Shown one piece after another: positions 1 to 64,000 of a stretch of DNA of 64,000 nucleotides. Source of the DNA: Ilumatobacteraceae bacterium. GTDB lineage: Bacteria; Actinomycetota; Acidimicrobiia; Acidimicrobiales; Ilumatobacteraceae. Under the pieces are notes generated by a model. The model did no database searches. It had not been told where the DNA came from and saw only the letters and a list, made by a program, of their open reading frames with translations. Each line of letters starts with the position of its first letter. Within the stretch, counting starts at the first letter, position 1. The stretch is from contig CAVUUX010000003.1 of NCBI GenBank assembly GCA_963744705.1, forward strand, positions 194,706-258,705. The letters run 5' to 3'. Both the position numbers and the translations under genes were made by a program.

Positions 1-322
1 ACGCGTTCGCGCATCTCGGCGGCCGCCTTGTTGGTGAACGTGATCGCCAGGATCTTGGAGGGGTGCACGCCCATGTGGATGAGGTGGGCGATGCGGTGCG
101 TGAGCACGCGGGTCTTGCCCGAGCCGGCGCCGGCGATGACGAGCAGCGGGCCGGACTCGTGCACGACCGCATCGAGCTGGTCGGGGTTCAGCCCCTCGGC
201 GAACGGCGACGGCCCACGATCCGGAGCGCCCGTCGAACGGTCCGCTCGTTCGAGAACTCGTCGGCGGACGCACGGTCGGCGGGGTGCGGGATGTCGTCGG
301 CGAACAGCTCGTCGTCAGTCAT
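1..322 (-). pseudogene. pcrA: ATP-dependent DNA helicase, PcrA/UvrD family, N-terminal part (gene continues past window start); one frame break
   Basis: Reverse translation of about 1-215 gives [69 protein letters not shown] (Walker A and motif Ia of UvrD/PcrA). The only plausible start, ATG 322-320 ([23 protein letters not shown]...), is in another frame that hits TGA near 188. An indel therefore lies around 215-260. Confidence 0.85.
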
Positions 323-340
323 GTCGCGTCCACTCTAGAG

Positions 341-387
341 ATCGGGTGTGACACCCGGTCTTTCGGGGTCGGGTCCGGAAAGACCGG
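341..387. repeat. Shared 5'-region motif pair, copy 1: ATCGGGTGTGAC (341-352) plus 29-nt hairpin-forming block CGGTCTTTCGGGGTCGGGTCCGGAAAGAC (356-384)
   Basis: Lies between divergent starts of pcrA (322) and the PCD/VOC gene (434). The arms CCGGTCTTTC and GAAAGACCGG can pair. The same 29-mer, with 1 mismatch, occurs inverted at 9498-9526, and the same 12-mer at 9453-9464. Confidence 0.6.
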
Positions 388-433
388 CGAGATGACGGGC
401 GAACGGGTGGCACCGGCGTGGTTCACTGTGGTC

Positions 434-1085
434 ATGGAGTACACCGATGTCACCCCGGAGGAGTTCGGCGAGCTCGACGGACTCGACGACTGGCGAGTCG
501 TGCTCGATTCGATCCACGCCACGTTCCACCGCACCGGATTACCTCGCCGCCGCCGACCTCGTGAGGACGATCGCCGAGATCGCCGAAGCGCACGTCCACC
601 ATCCCGATGTCGAGCTCCGCTATCCCGGTCGCGTCCATGTCACGCTGACCACGCACGCCACCGGCGGGCTGACGACGCTCGACGTCGACGTCGCCCGGGA
701 CATCTCGGCGGCGGCCATCGACGCCGCCGCAACGTCGGATCCGTCGAGCACCAGGGCGATGGAGTTCGGGATCGACACGATGGATGCCGACCGCATCCGG
801 CCGTTCTGGGCCGCCGTCCTCGGCTATCACGACCATGGCGGCTATCTCGTCGACCCGATGGGAATCGGCCCGTCCGTCTGGTTCCAGCAGATGACGGAGC
901 CGCGCACACAGCGCAACCGCATCCACATCGACGTGATCGTGCCGCACGATGTCGCCGAGGGACGCGTCGACGCGGCGATCGCCGCGGGCGGCACGCTGGT
1001 GACCGACAAGTACGCCCGATCGTGGTGGGTGCTCGCCGACGCCGACGGCAACGAGGCCTGCGTGTCGACCTGGCAGGACCGCTGA
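434..1085 (+). pseudogene. Pterin-4a-carbinolamine dehydratase-like domain fused to a VOC/glyoxalase-fold domain; one frame break
   Basis: ATG 434 gives MEYTDVTPEEFGELDGLDDWRVVLDSIHATF. The frame then switches near 530-545 into ORF 447..1085. That ORF reads DLVRTIAEIAEAHVHHPDVELRYPGRVHVTLTTHATGGLTTLDVDVARDI (PCD-type HHP motif), then DADRIRPFWAAVLGY...RIHIDVIVPHD...WVLADADGNEACV (VOC fold). Length is 1 mod 3. Confidence 0.75.
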
Positions 1086-1235
1086 CCCGACCGCTTTGCC
1101 ACCGTCACGCAGTTCTCTGCGGAATGCGTCGCAAGGGCTGCAACTCATTCCGCAGAGAATTGCGGGCGGGGTCCCGTCGACCCCGGGATGCACCTGAGTC
1201 CGACGGCGGAGGCCCCGAGGTGGAACAATCGTCCG

Positions 1236-2310
1236 ATGCTGCTGACCGACCTGACCATGTCCGCCGTCGACTTCGAGGCGGCGACCGGATGGGCGGCCAA
1301 GCCCGAGGGGATGTGCAAGGGCGACGTGTGTGTGCCGGCCCCGGGTGCGGTGACCGACGGCTCGATCGATGTGGAAGCCGTCGCCGGCCGGCTCGGCATG
1401 GCACTCGTGCACGACACCGCCCACGACGTCTGGGCGCTCGGACCCGAGAGTGGCGGCCGGGCACTGACCACGGCGGTGGCACCGGAGCTCGAACTCCCCG
1501 ACGCCGACGGCAACCCGTTCAAGCTCTCGGCGATGCACGGCCGCAAGGTGCTGCTGGTCGCGTGGGCGTCGTGGTGAGGCTGTTCCGCTGACCTGCCCGT
1601 GTGGCAGGCCCTCCACGAAGAACTCGAACCGCTCGGACTCACCGTCGTCACCGTCGCCCTCGATTTCGACCCGACGAAGGCCAAGACGTGGATCGACGTC
1701 GCGGCGCCGACACATCCGTCACTGATCGATGCAGACCACCGCGTCGACGAGTTGTTCGGCATCAGCAACGTCCCGATGGCGGTCTGGATCGACGAGTCGG
1801 GCACGCTCGTGCGGCCGGCCGAGGGCGCATCGATCCAGGTGAGCCCGCTGCGATCGATGGAGATCTCCGACGACCTGCCGGAGCGGCTCAAGCTCGTGCT
1901 GAGCGAGTTCAGGAACATGCCCGACACCGCCGAGGCGTACCGGGCGGCGATCGTCGACTGGGCGCAATCGCGGCGCCGAGAGCCCGTACGCGCTGTCACC
2001 CGACGAGGTCATTGCCCGGTCGCTGCCCCGCTCGGCCGACCACAGCCGGGCCGCGGCATGCTTCGAGCTCGGCCACCACCTCCACGTGCAGGGCGATCAC
2101 GACGCCGCCATCGGCTGGTGGAAGCAGGCCCACGCCCTCTTCCCCGAGAACTGGACCTACAAGCGCCAGGCCTGGACCCTCGAGTCGACCCCCGAGGGCG
2201 AGGACTCCGACAAGGCTCAAGAAGTGCAGGAGGTCTACGGCACCTCTTGGAGCGACGAGTTCCTCCGCATGGGCGGCGGCGCCGCCTACGTCATCGCCCC
2301 GCAACTCTGA
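1236..2310 (+). pseudogene. ResA/TlpA-like thioredoxin-fold protein with in-frame TGA at the redox motif (candidate selenocysteine) and TPR-like C-terminal tail; one frame break
   Basis: ORF 1188..1577 ends ...GRKVLLVAWASW-TGA. The same frame continues as GCSADLPVWQALHEELEPLGLTVVTVALDFD...NVPMAVWIDESGTLVRP (ORF 1599..), which is a redoxin fold. The motif W-A-S-W-U-G-C fits the 'WAxxUGC' pattern I recall for a described ResA-like selenoprotein family. A frame break near 1955-1965 leads into ORF 2086..2310 (...SPYALSPDEVIARS...VQGDHDAAIGWWKQAHALFPENWTYKRQAW...). Start ATG 1236 is preferred (GAGGTGG upstream); ATG 1188 is possible. Confidence 0.7.
1575..1608 (+). other. In-frame TGA (1575-1577) followed by stem-loop CCTGCC-CGTGT-GGCAGG (1592-1608): candidate Sec codon plus SECIS-like hairpin
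   Basis: A 6-bp G/C-rich stem starts 14 nt after the TGA, and its apical loop contains G and U. The geometry is compatible with bacterial SECIS elements but has not been scored. Confidence 0.4.
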
Positions 2311-2407
2311 CCCGGCGGGCTGTCCCTGCGCTCGCTCTGCGTTCAGCGTCAGCAACCAGTCGCCGTCAGTCGGCGTTGTGGCTGACGCTGAACGGGTGGG
2401 CCGGGGG

Positions 2408-4222
2408 TCAGGTGCTCTGGAGTTCGGCGAGTTCGAGCCAGCGTGACTCGAGGTCGTCGAGTTCGGCCTGGGCGGCCGCCAGGTCGGTGCCGAGGGCGCT
2501 GAACTCGGTGTGGTCGACCGCCGAATGGTCGATCGTACGCGAGACCGCTCGGTGAGCTGATCGACCCGCTTCTGCGCCTTCACCATCGCCTGTTCGGTCT
2601 CACGGAGTTGGCGTCCGACCGTGTACTGGCTCGGCGCACCCTTGGCCTTGGGTGTCGTCGCAGCGGGCACCTTCGCCGCCGGTTTCGGAGCGGCCGACTT
2701 CGGCGCAGTACCGGACGAGCGTTCGGCCAGCCAACCGGACACGCCGCCGGGCACTCGGCGGACCGAACCGCCCGGATCGATCGCGAGGACGTGGTCGGCG
2801 ACGCGGTCGAGGAACGCACGGTCGTGGCTGGCGACCACGAGCGCGCCGGGCCAGTCGTCGAGGAACGCTTCGAGCGAGCGCAGGGTGTCGAGGTCGAGGT
2901 CGTTGGTGGGCTCGTCGAGGATGAGCAGGTTCGGTTCGGTCGCCAGCACCATCACCAGCTGCAGGCGTCGCCGCTCGCCACCGGACAGCATCCTCACCGG
3001 CGCGTACTGCGCCGTCGTGTCGAACCAGAACCGCTCGAGCAGCGCACGGTCACGATGGTCGGGTTCGCGGTGCGGGCCGGCCACGAGTTCACGCACGATG
3101 GCGTTCTGATCGAGGTCGGACGAATGTTGATCGGCGAACCCGACGACGACCGTCTTGCCGCGCTTCACCGTTCCGGCCACCGGCTCGGCCCGCCCGGCGA
3201 TGATGTCGAGCAGCGTCGACTTGCCGGAGCCGTTCGGTCCGACGACCGCCAACCGTGCGCCGGGCTCGATCAGCAGGTCGACGTCCTCGAACACCGTGAG
3301 TTCGTCGGGCGTGCCGACGTTGAACCGCTGCGCCACGCCCTCCAACTCGACGACCTGATTGCCCAGGCGAGCCGTGCCGCCACCGAGCTGCAGGTCGCTC
3401 CCCCGCACGCCGACAGGCGCCGGGCCACCCGACACGATCTCGTTGGCCGACCGCAGACGCGCCTTGGGCTTGGTGGAGCGCGCCGGTGCGCCCCGGCGCA
3501 GCCATGCCAGTTCCTTGCGGGCAAGGATCTTGCGGGTCGATTCCTCCTGTGCCTCGCGGTCCATGCGCTCGGACCGGGCATCGAGGTAGGTGGCGTAGGC
3601 GCTCGAACCTGCGGCAGCCTGGTGGACGAAACAGCGACCTCCGTCGAGCTCGACCACCTTGCTCGGCCCCACCGTCGGTGGTCAGCCGATCGAGAGCGTG
3701 ACGGTCGTGGGTGACGAGCACGAGCGCCGACTTCATCTTCACGAGCCGCGATTCGAGCCACTCGATCGCTTCGAGGTCGAGATGGTTGGTCGGCTCGTCG
3801 AGCACCACCATGTCGTGGTCGCCGTGCTCGTCGTCGGCGAGCATCCTGGCGAGCGCGACACGCTTCGCCTGCCCTCCGGAGAGTTCGTTCGTGCGCCGAT
3901 CGAGCAGGGGCTGCACGCCGAGCTTGGTCGCCACGGCTGCGACCTCCCACGAGTCGCCGAGGAACTCGCGGACCGTGCCGGGTGGGAGCACCGGATCCTG
4001 CTCCAGCGAGGCGATCCGCACACCGCGACCGAAGCGCACGTCACCCTCGTCGGGCGCCAGCACACCGGTCATGATCTTCAGCAGGGTGGTCTTGCCCGAA
4101 CCGTTGACGCCGACCACGGCGACCCGGTCGCCCGTCGAGACGGTGACGGCGACATCCTCGAACAGCACCTTGTCGGGTTGGGCCATCCCCACACCGGCCA
4201 GGTCGACGCAGATCACGGCCAC
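2408..4222 (-). pseudogene. ABC-F family ATPase (Uup-like, two NBDs plus C-terminal coiled coil); two frame breaks
   Basis: ORF 3089..4222 holds NBD1 (VAVVGVNGSGKTTLLKIM, LSGGQAKRVALARML, VLDEPTNHLD). ORF 1996..3672 holds NBD2 (VVELDGGRCF..., LAVVGPNGSGKSTLLDII, LSGGERRRLQLVMVL, ILDEPTNDLD). A third frame gives ...DHTEFSALGTDLAAAQAELDDLESRWLELAELQST ending at TGA 2410-2408. Breaks lie near 3660 and 2545. Confidence 0.85.
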
Positions 4223-4230
4223 GACGCTAC

Positions 4231-4277
4231 GGCCCCCTGTGACGATTGGTGTCTGACACCGATCGTCACAGGGGGCC
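4231..4277. terminator. 21-bp-stem palindrome with TCTGA loop (GGCCCCCTGTGACGATTGGTG-TCTGA-CACCGATCGTCACAGGGGGCC)
   Basis: One G-U wobble and otherwise perfect pairing. It lies directly downstream of the reverse-strand gene 4301..5044 and upstream of the ABC-F start. It belongs to the TCTGA-loop palindrome family (also at 10312, 18166, 54311, 59931). Confidence 0.7.
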
Positions 4278-4300
4278 GTGAGCGGGAGGATGGAGGGTGA

Positions 4301-5044
4301 TCAGTCGGCAGTCTCGGCCGGAGCGTCGACCGGAGTCTCGTCGCCGGCGTGAGGACCGCCACGCTCGGGGCGACCGTTCTCGACCATGTCGGTGATCCTG
4401 GTCTCGGCTTCAGCCAACTTCTCGTCGGCCTCGGCCTGATCGATGCGGCCGTCGGCGACGGCGTTGTCCAGACGTTCCTTCACCTCGGCGACGAGTTCGT
4501 CGACGACCGCCTGCGACTGCACGCCTTCTGCCTCGGCGATCTCTGCGAGCGTGGCGCCGGCCTCGAGCTGCGTGCGGAGTTCCTGGGCGTCGATGCCGAG
4601 CAGATCGGTCAACGCCTCCGAAGCGACACCGGCCGCTCCACCGATCATGCCGCCGTGGCGACCACCGGGACCACCGGGGCCACCGTGGCCACCGGGGCCG
4701 TCACCGAACTCGCCCCGCTCGGGATGGCTGGCGATGAGCTGCGCAACCACGGCCTCGGCCTGCGCGGTCGTGATCGTGCCGGCGTCGACGAGCGGCTGCA
4801 GATCTTCGAGCAGGCGAGATCCCATCTCGGGGGCGTCGGCGGGGACGGTCGGATCGTTCTCGTCGGTCTGTTGTACGACGGCGGCAGGAGTCACCGATGC
4901 GGTGTCGAGCGCTGCGCTGGACAGGCCCGGCACGCCGAAGACGAGTCCGGCGGCCGTCCCGGCGAGGAGGCCCCCGGCGAGTCCGATGGTCAGCCCCCGG
5001 CGCTTTCCGGGCGAACCGGCGGTGTCGATGTTGTCGTTGCTCAT
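4301..5044 (-). CDS. Hypothetical membrane-anchored/secreted protein with Gly-rich low-complexity core
   Basis: Intact 247-aa ORF with GAAGGGA upstream of the ATG. It has an N-terminal hydrophobic segment (LTIGLAGGLLAGTAAGLVFGV). Two acidic helical segments (TAQAEAVVAQLI; AQELRTQLEAGATLAEIAEAEGVQSQAVVDELVAEVKERLD) flank GPGGHGGPGGPGGRHGG. No family was recognised. Confidence 0.6.
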   Translation of the reverse strand: MSNDNIDTAGSPGKRRGLTIGLAGGLLAGTAAGLVFGVPGLSSAALDTASVTPAAVVQQTDENDPTVPADAPEMGSRLLEDLQPLVDAGTITTAQAEAVVAQLIASHPERGEFGDGPGGHGGPGGPGGRHGGMIGGAAGVASEALTDLLGIDAQELRTQLEAGATLAEIAEAEGVQSQAVVDELVAEVKERLDNAVADGRIDQAEADEKLAEAETRITDMVENGRPERGGPHAGDETPVDAPAETAD

Positions 5045-5214
5045 GATGTGCTTCCCTTCAACAGTGTGGTCGGGCGACGGGTTCGCCGCTGACAGAACTC
5101 ATGGTGATCGCCCTCGGTGAAGATCATGCGGGAGCCACGTAAGGCGCAGGTGAGTAGATCGACAGGCGCAGCATCGTGCAACGAGGGGGGCGGTGGCCGA
5201 TCTCGCGTGCGAGC

Positions 5215-6697
5215 TCAGCGCGTCTGCCGCATCACGTCGCGGGCGGCATGCCAGCCGCACATTCCGTGCACGCCCGCACCCGGAGGCGTCGAACTCGAAC
5301 ACAGGTAGACACCGTCGATCGGCGTCGTCCACGGATGCAGGCCCAGCGTCGGGCGGCGCACGAACTGACGGAGATCTCCCACCCCGCCGCCGATGTCGCC
5401 ACCGATGTAGTTGGCGTCGTGCGACTCCATGGCTGCGGTGTTCATTGCATGGCGCCCGATGATCCGATCCCGGAATCCTGGTGCGAACCGCTCGACCTGA
5501 CGCTCGATCCGCTCGGTCATGTCGACGCTCGAACCGTTGGGGACGTGGCAGTACGCCCATGCCGCCTGCGTTCCGACGGGAGATCGACCCTCGTCGACAC
5601 GAGACCGGTCGAACAGGCTCTGCTGGGCCAGCAGAACGTAGGGGCGCTCCGGGTGACGCCCGGCTTGCACGTCGGCCTCCGAGACCGTGATCTCCTCGAG
5701 CGTGCCACCGAGATGCACCGTCGCCGCGCGGGCGCACTCGGCGTTGGCCCACGGGATCGGGCCGTCGAGCGCCCAGTCGAGTTTGAACACGCCGGGCCCG
5801 TAGCGAAACCCTTCGAGCGCGCGTCGATAACGGGGCGGCACCGCATCACCCGCCAACGCCAACACCTGGCGCGGTGTCAGGTCGAGCAGCACCGCGTCGA
5901 CCGTCGGAAGTTCAGCGAGCGAGTCGACCCGGTGGTCGCATTCGATCCGACCGCCCAACCCCTCGAGGACACCGACGAGCGCATCCGCGATGCGTTGCGA
6001 TCCACCCCGTGCGAGCGGCCATCCGACCAGATGAGCGAGCACCCCCAGCATCAATCCGTACGCAGCCGTCACGGGCGCCTTCATACTGAGCATCGAATGG
6101 CCGGCGAGCCCGGCGAACAGCGCCCGTCCGGCCTCGGTGTCGAATCCACGTCGAGCGACCGTGCGAGCCGGCAGTACGCCGATCAGACCGAATCGAGCCA
6201 TCGTCAACGGGTGCTGCGGAGGAATCGTCAGCGGCGAGAGCAGCCCGTCGGTCAGATCGAAGCCGGCGGCGACGAACGGGCGCAACGAGGCGCCGGTACG
6301 ACCTGGAGTCAGCGCCGAGACCCTCGGCCGTCTCGTCGACCGACCGGTACAGCAGAGCTGCCCGCCCACCGTCGAGTGGATGCGCGAGCGCCGCATCGGA
6401 GTGGATCCATTCGAGACCATGGGCGTCGAGCGGCGTCAGGTTCGCAGCGATCTCACGGAACGCCGGAGACGCGAGCGCGAGTGGATGGATCGCCGAACAC
6501 ACATCGTGGAGGACCCCCGGCAACGTGAGTTCCTGGGTGCGTGTCCCTCCACCGGCCTGGGCGGCGCTCTCGAACACCGTGACGTCCCATCCGGCGCCGG
6601 CGAGCGTGATGGCTGCCACGAGACCGTTCGGCCCGGCGCCGACCACCACTGCCGTGCGCCCGCTTCCTCGCTCGAGTCGGTCGATGCTGACGGCCAT
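5215..6697 (-). pseudogene. NAD(P)/FAD-dependent oxidoreductase, phytoene-desaturase (CrtI-like) family; one frame break
   Basis: ORF 5912..6697 starts with [43 protein letters not shown] (Rossmann GxGxxG). ORF 5215..6420 carries the rest and ends ...GVYLCSSSTPPGAGVHGMCGWHAARDV, a typical C-terminal FAD motif. The break is near 6280 and the length is 1 mod 3. Confidence 0.8.
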
Positions 6698-6804
6698 CTC
6701 CCCATCCCTCGTGAACGTGCCGACGGAACGAACGGCACCTCGCGCACCGTAGCCGACGTGTCTCCGAGCGGAGTTGGCTGCACCGAGGGTGCTAAGACCG
6801 CCGG

Positions 6805-7323
6805 ATGACGAGCAACGAGATCAGCGACTACGAAGACCTGACGGGTATGCAGCTCAGCGACGAAGACCTCGAGGACTTCGTCAGCCGCGGCGGGGAGTGC
6901 ATCTTCTCGTGGACGAACAAGGCCGGCTACCCGGTCGGTGTGGTCGTTGCGTACGTCTGGCGTGACGGCAAGTTCTGGACCACCTGCGCCGAGCGTCGGG
7001 CCCGGGTGCCGGCACTGGCCGCCCGGCCGCAGTCGGGCATCGTCATCAACCGCGACCGCAAGACCGCGTCGTACAAGGGCGACTCGATCGTGCACACCCA
7101 CGACGACGACGACTGGGACGAGGTGAAGACCTGGTTCTACGCCGCGCTGTCGGGCACCGAACAGCGCCCCGACGACATCAACGCCCGCAACTTCGAGAAG
7201 TTCCTCGACTCACCCCACCGGGTGATCATCGAGACCGAGGCGAACCTCGTCGTGAGCTTCGACGTCGCCAAGTTCAACGAGTTCACCGCACGGGCAATCG
7301 CTGCGGGCCTCGGCGTCGAGTAA
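6805..7323 (+). CDS. Pyridoxamine 5'-phosphate oxidase-family (PPOX/F420-type split-barrel) protein
   Basis: Intact 172-aa ORF with low Arg/Pro bias. It reads [32 protein letters not shown]...[16 protein letters not shown], typical of the PPOX class. Confidence 0.7.
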
Positions 7324-7357
7324 CGCCGGTCGAACGAACCCTCACCGCGTCGGGAAC

Positions 7358-8712
7358 TCATCCCTCGGACGGTTCGTGGGGTGGGCCGTCCGCCGGCCAC
7401 TGCGGGCGACACCGGGAGTGTGAACCCGATCGCGGCACCATCCCCATCGCGATTCGTCGCCGACACGGCGCCGCCGGCACGCTCGACGACATCGCGCACG
7501 ATCGACAGGCCGAGCCCGGATCCGGGCATCGATCGGGCCGACTCGGCTCGGTGGAAACGATCGAAGATCCGCTCCTCCTCACCCTCGGGGATCCCGGGGC
7601 CGTGGTCGAGCACCGTGAGTGATCCACCGTCGACGACGACGTCGATCGGGCCGGCGGTCTGGTCGAACTTGCAGGCGTTGTCGACCAGGTTCGTGACCGC
7701 TCGGTCGAGCGCAGAGCGCGGCGCATCGACAGCCGCCGCCGACCGGACATCGACCACGATGTCGCGCGACCGGCGCCGTCCGACGCGTTCGGCAACCTCG
7801 GAGGCGAGCGCCGGCAGATCGATTCGTTCGTTCGGCTGGGTTTCGAGATCACCCGACGCGACCGCCACGAGTTCGTTCACGAGATCGGTCAGTTCGGTGA
7901 TCTCCGAATCGAGATCGTCGAGCACGCCGTCACGCATCTCCGGTGCCATCTCCGGATGTCGCCGCAGCACCGACAGGTTCGTCTTGAGGCTCGTGAGCGG
8001 CGTGCGGAGTTCATGACCGGCGTCCTGCACGAGGCGCCGCTGCTCGGCACGCGACGTGGCGAGCGCAGCGAGCATGTAGCGGAACGCCCCGCCGAGACGG
8101 CCGACCTCATCGCTGCCCGTACCGGGTACCGCCACGTCGAGACGGCCGGACGAACCGACCTCCTCGGCGGCCTTCGTCAGGCGACTCATCGGTGCGGCGA
8201 CGGTACCCGCGATCAGCCAGCCGGCGAGCGCCGCGGCCAACGAAACGGCAATGACGAGGATCAGCGTTCGGCGTCGGAGGTCGTCGAGCACGCTGTCGAC
8301 CTCGTCGAGCGATCGTCCGATCTGGATCGCCCCGTTCGGCAGCCCGATCGTGTGGACCCGGGCATCGGTGCCGGTCACGGCCACAGTCGAGCGGTCGAGG
8401 GTCTGCGGATTCCCGATCACCGCTTCGGCGTCCGGCTCGACGGGAACATCTTCGGGGAACGAACTCGCGACCACCGAGCCGTCGAGCGCCCAGCAGCCTG
8501 ACCCAGTACACCTCGAGCAGACCTCGGCTGGGCACGCTGAGGCGATCGTTCCGCGACAGATCGAGCATCTGCTGCGAGGCCTGCGTGATCGATCGGTCGA
8601 CCTCACTGACGAGTCGTGCACTCGTCGTGCGGTAGCTGATGAGACCGACCGCCGACGTGGCGATGAGTGCAACGGTGGCCAACGACAGCGCGATCTTCCA
8701 GCGCAGGCCCAT
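7358..8712 (-). pseudogene. Two-component sensor histidine kinase (HAMP-HisKA-HATPase); frame break(s), 3' end uncertain
   Basis: ORF 8107..8712 gives the N-terminus with a TM segment (MGLRWKIALSLATVALIATSAVGLI). A break near 8485 leads into ORF 7137..8672, which carries the H-box LVQDAGHELRTPLTSL, N-box VTNLVDNACKF and G-boxes DHGPGIP and GSGLGLSIV. That frame has no stop until 7137, which would put 186 nt antisense to the PPOX gene. A second indel near 7360-7440 and a stop at 7358 (alternate frame ...PHEPSEG*) is therefore more likely. Confidence 0.8.
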
Positions 8713-9423
8713 CAGTCGTCGATCCGTGCCGTGTAGCCCACGCCCCGAACGGTGTGGACCACACGAGGTTCGCCCTCTGCTTCGGTCTTGCGCCGCAGGT
8801 AGCCGATGTACACGGCGAGATTCTTCGAGTCGGGCCCGAAGTCGTAGTGCCAGATGCGGTCGTAGATGGTCGAGTGGTCGAGCACGATGCCACGGTTCGC
8901 GACGAGCAGTGCGAGCAGGTCGAACTCGGTCTTCGACAGTTGGATCTCGCGTTCGCCGCGGAACACGCGACGTCCCGACGGGTCGAGTCGGAGGTCACCG
9001 AGCACGAGATCCTGGTCGGAGCCACCCGCACCGTCGGCGGCGTAGCTCGACCGGCGCAACAGTGCCCGGACGCGGGCGAGGAGTTCGTCGAGATCGTACG
9101 GCTTGGCGAGATAGTCGTCGGCGCCTGCATCGAGTCCGGCGACCCGGTCGCTCGGCTCGGTCCGGGCGGTCAACATGAGGACCGGCACCTGGTTGTTCTC
9201 GGCGCGCAAGCACCCGGCACACCGTGAGGCCGTCGACCAACGGCATCGACACGTCGAGGAGCACGACATCGGGCTCGGCCTGCCGGACGGCCTCGAGCGC
9301 CTCCGCGCCGTTCTTCGTGGCGGCAACCGTGTAGCCCTCGAGCTGCAGCGCCCGCACCAGCGATTCGCGTACCGCACGATCGTCCTCGGCGACGAGGATC
9401 CTGATGCTCTCGTTGTCCGTCAC
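8712..9423 (-). pseudogene. OmpR-family response regulator; one frame break
   Basis: ORF 8995..9423 (GTG start) reads MTDNESIRILVAEDDRAVRESL...PDVVLLDVSMPLVDGL, the receiver domain. A break near 9207 leads into ORF 8712..9377, which reads VPVLMLTARTEPSDRVAGLDAGADDYLAKPYDLDELLARV...LSKTEFDLLALL...VHTVRGVGY, the winged helix. Its TGA overlaps the kinase ATG (TGATG at 8710-8714). Confidence 0.88.
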
Positions 9424-9452
9424 GGTCCACAGTCTGGTCGCAGGTGGTGAGA

Positions 9453-9526
9453 ATCGGGTGTGACCCCGCCGCCCTGTCCGTGCTGTCTCTCCGTGCTGTC
9501 TTTCCGGACCCGACCCCGACAGACCG
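9453..9526. repeat. Shared 5'-region motif pair, copy 2: ATCGGGTGTGAC (9453-9464) and inverted 29-mer GTCTTTCCGGACCCGACCCCGACAGACCG (9498-9526)
   Basis: Lies between the divergent starts of the response regulator (9423) and crcB (9576). It is the reverse complement of 356-384 with one mismatch. ACTGTGG also precedes the start codons at 434 and, on the reverse strand, 9423. Confidence 0.6.
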
Positions 9527-9575
9527 CTGGCAGAGATCCGCAGGGACCGGCGCCGGAGTTTGGTACGAACTCAGT

Positions 9576-9992
9576 GTGCAGGTCTTCGATCGATCCACTC
9601 CGTTCGCACCCCACGTCCTCGTCAGGGTCGCCCTCGGTGGCGCACTCGGAGCGTCGGCGAGATGGGCCGTGGCCGAAGCGATCGACGCGATCGCTTCGCC
9701 GCATCAACCGGCGACGTGGCCATGGGCGACGTTGACCGTCAACATCGTCGGTGCCCTCCTGATCGGGCTCGCCGTGAGAGGCGTCGAGCGTGACACCCCG
9801 GCATGGGCCTTCACGGTGACCGGAATCCTCGGCGGGTTCACGACCTTCTCGACGTTCGCAGTCGAACTCAACGACCTCGCCGACGCCGACCGGCTGCCAA
9901 TGGCCGTGCTCTACGCCGCAGTCACGCTGGGTGTGGGAGTGCTGGCGACGACCGTCGCGGGCATCAAGCCGAGGACCGCGCTGCCCCGATGA
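9576..9992 (+). CDS. crcB: Fluoride ion channel CrcB (first of a pair)
   Basis: Within ORF 9444..9992: [15 protein letters not shown]...[16 protein letters not shown]...[17 protein letters not shown] 9576 is chosen as the start. Its stop overlaps the next start (ATGA at 9989-9992). Confidence 0.8.
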
Positions 9993-10308
9993 CGCCGGTG
10001 CTGTTCGTCCTCGCCGCCGGCGCCGGAGCGCTCGGACGTCATCTCGTCGGGCAGTACGCGTGCTCGTGGATCGCGCTGCTGTGGGTCAACACGATCGGTG
10101 CAGGACTGCTCGGCCTGCTGGCCGCATCCGAGCCTGTCGCCGGAGGCGCTCACCGATTCTCGGCGTCGGCTTCTGTGGCGCGCTCACGACGTTCTCGTCG
10201 TTCGCACTGGAGACACGCTCCCTCGGCTGGCGCTGGGGCACCGTGTACGCGCTCGGCACCGTGGCGGCCACCTGCTCGGCAGCGTCGCTCGCCTCCACCT
10301 TCGTCTGA
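9989..10308 (+). pseudogene. crcB: Fluoride ion channel CrcB (second of the pair); one frame break
   Basis: ATG 9989 gives [23 protein letters not shown]...[16 protein letters not shown] break near 10150 leads into ORF 9931..10308, which reads [23 protein letters not shown]...[11 protein letters not shown]. Confidence 0.75.
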
Positions 10309-10311
10309 TCG

Positions 10312-10340
10312 TCGCGATCGGGGTCTGACCCCAATCGCGA
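10312..10340. terminator. Palindrome TCGCGATCGGGG-TCTGA-CCCCAATCGCGA between convergent crcB and P450 genes
   Basis: 12-bp stem with one wobble. The same arm sequence and loop occur at 18166-18195. Confidence 0.65.
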
Positions 10341-10344
10341 TGAA

Positions 10345-11732
10345 TCAGTCGGCGACTTCGAGGATGCGGACAGGGAGTTCGCGGGGACCGCGGATCTGGC
10401 CGACGCTCCAGCGGGTGTCACCGGCGAGTTCGAAGCGCGGGAAGCGCTTGATGAACTCCTCGATGGCAACCTTCAGCTCCAGGCGGGCGAGGTTCGAGCC
10501 CAGGCACCGGTGGATACCGAGACCGAACGCCGCGTGGCGGTTCTCCTCACGGTCGACGATGAAGGTGTCGGGATCCTCGAACTTCTTCGGATCACGGTTG
10601 GCGGCCGGGAACGGCAGCAGCACCCAGTCGTCCTTCTTCATCGGGCAGCCGTGGAAGTCGTTGTCCTTGGCGACCAGCCGGGCCATCGTCACCGGTGCGT
10701 AGGCACGGAGGAACTCCTCGAGCGCGAACGTCATCACCTCGGGATCGTCGAGCAGACGCTGGTGATCCTCGGGATGCTGGGCGAGGTGCCACAGCGACGA
10801 ACCGATCGCCGACCAGGTGGTGTCGATACCGGCGACGAGCAGCAGGATGACCATGCCGCCGACGACGTCGTCGTCGAGCTTGTTGCCGTCGAGTTCGACG
10901 TTCATCAGGAAGCTCGTGAGGTCGTCGCGAGGGTTCTCGCGATGCTCGTCGATCTGCTGCTGGATGTAGGCGCCGAGGTCGTCCATGCCGTCACGGGTGC
11001 CGGGCTCCTCGTTGATCCGCTCGAGCACGTCGTGGACGAACGTGCGGAACAACTCCTCGTCCTTCTCCGGGAAGCCGAGCATCCGCCCGATGACGTTGAC
11101 CGGGATGTTCTGTGCGTACTGCACCGCGGCGTCGACGACGGATCTCACCGGGGGTGATCTCGCCCATCTCGTCGAGCAGCTTCTGGCACAGCCGCTGGAT
11201 CTCGGGCTCCCACGGCTCGATCATCTTCGGCGCGAAGGCCGGAAGGAGCAGACGACGGGCGATGTTGTGGAACGGTGGATCGCTGGTGATCGGCGGGGCG
11301 CCACCGATCGGGGCCGGCAGCGCCCGATCGCCGGGCCGGCCGACGCTGACCACGACCGAGCGGCTCGTGAAGTTGTCGGTGTCGTAGGCGATCTCGGTGA
11401 CGGTGTCGTTGGTCAGCGGGACCCACATGCCGCCGTAACGGTCGGAGTGGGCGACGGGGCAACCACCTTCGCGCAGCTCCTTCCAGACCTCGGGCGCCTT
11501 GGGGTTGTACGCCGGGTCGGCGTGGTCGAAGTCGGTGCGGAAGTCGCTCGACCGGGCCGTAGTCGTCGAGGTCGTACGGCACGCGCTGCCAGATGTCGGT
11601 GCCCTCGGGGCTGCTTCCGATGACGACGTCGTACGTCTCGCCCTTGCGCTCGACGGTGATGATCTTGTTGCCGGTGGCTTCGTCGATCCGAACGACGGGT
11701 TCGCTCGTGGACGGATTGATGGTGTCGGTCAT
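10345..11732 (-). pseudogene. Cytochrome P450; two frame breaks
   Basis: ORF 10345..11148 holds the I-helix LLVAGIDTTWSAI, the EEFLRAYAP (ExxR) motif and the haem loop [17 protein letters not shown] 10991..11428 gives MWVPLTNDTV...PPITSDPPFHNIARRLLLPAFAP. The N-terminus comes from ATG 11732 (MTDTINPSTSEPVVRIDEATGNKIITVERKGETYDVVIGS...DLDDYG). Breaks lie near 11145 and 11545. Confidence 0.88.
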
Positions 11733-11733
11733 G

Positions 11734-11934
11734 TCAGCCGTTCTCCGTGATGGTGATCGCGTACTCGGGACAGTTGGACGCAGCAAGGCGGGCCTTGTCC
11801 TGCAACTCCTCGGGGACGTCGCCTTCGACGAGCAGCATGGCCTGGCCATAGTCGTCGACGTCGAACAATTCCGGCGCCAACGCGTAGCAACGGTTGTGGC
11901 CCTGGCACTTCTCTGCATCGAGGTGGACTCGCAT
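11734..11934 (-). CDS. Small ferredoxin (P450 redox partner type)
   Basis: MRVHLDAEKCQGHNRCYALAPELFDVDDYGQAMLLVEGDVPEELQDKARLAASNCPEYAITITENG, 66 aa. It ends 2 nt before the P450 ATG. Confidence 0.85.
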   Translation of the reverse strand: MRVHLDAEKCQGHNRCYALAPELFDVDDYGQAMLLVEGDVPEELQDKARLAASNCPEYAITITENG

Positions 11935-12004
11935 ATTTTCCGACTGTAGAGGCCAGAGTGGGGTCGTGACCAGCGCCGGGGCGACTTTTTCGAACATTGT
12001 TCCA

Positions 12005-12691
12005 ATGCTGCTGCTGCCGCCGTCGGAGGGGAAGGCGCAGGGAGGCAGCTCACGGCGTGCCGGCTGGACCCCCGAGTCCGGCGCATTCGGCTCCCGACTC
12101 TCCGATCGTCGGATCGCCGTCGTCGAAGCGCTCGCCTCCATCGGCGGTGGCGACGAGAAACTTCTCGGCGTGAAGGGCGAGTACCTCCTGCGCGCCCAAT
12201 CCGCCAACAGCTCGCTGATCGGAGCGGCGACCTTGCCGGCATGGCAGCGCTACACCGGCGTCGTCTGGGACCACCTCGAGCCCGGCACGCTCCCCGCGGC
12301 CGCCCGCAGGCAGATCGTCGTCGTGTCGGGCCTGCTCGGATTGGTGCGCGCCGACGACCTGATCCCCGACTACCGGTTGAAGATGGGTGCCAACCTGCGC
12401 CCGCTCGGCAAGCTCTCGACGTGGTGGCGCGACGATCTCTCAGCGGAGCTCCGCCGGGTGGCGCGGCGGCGGTTCGTGGTCGACCTGCTCCCCCAGGAAC
12501 ATCGCGCCGCGCTCGATCTCGACGGCCTGGACGGCGTGGTACTGACGCTCGTCGACCCCACCGGCAGACCCGGCGGCCACTTCGCCAAGGCCGCCAAGGG
12601 CGAACTCGCCCGGGCGATCCTGACCGACGGCCTCGGCGTGCTCGACACGTGGCACCACCCCCGGTTCGACCTCGCCATCACCCCGCTCTGA
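12005..12691 (+). CDS. yaaA: Peroxide stress protein YaaA (UPF0246/DUF328)
   Basis: MLLLPPSEGK...LPAWQRYTGVVWDHL...LSGLLGLVRADDLIPDYRLKMG...WWRD...HFAKAAKGELAR. Intact. Confidence 0.8.
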   Translation: MLLLPPSEGKAQGGSSRRAGWTPESGAFGSRLSDRRIAVVEALASIGGGDEKLLGVKGEYLLRAQSANSSLIGAATLPAWQRYTGVVWDHLEPGTLPAAARRQIVVVSGLLGLVRADDLIPDYRLKMGANLRPLGKLSTWWRDDLSAELRRVARRRFVVDLLPQEHRAALDLDGLDGVVLTLVDPTGRPGGHFAKAAKGELARAILTDGLGVLDTWHHPRFDLAITPL

Positions 12692-12698
12692 CTCCGCT

Positions 12699-12800
12699 CC
12701 GATGAGGTTGGAACGGCCGCACAACGAGGGCGTGCACCGGAACCTCATCACACGCCACCCGATGAGGTTGTGGCGCGACAGGTGCACCGAAACCTCATCG
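12699..12800. repeat. Two tandem hairpin repeats (GATGAGGTT ... AACCTCATC) between convergent yaaA and MFS genes
   Basis: Copy 1 has arms at 12701-12709 and 12741-12749. Copy 2 has arms at 12761-12769 and 12791-12799. The shared core ...GGCGCGACAGGT...AAC(C)TCATCGCAGGG also matches the reverse complement of the 20763-20879 repeats. Confidence 0.7.
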
Positions 12801-12813
12801 CAGGGGGTGGTGG

Positions 12814-13992
12814 TCAGCGGCGAACGAGTGTGGTGAGGAACATCGCGAGGATCGAGGGGAGCACGACGATCGCCATGGCCTGGCCGACATCGAAGCTCGA
12901 CGAGTTCGCGAGCGCGCCGACGACGAGGGGCGTCACCACGCCGGCACCGCGCTGGCCGACGAGCATGAACGCGAAGCCCGAACCCGGCGGCCCGGGAGCG
13001 CGGGCGGCACGGTCGTACAACTGCGGGAACAGGACCGACGTACCGAGCCCGCCGACCAGGAACCCGACGATCGCCACCGGCACGCTCGGTACGAGCATCG
13101 CGAGGACCGCGCCGACGCCCATGATGACCGTGGAGATCCGGATCAGTCGAACAGGACCGACGCGCACCTGGACCCAGTCGCCGCTGAGCCGCCCGACCGT
13201 CATCCCCCCGGTGAACGCGAGGAAGGCGAGACCCGCCACCCCGGGGGCTGCTCCCAGATCGTCGCCGAGCCTGAACGACGACCAGTCGCCGTTCGTGATC
13301 TCGATCGCCATGGCAGCCGCACCGCCCACCGCGAGGAGCATCGCTGCGATGTCCAGTCGACCGAGATGGGTCCGTCCCTGGATGGCGGCGGCCTCCTCGT
13401 CGAGTTCCGGGGCCTCGTCACGATGCAGGAGGCCGGGTGCCACGAACAGCAGGGAACCGATGAGCACCAGCGCGACGAACGTCAGCTGCACCTCGGTACT
13501 GACTCCGGCACGCAGCAGCACGACGGTGAGGATGCCGCCGGCAACGGATCCGAGGCTCCACAACCCGTGCAGTCGGTTCATCACCGGCGTGTGCCGCCGC
13601 GCGCTCAGCGCCGACCCCTGCACGTTCATCGCCACGTCGATGAAGATGTCGAAGAACAGCAGCACGAACAGTGCGACGGCCAGCACGACCGCAGACGTCG
13701 CGAACCCGATGATCGGCAGGAACCCGATCGACATCACGGCGCCGTAGATCATCACCCGGCGACTCCCGATCCGAGCGGTCACGCGCCCGGCGAAGACCGA
13801 GCCGATCAGGCTGGCGATGCTCGCCACGGTCAGCACGAGACCGAGCGTTCCGATCGAGATGCCGACCTGGTCGCGGATCTCGGGCAGCCGCGGGATGATC
13901 GTTGCGTAGGTGGCGCCGTTGGCGAAGAACTGCACACCGACCGACTTCAGCGCCCGCCGGTCGACGGCCTCGTCGTGCGTGGAGGTGCTCAT
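12814..13992 (-). CDS. MFS transporter
   Basis: Intact 392-aa ORF with about 12 hydrophobic segments and an MFS-type loop GRVTARIGSRRV. Confidence 0.85.
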   Translation of the reverse strand: MSTSTHDEAVDRRALKSVGVQFFANGATYATIIPRLPEIRDQVGISIGTLGLVLTVASIASLIGSVFAGRVTARIGSRRVMIYGAVMSIGFLPIIGFATSAVVLAVALFVLLFFDIFIDVAMNVQGSALSARRHTPVMNRLHGLWSLGSVAGGILTVVLLRAGVSTEVQLTFVALVLIGSLLFVAPGLLHRDEAPELDEEAAAIQGRTHLGRLDIAAMLLAVGGAAAMAIEITNGDWSSFRLGDDLGAAPGVAGLAFLAFTGGMTVGRLSGDWVQVRVGPVRLIRISTVIMGVGAVLAMLVPSVPVAIVGFLVGGLGTSVLFPQLYDRAARAPGPPGSGFAFMLVGQRGAGVVTPLVVGALANSSSFDVGQAMAIVVLPSILAMFLTTLVRR

Positions 13993-14008
13993 GCTGACGC
14001 CGACCGGA

Positions 14009-15283
14009 TCAGAGACCGGCGGCGGCGTCGCTGCCGGTCACGTCGACGACCGCACTGATCGGACGGCCCGCACCCACCACCGCAGCGAGCGGACCCCCGC
14101 GCACCGTTGCCGACGTGAGTACGACGAACTCGGTCCCCGGCATCGCCTCGGCAGCCACGGCCGCCTTGGCGATGACGCGCCAGACGGCGTCGATGCGACT
14201 CAGGCCCGGCCGGGCCGGCGTGTGCGTACCGCCGAGTTCGAAGAGTTTGACCACACCGTCCGGGCTCGTCGCGCGGAAGCTGACCGTGACTCCCGGAGCA
14301 ACCCTGACGTTCTCGTCGACGTCGCGGTACCCCGCGGCATCGAGCAGCGTGCGTGCCATCTCCTTGAGCGTGCGCCGATCGCGAGGTGCCGCGGGCACCA
14401 TCGACTCGATGCGTTCCCGAGCCCGACGGACGTACCCCGCGTCGGTGTCGTAGCCGATGTAGTGACGGCCGGTGTTGACGGCCGCGACCGCGGTGGTACC
14501 CGAGCCCATGAACGGGTCGAGGACGACGTCGCCGTCGTAGGTGAGCAGCTGGATGCACCGCTCGACGAGCGCCACCGGGAACGGAGCGGGATGACCGACA
14601 CGGGTGGCGCTCTCGGCAGGGATCTCCCAGACGTCGAGCGTCGCCTCCATGAACTCGTCGCCGGGGATCGTCGCCACCCCGGGGTCTCCCGGCGCGGCCG
14701 AACCTCGCCCGACACGGTCGAAGCGTCCCTTGCTGGCGATGATCAACCGTTCGGTCGTGTCGCGCAGCACCGGGTTGGCCGGCGACTGGTAGGAGCCCCA
14801 TGCACACGATCCGCTGGCACCGCGCTGCTTCTGCCAGACGACCTCGCCGCGCAGCAGCAGGCGAAGATCGTCCTGGAGGATGGTGATGACGTCGGCGGCG
14901 AGGCTGCGGTACGGACGGCGCCCGAGGTTGGCGACGTTGACGGCGAGGCGGCCACCCGGCTCCAGCACGCGGACACACTCGGCCAGCACGTCGCGCAGCA
15001 TCGTGAGGTAGTCGATGTAGTCGCCGGGGACGTGCCCCTCACCGAGCGCCGTCTCGTACTCCTTGCCGGCGAAGTACGGCGGCGACGTGACGACGAGCGC
15101 GACCGACGCGTCGGGCACCTGCGACATGTCGCGTGCGTCACCGACGTGGATGACGTCGAGCTCGCCGGGTTCGCCGAGGTCGTCGTCGTCACTGATCTCG
15201 GGCGCGGCGAAGCGCGCGTAGAAGTCGGTCGAGTCGTGCGACTCGCGCTTGCCGACACCGAAGGACGAGGTGGACGTGCCCAT
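14009..15283 (-). CDS. Site-specific DNA methyltransferase, beta class (N4-cytosine or N6-adenine), with about 135-aa uncharacterised C-terminal domain
   Basis: ATG 15283 gives MGTSTSSFGVGKRESHDSTDFY... Motif IV is ALVVTSPPYFAGKEY and motif I is VVLDPFMGSGTTAVAA, so the order IV then I indicates the beta class. The extra tail is TLKEMARTLLDAAGYRDVDENVRVAPGVTVSFRATSPDGVVKLFELGG... Intact. No nuclease gene is adjacent. Confidence 0.85.
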   Translation of the reverse strand: MGTSTSSFGVGKRESHDSTDFYARFAAPEISDDDDLGEPGELDVIHVGDARDMSQVPDASVALVVTSPPYFAGKEYETALGEGHVPGDYIDYLTMLRDVLAECVRVLEPGGRLAVNVANLGRRPYRSLAADVITILQDDLRLLLRGEVVWQKQRGASGSCAWGSYQSPANPVLRDTTERLIIASKGRFDRVGRGSAAPGDPGVATIPGDEFMEATLDVWEIPAESATRVGHPAPFPVALVERCIQLLTYDGDVVLDPFMGSGTTAVAAVNTGRHYIGYDTDAGYVRRARERIESMVPAAPRDRRTLKEMARTLLDAAGYRDVDENVRVAPGVTVSFRATSPDGVVKLFELGGTHTPARPGLSRIDAVWRVIAKAAVAAEAMPGTEFVVLTSATVRGGPLAAVVGAGRPISAVVDVTGSDAAAGL

Positions 15284-16143
15284 CAGGCCGTCAGTCCTCC
15301 GACACGTTGATCGGTCGGATTGACGCCGTCGGCAGCCCGCTGGACGCGCGCGACGGAGGCCTCCCGGGTGGAGTCGTGCGTGAGGATCCAGAACCGGCCG
15401 GCCTTGATCGCAGCGACCACGTCGGCAGCGACCTGGCTCGCCGGGATCCCACCGTCGACGCCGGCCCTCAGCGCCTGGTTGATCAACTGCGCCATGGGCG
15501 AATCGACGGCCTCGGGCTCCTTGCCCATCAGATCGGTCTTCACGAACTCGGGGCAGAGCACGCTGGCGCCGACGGGCGAACCGAGAATCGCGAGTTCGAG
15601 GAACAGGCTCTCGCTCAGTCCGACGACGGCGTGCTTGCTCGCGACGTAGGGCGCGATCCCCGGCGCACCGTTCAGTCCGGCGTGAGACGCCGTGCTGACG
15701 ATGTGGCCGACGCCCTGCTCCTGCATGACAGGCAGCGCGGCACGGATGCCGTAGACGACGCCGAGCACGTTGACGTCGAGCACGCGATGCCACAGTTCGA
15801 CCGGGTCGGTCCAGGCGTCGCCGACTCCACCGATGCCGGCGTTGTTGAACATCACGTGGACGCCGCCGAACTGTTCGACGGCGTACTCGATCAGGGCGTT
15901 CACCTCGGCCTCGACGGTGGTGTTGCACACCATCGTGGCCACCGATGCCCCGTTCTCGCTGAGTCGTGCCTCGACGTCGCGCAGCCTGGGTGCATCGATG
16001 TCTGCCAGCACCACGCTCATGCCCTCGGCGATCAGCGCTTCGGCAACGGCGAGGCCGATCCCGCTCGCCCCGCCGGTGATGACAGCGACGTTGCCGGGCG
16101 CGATGGCGGGCGGACGCGCCTGTGCAGTCTGCGAGTCGGACAT
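15283..16143 (-). CDS. Short-chain dehydrogenase/reductase (SDR)
   Basis: VAVITGGASGIGLAVA, NNAGIGG, YVASKHAVVGLS. Intact. Its TGA overlaps the methyltransferase ATG (TGATG at 15281-15285). Confidence 0.88.
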   Translation of the reverse strand: MSDSQTAQARPPAIAPGNVAVITGGASGIGLAVAEALIAEGMSVVLADIDAPRLRDVEARLSENGASVATMVCNTTVEAEVNALIEYAVEQFGGVHVMFNNAGIGGVGDAWTDPVELWHRVLDVNVLGVVYGIRAALPVMQEQGVGHIVSTASHAGLNGAPGIAPYVASKHAVVGLSESLFLELAILGSPVGASVLCPEFVKTDLMGKEPEAVDSPMAQLINQALRAGVDGGIPASQVAADVVAAIKAGRFWILTHDSTREASVARVQRAADGVNPTDQRVGGLTA

Positions 16144-16202
16144 CGCCCAAATCTAGACGGGCACGGCGGTGCCGGAACGTGACAGCTACCGTTGACGGCG
16201 CC

Positions 16203-18150
16203 ATGGCCTACCGCTACCTCTGGTCTCCCCTCCAGCTCGGCCCCGTCGAGGTGCGCAACCGGATCGTGTTCTCCGCGCACCTCACGAACTACGCGCGCAA
16301 CGGTCTGCCCACCGAGCAGCACGCGGCCTACTACGCGGCGCGGGCGGCCGGCGGCACCGGGCTGATCATCACCGAGGAGCACTCGACCCATCCGACCGAC
16401 TGGCCCTACGAGAAGCTGATCCACGGCTTCCACCGCGAGGTGATCCCCGGGTACCGCAGGATCACCGAGGCCGTGCACCGCCACCGGGTGCCGATCTTCG
16501 CCCAGATCAACCACAACGGCGGCCAGGCGTCGTCGATGTACTCGCGCCTGCCGGTGTGGGGGCCGTCGCCGGTGGCCGACCCGCTGTTCCGCGAGGTGCC
16601 CAAGGCCGTCACACAGGCCGAGATCGACGAGATCGTCGCCGGGCTACGCGCTCGTCGCCGAGCACTGCGCCGAGGGCGGCTTCGACGGCATCGAGCTGCA
16701 GTGCTCGCACAGCTCGATCGTGCGCGGCTTCCTCTCCCCCGCCACCAACCACCGCACCGACGACTACGGCGGCTCGCTGGAGAACCGGGCCCGGCTGCTC
16801 GTCGAGATCGTCGCGGCCGTCCGCAAGGAGATCGGCCGGGGCATGGCGCTCGGCGTGCGGATCTGCGGCGACGAGCTGATCGAGCACGGCACCACGATCG
16901 ACGACGCGGTCCGCATCGCCGAGATCGTCGAGGCCACCGGCCAGGTCGACTACATCAACACCTCGATCGGCGTCGCCACGGCGAGCCTGTTCATGATCGA
17001 GGCGTCGATGCACATCCCGCCCGGCTACGCGATGTTCATCCCCTCCGCGATCCGCAAGGCCGTCGACCTGCCGGTGGTCGGCGTGGGCCGGTTCAAGGAT
17101 CCGCTCCAGGCCGAGCGGGCGCTCGCGGAGGGTCACTGCGACCTCGTCGGCGTGGTGCGCGGCCAGATCGCCGATGCCGACTTCGTCGCGAAGGCGCGGG
17201 CCGGGTCCACCGACGAGATCCGGCTGTGCCTGTCGTGCAACCAGGAGTGCGTCGGCCGGATGGGCCTCAACCGCTGGCTCGGCTGCATCGAGAACCCGCG
17301 CACCGGCCGCGAGTCCGAGGGCGTCGGCACCGTGCGGCTCACGACGAAGCCGAAGTCGGTGATGGTGGTCGGCGCCGGACCGGCCGGGCTCCAGGCCGCG
17401 ATCGCCGCCCGCCGCAACGGCCATCAGGTGACCGTGTACGAGAAGGAGCCGGTCGCCGGCGGGCAGGTGCGCCTCGCGGCATCGGTGCCGAACCGGGCCG
17501 AGTTCGGCGACATGATCCGCAACCAGCTCACCGAGTGCCGGCGCCTCGGCGTCGAGTTCGAGTACGGCGTCGGCGTGTGGCCGGGCCTCGTCGAGGAGAA
17601 GCGCCCCGACCACGTGATCGTCGCCACCGGCGCCGAGCCGGCGCGGCCGTACTGGGTGCCCGCCGACGCCGACAACGTCGCCGACGTGCGCCAGGTGCTC
17701 GACGGATCGGTCGAGCCGTTCGGTGACGTCGTGGTGTTCGACGAGATCGGGTTCCACCACGCCACCTCGACCGCCGAGGTGCTCGCCGATCGCGGCTGCA
17801 ACGTCGAGATCATCACCCCGGGCATGGTCGTGGGCCAGGACCTCGGCATCACGCTCGACATGGAGAACTGGTGGATCCGCGCCGGCGAGAAGGGGATCGT
17901 GCAGACCACCGACCTCGTGCCGATGGGCATGGAGGGCCGCACGCTGAACCTGCTCCACCACCCGACCGGCACGAACGTCACCCGAGCCCCCGACTGGGTG
18001 GTGCTCGCCGTCCACGCCCACCCGGTCGAGTGGCTGTACCACGACCTGAAGGCGGCGGGCGTCAGCGTCGAGCGAGTCGGCGACTGCGTCGCCCCCCGCC
18101 GCGCCCACGCCGCCGTCGTCGAGGGCGAACGCGCCGGCGCCGCCGTCTGA
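16203..18150 (+). pseudogene. NADH:flavin oxidoreductase / 2,4-dienoyl-CoA reductase-like (OYE domain plus FAD/NAD(P) domain); one frame break
   Basis: ATG 16203 gives MAYRYLWSPLQLGPVEVRNRIVFSAH...IFAQINHNGGQ. A break near 16642 (apparent extra G in GCCGGGCTAC) leads into ORF 16720..18150. That ORF carries RGFLSPATNHRTDDYGGSLENR, the Fe-S motif CLSCNQECVGR and VMVVGAGPAGLQAA. Confidence 0.88.
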
Positions 18151-18165
18151 CGCCACGATTGAGGG

Positions 18166-18195
18166 TCGCGATCCGGGGTCTGACCCCGATCGCGA
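18166..18195. terminator. Palindrome TCGCGATCCGGGG-TCTGA-CCCCGATCGCGA downstream of the reductase gene
   Basis: Same arms and loop as 10312-10340, with one bulged C. Confidence 0.65.
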
Positions 18196-18214
18196 TGCGT
18201 GCCAGACTCGGCGG

Positions 18215-20750
18215 GTGATCGACATCGATGCGGCACTGGCCGCACTCAGCCTGGACGACAAGTGCGCACTCGTGGCGGGACGCTCGACGTGGCGGACGCA
18301 TGCGTTCCCCGACGCGGGCGTGCCGCAGCTGAAGATGTCCGACGGCCCCAACGGCGTCCGTGGCGAGGGCCACGGCGGGTCGGGCACGCCCGGCGTCGTC
18401 GTTCCGGCCGGCATCACACTCGGCGCCACGTGGGACCCCGAACTCGTCGGCGAGATCGGCGCGCTGATCGGCACCGAGGCACGCCGCAAGGGCGCGCACA
18501 TCGTGCTCGGCCCCACCGTCAACCTCCATCGGACCCCCGTCGGAGGCCGCACGTTCGAGTGCTACAGCGAAGACCCCGAACTCACCGGCGCGCTCGCGGC
18601 GGCCTACGTCCGTGGCGTGCAGTCCCACGACGTGGCCGTCACGGTCAAACACTTCGCCGCGAACGACACCGAGATCGAGCGGATGAGCGTCGACGTCGAC
18701 GTCGACGAACGCACCCTGCGCGAGCTCTACCTGCGCCCGTTCGAGCGTCGCCGTGAAAGACGGCGACGCCTGGGGGATCATGAGCGCCTACAACCGCCTC
18801 GGCGGCGAGTTCTGCGCCCACAACCGCCGGCTGCTGACGGACATCCTGCGCGACGAGTGGGGCTTCGACGGCTTCGTCGTGTCCGACTGGTACGGCGTCC
18901 ACGACGCGACGGGCGCGGCGAACGCCGGGCTGAACCTCGAGATGCCCGGCCCGGTGCGCATCTACGGCAACAAGCTCGCCGCGGCCGTCGAGCGCGGCGA
19001 GGTCACCGAGGCGCAGGTCGATCGGCTCGTGCGCGACCTCCTCGTGCTCGCCAACCGCACGAAGGCCGACGAACGCTCGGCCGACGAGCCCGAGCAGTCG
19101 GTCGACGACCCGGCCGAGCGGGCACTCACCCGTCGAGCCGCCATCGCCGGCACGGTCCTGCTGCGCAACGACGCCGCGTCGACGGATCGACGGTCCTGCC
19201 CTTCGACGCCACCACGATCCGCTCGATCGCGATCATCGGGCCCAATGCGTCGATCGACCGATGCATGGGCGGCGGTTCCGCCAGCCTCACCCCGTTCGGT
19301 CACCGCACGTTGCTCGCCGCGATCACCGATCGTGTCGGCCCCGGCACCGCGACCGACGCAACCATCACCTACGAGCCCGGCGTGCGCATCGATCGACTGA
19401 CACCGGTCGTCCGCAAGGGACAACTGCTGCGTCCCGACGGCGAGCCCGGCCTGCGCGTGTCGTACGTGAACGGCACCGACTGGGACGGCGAGGTCGCCGC
19501 CGAGGAGACGTCGTCGACCTCACTCGTGCGGTTCTTCGGTTCCACGCCGCCGGGCATCGACCCTCGTGGGTTCGCCGCGCGCATCGAAGGAGCATTCGTC
19601 CCCGACGTCGACGGCCCGCACACGTTCGGCATCGTCACGCACGGGCCCGGTCGCGCTGGCCGTCGACGCCGGCAACGGCATGACCACGGTGGTCGAGGAC
19701 CCGAACATGGAGCTCCCCCGCAGCGAGGAGTTCTTCGGCTACGGCAGCGTGGAGGTCACCGAGACCATCGAGTGCACGGCCGGCGTCCCGGTGCCCGTCA
19801 CCGTCAAGTGGTCGACGACGGCCGGCAACGGGTTCGCCGCGATCCGGCTCGGCGTGCGCTCCCCCGAGCCCGCCGACCTCATGGACCGCGCCGTTGCCGC
19901 CGCAGCGGCAGCCGACATCGCCGTCGTCGTGGTCGGCACCAACGACGAATGGGAGACCGAGGGCCACGACCGCACGACGATGGATCTTCCCGGCCGCCAG
20001 GACGAACTGGTCCGCCGGGTCGTCGCCGCGAACCCACGCACCGCCGTGGTCGTCAACGCCGGCTCGCCGGTGACGATGGACTGGGCGGCCGACGACGACC
20101 CGACGCGCCGCCCGCGCCGTGCTCGACCTCGTTCTTCGCCGGCCAGGAGCAGGCCGAGGGTCTCGTCGACGTGCTGCTTCGGTGACGCCGATCCGGGCGG
20201 GCGCCTGCCGACCACGTTCCCGAAGCGGCTCGCCGACCATCCCGCGTACGTGCACCATCGCCCCGACCACGACAGCACCGGTGCCGGCACCCAGCGCTAC
20301 GGCGAGGGCCTGTTCATGGGCTACCGCGGGTACGACGCCCGCGACCTGGCGCCACGGTTCGCGTTCGGGCACGGCCTCAGCTACGGCAGCGCCGAGTGGG
20401 GCGAGGCCATCGGCGTCGGCGACCACGATCGGCGTCGACGGTTCCCGTCACCGTCACCGTGCCGGTGACCGCCACGGGCGAGCGCGACGCCACGGTCGTC
20501 GTGCAGGGCTACGTCGCACCGGTTGCGCCGAGCGCGAAGCGACCCCCCAAGGAACTCAAGGCATGGGCCAAGTCGGTCGTCGCCGCGGGAACCACGGCGG
20601 AGTCGGTGCTGGAGTTCGGCCCCGACGCATTCCACCACTGGGACACCGCGACCGGACGCCTGGATCGTCGAGCCCGGCGAGTACGACATCGTGATCGCAT
20701 CGTCGGCCGGTGTCGAGCACGCCCGCATCCGCATCACCGTGACGATCTGA
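18215..20750 (+). pseudogene. Glycoside hydrolase family 3 beta-glucosidase; about 7 frame breaks
   Basis: The pieces alternate between two frames. They read MIDIDAALAALSLDDKCALVAG...KMSDGPNGVRGE...GPTVNLHRTPVGGRTFECYSEDP...KHFAANDTE (18215-18745), KDGDAWGIMSAYNRLGGEFCAHNRRLLTDILRDEWGFDGFVVSDW (to about 19190) and ...IAIIGPNA... They continue with MDLPGRQDELVRRVVAANPRTAVVVNAGSPV, FFAGQEQAEGLVDVL, GGRLPTTFP...FGHGLSYG, ATVVVQGYV and WIVEPGEYDIVIASSAG, ending at 20750. Breaks lie near 18745, 19190, 19655, 20105, 20183, 20430 and 20655. Confidence 0.85.
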
Positions 20751-20762
20751 TCCCGCCACCAC

Positions 20763-20879
20763 CACCGCCCTGCGATGAGTTCCAGCGCGACCTGTCGCGC
20801 GCCCAGACTCATCGCTGGGGCCGACCACCGCCCTGCGATGAGTTCCAGCGCGACCTGTGCGCGCCCAGACTCATCGCTG
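20763..20879. repeat. Tandem direct repeat (2 copies, period 63) of a hairpin unit CACCGCCCTGCGATGAGTTCCAGCGCGACCTGT(C)GCGCGCCCAGACTCATCGCTG
   Basis: Copy 1 is at 20763-20817 and copy 2 at 20826-20879; they differ by one C. Each contains the inverted arms GCGATGAGT and ACTCATCGC. They are related to the 12699-12800 repeats. Confidence 0.8.
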
Positions 20880-20921
20880 CGCGGGCCGCGGAGGGTCGGC
20901 GCTGGGTAGCGTCGGGGCGGC

Positions 20922-21552
20922 ATGGCCGTGATCGTCGCGAACATCGTCACCGACCTCACGGACTGGCTCGACGAGTTCTCGTCGAACTGGTGGTTCCTGC
21001 TGATCATCTTCGCGGTCGCACTGCTCGACTCGGTGATCCCGATCGTTCCCGGCGAGACCACCGTGATCGCCGGTGGGGTGGCCGCCGGCGCCGGCAACCA
21101 GACGCTCGCCCTGGTGATCCTCGCGGGAGCACTCGGCGCCTTCCTCGGCGACAACCTCGCCTACACCATCGGCAACCGCTTCGAGCCGACGGGTCAGGGC
21201 ATGGGCCGCCCGCAAGCCGAACCGCGCGGACGCGACTCGACCAGGCCGGCCGACAGATCCGCAAGCGCGGCGGCCCGCTCCTGATCACCGCGCGGTTCAT
21301 CCCCGGAGGTCGCACGGTGCTGACCGTGTCGTCCGGGCTGACCCGCCAGCCGCGCCGCTGGTTCGCGACCTGGGTGGCGATCGCCGCCGTCATCTGGGCG
21401 ACCTACGCCGGCGGGCTCGGGTACCTGTTCGGTCAAGCGTTCGAGGACGACCACGCCATTGCGTTCTGGCTGGCATTCGGCACCGCGCTCGCCATCACGG
21501 CGATGATCGAGATCATCCGGTGGATCCGCGACCGGCGGACGTCCCACTGTGA
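20922..21552 (+). pseudogene. DedA-family membrane protein; 2-3 frame breaks, 3' end uncertain
   Basis: MAVIVANIVTDLTDWLDEFSSNWWFLLIIFAVALLDSVIPIVPGETTVIAGG...LGDNLAYTIGNRF. Breaks near 21195 and 21235 lead to ...KRGGPLLITARFIPGGRTVLTVSSG...IAAVIWATYAGGLGYLFG. The frame then runs without a stop into the next gene, so a further indel near 21540 and a stop at TGA 21550-21552 is inferred. Confidence 0.7.
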
Positions 21553-21589
21553 TTGCGCACGCCGAGGAGCACGACCGTACGCTGGGCGA

Positions 21590-22572
21590 ATGATTGCGCT
21601 GATCCCGGTACGTGACGGGGTGCTCCCCGCCGGCGCCGCCGAGACGATCAGCGAATGCGACGGCCACGCTCTCGTCGCGGGCAGCCGGAACCGGTGACAT
21701 CGACTTCGACGGGCTGGCGACCACGGCACTGCTCGTCGAACTCGGACCGGTCGAACCCGCCCGCTGGACCGCCGTGCTCGCACCGATCATCCGGCAACTC
21801 GCCGAGCAGGGCGTCGACACCGACATCGTCGTACTCCCCCACGCGCCCGACGGCCGCGACCTCGCACCGCACCTCGCGCTCGCCCTCGATCGGCCGCTGC
21901 TCGCCGGCGCGACCGAGGTCTCGTCCCACCGTGTCCGAGTCGCCCGCCGAGGTGGGCTCGAACTCCACGAGCAACGACCGATCGGACCGTTCGTCGCCAC
22001 GCTGCAGACCGGAGCCCGCGGGCCCGTCACCTTCGAGGGTCCGGCGACGATCGAGCGCATCGACGCTGCCGGGCGACACCGCGTCCACACACGATGCGCA
22101 GGTGGTCGAGGTGCTGCCCCCCGACGTGCGGACGATGGACCTCGCCGAGGCCCGACGGATCGTCGGTGGCGGCGCCGGCCTCGAGAGCGAAGCACGATTC
22201 GGACAGCTCGACCGGTTCGCCGCCTCCATCGGCGGCGTGATGGGTGCGACCCGGGTCATCACCGACCGGTCGTGGGTGCACCACGATCGCCAGATCGGCA
22301 CCACCGGCGTCGTCGTCGACCCCGTGCTCTACCTCGCGTTCGGTGTCAGCGGGGCAGTGCAACACACGAGCGGACTCGGACATCCCGACCACATCATCAG
22401 CGTCAACACCGACCCGCACTGCCCGATGATGGCGATGTCCGACCTGGCGATCGTCGCCGACGCCAACGAGACGCTCGACGAACTGCTCCGCCTGATCGAG
22501 TCGCCATCCGACGAGACGGCAGAGACCGACAGCGACGGCACCGCCGGCACGGGCGAGGCCACCCATGGCTGA
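21590..22572 (+). pseudogene. etfA: Electron transfer flavoprotein alpha-subunit-like (EtfA/FixB); two frame breaks
   Basis: ATG 21590 gives MIALIPVRDGVLPAGAAETISECDGHALVAGS. A break near 21690 is followed by GTGDIDFDGLATTALLVELG...VVLPHAPDGRDLAPHLALAL. A break near 22070 is followed by the FAD-binding C-terminus RRIVGGGAGLESEARF...GATRVITDRSWVHHDRQIGTTGVVVDPVLYLAFGVSGAVQHTSGL. Confidence 0.82.
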
Positions 22573-23878
22573 CGCGATGACCGCCGACGCCATCGTGGTC
22601 GGTGCGGGACCGGCAGGTTCCGCGGCCGCGACCGTGCTCGCCCGCCAGGGGTACTCGGTGATCCTGCTCGAACGCGGCAGCTTCCCCGGCTCGAAGAACA
22701 TGTACGGCGGCGTCGTGTACCCGCGCATCCTCGACCAGCTGCATCCCGAGTGGTGGCTCGAGGCACCGATCCAGCGATGGGTCACCCGCCGCTCGACGAT
22801 GGTGCTGACCGAGACCCAGGCGCTCACCGTCGACTTCCGCTCGACCAATTGGGGGAGCGCCCCCTACAACGGCGCCACCGCCTACCGCCCCGACTGGGAC
22901 CACTGGCTCGCCGGCAAGGCCGAGGCCGACGGCGCCCTGCTCGTGTGTTCCACCACGGCGACCGGCCTGCTGCGCGACGCACAGCGGCCAGGTGGTCGGT
23001 GTCACGACCGACCGCCCCGACGGCGACCTCCACGCCCGGGTGGTCATCGCCTGTGACGGCGTCAACAGCTTCCTCGCCAAGGAGGCCGGGCTCTACGGCG
23101 AGGTCGACGCGGCCAACTACACCGTCGGCGTCAAGGAGACGATCGCCCTGCCGAAGGACGTCATCGACGAGCGCTTCGGCGTGCGCGACCGCGACGGCGT
23201 CGACATCGAGATCCTCGGCGGCACCTCGGGCGTCAACGGCGGCGGGTTCATCTACACCAACCTCGACACGCTCGCCGTCGGTGTCGTGCTCAAGCTGCCC
23301 AAGCTCGGCGCGCAGAAGCTGCGGCCCGAGCAGATCATCGCCAACCTCAAGGCGCACCCGGCGATCGCGCCCACTCGTCGAGGGCGGCGAGATCAAGGAG
23401 TACTCGGCGCACGTCATCCCCGAGGCCGGCCTCTCGATGATGCCGAAGATGACCGGCGACGGGATGCTCGTGGCCGGCGACGCCGCCGCGCTGTGCCTGG
23501 CCGCCGGCATCTGGCTGGAGGGCGTCAACTTCGCGATGGCGAGCGGCATGTACGCGGGCGAGGCGGCCGCCGAGGCCCTCGCCGCGAACGACACCAGCGC
23601 CGCCGGTCTGGCCGGGCTACGAACGCCGGCTGAACGACACGTTCGTGCTCCGCGACCACCGCAAGCTGCGCCGGGCGCCGTCGCTGGTGCTGTCCGATCG
23701 GGTCCAGCACCTCTACCCCGACATGATCGCCAATACGGTCGAGCGCATGTTCCGCGTCGACAACCCGACACCCAAGCCCGGGCTGCGGCGCATCCTGAAC
23801 GAGGAACGCAAGCGCGCCGGCGTCAGGCTGCGCGACCTGGCCCGCGACGCGCGTGACGGCATGAGGACCTTCGGATGA
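22565..23878 (+). pseudogene. fixC: FixC-like FAD-dependent ETF-quinone oxidoreductase; three frame breaks
   Basis: MADAMTADAIVVGAGPAGSAAATVLARQGYSVILLERGSFPGSKNMYGG... It continues with VVIACDGVNSFLAKEAGL, GGGFIYTNLDTLAVGVV, EYSAHVIPEAGL...MLVAGDAAAL and a C-terminus ...VERMFRVDNPTPKPGL. Breaks lie near 22985, 23375 and 23620. The gene overlaps etfA by 8 nt. Confidence 0.82.
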
Positions 23879-24202
23879 GCACACCGCCGGTGAACACCGG
23901 GGCCGACCGGCGAGCGTTGGCCCGAGCTGTCGTTCGAGGACCTGATCGGCTCGACGCGTTTCGACGTCCACGAACGCGCCCACATCACCGTCGACGACAC
24001 GATCTGCGCCGACTGCTCGACCCGCGAGTGCGTCGTGGCCTGCCCGGCCAACCTGTTCGTGCCCACGAGCGACGGCGGCATCCTGTTCAACTACGAACAG
24101 TGCTTCGAGTGCGGCACCTGCTACCTGCTGTGCAACAAGGAAGGCGCCATCACGTGGACCTACCCCGAAGGCGGCCACGGGGTCGTCTTCAAGCGAACGT
24201 GA
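23875..24202 (+). pseudogene. fixX: FixX-like ferredoxin; one frame break
   Basis: ATG 23875 overlaps the fixC stop (ATGA). After a break near 23900 the sequence reads WPELSFEDLIGSTRFDVHERAHITVDDTICADCSTRECVVACPANLFVPTSDGGILFNYEQCFECGTCYLLCNKEGAITWTYPEGGHGVVFKRT, with the stop at 24200-24202. Confidence 0.82.
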
Positions 24203-24227
24203 GCGCACGGTCACCGGTGGCGATGTC

Positions 24228-25057
24228 GTGAGGATCACCGTCTGCTGGAAGTGGGTGTCGCTCGACCGCGAGCACGACGTCGACGAACGCTGGGCCGGCG
24301 TGTCCGCAGCCGACGAGGCCGCGCTCGAGGTGGCGCTCTCGGTGCGTGACGCGGTCGTCGACTGCGACGTGCAGGTGATCTGTCTCGGACCGCCCGAGGC
24401 CGACGACGTGCTGCGTGCCGCGCTCGCCGCCGGAGCGGACTCCGCCACGCGGATCGACGCCTCGCCCGAACTCGACGGGCGCACGGTGGCCGGCGCGATC
24501 GCCGATCACCTCCACGACGCCGACCTCGTGGTGTGCGGCGACTACTCGATCGACCGGGGCACGGGCTCGGTCCCCGCGTTCCTCGCCGCCGAACTCGGCG
24601 CGGCCCAGGCCCTCGGCCTGGTGGGCATCGACGTGACGACGGCGACCACCCTGCCCCTGCGCGTGGTGCGCCGGCTCGACGGCGGCCGTCGCGAAGTGCT
24701 CGACGTGCCACTCCCCGCCGTGCTCTCGGTCGAGGGATCGGTGGCGAGGCTCCGCCGGGCATCGCTCGCCGCATCGCTCGCCTCGCGTGGCACGTCGATC
24801 ACCGCGGTGGCCGGGCCCCCACGGTCGGCCGGCCGAGGCCGAGGTGCACCCGTACCGGCCGCGGGCCAGGACACTGCCGGCCCCGGCGGGTGACTCGCTC
24901 TCACGGGTGCAAGGCGATCCTCGACGTCGGCGGCCACGACGGGCATGCCGAGACGGTGACCCTCGACCCACCGGCGGCCGCACGCCGCATCCTCGACCAA
25001 CTCGACGAGTGGGGCTACGACACGCCGGTTCCGACGCTGAGCCATGCGCCTCGGTGA
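24228..25057 (+). pseudogene. etfB: Electron transfer flavoprotein beta-subunit-like (EtfB/FixA); two frame breaks
   Basis: MRITVCWKWVSLD...ADEAALEVAL...VICLGPPEADDVLRAALAAGADSATRID...DLVVCGDYSIDRGTGSVPAFLAAELG...LPAVLSVEGSVARLRRASL. Breaks near 24815 and 24905 lead to the C-terminus ...ETVTLDPPAAARRILDQLDEWGY, ending at 25057. Confidence 0.8.
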
Positions 25058-25789
25058 TGCGACGTGGACCGAGATCGACCGGGCGACGACACTCGGTCGG
25101 CGGTCCGACGACGGCACACTCGCACCGATCCTGCTGATCCCGGTCGGGTCGACCGAGCAGCACGGGCCCCACCTTCCTCTGGCGACCGACACGTTGATCG
25201 CCGAGGAGATCGCGGGGCGGGCGGTTCATCGCACCGACGGCCTGATGATCGGCCCGACGATCTCGGTCAGTGCGTCGGGCGAGCACGCCGACTTCCCCGG
25301 CACGCTGTCGATCGGAACGGCGACCACCACGGCCCTCGTCGTCGAGTTGGTGCGCAGCGCCGACTGGGCCGCCGGCGTGGTGCTCGTGAACGGCCACGGC
25401 GGGAACCACGGAGCCATCACCGACGCGGTGGCGACGCTCACCGCCGAGCGGCGCACCGGTGCTGGGGTGGTGGCCGTCGTGGCCGCGGCGCCTCGACGGT
25501 GGCCCCGCCGACCTGCACGCCGGGCGGATCGAGACGTCGATGATGCTGGCGATCGACCCCGGACTCGTGCGACTCGAACTCGCCGTCGCCGGCGCCGACG
25601 CGTCGCATCGACGAGTTGCGCACGCGCGGGGTACGCGCCGTCAGCGCCAACGGTGTGCTCGGCGACCCCGACGGCGCATCGGGACGTGAGGGAGAGAGGT
25701 TCATCACGGCGTTCGTCGACGACCTCGTCCATCAGATCGAGCGGTGGCGCCCGATCGACCCGCCGTCCGAACCGGTGTCGGACACCTGA
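25044..25789 (+). pseudogene. mftE: Creatininase-family protein, mycofactocin MftE-like; two frame breaks
   Basis: MRLGDATWTEIDRA...ILLIPVGSTEQHGPHLPLATDTLIAEEI...VLVNGHGGNHGAI. A break near 25455 is followed by GGPADLHAGRIETSMMLAIDPGLV. A break near 25605 is followed by IDELRTRGVRAVSANGVLGDPDGASGREGERF, with the stop at 25787-25789. The gene overlaps etfB by 14 nt. Confidence 0.75.
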
Positions 25790-27033
25790 TCGACGCCGTG
25801 CGATATCGACTCGACAGTTCGTGGCAGCGGTTCGACGGCATCGTGCATCGCCGGCTCACCGCTGCGACTGTTCCGCACGACCGCGGCCGGGAACGCTGGT
25901 GCTCGACCGGCTGCAGCACGGTGACGACGTGGCGGAGTCCGTGCTCGTCGACCGCTTGCTCGATGCCGGTGCGATCCATCCCCGACCCGAGGGCCCTGCG
26001 AAGCTCGGAATCGACGACGTCACGGTCGTGACCCCACAGTTGCGTGCCGAGGCCACGAGCCGGGCATCCGCCGACGGCCGCATCACGATCGACGACGGCT
26101 CGGTGCCGCCACTCGCCGGTGCGACCCGTCGCCTCCCGGTCACGAGCGGCCCGGCGGCGGCGCGGAACGCGGCGCGGCCGTTCATCGGGACCGAACTCGT
26201 GGCGTTCCTCGACGCCGACGTCGACGCCCCCGACGGCTGGCTCGAACCGCTGCTCGCCCACTTCGACGACCCGAAGGTCGGCCTGGTCGCCCCGCGGGTC
26301 ACCGGCGAGACCGGATCGCCGCTCGACCTCGGCGACGAGCCCGCCCGCATCCGCTCCGGCACGCGGGTGAGCTACGTGCCCGGCGCCGCGCTGGTCGTGC
26401 GGGTCGCCGCGTTCGACGCCGTCGGCGGGTTCGATCCGACACTGCGGTTCGGCGAGGACGTCGACTTCGTGTGGCGCCTCGACGAGGCGGGCTGGCGATG
26501 TCGATACGAACCCGCCGGCGAGGTCTGGCACGAGCCCCGCGCCACGTTCGGCGCCCGCCTGCGGCAGCACGCCGGCTACGGCACCTCGGCCGCTCCTCTG
26601 GCCCTCCGACACCCGGGCGCGCTCTCACCGGTGCGGTTCAACGGATGGACGGCGTTCGTGTGGGCGGCGATCGTCGGTGGCCATCCCGTGATCGGTGGCG
26701 CCGCGGCGATCGGGAGCTCGCTCGCCCTCGGCCGCAAGCTGCCCGACGTACCGAGAGCGGCATCGTTCGGGCTCGCCATGCGCGGGCACCTGCTCGCCGT
26801 ACGCCAGCTCACCGCTGCGGTGCGCCGGGCATGGTGGCCGATCGTCCTGGTCGGCTCGCTCGTCTCGCGACGGATGCGCTGGATCGCACTCGGATCGGTC
26901 GCTGGCCGACGTCCGGGCGACGCCGACCGACGTCGCCTACGGATGGGGCGTGTGGCGTGGCATGCGGCGCCACCGCACGTGGAGCCCGATCGTCCCGCGC
27001 GTCAGCGCATGGCCGGGGCGTCGGCCGACCTGA
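25744..27033 (+). pseudogene. mftF: GT2 glycosyltransferase, mycofactocin MftF-like; three frame breaks, start uncertain
   Basis: The pieces read YRLDSSWQRFDG, IAGSPLRLFRTTAAG and LVLDRLQHGDDVAESVLVDRLLDAGAIHPRP...DDVTVVTPQL. They continue with AARNAA...FLDADVDAPDGWLEPLLAHFDDPKVGLVAPRV...SYVPGAALVVR...FGEDVDFVWRL...YGTSAAPLALRHPG, followed by TM segments. The C-terminus is TDVAYGWGVWRGMRRHRTWSPIVPRV, ending at 27033. The N-terminal GSPxRLxR and LLDAGxxHPRP motifs and the C-terminal AYGxGxWxG motif match my recollection of M. tuberculosis MftF (Rv0696). Breaks lie near 25840, 25885 and 26900. Confidence 0.75.
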
Positions 27034-27606
27034 CCGCCGCCGACCGCGACCGCGACCGCGTCGACATCGTCGACTTCCTGGCGGGCCTCGACGAGCGCCT
27101 GACGGAGCCGTGCGCTGATGTCGTTGCAGTCGGCGCACCCCCAGATCGCGCTGTAGGCGATGCAGCCGAGGCAGACGGCGAACGCCGCTTCGAGCGTGGC
27201 GGCCGCGGCGAGCATGGCGATCAGCACCCAGCTGACCGCCGGAGCGTCGAGCAGCCAGGCGACCGAGGCCGAGCGCGGTGAATCCGAGGCCGATGGCCTG
27301 GGCGAAACGCTTCGGCGGGCCGGGAACCTGGCGGGAGTGGAGCCCGGCGCCGCGACGAGCCTCGACACGAGGTGTGGCGAACCGGGTGGCGAACTGGCCG
27401 AGCGGCGACAGGGTCGGCCCGGTGGCCACCCGGGCGAGGAAGCCGTAGGTGAGCGGGACCAGCATCCAGCCCTCGCGCACGATCAGGAACGCGAGCGCCA
27501 TCATCACGACGCCGGCTGCCACGATGCGAGCGGAGGTCTCGTTGACGGGGTCGGGGAACTGGAACAGCCGGCTCGGAGTCACGGGCCCGACGATTATCGC
27601 CGACAA
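26937..27606 (-). pseudogene. DUF4395-family membrane protein; one frame break, 3' end uncertain
   Basis: ORF 26809..27606 reads LFQFPDPVNETSARIVAAGVVMMALAFLIV...TYGFLARVATGPTLSPLGQFATRF...VPGPPKRFAQAIGLGFTA. A break near 27280 leads into ORF 26937..27368, which reads WLLDAPAVSWVLIAMLAAAATLEAAFAVCLGCIAYS...CADCND. The in-frame stop at 26937 would overlap mftF by 97 nt. Confidence 0.65.
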
Positions 27607-27759
27607 ATCCGATCAACACAGTCGGGTATCAAGGGACCGACCCGAGAATGCGCCGAATCCGGCGTTTGCGTCAGCGCTGATCGCCGCCCCCGACGTTGTC
27701 GCTGACACAGATCGTTGCTCACACGAATCTCGGGACGAGCTCGGCGCGCCACTACCGTC

Positions 27760-28688
27760 GTGGCGGTGACGATCAGGCTGACCATTCGCACCGCGCTGTG
27801 GCGCAGCCACGTGGCGAGCGTCGTCAACCGGCGTCGACGGTCTCGTTCCCGTGGTGAAGGGCAACGGCTACGGGTTCGGGCGCGTCGAGCTGGCCCGCTC
27901 GCATCGGAGTTCACCGACACGGTCGCCGTGGGCACGGTCCACGAACTCGACGGACTGCCCGATGGCCTCCACGCCGTCGTGCTCACCCCCACCCTCGTTC
28001 CGCCTCACGTCGACGTCGCCCGTGCTCACCGTCGGCAACCCGACCCACCTCGAGGCACTCTCGGGCTGGCCGGGCCGAGTGCTCGTGAAGCTCACGTCGT
28101 CGATGCACCGCTACGGGCGCGGCCACGAACTGCTCGACGACGCTCGACGACGCGGGGCTCGACGTGGTCGGCGTCAGCATCCACCCTCCACTCGCCGGGA
28201 CCGCCGACGATCACCGCCGCGAGATCATCGAGCTCGATCGACGGACTCGACCCCGCCGTGACGGTGTGGGTCAGTCACCTCGATCCCGTCACCTACGCCA
28301 CGCTGCCCGACGACCCACTCCTACCGCCTGCGGCTCGGCACGGGTCTGTGGCACGGCGACAAGTCGTTCCTGCACCTCGACGCCGACGTGCTCGACGTGC
28401 GACCGGTCGCCGCGGGCGAGCACGGCGGGGTATCGCCAGGAGCCCGTTGCCGGCGACGGCCACCTCGTGATGATCGGAGCCGGAACCGCCAACGGCGTCA
28501 CGCCCCTCGCCGACGGTCGCAGCCCGTTCCACTTCGAACGACGGCGCCTCGCTCTGCACGAGGCGCCCCACATGCACACCTCGATGGCGTTCGTCCCGAT
28601 CGGCGACCCCCTCCCCGCCATCGGCGACCGAATCGATCTGCAACGTCCACTCACGACGACGCTCGTCGACGAGTACGTCTGGCAGTGA
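27760..28688 (+). pseudogene. Alanine-racemase-fold PLP enzyme (YhfX/alanine racemase-like); about 7 frame breaks
   Basis: The pieces read TIRLTIRTALWRSHV, VPVVKGNGYGFGRVELAR (PLP-Lys motif), LASEFTDTVAVGTVHELDGL and VLTVGNPTHLEAL...LVKLTSSMHRYG. They continue with LDVVGVSIHPPLAGT, VWVSHLDPVTY, YRLRLGTGLWHGD...LDADVLDVRPV and GDGHLVMIGAGTANGV...LALHEAPHMHTSMAF...VDEYVWQ. Breaks lie near 27825, 27897, 28020, 28150, 28235, 28315 and 28430. Confidence 0.65.
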
Positions 28689-29823
28689 CCGCGGCGAGCG
28701 ACGAGCCTCGGCCACCACCCGGCGCGCGAGCGGCTGCCCGGACCCGACGTCGTCAGAGCGGTCGCCCTGATCGGCGTGGTCGTCATGAACTACCACGGCT
28801 ACCTGCATCCTGCGCAGCGGCGTCGCCACGCGGCACCGGCTGGATGGAGGACCTGTTCGACCCGTGGGACGGACCGCTGTCGACGCGGTTCGCGGCAACG
28901 TTCGTGCTCGTGGCGGGCGTCGGCGTCACGCTGATGACCGCCCGACGGTCGAGCACCGGGCTCGCCCGTCGCCGCAGACGAGATCGCCCGGGAGCGTGAG
29001 CGGGTCCGGACGATGCGCGTGCGGCTGGTTCGCCGAGGGCTGCTGCTGTACGTCACCGGGCTGCTGCTCGAGGAGATCTGGCCCGGCACGATCATCCCCT
29101 ACTACGGCGCCATGTTCGTCCTCGCCGCCGCCATGTTCACCTGGCGGAGCCGATGGCTGGTCCTGGTCGGGTGTCGGCTGCAGCGGCCGGCGGATCGCTC
29201 GTACGGCTGTGGCGCGACGAGCAGGCCAACGCGACGGCATCAGCACGACGTGGCTGACCGATCCCGACGAGGGCTCGCTGCGCGACCACGTCTTCGGCGT
29301 CTTCGTCAACGGCACCCACCCGCTGCTGCCGTGGCTCGCGTTCCTCTGTGCCGGCATGGTGCTCGGTCGGCTGCTGCGCACGACGTGGTGGCGTCGCGCC
29401 GCGATCGGTGTCGGCTCGGGCCTCGCCGGACTCGGATGGCTCGTGTCACGGCAGGCGTCGACGGCGTTCGAGGACGTCGCATTCTCGATCGATCCCCTCG
29501 ACCGCGGCGTCGTGTACACGGCGAGCGCGCTCGGCACCGCCCTCGTCGCCTACGCCGCCGTCGACTGGCTCGCCGATCGGTTCCCGGTCGGCACCGATCC
29601 ACTGCGGCGCGCCGGGCAGATGACCCTGTCGCTGTACATCGCGCACGTCCTGGTCTTCAATCTGGTCGTCGACTGGCTCGGATGGATCGAACCGGCGGGC
29701 GTCGAGGTGGCGTTGACGTTCGCCCTGGGGTTCTGGATCGTCGGGATCGTCGCCGCTGTTGCCTGGCAACGTCGATACGGCATGGGGCCCGCCGAACGGG
29801 TCTATCGCACGTTCGGCGGGTGA
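28685..29823 (+). pseudogene. DUF418/DUF1624-type integral membrane protein; about 5 frame breaks
   Basis: GTG 28685 overlaps the previous stop (GTGA). The pieces read ERLPGPDVVRAVALIGVVVMNYHGYL, WMEDLFDPWDGPLSTRFAATFVLVAGVGVTLM and RVRLVRRGLLLYVTGLLLEEIWPGTIIPYYGAMFVLAA. They continue with GGSLVRLWRDEQAN and DGISTTWL...THPLLPWLAFLCAGMVLG...MTLSLYIAHVLVFNLVV...ERVYRTFGG. Breaks lie near 28722, 28820, 28965, 29170 and 29228. Confidence 0.65.
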
Positions 29824-29828
29824 GCGCA

Positions 29829-30772
29829 TCAGCGTGCCGATCGAGCGGCGCGGCGCATGCCCCGCCAGCCGACGGCCCCGGCACCGATGAGCGGCCCCTG
29901 CTCGCCGAGGCGGGTCGGCGTGATCCGCGCGCCCCGGCTGTACGCAAGCCGGGCCCCGTCGTCGAGAGCGACCTGCGCGGCGTGGAAGAACGTCGAGCCG
30001 AACCCGAGGGCGACACTGCCACCCACCACCACGAGCGACAGATCGAACGCGTTGCACATCACGCCGCCGCCCGCCCGACGACTTCGCCGGCGCGTTGCAT
30101 GATCTGGAACGACGGCTCGGTCGCCGGACGTCCGGTGATCGCGTCGATCGCCATGCCCGAGGCCTCGGCATCGAGGCACCCCTGGGTGCCGCAGTGGCAC
30201 CGGCGTCCGCCCGGCTCGACGATGACGTGGCCGATCTGGCCGGCCTGACCCGACTCGCCGTCGAGGAGGTCACCGTCGAGCACGACGGCGCCGGAGATGC
30301 TGCCCGACACGGTGACCGCGAGGAAGTTCGGATGGCCCTGCGCGGCACCGAGCCACCCCTCGGCGAGTGCCAGCGCCTTGGCGTCGAGGTCGCCGTGCAC
30401 GGTGAGTCCCGTCAGTTCCTCCAGACGACTCCGCAGGGGGAAGTCACGCCACGACGGAGCGCTGATCGACGTCACCAGGTCGAGGTGGCGGGTGACCAGG
30501 CCACCGCTGCTGACGCCGACCCCGACGATTCGTGCATGGTGTCGATCGGGGACCTGCGCGACGAGATCCGTCACCACACCGGCGAGTGCGGTGTAGTTCG
30601 ACTCCGGTCCGACGTCGACCTCGATCGGCGCCGATCGTCGATCGATGAGGACACCTCTCGCCGTCACCAGGCCCGCCTGGAAACTGTGAGCGCCGACGTC
30701 GACGGCGAGAATCACGTCGGTGGGACGCGGCGGGTCGGCGGCGACCGGGTCGCTCGGTGTGACATCGGACAT
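29829..30772 (-). pseudogene. ROK-family sugar kinase/regulator-type protein (glucokinase-like); one frame break
   Basis: ORF 30059..30772 reads VILAVDVGAHSFQAGLV...GVGVSSGGLV...DLDAKALALAEGWLGAA...GQIGHVIVEPGGRRCHCGTQGCLDAEASG, which includes the ROK zinc motif. A break near 30075 leads into ORF 29829..30200, which reads CNAFDLSLVVVGGSVALG...GEQGPLIGAGAVG. Confidence 0.82.
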
Positions 30773-30923
30773 GACGGGAGCGAACCGTAGCTGGATGCCG
30801 ACCCGCGGACCGGACGGCTACGGTCTCGTCGTGCGGCGAGAATCTGATCCAGCCAGCCGCTCGGTGTGCCGATACGCACCACGTCGGCATCCATGACCGC
30901 CTACACCGATCGACGTCCCCGCC

Positions 30924-32683
30924 ATGAAACCGAACGACACCGAACCGATGAACGCCACGATCGCCGTTCGTTCGCGTCGATGGAGCATTCCCGTCGTCGC
31001 GGCGATCACCGCGATCACGATCGTGTCGGTGTCGCTGCCGGCCCGTGCCGTCGACGAGCCGACCGAACCGGTTCCCACGACGTCCCCCGCCACGGTCACC
31101 ACGACCAGCGACCCGCCCGCGCCGGAGACGACCACGCCGGATCCGACGACCACCACCCCGACGACCGGCGGCCCGCCCACCACCCTGACGACCGGCGGCC
31201 CGACCACGACTGCACCCGTCGAGACCGAACCGGCCGAGACCAGCACGACCACGCCGCAGATCACCGCACCCGCGACGACGTTGCCCGCCGCCGCGCCCCA
31301 GAACGTCCAGGTGCTCCCGAGCCAGATCGCGAACATCCTGGCGACGATCCGCTACGTCGAATCACGCGGCAACTACGGCGCTCCACCGAACAAGGGCGGC
31401 GCCTCGGGCGCGTATCAGTTCATCGCCTCGACATGGGACGGCTACGGCGGATACTCACAGGCGTACCTCGCGCCGCCCGAAGATCCAGGACGAGCGTGCG
31501 GCACGTGGACGTCAACCGCTTCCTCGCCCAGTGGAACAACGACGTCTCGATGATCCCGGTCATGTGGTACTACCCCCGAGCATCGCGTGACGCCGCGTTG
31601 ATGGACATCGTTCCCGTGCCCTCTGCCGGCAACGTGCTCACCGTCCGCGAATACCAGCAGCGCTGGCTCGGGGTCTGGGCATTCCTGTCCGGCCAACCCA
31701 TCCCCCGCCAGCTCACGCTGTACCAGGCCCTGGGTCGTCTGGGCATCCCGCCGACACTTCCCGAGAGGCAGGTGATCGACCCGGCGGCACCGGCCATCGA
31801 ACGCAAGGCCACGATCGTGTTCCCGGTGATCGGCCCCACCCGGTTGGCAGCTCCGGATTGCGGAGACGCCCAGGACGTCGCACAGAACGCCGGAGCGGGC
31901 GCCGGCGCCACACCTCAGGAGATCGAGGCGGCCGGTCTGTGCGCCGAAGAGGCGCCGGGCATCGTGTTCGGGGTGAAGCTGCAGCCCGTGCTCTCGGTGA
32001 CGGACGGCGTGGTGACCGACGTCCACGACGAGCCGGGCGACATCGTCTCGGTCACCGTCACCGACGACAGCGGACGCAGCTACAAGCTCGCCGGGTTCAA
32101 CGACGACAATCCCGGGACCGACGACGGGGCGGCGCCGCCCCACCTGCGACTCTCGGCGCTGGCCGAGGTCGGCACCGGCGTCAGAGCGGGACAGATCCTC
32201 GGCTTCATGGGCGACTCGAGCCCACTCCCACTCGGCGTCCGCTCCGACGTGCCCACCGATGCGACGGTCGACATCGCGACCGACGCGGTCGCCCCGCACA
32301 TCCGCCTCACGATCGAGGATCTCGACGGGACGCCGGTCGACGCCTACGGGCCCGTCATCGACTCGCTGTTCCGCCAGGTCTGCTCGGTCGGCATCGGCCC
32401 GTGGTCGGGCGTGCCCACCGGCGAACTCCACGAAGCGGTCACGACCGAGACCACCGACGACAACCGTGACATCGACTCCGAGTGGGTCATCACCTCGACG
32501 GGACAGGTCACCGCGGCCGGCTGGGCTGCGATGATCTACCCGAGCGAGAGTTGCGGATGGGCACCCGAGCTGCCGTACGGGCCCGGCGCCGGGGGATCGC
32601 CCCAGGTGCCCGCGTACTGGGCCGTACCGCTCGATCTCGCAACCCCGATCTGGATCGAACTCGCCCAGCAGAAGCGACGGTGA
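30924..32683 (+). pseudogene. Secreted cell-wall hydrolase-like protein: signal/TM, Pro/Thr-rich linker, SLT-type transglycosylase-like module, degenerate LytM/M23-like C-terminal region; 1-2 frame breaks
   Basis: MKPNDTEPMNATIAVRSRRWSIPVVAAITAITIVSVSL is followed by TTSDPPAPETTTPDPTTTTPTTGGPPTT... Next come ATIRYVESRGNYGAPPNKGGASGAYQFIASTWDGYGGY. Break(s) near 31480-31500 are followed by ...FPVIGPTRLA...VLSVTDGVVTDVHDEPGDIVSVTVTDDSGRSYKLAGF...VRAGQILGFMGDS...APHIRLTIED. Confidence 0.7.
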
Positions 32684-32717
32684 TCGATCGTTGACGCTCC
32701 TCTCGCGTCCGTGAACG

Positions 32718-33689
32718 TCAGCCGACGCGGCGAGCGGTCTCGACGAGATTGATCTCGTAGAGCACTTCGTCGAGCGCATCCTCCGCGCTGATCGCCGCGA
32801 ACCGCTGGGGGTTCTCGGCGGTACAGCACGACGGCACCGGCGACAGGATCGTCCACGGCCGTGGGTGACAGAACTGCACGACGCTGTAGCGCTCGCCCTC
32901 GTAACCGGGAGCAGCGACCACACGGTGCCAGCCGATCGGGATGACGCCGTTGGTGAGCCGTTCGAGCATGATGCCCGTGTTGATGATGACGGCGTCGGCG
33001 GGCGGGGTCGCGTCGACCCAGTCGTCGTCGACCTTCACCTGCAGGCCGGGGGCCGTGGCCCGCGGCAGCGCCGTGATCAGGTTGATGTCGCCGTGTTCGG
33101 CGGCCCACACGTGGCCCTCCTCGCCCAGCTCGGACATCGCCGGGTAGCGGATCGCCCGGGTCAGCGTCGGGTCCGTCGGCGACCATGTCGTCGAAGAACG
33201 TCTCGTGGCAGCCGATGCCCTCGGCGATGACGCGCAGGAAGCGGCGCTGCAGGTCGGCGATCGACTCGTGGAAGCGGTGGAGCACCTCGGTGATGCCGGG
33301 CACGGCGCCTCGGGAAGGACCTGGTCGGGATAGGCGGTCGAGAACTTCCGCTTGAGCGGGTGCCCGGGCGCGATCGGCTTCGACCAGTTCAGCATCTCCT
33401 TCCAGTCGGGCTTGTCGCTCGACGCCGCGGTCTCCACGAGCAGGCCGGTGTACCCGGTCTGGCCGTTCGCGCCGGGGGCCACGAAGCGCTGCTTGTCCTC
33501 CGCGGTGAGCTCGAAGAACGTGCGCAACATGGCGTAGGTCGTGTCGAGCAGATCCTCGGACAGGTCGTGGCTCGTGTACACGAACCCGGTCTCCAGACTC
33601 CGGCGCACACCGTCGACGACGGCCCGACGCTGCGGGCCGGTGGTGCGTTCGAAGGCCAAGAGGTCGACGTCGAGGATCTGATCGCTCAT
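32718..33689 (-). pseudogene. 2-oxoglutarate/Fe(II)-dependent oxygenase (isopenicillin N synthase / ACC-oxidase family); two frame breaks
   Basis: ATG 33689 gives [48 protein letters not shown]...DKQRF. The middle piece is in ORF 32536..33303 (PGITEVLHRFHESIADLQRRFLRVIAEGIG). The C-terminus reads AAEHGDINLITALPRATAPGLQV...IINTGIMLERLTNGVIPIGWHRVV (HxD...H triad). Breaks lie near 33300 and 33180. Confidence 0.78.
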
Positions 33690-33699
33690 CGCCGCAACG

Positions 33700-34716
33700 C
33701 TACCGGGCGCCCTCGGCCGGCTCGGGTGGCACGCCGTCGGGGGCGAACAGCGCCGGCCATCCCCCCGTGTGGATGAAGACGACGTCGTCACCGAAACGGC
33801 CCTCGGCCGCCAAGCCGAGCAGCCCGGCGCATCCCTTGCCCGAATAGGTGCGGTCGAGCAACCAGCCACCGCGGCGCGCCGCCCAGCGGATGGCAGCGTC
33901 GCCCTCGGCAGTCGGCACCGCGTAGTCCTCGCCGATCCAGCGGGTGTCGACCTCGACGTCCTCGTGGGCGACGATCGCCGTGGAGTCCATCAGCGTCAGC
34001 GTGCGGTTGGCGAGATCCGCGATGTCGGGACGGCCGATGTTGACACCCTTGGCCACACCGATCGCGATCACGTCGGGAACCCACCGACCACCGTGAGCCG
34101 CAGCCGCCCTGCCCGCGAGCAGGCCCGCATGGGTGCCGCCGCTCGACGACGTGAACACGACGTGGCTCGGCATGATGCCTGCGGCGTCGAGCTGATCGAG
34201 CAGCTCGATGAAAGCGGCGGCATACCCGAGCGCCCCGACGGGAGTGCTTCCACCGATCGGAATCGCGTAGGGCGTCAAGCCCTCCGCGACGAGCTCCTCG
34301 GTGAGCAGCTCACGAGCCATCTCGAGCTCGCCCCAGTGGCTCTCCTCGGCCCCGGTGAAGTGCAGTTGGGCTCCGAACAGCATCGACAACAACTGGTTGC
34401 CGGTCACCTCGTCGGGCCGATCACCCGACAGCACCAGGTGCACCTCGAGCCCGAGCCGGGCCCCGGCCGCAGCGGTCATCCGGCAGTGGTTCGACTGGGC
34501 GGCGCCGACCGTCACCAGTGCACCGGCCCGGTCGGCGAGAGCCTGGCCGCAGAGGAACTCGAGCTTGCGGGCCTTGTTGCCACCGCCGCCGAGCCCGGTC
34601 AGGTCGTCGCGTTTCACCCAGAGCCGCGCTCCGCCGTCGAGGGTCGGACCCGCTTCGAGCGGGGTCGGCAGCGTTGCGAGCTGTGCTCGCTCGAGGTGAT
34701 CGAACATCACCTTCAT
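33700..34716 (-). CDS. PLP-dependent ACC deaminase / D-cysteine desulfhydrase family protein
   Basis: This is the last 339 codons of the spurious 1067-aa ORF. They read [24 protein letters not shown]...[24 protein letters not shown]...[16 protein letters not shown]...[10 protein letters not shown]...DRTYSGKG. Intact. It ends 11 nt before the oxygenase start. Confidence 0.85.
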
Positions 34717-34733
34717 GCTATGCACTTGCACCG

Positions 34734-35412
34734 ATGGCGAAGACCGACTGGAATCCGTTGCTGCGCGATCAGTTCGACCAGCCGTACTGGACCGAACTGC
34801 AGTCGTTCGTCGCCGACGAACGACGACACCACGCCGTCTACCCACCACCGGACGACGTCTTCGCCGCGCTTGCACCTGACCCCCTACGCGGACACGCGGG
34901 TGGTCATCTTGGGCCAGGACCCGTACCACGGGCCACGGCAGGCACACGGTCTGTGCTTCTCGGTTCGACCCGGGGTGCGCATCCCGCCGTCGCTGGCGAA
35001 CATCCACAAGGAACTCCACGACGACCTGGGGCTGCCCATCCCCGACCACGGGAGCCTCGAGGCGTGGGCGCGCCACGGTGTCCTGCTGCTCAACGCGACG
35101 CTGACCGTGCGCGCCGGCCAGGCCGCCTCGCACCAGAAGCACGGCTGGGAGACGTTCACCGATCACATCATCGAGGTGGTCAACGACAAGCCGGAGCCCG
35201 TCGTGTTCCTGCTGTGGGGCAACTCCGCTCGTCGCAAACGTTCCCTGATCGACACCACCAGACACATCGTGATCGAGTCGGCGCACCCGTCGCCGCTCTC
35301 GGCCCACAACGGGTTCTTCGGGAGCAAGCCGTTCAGTCGGGCCAATGCCGCACTGGTCGCCGCCGGCCGTGAACCGATCGACTGGAATCTGGCCGATCCG
35401 GGGATGATGTAG
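34734..35412 (+). pseudogene. ung: Uracil-DNA glycosylase (family 1); one frame break
   Basis: [47 protein letters not shown] break near 34870 is followed by [29 protein letters not shown]...[17 protein letters not shown]...FLLWGNSA...AHPSPLSA. Confidence 0.9.
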
Positions 35413-35415
35413 GCC

Positions 35416-36279
35416 ATGGCGTGGACCACGAGTGAACGGGTGATGGATCTCCGTGCGAGACACCCCGCGATCGAGGTGGGCGTCGACACGCTCGACGGCT
35501 GGCGGCGCCACATCTCCGGGCGCAACGCATCGGTCCTGGCGTTCTTCGGCTTCCTGTCGATCTTCCCGTTGATGCTGGCGGCCACGACGATCCTCGGGCT
35601 CGTCCTGAAGGACAACGAGGACCTGCGACAACGGATCATCGACGGCGCGCTGGACGACATCCCGGTGATCGGCCAGCAGCTGCAGGACGACCCGGCGTCG
35701 CTGGACGGCAGCGTGTGGCTCCTGATCGCCGGCCTGGCAACGGCACTGTGGAGTGCCACCAAGGCGTTCGTCGCGCTGCAGGGCGGGCTCGACGACGTCT
35801 GGGAGATCGACGTCGACCATCGCGATGCCATGCCGAAACAGCGCGGCAAGGCGCTGCTCGGTCTGGTCCTCATCGGCGGGGCCCAGGTCGCCGGGCTGGC
35901 GGTGACCGCAGTCGTCAACGAGGCCGATCTGCCGCTCGGAGGACGCGTCGTGCTGTTCGCCGGCACCGTGGTGATCAACGTCGTGGTGGTTGCCGTGATG
36001 TACCGCTACCTCACCGCAGCACGCCTGTCGTGGACCGACGTGTGGCCGGGTTCGATCACGGCGGGGATCGCCGCGACGTTGATCCAGCAGTTCGGCACGA
36101 TGATCGTGGTGCGGATCACCACGAACGCGAGCGACACCTACGGCCAGTTCGCCGTGGTGCTCGGCCTCGTGACGTGGCTGAGCCTGCTGGCCGTCGCCAC
36201 GATCATGAGCGCCGAGTTCAACGCCGCGCTCGTGCGCCGACGGGAGGGATCGCTCGCGCGCGCGACGCAGCCCGCATGA
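35416..36279 (+). CDS. YihY/BrkB-family membrane protein
   Basis: Intact 287 aa. It reads ASVLAFFGFLSIFPLMLAATTILG...ATKAFVALQGGLDDVWE...TYGQFAVVLGLVTWLSLLAVATIMSAEFNA. Confidence 0.82.
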   Translation: MAWTTSERVMDLRARHPAIEVGVDTLDGWRRHISGRNASVLAFFGFLSIFPLMLAATTILGLVLKDNEDLRQRIIDGALDDIPVIGQQLQDDPASLDGSVWLLIAGLATALWSATKAFVALQGGLDDVWEIDVDHRDAMPKQRGKALLGLVLIGGAQVAGLAVTAVVNEADLPLGGRVVLFAGTVVINVVVVAVMYRYLTAARLSWTDVWPGSITAGIAATLIQQFGTMIVVRITTNASDTYGQFAVVLGLVTWLSLLAVATIMSAEFNAALVRRREGSLARATQPA

Positions 36280-36293
36280 ACGATCGGATCGGG

Positions 36294-36839
36294 TCAGGGT
36301 CGCAGGACCGGGTACCCGTCGAGCACGGTGAGCAACGGTGACACGGGACTCGCCGGCAGCGGATGGCCGAGGTCGCGTGATCGCACCTCTCCGATCCACT
36401 GATCGTGCTGGTACTCGTGGTTCACGAGGGCTCGTACGAGTCCGGCGGCGACCACCGACAGCTGCGCGGGTGCTCCCACGGCGCCGGTACGGATCGCCTC
36501 GACGCGGACCAGGACGCGCTCGGACACCGCCGCCCGGTAGCGCGCCAGTCGCTCCCGGTCCGGAAGGTCGCCGCGAGCCGGTTCCGGTGTGGCGCTGTCC
36601 ATGAGTGCATCGAGTTCGGGGTCCGGGCTGGGTTCCGCGGCGAGCAGGTTGCGCACCATGAAGTGCGCCACCGCTGCCTGGTGCCCGAGGTGCCAACCGA
36701 TCGCGCTCGCGTGCTCGTTCGGGCGCCAACGGACCTCGTCGTCGGTCAGATCGAGCCACAGAGCATCGGTGAACGCCCAGGCGCGGCGGAGTTCGGCGAC
36801 CAGATCGTCGAGCAGGACGAGGCCCACGTCGCCGCTCAC
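36294..36839 (-). CDS. DinB-family (metal-dependent four-helix bundle) protein
   Basis: GTG 36839 gives VSGDVGLVLLDDLVAELRRAWAFTDALWLDLTDDEVRWRP...IGWHLGHQAAVAHFMV...VNHEYQHDQWIGE. Its start overlaps the inferred stop of the upstream gene (GTGA). Confidence 0.7.
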   Translation of the reverse strand: MSGDVGLVLLDDLVAELRRAWAFTDALWLDLTDDEVRWRPNEHASAIGWHLGHQAAVAHFMVRNLLAAEPSPDPELDALMDSATPEPARGDLPDRERLARYRAAVSERVLVRVEAIRTGAVGAPAQLSVVAAGLVRALVNHEYQHDQWIGEVRSRDLGHPLPASPVSPLLTVLDGYPVLRP

Positions 36840-38111
36840 CCGTGCTCGGCGAGACTGGTGACGATCGCACTGGCCGCCGTCGAGCGTGCGGTGCACGGGA
36901 CACTTGTCGGCGATCTCGAGCAGCTTGGCGCGATCGGCGTCGGTGAGGTCGTCACCGGCGATGTGGAGCACCCGCTCGAAGCGGTCGATCATCCCCGTAC
37001 GGCCCGCGAGACGCTCGTCGTCCGCACATTCGGCGCAGTCGTCGGCGTGGACCTTCCCGTGCGTGACCTCGACGGTGACCTGATCGAGCGGCAGCTTCTT
37101 GCGGTCGGCGTACATCCGCAACGTCATCGACGTGCACGCGCCGAGCGCCGCCCCGAGGAAGTCGTACGGCGACGGCCCTGCGTCGTATCCACCGGCCGAC
37201 TCGGGCTCGTCGGCGAGCAGCCGGTGACGCCCGACCACGACGTGATTGAGGAACGGCCCCTGGCTGGTCTCGGCGACGACGACCGGCGCGGTGGCGGGTG
37301 GTGCATCGAGCGCGCCGCTCTCGTCGACGATGTACCGGTTGGCGAACGCCCCGATCATCGATGCGGCGAACGCGGCATCGGGATACTCCGAGAGCAGGTG
37401 ATCGGCGCCGTCGAGCGACACGAAGTTCTTCGGATGGCGTGCGGCCAGGAAGATCTCCGCCGCGTTGTCGATGCCGACGGTGTTGTCGATCGGCGAGTGC
37501 AGCACCAACAGCGCCTTGCGCATCGTGGCGACCCGATCGACGACCACGTGGTTGCGGAGATCGTCGACGAACTGCCGACGGATCGTGAACGACCGGTCCG
37601 CGAGCTGCACCTGGGCGGTGCCGTCCGACTCGATCCGATCGAGCGACGACGAGAGCAGCCCGGTGAGATGCTCCGGGCTCGACGGAGCACCGATCGTCGC
37701 GACCGCACGCACCTCGGTGATCGACCCGGCGACCGCGAGCACCGCAGTTCCACCGAGCGAGTGGCCGATGAGCACCTGGGGGGCGCGATGGTTGGTCCGC
37801 AGCCAATCGGCCGCGGCAACGAGGTCCTCGGTGTTCGACGTGAAGTTGGTGTTGGCGAACTCGCCCTCGCTCATGCCCAGCCCGGTGAAGTCGAAGCGCA
37901 ACACACCGAAACCCACGTCGGTCAGCGCGTTGGCGATCCGCGACGCAGCGTGGATGTCGCTTCCACAGGTGAAGCAGTGGGCGAACAGTGCGAACGCCTT
38001 CGGTGGTCCCGCCGGGAGGTCGAGCCGAGCAGCCAGCTCGGTGCCCTGGCTGCCGGTGAAGGTGACCCGTTCGATGCGTGCTCCCATGGGTCGGACCGTA
38101 TCTGCGTTCAC
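36836..38111 (-). pseudogene. Bifunctional alpha/beta-hydrolase / OsmC-family protein; one frame break near its 3' end
   Basis: The N-terminus reads FALFAHCFTCGSDIHAASRIA...LIGHSLGGTAVL (hydrolase). The C-terminus reads GPSPYDFLGAALGACTSMTLRMYADRK...IADKCPVHRTL (OsmC). The ORF track fuses it in frame to the DinB gene. Shifting one base near 36870 gives the natural ending ...SAIVTSLAEHG-TGA at 36838-36836. Confidence 0.75.
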
Positions 38112-38124
38112 GGCGCGGTCGGTG

Positions 38125-38150
38125 GAGACGCGGGTCGAGTCCCGCGTCTC
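38125..38150. terminator. Hairpin GAGACGCGGG-TCGAGT-CCCGCGTCTC downstream of the acyl-CoA dehydrogenase gene
   Basis: Perfect 10-bp G/C-rich stem in the 51-nt gap between two reverse-strand genes. Confidence 0.55.
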
Positions 38151-38162
38151 AGACCCGGCGTC

Positions 38163-39408
38163 TCATTTGCGGCCGAAGCCGAAGAGGTGCTGGCCGACCT
38201 TGCGCATCTGGATCTCCTCGGAGCCCTCCGTGATGCGGTAGCGGCGATGGTGGCGATAGATGTGCTCGAACGGCATGTGCCGCGAGTAGCCCACCCCGCC
38301 ACAGGTCTGCATCGCACGGTCGGCTGCATCGCAGGCGAGGCGGTTGGCGCGGTAGTTGCACATCGCCACGAGATGCGTGACCTCCATGTGGTGCTTCGTG
38401 TCGAGCATCGACGCCGTGTACCGCACGAGCTGGCGCAGCATGGCCGCCTCGGTGTGCAACTCGACGAGCGGGAACTGGATGCCCTGGTTGACCGACAGCT
38501 TCTTGCCCCACGTGGTCCTGCTGTTGGCGTAGGCAACCGCCTCGTCGATGCAGTACTGGGCCGCGCCGAGCGACGACGCCGCCTGACGGATGCGGTTCTC
38601 GTGGACGAAGTGCTGGGCGAGTTCCAGGCCCCGATCGACCTCACCGAACAGGGCATCGGCGCCGACGCGGACATCGGTGAGGCTCACCTCGGCGTGATCG
38701 GTCGGCATGTTGAACGTCCACCAGAAGAACTCGACCTGGAAGCCCGGCACGTCGGTCGGCACGAGGAAGGCGCTGATGCCCTTGGGGCTGCCGGGCTCGC
38801 CGGACGTGCGGGCGAAGATGATGTCGTGGGTGGCGTGGTGCAGCCCCGAGTTCCAGCGCTTCATGCCGTTGATGACCCATTCGTCACCGTCACGAACCGC
38901 CGTGGTCTCCATGTAGGTGGCATCGCTGCCGTGGTTCGGCTCGGTGAGGCCGAACGCCGAGCCGGCGAGTTCCGTCGAGGAAACCCGGCATCCAGTCGGC
39001 CTTCTGCGCCTCGGTGCCGAAGTCCCGCATCATCAGCACGGTCGGGAAGTTGCCGACGATCGACGACTCGTTCTGCAGATCGTTGTGCAGGCCGAGCCCC
39101 TTGTGGGCCAGATGCTCGCGGATGATCGCCATCTTCAGGTTGCTCGCGTCCTGGCCACCGAACTCGACCGGGAGGGCGAGGCGCAACCACCCTGCCGCAT
39201 CGGCTCGACGGCGCATCTCACGCAGGAGCGCCTCCCAGTCCTCGCGGGGCACACCGTCGTTGTCGAAGTCGGTGCGCGCCCACTCACGACGGTGGTCGAA
39301 GAACCGGATGTTGTCGTCCTGCTGCTCCAGCGGCTTGATCTCGGCCTCGATGAAGGCATCGAGCTGGTCGAGCGTGGCGCGGATGTCGTCGGGGATCTCG
39401 AAGTCCAT
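38163..39408 (-). pseudogene. Acyl-CoA dehydrogenase; one frame break
   Basis: ATG 39408 gives MDFEIPDDIRATLDQLDAFIEAEIKPLE...LPVEFGGQDASNL. A break near 38975 leads into ORF 38163..38912, which reads GSDATYMETTAVRDGDEWVINGMKRWNSG...CGGVGYSRHMPFEHIYRHHRRYRITEGSEEIQ. Confidence 0.88.
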
Positions 39409-39445
39409 TGGCCGAGTGTGCCGACACGACACCAGCGGCGACGAG

Positions 39446-40195
39446 TCAGGCGGCGCTGAGCCCGCCCGCGACCTGGATGGTCTGCCCGGTCACCCAACGC
39501 GCCGCGGGCGAGGCCAGGTACACCGCCGCCGATCCGACGTCGCGAGGGGTGCCGAGACCCAGCGGCACGCGCTGGGCGACCTCGTCGATGCCGATGCCTC
39601 GTCGGTCGATGGCATCGAAGAACATCTTGGTCGGGATGATCCCGGGCGCGATCGCATTCACCCGGATGTCCGGCGCCAGTTCGACCGCCATGGTCCGGGT
39701 GAGCGAGATCACCGCGGCCTTGCACGCCGCGTAGTGACCGCCACCGGGCAGCGCACCGAACGCGGCCATCGACGCGATGTTGATGATCGAACCCCACCGC
39801 ATCTGTTCCGCCGCTGCCATCGAGCCGTTCCAGACGGCCGTGAAGTTGAGATCGACACAGCGGTCCCACTCGCCGCGCGTCAGTTCGGCCAGCGACCTGG
39901 TGCCCTCGGAGCCACCCGCGTTGTTGACCCAGATGTCGAGATGGCCGAACTCTTCGACGGCCGCCGTCGCCAGCGAACCCAGGGCGAAGGTGTCGGTCAC
40001 GTCGGTGGGGACGGCGACGGCGTTGCCCCCGGACGCTCGGATCGCTGCGGCGACGAGCTCGATCTCCTCGCTCGTCCTCGACGCGAGGACCACCGACGCG
40101 CCGGCGTCGGCGAGCGAATACGCGATCCCCTCACCGATCCCGCGACCCGCCCCCGTGACGACGGCCACCTGACCTGTCAGATCGAACTCGTCCAC
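39446..40195 (-). CDS. Short-chain dehydrogenase/reductase (SDR)
   Basis: GTG 40195 gives VDEFDLTGQVAVVTGAGRGIGEGIA...NNAGG...YAACKAAVISLT...PGIIPT. Intact. Confidence 0.88.
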   Translation of the reverse strand: MDEFDLTGQVAVVTGAGRGIGEGIAYSLADAGASVVLASRTSEEIELVAAAIRASGGNAVAVPTDVTDTFALGSLATAAVEEFGHLDIWVNNAGGSEGTRSLAELTRGEWDRCVDLNFTAVWNGSMAAAEQMRWGSIINIASMAAFGALPGGGHYAACKAAVISLTRTMAVELAPDIRVNAIAPGIIPTKMFFDAIDRRGIGIDEVAQRVPLGLGTPRDVGSAAVYLASPAARWVTGQTIQVAGGLSAA

Positions 40196-40273
40196 GAGAC
40201 CAGTCTGACAGTTGGACTGACGGATCACCTCGGCCGAAGTGGGCGTTGTCGAGCCCACCACGCGACGGGTCGG

Positions 40274-41737
40274 TCAGTCGGCTGAGCGTCGTCGTTCCAG
40301 GAGCGCGGTCACGGCCTTGCCGTCCGCCTGCCCCCTCGACGCCTTCATCACCGCGCCGACGAGTGCGCCCAGTGCCTTGCCCTCGCCGCCGCAGTACTTC
40401 GCCCACGCATCGGGCTGGGCGGCGATCGCCGTCGTCGACCATCGTCTCGAGTTCCGAGGTGTCCATGCGCCTCGAATCCCTTCGAGGCGGCAATCGCCCG
40501 TGCGTCGCCGCCCCCGTTGGCGACCGATCTCGGCGAGCACCTGCTTGGCCTGGGTGGCCGTCAGTTCGCCGTCGATCTCCATGCCGGTGAGCGTGGCGAG
40601 GTCAGCGGCAGGCACGTCGGCTGCGCGCCCTCGTCGGCGAAGGCCTCCTTCACGTGGACGAGCGCCCGACCCGCATCACCACCCGCCGCGGCCACGGCGA
40701 ACACGTAGGCATCCTGGTCGCGGTCGGTCACCACGAGGATGGCTTCGGCGTCGGGACGCTGGCCCGTCGCCTCGGCGAGCTGCACACGACGCGCCGCGGG
40801 CAGCACCGGCAGCGAGTAGCGGACGCGTTCGATCCATTCGGGGTCGGGGTCGACCACCACGAGGTCGGGTTCCTGGAAGTACCGGTAGTCGTCGGCGTCC
40901 TCCTTCTGACCGCAGGGTGTGCGTGCGGCCGTCGGTCTCGTTCCAGTGTCGGGTCTCCTGGCGGATCGATTCACCGGCCTCGAGCATGGCGACCTGGCGC
41001 TGAGCCTCGTACTCGATGGCCCGGCCGACCGAGCGCACGGAGTTGACGTTCTTGATCTCGCAGCGCGTGCCGAACTCGGCGCCCGGCAGGCGAACGCTGA
41101 CGTTCGCATCGACGCGCATGGAGCCCTCCTCCATCTTGGCGTCGGACGCGCCGACCGCGACGAGGATGGCTCGGAGTTCGCTGACGTACGCCTTGGCCTG
41201 CTCCGGGTTGCGGATGTCGGGTCGGCTCACGATCTCGACCAACGGGACGCCGGCGCGGTTGAAGTCGATCAGCGAGTAGTCACTGCCGTGGAGACGTCCG
41301 CCGGTGCCGCCGACGTGGGTCGACTTGCCGGTGTCCTCCTCCAGGTGCGCGCGTTCGATGCCGACGCGGAAACCATCCGGCAGGTCGAGCCAGCCGTCGA
41401 CGCAGATCGGCTCGTCGTACTGACTGATCTGGTACGCCTTGGGCATGTCCGGGTAGAAGTAGTTCTTGCGGGCGAAGGTCGAACGCTGCACCCTGCAGTT
41501 CACCGCCAGCCCGAGCCGCATCGCGAGTTCGACCGCCTGACGGTTGAGCACCGGGAGCGCGCCGGGCAGGCCGAGCGTGACGGGGTCGATGTTGGTGTTC
41601 GGTTCGTCACCGAATCGGTTGGGCGATGCCGAGAAGAGCTTCGTGCGGGTGGCGAGTTCGACGTGGACCTCGAGGCCGACGACCATCTCGTAGCCGTGGA
41701 ACGTCCAGGCGGCATCGGCCGCGACGGTCTCGCTCAT
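40274..41737 (-). pseudogene. gatB: Asp/Glu-tRNA amidotransferase subunit B; about 5 frame breaks
   Basis: ORF 40676..41737 reads [22 protein letters not shown]...[11 protein letters not shown]...[21 protein letters not shown]...[11 protein letters not shown]...[14 protein letters not shown]...MRVDANVSV...[11 protein letters not shown]. Later pieces read [68 protein letters not shown] and AIAAQPDAWAKYCGGEGKALGALVGAVMKASRGQADGKAV. Breaks lie near 40915, 40620, 40517, 40468 and 40435. Confidence 0.9.
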
Positions 41738-43179
41738 CTCGGCGCCCTCCGTTCGAGTTCGGCCGCGGTTCGGAACATCGTGGCCTCCTGCAGTGCGGGG
41801 GCGAGAACCTGCACGCCCACGGGCAGACCGTCGTCGCCGGTGCCGAACGGCACGCTCATGGCGGGATCGCCGGTGAGGTTCGACGGGATCGTGTACGTGT
41901 CGCAGAGGTACATCGACATCGGGTCGGCGGTCTTGTCGCCGAGGTGGAACGCGACCGTCGGCGACGCCGGGGTGAGCAGCACGTCGGCGCGTTCGTACGC
42001 GGCGGCGAAGTCGTCGGCGATCCGTCGACGCACCTTCAGCGCACGGCCGTAGTACGCGTCGTAGTAGCCGGCCGACAGCGCATAGGTGCCGAGCATGATG
42101 CGTCGCTTCACCTCCGCGCCGAAGCCGTCGGTGCGGGTGGCCATGTACATCGCGTTCGTGTCGGGCGCCTCGACCCGGTGACCGAAGCGCACGCCGTCGT
42201 ACCGGGCGAGATTGCTCGACGCCTCGGCGGGGGCGATCAGGTAGTAGGCGGTCAGACCGTACGAGAACGCGGGCACCTCGACGTCGACGATCTCGGCGCC
42301 GGCCTCGCGCAGGGCGTCGAAGGCCTGGTCCATCCGCTCCACGACGTCGGGGCTGGCACCTTCGGGCAGGTCGGTGATGCGGCCGACCCGGAGGCCCATC
42401 ACGCCGAAGTCGAGGTGACGGGTGATGTCGAGCGGCCCCTGACGGATCGACGTCGAGTCCATGGGGTCATGGCCCGAGATGGTCTCGAGCAGCAGCGACG
42501 CGTCGGCGACCGTGTTGGCGAACGGCCCGATCTGGTCGAGGCTCGACGCGAACGCCACGAGCCCGTAGCGACTCACCGCACCGTAGGTGGGCTTGACGCC
42601 GACCACCCCGCACAACGCTGCGGGCTGGCGAATCGAGCCGCCGGTGTCGGAACCGAGGCTGAGCGCGGCGAACCCCGCGGCCACGGCTGCGGCCGATCCA
42701 CCGCTGGAGCCGCCCGGCACGCGGCTCGTGTCGTGCGGGTTGCGGGTGGGGCCGAACGCCGAGTTCTCGGTGCTCGATCCCATGGCGAACTCGTCGAGGT
42801 TCGTCTTGCCGATGATCACTGCGCCGGCCTCGCGCAGCTTCGTGACGACCGTGGCGTCGTAGGGCGGCTTCCAGCCGTCGAGGATCTTCGACGAGCACGT
42901 CGTCGGGATGCCCCGGGTGCACATGTTGTCCTTGAGCGCGATGGGCACGCCGGCGAGCGCGCCGGGATCGCGGCCGACGGCGACCGCGTCGTCGATCTCG
43001 GCCGCGCGGGAGCGGGCCTCGTCGGCGAGCACGAGGTTGAAGGCGTGGATCTCCCCCTCGCGCCGCTCGATCTCGGCGAGATGGCGTTCGACCACCTCGG
43101 TCGCCGTGACGACGTTGTTGCGGACGTTCCAGGCGATGTCGGTGGCCGTCCCGATCGCCGACCCGTTCGGATCGGCCAT
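41734..43179 (-). CDS. gatA: Asp/Glu-tRNA amidotransferase subunit A
   Basis: Intact 481 aa with the amidase signature [32 protein letters not shown]. Confidence 0.95.
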
Positions 43180-43490
43180 CAGGCGTCCAACCCGACGATC
43201 GGTGGCACGCGGAAGCGGCCGTCCTCGGAGGCCGGTGCAGCAGCGAGCACCTCGTCGCGGTCGAGGCAGTCCATCTCGATGTCCTCGCGCATCACATTGG
43301 CGATCGGCGTGGGATGGGTCATCGGTTCGACCCCGTCGAGGTCGAGTGCGTCGATGTCGGCGAAGTGGTCGAGCATGTCACTGAGCTGATGGGTCGCCTG
43401 TTGCAGTTCGTCGTCGCTGAGCGACAGCCGAGCGAGCTTGGCCACCTTCGCGACAGCCTCGGGGGTGATGCGGTCGGACACGACCCCCAA
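43179..43490 (-). CDS. gatC: Asp/Glu-tRNA amidotransferase subunit C
   Basis: ITPEAVAKVAKLARLSLSDDELQQATHQLSDMLDHFADIDALDLDGVEPMTHP. It sits immediately upstream of gatA. The exact start is uncertain. Confidence 0.9.
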   Translation of the reverse strand: MGVVSDRITPEAVAKVAKLARLSLSDDELQQATHQLSDMLDHFADIDALDLDGVEPMTHPTPIANVMREDIEMDCLDRDEVLAAAPASEDGRFRVPPIVGLDA

Positions 43491-43600
43491 CGCTACCCGC
43501 CCCTCCCGACCCCCACCCTCCCCGAAATTCTCCTCGGGATGCGCGCTGAGCGCGCACTCTCAGGAGAATTTCGGGGGTGAGGGGGGTGGGCCGACGTAGC
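43491..43600. repeat. Nested palindromic element (outer arms ...CCCCGAAATTCTCCT / AGGAGAATTTCGGGG..., inner hairpin TGCGCGC-TGA-GCGCGCA)
   Basis: It has imperfect inverted arms of about 44 nt that begin and end with CGCTAC and GTAGCG. The right arm encodes the last residues and the stop of the citrate synthase gene (...PPPSPPKFS*). A related element lies at 48036-48097. Confidence 0.7.
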
Positions 43601-44699
43601 GGGAGGAGGGGCGGATGAGTTTGCCGACGGCCGCTTGCTCCACGATGTGGGCGCACCAGCCGACGGTGCGGCTGACGGCGAAGGTCGGCGTGAACATCGT
43701 GCGGGGCAGGCCTGCTGTCTCCATGACCACGCCGGCGTAGAACTCGACGTTGCTCGGCAGGGGTCGGCCCGGCTTGAGTTCGGCGAGCGTCACGAGGATC
43801 TCGGCCTCGACGGCGATCGCGAGATCGACGAGCTCGCCGCCCAGCCGCTCCGCCACCTCTCTGAGGAGCCCCGAACGGGGATCGGGCGCGCGGTACACGG
43901 CATGCCCGAACCCCATGATCCGGCGCCCCGCGGCCACTTCCCCGCGGACCCAGTCGGCGGCCCTGTCGACCGTCCCGATCTCGTCGAGCGCATCGAGCGC
44001 TCGGCTCGGAGCGCCACCGTGCAACGGGCCCGACAGCGCCCCGAGCGCTGCGCACACCGCATCGGCAGGATCGGCACCCGTCGACGCGACCACGCGGGCC
44101 GTGAACGTCGACGCGTTGAACCCGTGGTCGATCGTGAGGATCATGTACTGCTCGACCGCTCGGGCCGCCACCGGCGTCGGGACGACCCCGGTCACCTGAT
44201 GGACGTACGACGCGGCATGACCGAGTGACGGATCGACCTCGACCGGCTCCTCGCCTCGGCTCATCCGATGGAGCGCGGCGACGATCGAGGGCACCAGTGC
44301 GGCGAGCCGAAGCGTCTGCTCGCGCCGCTCGGCGTCGTCGACATCGATCACCGGTGTGAGCCCGAGCAGACCGGCCGAGACCGACAGGACCGCGCGGAGC
44401 TTCGCCAGCATCGGGGCCTCCTGATCAGCCACGACCTCGATCACAGGAATCAACGCGGGCGGGACGGCGCGCAGTCCGGCGACCTCGGCCCGGAACTCTG
44501 CCGCCTCGGCGGGCGTCGGGAGCCGACCGTTTCGGAGGAGGAACCACACATCCTCGAACGAGCGGGTCCTGGCAAGGGTCGTTGCATCGTGCTCGCCGTA
44601 GTGGAAGAAGCCTCGATCGCCGTCCACCGCGCCGATCGCGGTGTCGGCGGCCACGACCCCGTTGAGTCCGGCGGGAACCTCGATGAGTTGTTGTGTCAT
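43560..44699 (-). CDS. Citrate synthase family protein (citrate/2-methylcitrate synthase type)
   Basis: Intact 379 aa. It reads GLNGVVAADTAIG...ILTIDHGFNASTFTARVVASTGAD...GPLHGGAP...GFGHAVYRAPDPR...NVEFYAGVV. Confidence 0.9.
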   Translation of the reverse strand: MTQQLIEVPAGLNGVVAADTAIGAVDGDRGFFHYGEHDATTLARTRSFEDVWFLLRNGRLPTPAEAAEFRAEVAGLRAVPPALIPVIEVVADQEAPMLAKLRAVLSVSAGLLGLTPVIDVDDAERREQTLRLAALVPSIVAALHRMSRGEEPVEVDPSLGHAASYVHQVTGVVPTPVAARAVEQYMILTIDHGFNASTFTARVVASTGADPADAVCAALGALSGPLHGGAPSRALDALDEIGTVDRAADWVRGEVAAGRRIMGFGHAVYRAPDPRSGLLREVAERLGGELVDLAIAVEAEILVTLAELKPGRPLPSNVEFYAGVVMETAGLPRTMFTPTFAVSRTVGWCAHIVEQAAVGKLIRPSSRYVGPPPSPPKFS

Positions 44700-44786
44700 G
44701 TGCCGAGTGTCAATCGGTCAACCATCGAAATCAACATTGATTCGATCAACGTTGACGACATCAACCCGTTGACGCACGATGGAGCG

Positions 44787-45938
44787 GTGAGCACGTTCAT
44801 CAGATCGACCGAGGCAGCCGCACTGCTGAACGTGTCGAAGCCCACGCTGTACGCCTACGTGAGTCGAGGTCGGCTCACACGCACGACCGGCGCCGACGGT
44901 CGGACATCGCTGTTTGCCCGCGACGAAGTCGAGCGCCTGGCGCAACGGAGTCGTCGCGCGCCGACCGGACCGCGACCGACCATCGACGTGCAGATCTCCT
45001 CCGACATCACCACGATCGACGAATCGTCGTTGCGGTATTTCGGCCACGACGTCATCGACCTCGCGGCGAACCACCGTTTCGAGGACGTCGCCGAGATGCT
45101 CTGGTCGAACGGCATCGGACCGATCTCGTCCGTGACGAGATGGCCGGCGGTGTCGCCGGTGGACCGCAACGGACTCGCCCCGGCGGCGGTCCTGGAGATG
45201 TCGCCGATCGCGCGGATCGCGACAGCGTCGTACCTACTCGGCTCGCTGCATCCCGACGACTCCGCAGGCGATGCGGCACGGCGGCTTCTCCTCGCGGTCC
45301 CCGATCTGCTCGGCTCGGCCCGTCGAACGGGGCGCTACGCGGACCGGCTCGCCGCTGCATGGCAGCGTCGCCCGACACCCGAACTCGTCGATGCGATCGA
45401 CACCGCGCTCGTCCTGCTCGCCGATCACGAGTTGGCGACGAGCACCCTCGCCGTGCGCATCGCTGCGTCGGTGCGCACTTCGCCGTCCGTCGCCTTCGCC
45501 GCCGGGCTGGCCTGCATGGAGGGAGCGCTCCACGGTGCAGCATCTGCCGAGGCCCACCGGTTCCTCGAGAGGTGTGCCGAGACGGAGCCGTCCACCGTCA
45601 TCGCCCAACTGCGAGCCGAACGTCGCCCTGTCCCCGGGTTCGGCCACAAGGTCTATCGGGGCGTCGACCCGAGGTTCTCTCCTCTGCTCGACTGCGTGCG
45701 TCGGCTCGACCCCGACGCGGCCGGGGTTGTCGACGCCGTCGTCGCCGAGGCAGGACGGGTGATGTCGCACCAACCCAACGTGGATCTCGCGCTCGGGGCC
45801 CTCACGGTGGCGGCGGGGCTCGAGCCGAACACGCCGATCTTCGCCATTGCGCGCATCGCCGGCTGGGGGGCCCACTACGCCGAGGAGATCACCGAGCCGC
45901 CGGTCCGTTTCCGTGGTGTGGCGACGCCGACGCGATGA
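44787..45938 (+). CDS. Citrate-synthase-like protein with N-terminal MerR/excisionase-type HTH domain
   Basis: GTG 44787 gives VSTFIRSTEAAALLNVSKPTLYAYVSRGRLTR...SLFARDEVERLA (HTH). The citrate synthase fold follows: LLADHELATSTLAVRIAAS...GALHGAAS...GFGHKVYRGVDPRF...NVDLALGAL...ARIAGWGAHYAEE. Intact, and divergent from 43560..44699. Confidence 0.8.
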   Translation: MSTFIRSTEAAALLNVSKPTLYAYVSRGRLTRTTGADGRTSLFARDEVERLAQRSRRAPTGPRPTIDVQISSDITTIDESSLRYFGHDVIDLAANHRFEDVAEMLWSNGIGPISSVTRWPAVSPVDRNGLAPAAVLEMSPIARIATASYLLGSLHPDDSAGDAARRLLLAVPDLLGSARRTGRYADRLAAAWQRRPTPELVDAIDTALVLLADHELATSTLAVRIAASVRTSPSVAFAAGLACMEGALHGAASAEAHRFLERCAETEPSTVIAQLRAERRPVPGFGHKVYRGVDPRFSPLLDCVRRLDPDAAGVVDAVVAEAGRVMSHQPNVDLALGALTVAAGLEPNTPIFAIARIAGWGAHYAEEITEPPVRFRGVATPTR

Positions 45939-45977
45939 TGCCGTTCGCCGACCGACTCTGATCAGGTCGGATTCACC

Positions 45978-47219
45978 TCACCAACCACTCGCGTCGGCCA
46001 GCTCCGAAGTGTCTCGACGCCGCCCTCCGGCGAGACCATCGTCGCGCAGACGCACACGATCGGCGGCGGCGGCGCCCGATCTGACACCCAACAGGTCACG
46101 TTCGCGAACACCCCTGCGACTGGTCAGGACGTCGAACATCCGCTCGATCAGTTCGTCGACCGCCTTGCGGTCGGACACCAGAACAGGGAGGACGCTGCCC
46201 GGAGCGTCGCCGACGGCCACGGTCGCCGCCAACCGCTCGCCGACGCGACGGGCGAACCCGGCGATGAAGGATGCTCGATACCTCCGGCTCCTGCGGCGAT
46301 CACCCGGCGCACTCGTCGACGAGTCGATGATCAATGCCGATTGCAGCTGGATCAGCAACGAGGTGAACAGCAACTCGATGTGGACGAGTTGACCCGACGG
46401 CCCGACCACGGTCACCAGACCCAGGTCGCGCTCGCCGATCGTGCGGGCGTCGTTGGCAGCTGCGATCGCAGCCAGCAGAATGCGCTTCTCGTTGACGTAC
46501 GGCTCGTCGATCGGAACACGGATCGCCGACACCCTCCCCGATCCTCCGTTCGGCGTCTTCGACACGCGCAGAGCGGCCTCGTCGAGTCGCGCCGAGGTGA
46601 TCAACGACTGGGCCTTCGCGGTGAACGCCTCGGCCTCGGCGGGAAACTCCGTCGACTCGGCCTTGGCCAGCAGCGACCGGATGCGGTCGAGGATCGGATC
46701 GCCACGAACCTCACCGACCAGGACGTCGACATCGACCGACGGGTCGCCCGGCGATGGGATCAGGCGCGCCAGGCGTGGCAGCCTGGCGAGCAGCGCGACC
46801 AGCCTGGCGATGTCGTCGAGACGGTCGAGGTCGGGGTCGCTGCGTTCGAACCAGTCGGCTTCGATCGGCTCGAACCCAGCCGTCACACCACGCACCTGAT
46901 CGGCCCAGCTCGGATGCACGTCGCGTAGTGCGTTTGCCCGGAACTCGACCGCGATCGCTCGGGCGAGAAGATTCTGGCACCACGGATCGAGGCCCGAGCG
47001 CCGCACGTGTCGCACGAGTTCGACCGGCTGCCATCCCCTCGTCCACGCATCACCGATGACGCGAAGCAGCTCGGCTCGAACACGAGCCCGTCGATCGGTG
47101 TCGTCCGGGCGACGATCACGATCGCTCGTCGGCGGCCGACCCGGTGGACGAACCGGACCCTGTCGGGCCGCTGACTTTCGCTTCTTGGCTGCGCGCCGCT
47201 GTCGATTCTGCTTGCCCAT
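45978..47219 (-). CDS. DUF2786-domain protein
   Basis: ATG 47219 gives MGKQNRQRRAAKKRKSAARQ... The central ILDRIRSLLAKAESTEFPAEAEAFTAKAQSLI matches the DUF2786 motif. Intact. Confidence 0.7.
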   Translation of the reverse strand: MGKQNRQRRAAKKRKSAARQGPVRPPGRPPTSDRDRRPDDTDRRARVRAELLRVIGDAWTRGWQPVELVRHVRRSGLDPWCQNLLARAIAVEFRANALRDVHPSWADQVRGVTAGFEPIEADWFERSDPDLDRLDDIARLVALLARLPRLARLIPSPGDPSVDVDVLVGEVRGDPILDRIRSLLAKAESTEFPAEAEAFTAKAQSLITSARLDEAALRVSKTPNGGSGRVSAIRVPIDEPYVNEKRILLAAIAAANDARTIGERDLGLVTVVGPSGQLVHIELLFTSLLIQLQSALIIDSSTSAPGDRRRSRRYRASFIAGFARRVGERLAATVAVGDAPGSVLPVLVSDRKAVDELIERMFDVLTSRRGVRERDLLGVRSGAAAADRVRLRDDGLAGGRRRDTSELADASGW

Positions 47220-47352
47220 GGGTCCTCCCGAGCTCGATGTCGCGGTCGGTCGCATCGAGCGACGAGTCGGACGGCGCACGCACGCTCGTCCTCCCGGATC
47301 AGTATGAACGACCCCTGTCACCGAGTTCTCGGAGACGCCAAGCTGTGCGGCG

Positions 47353-48012
47353 ATGATGTCCATGGAGGCGCTCCGGCGCGAACTCGAGGCGGTCGCCGAT
47401 GTCACGTCGGCGCAACCGATGGCCGCCTACATGAGGGAGCAATTCGAGTTCATGGGGATCAAGACAGCGCAACGCCGGCTGGCGGCGAAGCCGACGATGG
47501 CCCAGGCCCGGCAAGCGAGTGGCGACGAACTCATTGCGTTCGCCCGCCACTGCTGGAACGAGCCCGAGCGGGAGTTCCAGTACGTGGGCACCGACGTCCT
47601 GACCGCCAATGTCGCCCGACTCGAGTCACGACACCTCGCCGACATCGAGGGGTTGATCACCGCCAAGTCGTGGTGGGACACCGTCGACGGCCTCGCGGCG
47701 TGGTGTGTCGGCGGGCTCGTGCGAGTCGACCGCACGTTGGTCACCGAGATGGACCGTTGGATCGACGCCGACGACATCTGGCTCGCGCGTTCGGCGATCC
47801 TCCACCAGCTCCGCTGGGGCGCCGACACCGACGCCGACCGGTTGTTCGACTACTCGCTCCGGCGCGCCGGCGACACCGAGTTCTTCATCCGCAAGGCGAT
47901 CGGATGGGCGCTGCGTCAGTACGCCCGGATCGATCCCGACGCCGTCCGCACCCTCGTCACGACACACGAGTTCTCCGGCCTCACCCGCCGAGAAGCCCTC
48001 AGACACCTCTGA
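47353..48012 (+). CDS. DNA alkylation repair protein (AlkD-like HEAT-repeat family)
   Basis: Intact 219 aa. It reads AAYMREQFEFMGIKTAQRR...EREFQYVG...SWWDTVDGLA...WLARSAILHQL...EFFIRKAIGWALRQYAR. Confidence 0.82.
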   Translation: MMSMEALRRELEAVADVTSAQPMAAYMREQFEFMGIKTAQRRLAAKPTMAQARQASGDELIAFARHCWNEPEREFQYVGTDVLTANVARLESRHLADIEGLITAKSWWDTVDGLAAWCVGGLVRVDRTLVTEMDRWIDADDIWLARSAILHQLRWGADTDADRLFDYSLRRAGDTEFFIRKAIGWALRQYARIDPDAVRTLVTTHEFSGLTRREALRHL

Positions 48013-48035
48013 TTCCGATCGGGGATCACGGTCCC

Positions 48036-48097
48036 CCACCCCGAAATGTGCACCGATGTGCGCGCCCAGCGCGCACTGGGAGGCATTTTCGGGGATC
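48036..48097. repeat. Nested palindromic element, second copy (CCCCGAAATG...CATTTTCGGGG around GTGCGCGC-CCA-GCGCGCAC)
   Basis: Located between the convergent alkD-like and alpha-galactosidase genes. It shares the outer CCCCGAAAT/ATTTCGGGG arms and the inner GCGCGC hairpin with 43491-43600. Confidence 0.65.
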
Positions 48098-48144
48098 AGG
48101 AGGTTCGGCGGACGGCTCATCGGAAGGCTCCGCGCTCCGGAGAT

Positions 48145-50257
48145 TCACACGGCGCGGAGGTGGAAGAGCACGGCCGACTCGGGGTGCAGCACGGGTGGTC
48201 GCAGACCGTGAACGGCCAGTTGGCGGCCCGACAGCTCGACGCCGTCGGTGAGCCACGCGGGCTGGCTCGCAGCCAGCCCCCATCGCTCACGAGGGAGCGG
48301 CACGTGCTCGGCCCGGTAGGTGCGGTCGGGGTCGAGCCCCGGGAGTCGGAGCGCGGGCGGTGTGAGGCTCGGCGCCGTGGTCAGCTGGGCGAACGACACC
48401 AGGCCCTCCGAACGGTCCGGTGCATACACACCGTGAGCGCAGTACGGCGCCTCGGTGTCGAACCGGACCGTGTCGCCGCCGTGCAGCAACGACCGGAACC
48501 GCTTGTGCAACGCGATCGCCGCCGACAGCGACTCCCGATCGCGGTCGTCGAGCTTCGTGACGTCCCACTCCACGCCGAGGTGGCCGAACAGCGCCGTCGC
48601 CGCCCGGAAGGCCAGCGTGTGGACGCGGCCAGTGGTGTGTGACCGGCTCGGGCCGATGTGGGCGCCCATCACCTCCGGCGGGATCAGCATCGACGCGCCG
48701 CGTTGGATGGTCTGGCGTTCGAGGGCGTCGTTGCAGTCGCTCGTCCACACCCGTTCGGCGCGCCGGAGGATCTCGAGGTCGATCCGTCCGCCGCCGCTCG
48801 CACACGACTCGAACTCGACCGTCGGGTGCCGCGAGCCGCAGCTCGTCGAGCAGTCGGTACAGCGCGAGGGTCTGGGCGTGTGTTCCCGCCGCACCGTCGG
48901 CACCCGATCCCTGCACGTGGTCACGGTTCATGTCCCACTTCACGTACGAGATGTCGTGATCGCCGAGCAGCGCGTCGAGCAGGCCGAGCACGTGGGCGAA
49001 CGCGTCGGGCCGAGCGAGGTCGAGCACCAACTGATTGCGACCGAGCACCGGCTCGTACCCGTCGGTGATCAGCGCCCATTCGGGATGGGCCCGCATCAGC
49101 TCGCTGTCGGGGTTGACCATCTCCGGCTCGACCCAGATGCCGAACTCCATCCCGAGCCCGGTCACGTGATCGACGAGTGGCGTCAAGCCGTCGGGGTACA
49201 CCTCGGGCGACACCCACCAGTCGCCGAGCCCCGACGTGTCGTCGCGTCGCGACCCGAACCATCCGTCGTCGAGGACGAACCGCTCGATGCCGACGGATGC
49301 GGCGACGTCGGCCAGCTCACACAGCCGGTCGGTGTCGTGATCGAAGTAGACGGCCTCCCACGTGTTCAGCAGGACCGGCCGCGGGGTGGTCGGATGCGCC
49401 GGGCTCGACCGCGCGAACCGATGGAACCCCCAGGTGGCCGGCGTGAGGCCGCTGTCGGAGTACACCGCGACCACGAGGGGCGTGGAGTACGACTCGCCCG
49501 CTTCGAGCACGATCTCGCCCGGGTGCAGCAACTCGCCGGTCTGCACGTAGCGCCGGCCGTCGGCGAGGCGTTCGGCCAACATCGTGTGATTGGCGCTCCA
49601 CGCCAGGTGGACGCCCCAGACCTCACCGCTCCATTCGCCGAAGCCGTGGGAGCCGGCGAAGACCAGCGGCACACGCTCGTGCGACGTGCGCCCCCGCTGG
49701 TTCTCGGACAGCACCGAACCCTCCGCCAGCGCGAACCGAACCGGCTGGAACTCGCGCGCCCAGCGACCCTCGAAGCGCAGGATCTCGCCGGCGTGCGACG
49801 GCACCGGGAGCGTGATCGTCAGAGCGTCGAGCGAGTACCGGCGGTCGCCCGTGTTGGTGAGCGTCGCCTTCACCGTCAGCGCATCGCCGACATCGATCGT
49901 GGTCAGCAGGGCGAGTTCCGCTCGCTCGTCGACCGACTCGACGATCAACGCCTGGCCGTCACGGCGATGCGAGACGGCTTCGAAGCGCGGCGCCCATGCA
50001 CGGCCACCAGCTCGTCGCCCCATGAGCCCTGGTCGCCCGGGGAAGCCGTCGGCGTGCAGCGGCACGATGCCGACGGGCGCCACGTGGGCCATCGCGCCGG
50101 CCACACTCGGACGACCGAGCGCCCCGGCCAGTGCCGCGAGATCGGCGACGGCCCCCAGCGGAGCACCCCAGTGGACCACCGTCGGAACGCCGGTGGCCAC
50201 ATCGACCACGACATCGAACGACTGGCCGGCCAACGCAACGAGATCGGACACCCGCAC
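48145..50257 (-). pseudogene. Alpha-galactosidase (GH36); one frame break
   Basis: ORF 48287..50257 reads ...LLNTWEAVYFDHDTDRL...GIERFVLDDGWFGSRRDD...GMEFGIWVEPEMVNPDS...YVKWDMNRD. A break near 48850 leads into ORF 48145..48924, which reads ESCASGGGRIDLEIL...VWTSDCNDALERQ. Confidence 0.88.
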
Positions 50258-50352
50258 AGTTCAGCAGGTGTGGCAATGCCTGCCACCAACGGCCAAGATG
50301 TGGACGTTGCACAGGTTGCGACGCACACGCACCGAGGTCGCAGGAGGATTCG

Positions 50353-51426
50353 TTGGCCACCGTCACTTTCCAAGGAGCGAGCCGGCTGTACCCGGGAGCG
50401 GATGCGCCTGCGGTCGATCACCTCGACCTCGAGATCGGCGACGGCGAGTTCCTGGTCCTCGTCGGCCCGTCGGGTTGCGGCAAGTCGACGACACTGAGAA
50501 TGCTCGCCGGCCTGGAGCCGATCGACGAGGGACGCGTGTTCATCGGCGACCGCGACGTCACGTTCGTGGCGCCGAAGGACCGCGACATCGCCATGGTCTT
50601 CCAGTCGTATGCGCTCTACCCGCACATGACGGTTGCCGAGAACATCGGCTTCCACCTGAAGGTCAAGAAGATGCGCAAGAAGGAACGAGCGGCCAGGGTC
50701 CGCGAGGCGGCCCGCATCCTCGATCTCGAGGAACTCCTCGATCGCAAGCCGGCGAATCTGTCGGGGGGCCAGCGCCAGCGAGTGGCGATGGGGCGTGCGA
50801 TCGTTCGGGAGCCACACGTGTTCCTCATGGACGAGCCGCTCTCCAACCTCGACGCGAAGCTCCGCGTGCAGACGCGTACCCAGATCGCAGCGTTGCAGCG
50901 CGAGCTCGGCGTCACGACCGTGTACGTCACCCACGACCAGATCGAAGCGATGACCATGGGTGATCGTGTGGCGGTCATGCTCGACGGCGTCCTGCAGCAG
51001 TGCGCGACGCCGCGAGAGCTGTTCACCGACCCGATCAACGCCTTCGTCGCCGGCTTCATCGGATCGCCGGCGATGAACCTGCTGACCGCCACCACCACCG
51101 AGCAGGGCGCCACCTACGGATCACTCACGGTGCCGCTGTCACCCGCCCAGCGCAACGCCCTCACGTCGGCGGCCGTGACGATCGGTGTCCGGCCGAACGA
51201 CCTCGACATCAGCACCGGCGGCGGGGTCGATGCGACCGTCGAGTTCGTGGAGGAGCTGGGATCCGAGGCCTTCCTGTACTGCACCACGACGGACAGCGGG
51301 CAGGAGGTCGTCGCCCGGACCGACGGGCTCAGCACTCTGCGCGCCGGCGATCGGGTGAGCCTGGTGCCGAAGCCCGCCGGCGTTCACCTGTTCGATGCCG
51401 AGACCGGCGCCCGACTCGTCGCCTGA
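50353..51426 (+). CDS. Sugar ABC transporter ATP-binding protein (MsiK/UgpC/MalK type)
   Basis: A TTG start at 50353 lies 4 nt after AGGAGGA. The sequence reads LVGPSGCGKSTTLRMLAG, LSGGQRQRVAMGRA and FLMDEPLSNLDA, followed by a C-terminal TOBE-like domain. Intact. Confidence 0.88.
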   Translation: MATVTFQGASRLYPGADAPAVDHLDLEIGDGEFLVLVGPSGCGKSTTLRMLAGLEPIDEGRVFIGDRDVTFVAPKDRDIAMVFQSYALYPHMTVAENIGFHLKVKKMRKKERAARVREAARILDLEELLDRKPANLSGGQRQRVAMGRAIVREPHVFLMDEPLSNLDAKLRVQTRTQIAALQRELGVTTVYVTHDQIEAMTMGDRVAVMLDGVLQQCATPRELFTDPINAFVAGFIGSPAMNLLTATTTEQGATYGSLTVPLSPAQRNALTSAAVTIGVRPNDLDISTGGGVDATVEFVEELGSEAFLYCTTTDSGQEVVARTDGLSTLRAGDRVSLVPKPAGVHLFDAETGARLVA

Positions 51427-51429
51427 GCG

Positions 51430-52410
51430 TCAGCGCACGTCGGTGGGATCGGGCGCAGCGTCGTCGCCGTCGGCCGAGTCGAGTTCGTCGCTGTCGGCCG
51501 AGTCGAGTTCGTCGCTGTCGGCCGAGTCGAGTTCGTCGCTGTCGGCCGAGTCGGGTTCGGGCACCGTCGACAGATCGACGAGATCGTCGTGCCGGCCGAC
51601 CGGTTGCCCGATCACCGGTTCCGGAATCGGATGGCGCCGCATCCATGCGAGCACGATGCCACTGACCACGACCGTGACGAGCGCGACCCACTCGTTGACC
51701 CGGAGGCCACCGATTCGGTGGGCGGCGTCGATCCGTATGCCCTCGACCCAGAACCGTCCGAGGCCGTAACCCATGAGGTACATCACGAACAACTGGCCCG
51801 GCGCCGGGCGCCAACGCTTGTCGATCCACAACAGCACCACGCACAGCCCGAGACTCCACAGCAACTCGTAGAGGAACGTCGGGTGGAACAGGGTGCCGAG
51901 GGCGTAGCCGTCCTGGAGGTGCGCCGCGTCGATCTCGAGCCCCCACGGCAGGGTGGTGGGGCGTCCGTACAGCTCCTGGTTGAAGTAGTTGCCCCACCGT
52001 CCGATCGCCTGCGCCAGCGGAATGGCGGGAGCGGCGCAGGTCGCAGCGACGGCAATCGGAATGCCACGTTTCCTGGCGAGGTACATCCCGACGGGAACGC
52101 CGAAGAGCAGGCCTCCCGGGATGCCGAGGCCACCGTTCCAGATCGCCGGGATCTCGCCCCAGTTGTTGCGGAAGCGGTCGTAGTCGGTGACGACGTGGTA
52201 GAGCCGGGCTCCGATGACGCCGGCCAGCACGGCCCAGATGGCGATGGCGCTCGCATCGTCCTTCGTGCCGACCTCGCGTTCCTCGAGGCGCTTGCCGAAC
52301 AGCCAGACGGCCGCGATCACGCCGAGCGCGATCATCAGCCCGTACAGGTTGAGGCTGAGTGGGCCGATGTCGATCGAGTTGAACGATGGGCTCGGAAGGC
52401 TGGCGAGCAT
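51430..52410 (-). CDS. lgt: Prolipoprotein diacylglyceryl transferase with acidic repeat tail
   Basis: ATG 52410 gives MLASLPSPSFNSIDIGPLSLNLYGLMIALG...ARLYHVV...IWNGGLGIPGG...IGRWGNYFNQELYGRPT..LPWGLEI...HPTFLYE...GYGLGRFWVEGIR.D. The tail reads PEPDSADSDELDSADSDELDSADSDELDSADGDD. Confidence 0.9.
   Translation of the reverse strand: MLASLPSPSFNSIDIGPLSLNLYGLMIALGVIAAVWLFGKRLEEREVGTKDDASAIAIWAVLAGVIGARLYHVVTDYDRFRNNWGEIPAIWNGGLGIPGGLLFGVPVGMYLARKRGIPIAVAATCAAPAIPLAQAIGRWGNYFNQELYGRPTTLPWGLEIDAAHLQDGYALGTLFHPTFLYELLWSLGLCVVLLWIDKRWRPAPGQLFVMYLMGYGLGRFWVEGIRIDAAHRIGGLRVNEWVALVTVVVSGIVLAWMRRHPIPEPVIGQPVGRHDDLVDLSTVPEPDSADSDELDSADSDELDSADSDELDSADGDDAAPDPTDVR
51469..51553. repeat. 24-nt tandem repeat, about 3.5 copies (GTCGGCCGAGTCGAGTTCGTCGCT), in frame within the lgt 3' end
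   Basis: Perfect copies lie at 51469-51492, 51493-51516 and 51517-51540, with a partial copy to 51553. The repeat encodes (DSADSDEL)n on the reverse strand. Confidence 0.9.
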
Positions 52411-53178
52411 GATCAGCCCGCCGATGACGCGAGCGACGAACTCGCCCGCGAGCCGGTTGATGTCGTCGGCGTCGTAGTCGAGCGTGGCGACGTGGTAGCT
52501 GCGTTCGAGCCACACGTGCTCGACGTCACCACCGTAGGTTCCCGCGAGGTGTTCGCTGTTGGCCGGCTCCACGGTGTGGTCCTGGCGCGACGTGATCAAC
52601 AGCAGCGGCATGGTGAGTTCGCCGTAGCGGTCCGCGAGGGTCGCCATTCCGTCGTTCATCAACGACAGCACGGCTCGCAGCGGCGTGCCGTCGTATCCGT
52701 TCTCCTCGGCGTCGGGGTCGGCGATGTCGCCGCTGAGCGCCGGCGCGATCTCGGTTCCGTCGGCCACCATCTCGGCGATCATCTCGACCACCTCCGGCGC
52801 CGGCGGCATCGTGGCCGGGTTGATGCACACGAGGCCGACGACGTCGCCCAGCTCCAACCCCGACCAGAGCGTCAGCGCTCCACCCATGCTCAACCCCATC
52901 ACGACGATGCGATCGGTTCGTTCGGCCAGGCGACCGTGCGCCGCTGCGACCTCCGCGGTCCAATCGGCCCACGTGGTGTCGAGCATGTCGTCGATCGTGG
53001 TGCCGTGGCCCGGCAGGAGCGGCATCTCGACGGAGTGTCCTGCCGCCACCATCGTGTCGGCGAGACCGCGCATGGAGATCGGGTTGCCGGTGAACCCGTG
53101 CAGCACGAGGACTCCGACCTCGGTCGTGCCGACGTGCGACATCGGTTCGGCTCCGGGCAGGACTCGTGGCGTCGTCAT
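52411..53178 (-). CDS. Alpha/beta-hydrolase (carboxylesterase / monoacylglycerol-lipase type), read in frame with lgt in this assembly
   Basis: ATG 53178 gives MTTPRVLPGAEPMSHVGTTEVGVLVLHGFTGNPISMRGLA...VVMGLSMGGALTL...SRQDHTV...SYHVATLD. There is no stop before the lgt ATG. A TGA lies in the +1 frame 2 nt before that ATG (TGATCATG), so the fusion may be an indel artefact. Confidence 0.75.
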
Positions 53179-53271
53179 CGACCACGTTTCTACTCGCTCG
53201 GCGCGCCAACCGGAACCCATCCCCGTCCGATGTCTCGATTCGCACAGGACGTGTGCGAGACATCGGCGACG

Positions 53272-53583
53272 TCAGCGGTAGGGGTCGTCGGGGCCGAGCG
53301 GCTCGTCCCACCAGTCGGCGGGGATGGTGGTGGCCTGCCAGTCGGGGTCGGGGTAGATGCAGTCGACGGGGCACGCGGGCAGGCACTTGTCGCAGCCGCT
53401 GCACAGCTGGGGGATGATGATCACATCGGCGCCGTGGTTGAAGATCGCACCGAAATGCGGCGGGCAGTGCCGCAGGCAGGCATCGCAGTTGATGCACTCG
53501 GACATCTCGATGCGCAGCGGGACGTTCTGCCACTTGTCGTTGCGGGTACGCAGCGCGATGCGCTCGTCACGGGTGCCGGCCAT
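53272..53583 (-). CDS. 4Fe-4S dicluster ferredoxin (YfhL-like)
   Basis: ATG 53583 gives MAGTRDERIALRTRNDKWQNVPLRIEMSECINCDACLRHCPPHFGAIFNHGADVIIIPQLCSGCDKCLPACPVDCIYPDPDW. Intact. Confidence 0.82.
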   Translation of the reverse strand: MAGTRDERIALRTRNDKWQNVPLRIEMSECINCDACLRHCPPHFGAIFNHGADVIIIPQLCSGCDKCLPACPVDCIYPDPDWQATTIPADWWDEPLGPDDPYR

Positions 53584-53616
53584 CGACGCCGATGGTAACC
53601 CGGTCCGTCGGCTCCG

Positions 53617-53636
53617 TCTTGACCCGCGGGTCAAGA
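53617..53636. promoter_or_regulatory. Perfect 20-bp palindrome TCTTGACCCGCGGGTCAAGA, candidate TetR operator
   Basis: It lies in the divergent region between the ferredoxin (start 53583) and the TetR gene (preferred start 53655). Confidence 0.55.
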
Positions 53637-53654
53637 TCGGTTGGACTGTCGCCC

Positions 53655-54320
53655 GTGACCAACGCCGGTGCCGACTCCCTCGACGCCCTCCGCGAACTCG
53701 ACGTCGCACTCGACGACGCCGCGCCGAGCGAGGAACGCCAACACACCGAGCACGGTCTCGAACGCAAGCAGCAGCTGCTCGATGCCGCCGCCGAACTGTT
53801 CGCCGACCGTGGTTACGCAGCGACGCGCATCGTCGACATCTGCGCGGCGGCCGGCGTCGCCAAGGGTCTCTTCTACTGGTACTTCCCGACGAAGGGGGCG
53901 CTGTTCGCCGAGCTCGTCCGAACCATGCGCCTCCGCTTGCGGCGCGCCCAGGGCGCCGTGCTCGACCCGACGGCCGACGCGGTCACGAGGATCGCCAACG
54001 GCGCCGAAGCGAGCGTGCGATTCATGGCCGATCATGCCGCGTACTTCGCGTTGCTGGACGTGGAACGGACCGATCCCGATGTCGCCGACGTGCTCGACGA
54101 AGGCGCCGGCGTGTACCTCGACGACGTGCGACGCCTCGTGGAGGAGGGCCAACGTGCGGGCGACATCGCAGATGCGCCGTCGAGCCTCGTCGCGGTCGGC
54201 GTACTCGGCGCGGTGTCGTCGTTCTCCAACTCCTATCGCAACGGGCGCCTCGGCGACGACGTCACCGTCGACGACCTCGCCGTGTTCGTCCGACGCTGGG
54301 TCGCCAGCGCCCTCACCTGA
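53655..54320 (+). CDS. TetR-family transcriptional regulator
   Basis: RKQQLLDAAAELFADRGYAATRIVDICAAAGVAKGLFYWYFPTKGALF is the TetR HTH. GTG 53655 is preferred over ATG 53592, which would leave only 8 nt to the divergent gene and bury the palindrome in coding sequence. Confidence 0.82.
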   Translation: MTNAGADSLDALRELDVALDDAAPSEERQHTEHGLERKQQLLDAAAELFADRGYAATRIVDICAAAGVAKGLFYWYFPTKGALFAELVRTMRLRLRRAQGAVLDPTADAVTRIANGAEASVRFMADHAAYFALLDVERTDPDVADVLDEGAGVYLDDVRRLVEEGQRAGDIADAPSSLVAVGVLGAVSSFSNSYRNGRLGDDVTVDDLAVFVRRWVASALT

Positions 54321-54355
54321 AACGCTGGGGTCTGACCCCAGCGTTTCAGGTGAGG
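54311..54355. terminator. Perfect 20-bp-stem palindrome CCTCACCTGAAACGCTGGGG-TCTGA-CCCCAGCGTTTCAGGTGAGG
   Basis: It lies between the convergent TetR and HD-GYP genes. The stop codons of both genes (TGA 54318-54320; reverse-strand TGA at 54348-54346) lie inside the arms. Confidence 0.75.
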
Positions 54356-56088
54356 TCGTCGGCCAGTTCAGGGTGGCGGGCGATCATCACCTTGACGAAC
54401 GCGTCGACGAGATCGGGTTGGAACTGCGAGCCCGAGCCCGACATGACGAACCGCACCGACTCGGCGAGATTCCACTCACGCTTGTAGACCCGACGCGTCG
54501 CCAGTGAGTCGAACACGTCGGCAATCGCGACGATGCGGCCCGACAGCGGGATCGCCTGCCCGTTGAGCCCGTTGGGATAGCCCGACCCGTCCCACCACTC
54601 GTGGTGTGACCACGCGGCCTCGGCGGCCAGCGCGAAGAGTTCGGTGGACACCCCGGAGAGGAGCCGTCGGCCGAGCACGGTGTGCTGCTTGACCTCGTGG
54701 TACTCCTCGACCGTGAGCGGGCCCGGCTTGAGCAGCACCGTGTCGGACACGGCCACCTTGCCGATGTCGTGCAGGCGCGCTGCGAGCCGCAACCGCTCGC
54801 ACCATTCGGGTTGCCGGCCGATCGCATGGCCGATCTCGGCCGCGAGATCACCGACGGCACTCGTGTGTTTGGTGGTGTTGCCACCCCGGAACTCGGCCAG
54901 CGCTGCGACCCGTTCGAACGCCTCGAGATGGTAGGCGTCGACATCGGCATGATTCGCCGCGTAGTCGGCGACCAGCCCACTGGTCTTCAGACGTGTGATC
55001 TCCGCGAGTTGGCGGGCGGTCTCGTTGTCGTGAGCGACCTGGACGGTGCGCAGCCGCAGGTCCGCCGCATCGTTGAAGATCTCACGATGCAGGGCGAAGT
55101 GGCGCTCACGGTGTTCGAGCGCCTCGGCGTGGCGACCGGCCTGTTTGTAGGCGATCGCCAGGAGATCGTGCACCTCGAGTTCCAGTTCGCGATGGTCGGT
55201 GCGGTCGGCGAGATCGAGGGCGGCGAGCAACGTGGCGATCGCCGTGTCGAGCTGGCCGCCCCGCACGGCGACTCGCCCTTCCGACACCAAGACACCGAGT
55301 TGTTCGACGGGACCGAGGTAGTTGCCCTCGATCGCTCGTCGGTCCCAGTTCTCGCGGGCCTCGGCGAAGCAGGCAGCTGCGCCGTCGTGATCGGCCAGAC
55401 CGACATGCGCCTCGGCGAGGTCGGCGAGGAGGCTCCCCACGAGCTGTGGCGCATGGACCCGCGCCAACTCGACGGCGCGCCGCCCGAGGGTGACCGCCTC
55501 GAGGTGTTGGCCGCGACGTCCGCGGATGCGGGCGAGGTTGCCGAGGACCATGGCGTCGACGTCGGGCCGGTTCAGCGGTTCGTTGACCGCGAGCGCCTTC
55601 TCGTACGTGCTGATCGCTCGGGTGTAGTCGGCCATCGACTGGTAGATCGCGGCGATCGAGTGGAGGATGCGGCCCTCGTCGACGGCGTGATCGGTCGCCC
55701 GATAGATCTGCAGGGCCCGCAGACAGTGATCGAGCGCGTCGGAGTGATTGCTCGCCTGGTAGTAGACGACGCCGATCAGATGGAGCGACCACGCCAGCGT
55801 GAGACTGACCTCGTTGGGTTCGGAGAGCTCGACCGCTTCCGACGCGAGCGCGAACGCGTACTCGGTGCGACCCCGCTGGTGCGCGATGGCTGCGAGCTGA
55901 TAGAGGGCCTCGGCTTCGCTCTCACGCAGGTCGTGGGCACGAGACAGGACACGTGCGTCGAGCGCGAGTTGCCGAGCCCGGTCGGCGTCGACGGCCCGAC
56001 ACGAGGCCGACTCGTCCAGCAGCACACGAACCTGCTGCTGTTCGATCGTCAGTTCCGTCGTCGTGGTTTTCCGCACAGTCGTCCTCAC
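54346..56088 (-). CDS. TPR-repeat / HD-GYP domain protein (putative cyclic-di-GMP phosphodiesterase-type signalling protein)
   Basis: Intact 580 aa. The N-terminal two-thirds consist of TPR-like repeats (AIAYKQAGRHAEALEH...). The C-terminus reads HTSAVGDLAAEI...AARLHDIGKVAV...HHEWWDGSGYPNGL...IVAIADVFDSL (HD-GYP). Confidence 0.85.
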   Translation of the reverse strand: MRTTVRKTTTTELTIEQQQVRVLLDESASCRAVDADRARQLALDARVLSRAHDLRESEAEALYQLAAIAHQRGRTEYAFALASEAVELSEPNEVSLTLAWSLHLIGVVYYQASNHSDALDHCLRALQIYRATDHAVDEGRILHSIAAIYQSMADYTRAISTYEKALAVNEPLNRPDVDAMVLGNLARIRGRRGQHLEAVTLGRRAVELARVHAPQLVGSLLADLAEAHVGLADHDGAAACFAEARENWDRRAIEGNYLGPVEQLGVLVSEGRVAVRGGQLDTAIATLLAALDLADRTDHRELELEVHDLLAIAYKQAGRHAEALEHRERHFALHREIFNDAADLRLRTVQVAHDNETARQLAEITRLKTSGLVADYAANHADVDAYHLEAFERVAALAEFRGGNTTKHTSAVGDLAAEIGHAIGRQPEWCERLRLAARLHDIGKVAVSDTVLLKPGPLTVEEYHEVKQHTVLGRRLLSGVSTELFALAAEAAWSHHEWWDGSGYPNGLNGQAIPLSGRIVAIADVFDSLATRRVYKREWNLAESVRFVMSGSGSQFQPDLVDAFVKVMIARHPELADDLT

Positions 56089-56211
56089 TCACGCGCTCAC
56101 CGAGACCCAAGTTCATGTCTGCGCGGCTGACAGTAACCCCCTGTGCAGGCGCCGGACGAGGAAAAACGCCGATCTTGAACAAGACCAGACCGCGAGCGAG
56201 CGTCGACCACG

Positions 56212-57126
56212 GTGCGTATTCTGGCCACCGCTATGCGAGCAAACCGAGGCGCCCGACGCGTCGACCGCGGCGCGGTCTGGGCGTTCGCGCCCGTCGTTGC
56301 CATGATGCCCTTCAGCCTGCTCGCGCTCTTCGTGATCTGGCTCCCGATCGGCTGGGCGACAGCGTTGTCGTACGGGTGGTTCGTCCTGGCTTTCCTGCTG
56401 GCCGGGCTCGGGCTGTTCGTGCGCCCGATCCAGGTGCTGGTACTCACGCCGCTGCTCGGCGCCCGCCGGCCGACACCCGCAGAAGCCGCGATCATCGAGC
56501 CACTGTGGGCACGGATCGCGCAGGCCAACGACCTTCCCCCCAGTCGGTTCGTCGTGCGCGTCCTCCCGTCGGACGAACTGAATGCGTTCGCCTGCGGCGG
56601 ACATCTCGTGGTCGTGACGACCTATGCCGTCGACGAGCTGTCACAGGGGCAGTTGCGCGGCGTGCTCGCCCACGAGTTGAGCCACCATCTCGGGCTGCAC
56701 ACCGTGGCGATCACCATCGGGCACTGGCTGTCGGCACCGGTGGTGCTCCTCGCACGCATCGGGTTCTTCCTCGAGAACGTCGCCCACGCCGCTGCCGGGA
56801 GTTTCGGACGCGACTCACCGATGATCTCGGCGGTCGGCAACGTCGTGGCGTTCGTCGTCAACGGGATCTCGTGGATCTTCACCGCCGCACTGCGCGGGAG
56901 CGACGCCCTCGCGAACCTCGTCGGGCACTCCTCGGAGTACGAAGCGGATCGACGCGCCGTTCGCATGGGGTTCGGGCGTGAGCTCGCGAGCGCACTGCGC
57001 CAACTCCTCGCGGGAGGGTCGGGCGGCCGACCGATCGGCTGGCGGGCCCGGCTCGGCGCATCACATCCTCCGGCACGAACCCGCGTGGCCCGCATCGAAG
57101 CGCTGATGCGCCATCCGTCACGTTGA
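56212..57126 (+). CDS. M48-family zinc metallopeptidase (HtpX-like), membrane-bound
   Basis: N-terminal TM segments are followed by LNAFACGG...LRGVLAHELSHHLGLH (HExxH) and SEYEADRRAV. Intact. ATG 56233 is an alternative start. Confidence 0.82.
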   Translation: MRILATAMRANRGARRVDRGAVWAFAPVVAMMPFSLLALFVIWLPIGWATALSYGWFVLAFLLAGLGLFVRPIQVLVLTPLLGARRPTPAEAAIIEPLWARIAQANDLPPSRFVVRVLPSDELNAFACGGHLVVVTTYAVDELSQGQLRGVLAHELSHHLGLHTVAITIGHWLSAPVVLLARIGFFLENVAHAAAGSFGRDSPMISAVGNVVAFVVNGISWIFTAALRGSDALANLVGHSSEYEADRRAVRMGFGRELASALRQLLAGGSGGRPIGWRARLGASHPPARTRVARIEALMRHPSR

Positions 57127-57139
57127 CGCAGGTGTCGAC

Positions 57140-57610
57140 TCAGGCGGTGATCGGGGCGACGACGGCGTCGAGGACGTCCACCAGGTCGCTCGGAGCGAGG
57201 CCGATGTCCAGTCCGCGTCTGCCGCCGCTCACGTAGACCACGTCGAAGAGTTCGGCCGACTCGTCGACCACGGTGCGCAACGGTTTGCGCTGGCCGATCG
57301 GGCTGATCCCACCGACGATGTAGCCCGACGAGCGTTCGGCGCGCGCCGGTTCGCACATCACCGCCCGCTTCGCTCCGACCGCGGCGGCGACACGCTTCAT
57401 CGACAGCTGGCAACTGACCGGCACGACCGCGACGATCAACTCGTCGTCGGCGACGACCACCAACGTCTTGAACACCTGATCGTGGTCGAGACCGAGTTGT
57501 TCGGCCGCCTCTCGCCCGAAGTCGCGCAGATCCTCGCCGCGTTCGTATTCGTGGATCGTGTAGGGGATCCCGGCGGCATCGAGGGCCACGACTGCAGGCG
57601 TCACGGCCAC
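57140..57610 (-). CDS. ybaK: Cys-tRNA(Pro)/Cys-tRNA(Cys) deacylase YbaK
   Basis: Intact 156 aa. It reads VFKTLVV...VAVVPVSCQLSMKRVA...TGYIVGGISPIGQRK-type motif (SGYIVGGISPIGQRKPL). Confidence 0.82.
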   Translation of the reverse strand: MAVTPAVVALDAAGIPYTIHEYERGEDLRDFGREAAEQLGLDHDQVFKTLVVVADDELIVAVVPVSCQLSMKRVAAAVGAKRAVMCEPARAERSSGYIVGGISPIGQRKPLRTVVDESAELFDVVYVSGGRRGLDIGLAPSDLVDVLDAVVAPITA

Positions 57611-57646
57611 GACTGTAGGACTCCTCCGCGCTTGTAAGGTCGGCGC

Positions 57647-58090
57647 GTGCGTCTCTCCGCCGATCCGTCGAGGTCACCCGATGCCTACGAGTTCCATCAC
57701 GACATCCGTGTCCGCTTCGTCGAGACCGATGCGATGGGCATCGTGCACCACAGCAACTACCTGCACTACTTCGAGGAGACCCGCGTCGAGTACCTCCGAC
57801 ACGTCGGGCACCCGTTCACCGAGTGGCGCGAGGCCGGGCTGGAGTCGCCCGTGCTGGAGTCGTTCGTCCAGTACCGCCAGCCGATCGAGTTCGACGAGCT
57901 GATCACGGTGCACCTCTCGCTGGCCGACGTGACCCGGGCGACATTCCAGATGGCCTACCTGGTCACGGTCGACGACGCCGACGGCGTCGCCGGGGTTCGG
58001 GCGACGGGCGTGACCGTGCACGGATGCGTCACCACCGCCGGACGGCCGACGCGCCTGCCGGCGTGGCTCACCGCCATGGCACCGCGCTGA
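57647..58090 (+). CDS. Acyl-CoA thioesterase, 4HBT/YbgC-like hotdog fold
   Basis: HDIRVRFVETDAMGIVHHSNYLHYFEETRVEYLR. Intact. Confidence 0.82.
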   Translation: MRLSADPSRSPDAYEFHHDIRVRFVETDAMGIVHHSNYLHYFEETRVEYLRHVGHPFTEWREAGLESPVLESFVQYRQPIEFDELITVHLSLADVTRATFQMAYLVTVDDADGVAGVRATGVTVHGCVTTAGRPTRLPAWLTAMAPR

Positions 58091-58174
58091 CGAACCGACA
58101 CCCGGCACCGCGTCACGGTTCGGGGTGACGGTTCGGGTCGTTGCACGGTGAGAGGGGTCGGTACGTTCTTGGAC

Positions 58175-58586
58175 ATGGCTGACACTGCTGCTGCGACCCG
58201 CGTCCCGTTGGTCGACTACCTCGTGCTCGACGACGGCGATCCCCATCTGGTGGCTCACGAGTGCACGAACTGCGGGGCCCGATTCTTCGACCGTCGCAAT
58301 GCCTGCGCCTCGTGTTTCCGCACCGAGTTCCGCACGGTCGACATCGCGACCGAGGGCGTCCTGCGCACGTTCACGATCGTGGCCTTCGCTGCGCCCGGCG
58401 TCGAGGTGCCGTTCGTCTCCGGAGTGATCGACTGCGACGGCACGAGCGTGCGGGGCAACCTGCGCAACGTCGAGCCCGACGCCGATCACGTCCACACCGG
58501 CATGAGGGTCAAACTCGACCACGTACTCGCTCGGCACCGACGACCACGGCACCGAAGCCATCGGCTTCGCCTTCGAACCGATCTGA
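58175..58586 (+). pseudogene. DUF35 OB-fold/zinc-ribbon protein (thiolase-associated); one frame break
   Basis: ATG 58175 gives MADTAAATRVPLVDYLVLDDGDPHLVAHECTNCGARFFDRRNACASCF...GVLRTFTIV...VSGVIDCDG...TGMRVKL. A break near 58515 is followed by TTYSLGTDDHGTEAIGFAFEPI, with the stop at 58584-58586. Confidence 0.8.
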
Positions 58587-58620
58587 CCCGCCCCGCCCGC
58601 CCCGACCCGCCCACCACACT

Positions 58621-58670
58621 GTTTGCGTGACGGTTCGGTTGGGCCAGGCCAACCGAACTGCAACGCAAAC
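58621..58670 (+). other. 50-nt nested hairpin between the DUF35 and thiolase cistrons (GTTTGCGT..GGTTCGGTTGG..CCAACCGAAC..ACGCAAAC)
   Basis: An outer 8-bp stem and an inner stem of about 10 bp. It lies in the 139-nt intercistronic gap, which also contains a C-rich run CCCGCCCCGCCCGCCCCGACCCGCCC. Confidence 0.5.
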
Positions 58671-58725
58671 ACCGAAGAGCGCACACACCGAAGAACCGCG
58701 ACGACCACCTGAACGGAGCACCGAG

Positions 58726-59935
58726 ATGAGCACCAACGACGAGATCTGGATCCTCGGGATCAACATGACCAAGTTCGGCAAGCACACCGATCGCGACGTC
58801 GTCGACCTCGCATCGGAGGCCGTCATGGCCGCGTTCGCCGACGCCGGGGTGACCATGGGCGACATGGGCGTGATGGCCGCGGGCAACCTCATGGGGTCGG
58901 GCGGCATCGGCCAGCAGATCCAGAAGCAGGTCGGCCAGACGGGCATCCCGGTCTACAACGTGTCGAACGCGTGCGCCACGGGCGCCACGGCGCTGCGGAC
59001 GGCGATCATGTCGATCAAGGCGGGCGAGTCCGACATGGGCCTGGCGGTCGGCGTCGAGAAGCTCGCCGGGGTCGGCCTGCTCGGCGGCGGCGGTCGCGCG
59101 AAGAAGGACGGGAACGAGTGGGAGCCGCAGGGCCGCTTCGGCGCCGTCACGTCCACCGACGGTCGCATCGGTACCGACACGATGCCGGGCGTGTTCGCCC
59201 AGGTCGGCATGGAGTACGGCCACAAGTACGGCGGCGCCGACTTCGAGCTGTTCGCCAGGATCTCCGAGAAGAACCACGCCCACTCGACGCTCAACCCGTT
59301 GGCGGCGTACTCGAAGCGCTTCACGCTCGAGGAGATCATGGGCGACATGATGATCGCCTACCCGAACACCCGGCCCGATGTGCTCGGCCAACTGCGACGG
59401 GGCAGCGGCAGCGGTCGTCGTGAGCGGCGAGAAGCTCAAGACGCTGTCACTCGAGCAGCAGCGACGGGCGGTGAAGGTGTCGGCTTCGGTCCTCACCTCC
59501 GACCCGTGGCAGGAGGCGTGCCAGGTGCTCCCCGACGTCAACACCCTGACCCGCAATGCGGCGAAGATCGCCTACGAGCAGGCCGGTATCGGGCCGGAGG
59601 ATCTCGATCTCGTCGAGCTCCACGACTGCTTCGCCACCGCCGAGTTGGTGCACTACGACAACCTCGGTCTGTGCGAGGAGGGCGGCGCCGTCGACTTCTT
59701 CAACTCGGGCGCACCGTGGCGCGACGGTTCACTCCCGGTCAACGTGTCGGGCGGACTCCAGTCGAAGGGCCACCCGATCTCGGCGACCGGCATCGCCAAC
59801 ATCTGGGAGATCTGCCATCACCTGCGCGGTGAGGCCGGCGACCGTCAGATCGAAGGTGCCAAGGTGGGCCTCGCCCACGTGATCGGCCTCGGATCGGCCT
59901 GCGGCATCCACATCCTCGAGAAGTCCGCCACCTGA
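58726..59935 (+). pseudogene. Thiolase-like lipid-transfer protein (SCP-x type, non-condensing thiolase); one frame break
   Basis: ATG 58726 gives MSTNDEIWILGINMTKFGKH...VYNVSNACATGATALRTA...GVEKL. A break near 59375 leads into ORF 59378..59935, which reads CSANCDGAAAAVVVS...VELHDCFATAEL...NVSGGLQSKGHPISATG. Confidence 0.85.
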
Positions 59936-59964
59936 AACGCTGGGGTCTGACCCCAGCGTTTCAG
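59931..59964. terminator. Second copy of the palindrome CTGAAACGCTGGGG-TCTGA-CCCCAGCGTTTCAG
   Basis: The 33-nt core is identical to that at 54317-54349. It lies between the convergent thiolase and USP genes, and both stop codons (TGA 59933-59935; reverse TGA 59963-59961) lie in the arms. Confidence 0.75.
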
Positions 59965-60422
59965 CGGTCGGCGGGCGGGACGACGACGACGGGGCGGTCG
60001 CAGTGATTCACGACGTGATGGCTCGTGCTGCCGAGCGCCCGCTCGTCGCTCACTCCACGCGAGCCGACCACGACGAACGACGCCTCGAGATCTCGACCGA
60101 GGTTCAACAGCACGTCGGCCGGGCTCCCGTACACGATCTCGGCACGCCAGCGCAGCGACGGATCGCCCTGCAGTGCCCGACACCACTCGGTGCGCAACAA
60201 CCGCTCGATGTCGTCGCGATGCCCCTCGGACGGTACGTGGCGTCCCTCGATCACCGTCATCAGTCCCAATGCGTGGTACACCACGAGATCCGCGTCGAAT
60301 GCTCGCGCGAGATCGGCGGCGAGGCCGAGCGCGCGCTGGGCGTTCGATGATCCGTCCACGCCGACCACCACCGGGCCCCGTCGAGCTTCGGGAAGCCCTG
60401 CGTCAGCGTCCTGGTTCGACAT
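59961..60422 (-). CDS. Universal stress protein (UspA family)
   Basis: ATG 60422 is preceded by GAAGGAGAC. The sequence reads PVVVGVDGSSNAQRALGLAADLA...VVGSRGVSDERALGSTSHHVVNHCDRPVVVVP. Intact. Confidence 0.85.
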   Translation of the reverse strand: MSNQDADAGLPEARRGPVVVGVDGSSNAQRALGLAADLARAFDADLVVYHALGLMTVIEGRHVPSEGHRDDIERLLRTEWCRALQGDPSLRWRAEIVYGSPADVLLNLGRDLEASFVVVGSRGVSDERALGSTSHHVVNHCDRPVVVVPPADR

Positions 60423-60485
60423 GAACGTCTCCTTCGTGCGCGTCGACGGCCGAACTGGCCGCTCCTCGATCCTAGAGTCGACAGC

Positions 60486-61862
60486 ATGATCACACTGGAG
60501 TTCCTCGGAGCAACCCGAACCGTCACGGGCAGTCGATTCCTCGTGCGAACCGATCAGGCGACCGTCCTGGTCGACGCCGGGCTCTTCCAGGGGACCAAGC
60601 GCGATCGCCTGGCGAACTGGGAGCGGTTCCCGGTCGACCCGACGACCATCGACGCCGTGGTCGTCACCCACGCCCACATCGACCACTCCGGCTGGCTTCC
60701 CGGCCTCGTGCGTGACGGCTATCGCGGACCGATCTTCGCAACGCGTCTGACGAGCGAACTCTCCGCGATCCTCCTGCCCGACTCGGCTCACATCCAAGAG
60801 GAACAGGCCCGGTTCGCCAACGAGCGGGGATTCTCCAAGCACCACCCGGCCCTCCCCCTCTACACGTCGGACGACGCCGCGGCCACCCTCCCCCTCTTCC
60901 GTTCCGTCGCCTTCGACACGCCGATCGAGGTGGCCGACGGCATCACCGCGCGGTTCACGCCCGCCGGCCACATCCTCGGATCGGCGAGCGTGCATCTCAC
61001 CATCGCCGAGGCCGCCGCGTCGACCGGCCGACCGGCCACCACCACCACGCTGTTGATCAGCGGCGACATCGGGCGCAGCGACCATCCGCTCGTGCCCGGG
61101 CCGTTCACACCGCCCGCGGCCGACACCGTGCTCGTCGAGTCGACCTACGGCGATTCGCTGCATCCCGCACCCGAGGACGAGGTCGACACGTTCGCCGAGT
61201 TCATCAACCGCACCGCACGCCGAGGCGGGATCATCCTGATCCCCGCCTTCGCGGTCGATCGCACGGAGGTACTGCTGACCGTGCTGCGCGAGCTGATGGC
61301 CGACGATCGGATCCCCCAGCTCCCGGTCTACGTCGACAGCCCGATGGCCCTGCGGGTGCTCGACATCTACCGCGCGGCCAATCCCGACGTCGACTTCGAT
61401 CCGGGCGGCGGCCTGCACGAGTGCCCGTCGGTCGAGGACTCCAAGGCGCTCAACGAGCTCAGTGCTCCGGCCATCATCATCTCCGCGTCGGGCATGGCCT
61501 CGGGTGGCCGCGTCCTGCACCACCTGGCCCGACTGTTGCCGAATCACCGCAACTCGGTGGTGCTCTGCGGCTTCCAGGCCGCCGGCACGCGTGGCCGGTC
61601 GCTGTCGGACGGCGCCCGCACGCTCAAGATGCTCGGCCGCTACGTCCCCGTACGCGCCGACGTCCTGACGTTGCGGTCGATGTCGGTGCACGCCGATGCC
61701 GACGGACTCGCCCGATGGGTCGCGTCACTGCCCAGCGTCCCGCGAACGGTGTTCGTGGTGCACGGTGAGCCCGATGCCAGCGAAGCGCTCGCGGAACGCC
61801 TCATCGACGACGGCGTCACCGCCGTGGTTCCGCACCAGTTCGAACGCGTCCGTCTCCCGTAG
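60486..61862 (+). CDS. MBL-fold metallo-hydrolase with beta-CASP / RNA-metabolising domain
   Basis: Intact 458 aa. It reads VVVTHAHIDHSGWLP (HxHxDH), ESTYG and SVHADADGL. Confidence 0.85.
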   Translation: MITLEFLGATRTVTGSRFLVRTDQATVLVDAGLFQGTKRDRLANWERFPVDPTTIDAVVVTHAHIDHSGWLPGLVRDGYRGPIFATRLTSELSAILLPDSAHIQEEQARFANERGFSKHHPALPLYTSDDAAATLPLFRSVAFDTPIEVADGITARFTPAGHILGSASVHLTIAEAAASTGRPATTTTLLISGDIGRSDHPLVPGPFTPPAADTVLVESTYGDSLHPAPEDEVDTFAEFINRTARRGGIILIPAFAVDRTEVLLTVLRELMADDRIPQLPVYVDSPMALRVLDIYRAANPDVDFDPGGGLHECPSVEDSKALNELSAPAIIISASGMASGGRVLHHLARLLPNHRNSVVLCGFQAAGTRGRSLSDGARTLKMLGRYVPVRADVLTLRSMSVHADADGLARWVASLPSVPRTVFVVHGEPDASEALAERLIDDGVTAVVPHQFERVRLP

Positions 61863-61919
61863 ACCCCGTTGCGCGTCGAGGGCCGATGACGTTCGACCCT
61901 TCACCACCACCGCCCGATC

Positions 61920-62474
61920 GTGTTGGATGGTTGCATGGACGAGAGACAGCAAGCCACCGAGATCCTCAGCGAGTCGGAGTGTTGGGAACTGCTCGGCGAG
62001 GCCGCCGTGGGTCGGCTCGCTGTCGACATCGCCGGCCAACCCGACATCTTCCCGATCAACTTCATCACGGACCACGGCGGCATCGTGTTCCGCAGCGCCG
62101 CCGGCACGAAGCTCGCCGGTGCCGTGCTGAACCGATTCGTGGCGTTCGAGATCGACGGCTACCAACCGGGCGACCGCACGGCGTGGAGCGTCGTGGTGAA
62201 GGGCCAGGCCCGGCCGATCGAACGGATGCAGGAGGTCTTCGACGCCGAGGATCTCCCTCTGTTCCCGTGGCTGGCCTGGGACAAGCCGAACTTCGTACGC
62301 ATCGACCCCATGGTCGTGACGGGCCGGCGGTATCACATCGTCGACTCGGCGGTGCCCGACGCGTCGATCGGGTGGACTCCCGTCGACGACGACGAGGACG
62401 CCGAACCACTCGCCGCGGAGCCGGTACCCGGCGCACCCTTCCACCCCGGCGCACCGAAGTTGCACGCGGACTGA
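61920..62474 (+). CDS. Pyridoxamine 5'-phosphate oxidase-family protein (Pyridox_ox_2 type)
   Basis: LSESECWELLGEAAVGRLAVDIAGQPDIFPINFITDHGGIVFRSAAGTKL...AWSVVVKGQA. Intact. The start may be ATG 61935. Confidence 0.75.
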   Translation: MLDGCMDERQQATEILSESECWELLGEAAVGRLAVDIAGQPDIFPINFITDHGGIVFRSAAGTKLAGAVLNRFVAFEIDGYQPGDRTAWSVVVKGQARPIERMQEVFDAEDLPLFPWLAWDKPNFVRIDPMVVTGRRYHIVDSAVPDASIGWTPVDDDEDAEPLAAEPVPGAPFHPGAPKLHAD

Positions 62475-62481
62475 GCGACGT

Positions 62482-63507
62482 TCAGCCCGACACCTGATTG
62501 TCGATCGGGCCGTCGGCGAACACCGACGTGATGTTGGCGAGGGTCGTCTCGGCGATCGCCGCCAGGGCCTCGCGCGTGAGGAATGCCTGGTGCGCGGTGA
62601 TCAACACGTTGGGGAACGTCAGGAGTCGGGCGAACACGTCGTCGTCGAGGATCTCCTGGCTGCGATCCTCGAAGAAGAGATCGGCCTCCTCTTCGTACAC
62701 GTCGAGGGCGAGCGAGCCGATCCGGCCGGACTTGAGCCCGTCGATCGCCGCCTGGGTGTCGATCAGGGCGCCGCGGCCAGTGTTGACCAACATCGGCGCG
62801 CGCCGCATCGCGGCCACGGCGTCGGCGTCGATCAGGTGGTGTGTGGCAGGCGTCAGCGGGCAGTTCAGCGTGATCAGGTCGCTCTCGGCGAGCAGCTGGT
62901 CGAGTTCGACGTACTCGATGCCGAGCTCGAGCAGGTGGTCGTCGTGGAACGGATCGACCGCCACGACCCGACAGCGCAGATGCCACAGGAGTCGTGCCAC
63001 GATGGCGCCGATCCGACCGGTCCCGACCACCCCGGCGGTCTTGCCGGCGAGATCGAATCCGACCAGGCCGTCGAGTGAGAAGTTGCCGTCGCGTACCCGG
63101 TTGTAGGCACGGTGGATCCGCCGGTTCAGTGCGAGGATCAGCGCCAGCGTGTGTTCGGCCACCGCATTGGGCGAGTACGCGGGGACGTGCACGACGGCGA
63201 TCCCGAGGCGCTGCGCAGTGGCGAGGTCGACGTTGTTGTACCCGGCGCACCGCAGTGCCACGCAGCGGACCCCCACCGAGTCCAGGGCCTCCAACACCGG
63301 GGCCGACACATCGTCGTTGACGAACACGCAGACGGCATCGGCGCCGACCGCGAGTTCGGCCGTGGAGGCATCCAGGCGGGCGTCGAGGTAGACCAACTCG
63401 TGCGCATGCCGGGCGTTCGCGGCATCGAAGCCCACACGGTCGTACGGCTTGGTCGAGAACACCCTGATCCGGGCCGCGGTCGGCTCCGTCGCGGTCGGCT
63501 CGGTCAC
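62482..63507 (-). CDS. D-isomer-specific 2-hydroxyacid dehydrogenase (D-lactate dehydrogenase-like)
   Basis: IRVFSTKPYD...YNNVDL...GVVGTGRIGAIVARLL...NTGRGALID...ITAHQAFLT. The ORF track start at 63564 adds a TEPT-repeat leader (TEPTVAEPIVTEPTATEPTAA) and would overlap the USP gene. GTG 63507 or a later start is more likely. Confidence 0.82.
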   Translation of the reverse strand: MTEPTATEPTAARIRVFSTKPYDRVGFDAANARHAHELVYLDARLDASTAELAVGADAVCVFVNDDVSAPVLEALDSVGVRCVALRCAGYNNVDLATAQRLGIAVVHVPAYSPNAVAEHTLALILALNRRIHRAYNRVRDGNFSLDGLVGFDLAGKTAGVVGTGRIGAIVARLLWHLRCRVVAVDPFHDDHLLELGIEYVELDQLLAESDLITLNCPLTPATHHLIDADAVAAMRRAPMLVNTGRGALIDTQAAIDGLKSGRIGSLALDVYEEEADLFFEDRSQEILDDDVFARLLTFPNVLITAHQAFLTREALAAIAETTLANITSVFADGPIDNQVSG

Positions 63508-63529
63508 GATCGGCTCAGCCACCGTCGGC

Positions 63530-64000
63530 TCAGTGGGGAACGACGACGACGGGGACGGAGGCAATCCTGCAGCACGGACGTGCTCACCGAACCCAGGAAC
63601 TCTGCTGCGATGAGGCCACGGCCTCGCGCCCCGACCACGACCAGGTCAGCCGACCGGGCTGCCTCGCCGAGTGCGTGACGGGGGGTGTCGAGCACGAACG
63701 ACCGTGCGGTGCGGTGATCGACGTCGACCGCATCGATGGCCGCGGTCAGCGCCCGTTCCTGTTCGGCGATCTCCTCGGGGAACTTCGCGCGCGTGTCGCG
63801 TTCTCCGAGCCACGGCGCCACCTCCATCGCCGCCACGACCTCGATGGTGTCCTCGGTGTCGGCGAAGTCGAGCGCCCACCGCAACGCCGCAGCGGCGTTG
63901 TCGCTGCCGTCGAAACCGACGACGATGCGCTCACTGGGCGGCGTCGTCCACCCGGGAGGAACGACGACGACCGGCGACGTCGAATGCGTCGCGCAGTAGC
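63530..64000 (-). pseudogene. Tandem-domain universal stress protein, C-terminal part (continues past window end); one frame break
   Basis: The reverse strand reads ...SPVVVVPPGWTTPPSERIVVGFDGSDNAAAALRWALDFA...ADLVVVGARGRGLIAAEFLGSVSTSVLQD. A break near 63560 is followed by SVPVVVVPH, with the stop at 63532-63530. Confidence 0.75.

Follow-up and report, generated by a model that had tools for sequence, protein, structure and literature searches.

On balance, the 64-kb stretch of DNA analysed here (the window), from an Ilumatobacteraceae (Acidimicrobiia) genome, probably contains one half, the distal one, of a split ETF-type mycofactocin cluster, in which a redox module of OYE, ETF and FixCX proteins would stand in for both MftD and MftG and pass electrons to menaquinone. 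The linkage between ETF genes and mycofactocin genes, taken as undescribed by a first-pass annotation of this DNA, is already present in the NCBIfam/TIGRFAMs models TIGR04503, NF038209, TIGR03996 and TIGR03997 and in RefSeq annotation, where the function of the variant is predicted from sequence. The proposed replacement of MftD by the module and the predicted electron delivery to menaquinone are our extension.

Gene content and state of the sequence

Six co-directional genes, etfA-fixC-fixX-etfB-mftE-mftF, occupy positions 21589-27033 of the window (Table 1), and a base-by-base check returned the junctions exactly as the first-pass annotation had described them, with all of its motifs found in the translations. 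There is an 8-nt overlap between etfA and fixC (etfA TGA 22570-22572; fixC ATG 22565), a common ATGA between fixC and fixX (fixC TGA 23876-23878; fixX ATG 23875), a 25-nt gap between fixX and etfB (fixX TGA 24200-24202; etfB GTG 24228) and a 14-nt overlap between etfB and mftE (etfB TGA 25055-25057; mftE ATG 25044), with the last two stops at 25787-25789 (mftE, TGA) and 27031-27033 (mftF). The true start of mftF is probably upstream of 25790, overlapping mftE by an extent that a nearby indel keeps from being fixed and that amounts to 4-46 nt in relatives. Searches with the repaired EtfA, EtfB, MftE and MftF sequences exceeded the curated, equivalog cut-offs of NCBIfam, establishing the identities first proposed. 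FixX possesses two Cys clusters, and an intact FixC orthologue matches chain C of the Thermotoga maritima EtfABCX complex (7KOE_C, E=1.4e-72), an EtfC that binds menaquinone (PMC10734219).

Table 1. Genes of the ETF-type locus and its upstream flank (positions in the window; bit scores against NCBIfam cut-offs where available)
Gene and product	Position	Strand	Basis
OYE_2, mycofactocin system FadH/OYE family oxidoreductase 2	16192..18064	+	TIGR03997, 914.8 bits vs cut-off 793
GH3 beta-glucosidase	18213..20745	+	Translation; inserted between OYE_2 and DedA
DedA/VTT-family membrane protein	20914..21546	+	Weak NCBIfam DedA matches; directly upstream of etfA
etfA, mycofactocin-associated ETF alpha subunit	21589..22572	+	NF038209, 340.5 bits vs cut-off 240
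fixC, FAD-dependent ETF:quinone oxidoreductase subunit	22565..23878	+	FixC models best in NCBIfam, 307 bits, under cut-offs
fixX, ferredoxin-like subunit	23875..24202	+	FixX model PRK15449, 53.7 bits, under cut-off
etfB, mycofactocin-associated ETF beta subunit	24228..25057	+	TIGR04503, 219 bits vs cut-off 200
mftE, creatininase-family peptidase	25044..25789	+	TIGR03964, 227.5 bits vs cut-off 172
mftF, GT2 glycosyltransferase	25790..27033	+	TIGR03965, 296.5 bits vs cut-off 280

An upstream gene overlooked at first, OYE_2, is also part of the system, and 53 relatives likewise have it upstream of etfA. Its product has a TIM barrel for FMN, a Cys motif for a 4Fe-4S cluster (CLSCNQEC...GC) and a FAD/ADP Rossmann domain, and in PDB alignments its third domain is devoid of the GxGxxG motif. 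The membership of the two intervening genes is uncertain: GH3 was found in 42 loci, with Pfam Glyco_hydro_3/3_C/PA14/Fn3-like matches on record for the orthologue of one relative (L002), while the DedA orthologues match Pfam VTT_dom and, in 26 loci, are separated from the downstream etfA by no more than 400 nt, as measured from tblastn HSP ends.

As the sequence stands, none of the six reading frames is intact (0/6), each requiring one to four frame corrections: two in etfA (near 21687 and 22069; best homologue 90% identical), three to four in fixC, one in fixX (near 23905), two in etfB (near 24811 and 24910), two in mftE (near 25456 and 25607) and those of mftF near 25845, 25896 and 26900; OYE_2 carries one internal frameshift. 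Aligned with L004, the nearest relative at 92.3% nucleotide identity, the window shows 17 single-base insertions and one single-base deletion in 6.2 kb, and frame switches are spread across the entire 64 kb, including the gatCAB interior. Because removal of the indels leaves zero internal stops and pN/pS values of 0.06-0.28, with purifying selection on all genes, the frameshifts are assembly or sequencing errors and not pseudogenisation. The window comes from the indel-rich assembly of an Acidimicrobiia MAG, where the locus seems to be chromosomal.

Conserved linkage and the probable split of the cluster

Synteny over 81 related loci showed the order etfA-fixC-fixX-etfB in 74/74 Acidimicrobiia loci, these being independent and with intact ORFs. 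The alpha-C-X-beta arrangement, considered atypical from the start, is both unusual and real. EtfB abuts MftE in 51 of 69 loci, and MftE and MftF co-occur in 64. The etfB-mftE adjacency, set as a check beforehand, is neither chance nor misassembly, because it is kept in dozens of independent genomes.

In agreement with the first-pass annotation, a six-frame motif search detected none of mftA, mftB, mftC, mftD and mftG in the window, and tblastn with the MftA, B, C, D, G and R proteins of relatives gave no match there at E<=1e-3 or 1e-4; for MftD and MftG, there were zero matches in the window or any related locus. Among the related loci, mftABC is found within 10 kb in only 1/80 genome loci. 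Two compact relatives (L082 and L084) carry, in order, mftA, mftB, mftC, OYE_1, three unrelated genes, OYE_2, DedA and ETF/FixCX; in L082, whose genes were confirmed by NCBIfam, the cluster goes on to include MftE and MftF, and in L084, whose genes were identified by recorded Pfam matches, the stored sequence stops inside fixX. A split first half, mftB-mftC-OYE, was located in another relative (L091) through an MftC that shares 83% identity with the L082 protein, with an aminotransferase adjoining mftC/OYE_1. Ilumatobacteraceae MftC proteins are abundant in databases, and Ilumatobacter coccineus has one (Graca et al. 2025, PMC11778925). We infer that the mftA-B-C/OYE_1 half lies elsewhere in the source genome.

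In RefSeq Streptomyces plasmids, the genes mftA-B-C, OYE1, OYE2, etfA, fixC, fixX, etfB and mftE/F form a single contiguous operon, where the OYE/ETF module, placed after mftC and before mftE/F, takes the position of mftD, while a canonical plasmid carries mftA-B-C-D-E-F plus mftG. MftD and MftG are absent plasmid-wide from 6/6 ETF-type plasmids, and MftD is present in 4/4 bacterial non-ETF mftC plasmids; the module and MftD/MftG are therefore complementary in the sampled clusters. These absences cover clusters, flanks and plasmids, and are genome-wide for MftG only, via the published table in which S. yangpuensis, S. sp. SAT1 and I. coccineus are MftG-negative (Graca et al. 2025, PMC11778925). 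A mftD-less cluster with TIGR03997 has also been described in Saccharopolyspora/S. erythraea (PMC11162802), and the methylmycofactocins of S. erythraea are produced in oxidised as well as reduced form (PMC9679996).

A candidate electron route and competing readings

The proposed redox module of six genes comprises OYE_1 and OYE_2 (FMN/4Fe-4S), a dedicated EtfA/EtfB pair and a membrane-associated FixC/FixX ETF:quinone oxidoreductase, and would replace the AHDP oxidative deaminase MftD and the GMC mycofactocinol dehydrogenase MftG. In the established pathway, MftABC together with MftE make AHDP, and the same would hold here. The OYE enzymes would then convert AHDP to premycofactocin by oxidation and/or return mycofactocinol to its oxidised form, a role suggested by their third domain, which lacks the NAD(P)H fingerprint and resembles those of trimethylamine dehydrogenase (TMADH) and histamine dehydrogenase. 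From the OYE 4Fe-4S cluster, electrons would pass to the dedicated ETF, then through FixX and the FAD of FixC to menaquinone, and the cofactor would be glycosylated by MftF. Substrates, direction of electron flow and quinone end point are predictions. Among donors to ETF, TMADH is the classic case (PDB 1O94), and OYE_2 aligns with it and with histamine dehydrogenase, sharing the degenerate third-domain motif and conserved 4Fe-4S cysteines. However, the covalent-FMN Cys of both enzymes is missing from OYE_1 and OYE_2, and these could catalyse reduction instead of oxidation, because they score higher against the reductases FadH and 2-naphthoyl-CoA reductase (NCR) than against TMADH.

A narrower role, in which ETF/FixCX only links mycofactocinol to menaquinone as an MftG analogue, with electrons from reduced MFT or MFT-dependent nicotinoprotein dehydrogenases and an MftD step unrelated to ETF, corresponds to the first hypothesis advanced for this locus. 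The stand-in for MftG is plausible, as it fits the lack of MftG in ETF-type clusters and their organisms and the homology of FixC to quinone-reducing proteins, and the L091 aminotransferase could replace MftD; what that hypothesis missed is the proposed MftD replacement itself. MftD is missing precisely where the OYE/ETF module is gained, in its very slot, and the presence of ETF is established for only some of the MftG-negative taxa of the table, so that the restricted role is rather unlikely. Less probable still is a Fix-type bifurcating EtfABCX, oxidising NADH or MFTH2 and reducing menaquinone along with a low-potential acceptor that powers the radical-SAM MftC or reductive OYE/FadH-like enzymes, despite the closeness of OYE_1/OYE_2 to the low-potential reductases NCR and FadH and the bifurcating ETFs (CarE 6FAH and 4KPU) being the top PDB matches for EtfA. 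For EtfA and EtfB alike, bifurcating and non-bifurcating ETFs lie at roughly the same distance (44-48 bits for EtfB), and in the C-terminal region of EtfB, visual inspection shows PYRPRAR/PYRPRPR in place of the GxxSPTxV of group-2 ETFs. The gene order is unlike fixABCX, and the hosts are aerobic actinobacteria having other ferredoxin reductases. The four-subunit make-up, on the other hand, matches T. maritima EtfABCX (PMC10734219).

It was also suggested that a distinct cofactor system is encoded here, which would imply a soil lineage that lost mftABC and in which OYE_2, ETF/FixCX and the MftE/MftF-like enzymes serve a different glycosylated cofactor or function. The 21 kb upstream and 37 kb downstream within the window, free of mftABC, and its rarity near the related loci would agree with this, but the proteins pass equivalog cut-offs, purifying selection acts on MftE and MftF, the compact relatives and Streptomyces have the orthologues in one stretch with mftABC, MftC is common in the family and a split first half exists in a relative, making the loss improbable to a marked degree. 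As for an adjacency created by a chimeric contig or decaying pseudogenes, for which the frameshift in every window gene might speak, the conservation data refute it: the same order with intact ORFs recurs in the 74 independent loci, the indels are nearly all single-base insertions, frame switches are spread window-wide, gatCAB included, and the repaired genes keep their low pN/pS without stops.

Relation to known systems

The preferred reading, a split ETF-type cluster, is closest to the NCBIfam ETF/OYE variant of the S. yangpuensis plasmid NZ_CP102515.1 (253.5-264.8 kb), sharing the order OYE_2, etfA, fixC, fixX, etfB, mftE/mftF and the absence of mftD and mftG, while the etfB-mftE overlap is also seen in Streptomyces sp. 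NBC_00564. The window differs by lacking the mftA-B-C-OYE_1 half, by GH3 and DedA between OYE_2 and etfA, by its apparently chromosomal location in contrast to the plasmids of Streptomyces, and by a mftE/mftF order that two of three plasmid clusters compared do not share. Relative to the canonical mftR/mftA-B-C-D-E-F-G cluster (Mycobacterium; Streptomyces sp. NBC_00080 plasmid), MftE and MftF are orthologous, adjacent, in the same order and translationally coupled, but ETF/FixCX, not mftD, precedes mftE, and the GMC oxidoreductase MftG is absent.

EtfABCX/FixABCX (T. maritima 7KOE; diazotroph Fix) has the same four subunit types, with a homologous FixC, two Cys clusters in FixX and menaquinone as the likely end acceptor in both; however, EtfA and EtfB of the window are highly divergent and differently ordered, FixC and FixX score under the NCBIfam cut-offs, and the context is cofactor biosynthesis instead of nitrogen fixation or anaerobic energy conservation. 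With TMADH-ETF of Methylophilus methylotrophus (PDB 1O94) and histamine dehydrogenase, the locus shares a three-domain FMN/4Fe-4S flavoprotein without NAD(P)H fingerprint beside a dedicated ETF, and their amine oxidation is the chemistry required from AHDP to premycofactocin, although OYE_1/OYE_2 lack the covalent-FMN Cys and are nearer FadH and NCR by score. Finally, the module bears no sequence or fold relationship to MftG, being a multi-subunit Fe-S/flavin chain compared to a single GMC flavoprotein, yet the proposed role is the same, namely the transfer of mycofactocinol electrons to the respiratory chain (Graca et al. 2025, PMC11778925).

Reading frames and family assignment

Rather than being a new system, the locus forms the distal half of a mycofactocin cluster variant that has a name in NCBIfam and RefSeq already, and the mftD-less nature of this variant is already remarked in print. 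Regarding its reading frames, the G+C content of about 70% leads to spurious ORFs throughout the window, and the codon-usage Viterbi path over six frames switches frame each 0.3-1 kb along the whole 64 kb, extending beyond the ETF/mft genes, for instance inside the housekeeping gatCAB. The closest relative, a 260-kb Ilumatobacteraceae MAG contig (L001/L004) whose EtfA is 90% identical, possesses intact genes in the same order. Compared to it, the window shows 92.3% identity over 6.2 kb aligned, with 17 single-base insertions and one single-base deletion; the density is about one inserted base per 350 nt against this 92%-identical relative (window 20900-27300), the inserted bases being mostly C or G and in the majority outside homopolymers. 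When the indels are removed, no gene contains stops and pN/pS is 0.06-0.28, indicating that the frameshifts are assembly or sequencing errors and not pseudogenes. An ORF-based annotation of contig CAVUUX010000003.1 would break the genes into fragments. Compared with gatCAB, at 36-43 kb, the stretch at 18-30 kb seems to switch frame more often.

Features of the locus in window positions (frame-repaired translations) and of a complementary first-half locus in a relative
Feature	Positions	Strand	Model or content
FadH/OYE-like flavoprotein (OYE_2)	16192-18064	+	TIGR03997
GH3 beta-glucosidase	18213-20745	+	
DedA/VTT-family membrane protein	20914-21546	+	
EtfA	21589-22572	+	NF038209
FixC	22565-23878	+	generic FixC models
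FixX	23875-24202	+	generic FixX model PRK15449
EtfB	24228-25057	+	TIGR04503
MftE	25044-25789	+	TIGR03964
MftF	~25790-27033	+	TIGR03965
L091 first-half locus	11807-15407 (GCA_963851795.1, contig CAWKPZ010000004.1)		mftB-mftC, PlsY, PF04075 protein, OYE-family protein, class-III aminotransferase

A base-level check finds the four junctions from etfA to mftE exactly as the first-pass annotation described them (8-nt overlap, shared ATGA, 25-nt gap and 14-nt overlap), and all the motifs that it quoted occur in the translations, while the mftF start is obscured by an adjacent indel. The fixC and fixX genes are separate in the window, where they share the ATGA, and in the related locus L002; in L001/L004 they are called as a single fused ORF of 544 aa (10989-12623), reflecting a genuine fusion or else an indel error in that MAG.

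The curated NCBIfam/TIGRFAMs equivalog cut-offs were applied to the frameshift-repaired proteins. EtfA (340.5 bits, cut-off 240), EtfB (219, cut-off 200), MftE (227.5, cut-off 172), the repaired MftF (296.5, cut-off 280) and OYE_2, the mycofactocin system FadH/OYE family oxidoreductase 2 (914.8, cut-off 793.15), all score above, so that the identities first proposed for MftE, MftF and both ETF subunits are right. FixC and FixX match generic FixC/FixX models only, under their cut-offs, as do their intact orthologues; FixX matches PRK15449 with E=1.8e-14, and the intact FixC orthologue of L002 matches EtfC of Thermotoga maritima EtfABCX (7KOE_C) with E=1.4e-72. Judged by sequence similarity, FixC is an unambiguous homologue of this menaquinone-reducing EtfC. 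The SDR at 15320-16105 was considered as a mycofactocin-coupled SDR and rejected (120 bits, cut-off 300).

These family models also settle the question of novelty: the linkage between ETF and mycofactocin, first believed to be undescribed, is already curated in NF038209, TIGR04503 and TIGR03997, whose names for the pairing mean that it has been described. The NCBI annotation applies the mycofactocin-ETF names to a homologue (P0107) and to six Streptomyces plasmids. Literature searches pairing mycofactocin with ETF or electron transfer flavoprotein found no papers, and ETF is unmentioned in Graca et al. 2025 (PMC11778925), the BGCFlow paper (PMC11162802) and Ellerhorst et al. (PMC9679996).

Conservation and the split cluster

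A scan with one genome per GTDB species finds a relative encoded in 420 genomes, the best 80 of which are all Acidimicrobiia, chiefly Ilumatobacteraceae MAGs. The tblastn synteny set comprises these best 80 of 420 genome loci and one JGI contig. The four ETF/Fix genes are complete in 74 loci, on one strand and in the order alpha-C-X-beta in every case; MftE and MftF are both present in 64 loci, and OYE_2 lies upstream in 53. Of 69 loci, 51 have EtfB and MftE abutting and 18 have unrelated inserts of 0.2-4.4 kb between them, which contain an IS transposase, a crotonase, transporters of the MFS and ABC types, TetR regulators and further genes of no relation. No mftABCD is found in the inserts of these 18 distant loci, and a TetR regulator lying there was rejected as MftR. 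In ten soil-clade genomes every gene is intact and evolves under purifying selection, which, together with the conserved order, indicates that the adjacency is real and old; it recurs widely and is thus not peculiar to this contig.

Two uncultured Acidimicrobiia MAGs (L054 and L072) have MftF directly after EtfB at about 12490-13400, and tblastn gives no MftE between them; every other locus reaching that far has MftE. Two distant loci (L060, about 1682, and L067, about 1493) bear, upstream of etfA, a glycyl-radical-activase-like radical SAM protein with the motif FLQGCNFDCIACHNP; this protein was rejected as MftC.

The absence of mftABCD from the window, as first noted, is upheld by the motif search and by tblastn, which gives no match to MftA/B/C or MftD/G/R in the 64 kb. 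The compact relatives L082 and L084, meanwhile, have mftABC adjoining the orthologous module, in the order mftA, mftB, mftC, OYE_1, methylase, PlsY, SDR, OYE_2, DedA, EtfA, FixC and FixX, completed by EtfB, MftE and MftF in L082, as the stored L084 locus stops inside fixX; Zn-ADHs precede mftA, as seen in L084. OYE_1 of this compact cluster reaches 705 bits against TIGR03996 (cut-off 628). The window holds at 10347-16105 a P450/ferredoxin, YaaA, MFS, a CcrM-like N6/N4 DNA methyltransferase and an SDR, syntenic with L004. The window shares the methylase-SDR-OYE_2 block with the compact mft clusters, which locates the synteny break with mftABC-OYE_1 just past the methylase, and the genes upstream of the methylase in the window are unrelated, indicating that the window has the split arrangement. 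The complementary first half is found in the relative L091, as mftB-mftC-PlsY and, further on, an OYE gene, with no ETF within 10 kb; its PF04075 protein is F420H2-dependent quinone reductase-like. In the window, tblastn with the OYE_1 of L082 gives nothing above 42% identity, and OYE_1 presumably sits with mftABC elsewhere in the genome. MftC is recorded for Ilumatobacter coccineus in the Graca et al. 2025 table (PMC11778925). The window suggests that the cluster can exist as two halves.

Two neighbours deserve mention. The GH3 beta-glucosidase lies between OYE_2 and DedA-etfA, a position kept in 42 related loci; as mycofactocin bears a beta-1,4-glucan tail, one might speculate that the enzyme shortens the sugar chain of the cofactor. 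In many Acidimicrobiia loci, among them the compact L082 and L084, etfA is immediately preceded by the gene of the DedA/VTT-family protein, which is absent from the Streptomyces operons.

Complementarity with MftD and MftG

What is understood of mycofactocin comes almost wholly from mycobacteria; there the redox centre is made by MftD, and recycling of the cofactor falls to MftG. The single-operon form of the ETF-type cluster is found on three RefSeq-annotated Streptomyces plasmids, in the order mftA, mftB, mftC, FadH/OYE 1, FadH/OYE 2, mft-ETF alpha, FixC (annotated as "FAD-dependent oxidoreductase"), FixX ("4Fe-4S dicluster protein"), mft-ETF beta and mftE/mftF, whereas the canonical Streptomyces plasmid has mftR, mftG and mftA-B-C-D-E-F. 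The plasmid gene tables are incomplete: on that of Streptomyces sp. SAT1 the first OYE is annotated just as FAD-dependent oxidoreductase and the OYE 2 position has no listed gene, and in NBC_00564 mftE is not followed by an annotated mftF, and a glycosyltransferase without assignment is found upstream of mftR.

Among twelve plasmids with mftC, six are ETF-type, and both MftD and MftG are absent plasmid-wide from all six; MftD is present on all four other bacterial mftC plasmids. MftG (TIGR03970/TIGR04542) gives no tblastn match in the window or any related locus, and the GMC signature search gives no match. In the Graca et al. 2025 table, 77 of 311 mftC genomes have no MftG; S. yangpuensis and S. 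sp. SAT1, whose MftC entries are exactly those of the plasmid clusters, are MftG-negative, as are Ilumatobacter coccineus, Aquihabitans, Iamia and all five Saccharopolyspora (PMC11778925). The BGCFlow paper describes 17 Saccharopolyspora mft clusters without mftD and with a TIGR03997 gene (PMC11162802). Moreover, oxidised and reduced methylmycofactocins were detected in S. erythraea by Ellerhorst et al. (PMC9679996), indicating that an organism lacking mftD and mftG makes a working cofactor. This complementarity supports the early idea that ETF/FixCX substitutes for MftG, and the present data suggest that the substitution may extend to MftD.

A candidate electron route and its relation to known systems

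The position of the module in the mftD slot, the loss of MftD and MftG and the features shared with trimethylamine dehydrogenase (TMADH) together point to a route from OYE through ETF and FixCX to menaquinone, which is the best-supported model on these comparative data. OYE_1 and/or OYE_2 would oxidise AHDP and/or mycofactocinol, the dedicated ETF would take up the electrons, and FixX and FixC would pass them to menaquinone. That OYE_1, OYE_2, EtfA, FixC, FixX and EtfB constitute a replacement of MftD and MftG coupled to the respiratory chain, perhaps oxygen-independent, working from a TMADH-like flavoprotein to menaquinone, is proposed tentatively, with the balance slightly against it. If true, there would be a second, mechanistically distinct way of making and recycling mycofactocin, in Acidimicrobiia, Saccharopolyspora and some Streptomyces. 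The ETF/FixCX and FadH/OYE module, known so far only from the names of database models, readily suggests itself for the functions that are missing, and the window extends the range of the variant to the soil and freshwater Ilumatobacteraceae, a very abundant environmental lineage. The comparative pattern offers a testable hypothesis in culturable hosts, namely S. erythraea and Streptomyces with ETF-type plasmids.

The three-domain FMN/4Fe-4S family includes OYE_1 and OYE_2 alongside FadH, 2-naphthoyl-CoA reductase, histamine dehydrogenase and TMADH. In the last two enzymes, the Fe-S cluster hands its electrons to an external protein, and the amine oxidation that they catalyse is the same chemistry as that of the MftD step, from AHDP to premycofactocin. 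The partner of TMADH is an ETF (PDB 1O94). In alignments, OYE_2 conserves the four cluster cysteines (CxxCxxxC...C) and the first dinucleotide fold; its third domain has VVVFDEIGFHHA at the FadH-type NAD(P)H glycine motif, where the aligned histamine dehydrogenase has VVVYDDDHYYLG, so that, as in TMADH and histamine dehydrogenase, the 4Fe-4S cysteine motif is combined with a third domain without the NAD(P)H glycine fingerprint. Two caveats apply to this model: the OYE proteins score better against reductases than against TMADH, and they have no cysteine for covalent 6-S-cysteinyl FMN (SAHLTNY in OYE_2 versus VPHCNG in histamine dehydrogenase). Another MftD-free route could be provided by the class-III aminotransferase beside OYE_1 in L091, which might turn the amine of AHDP into the keto form.

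Regarding the ETF itself, EtfA and EtfB are about equidistant from bifurcating and non-bifurcating ETFs of the PDB, so that the mycofactocin-associated ETF may have a Fix-like bifurcating role; the group-2 ETF motif GxxSPTxV (named in PMC10734219) was not seen in by-eye inspection. The window resembles FixABCX/EtfABCX in having FixC and FixX homologues, but differs from their beta-alpha-C-X order, being alpha-C-X-beta as in all 74 complete relatives.
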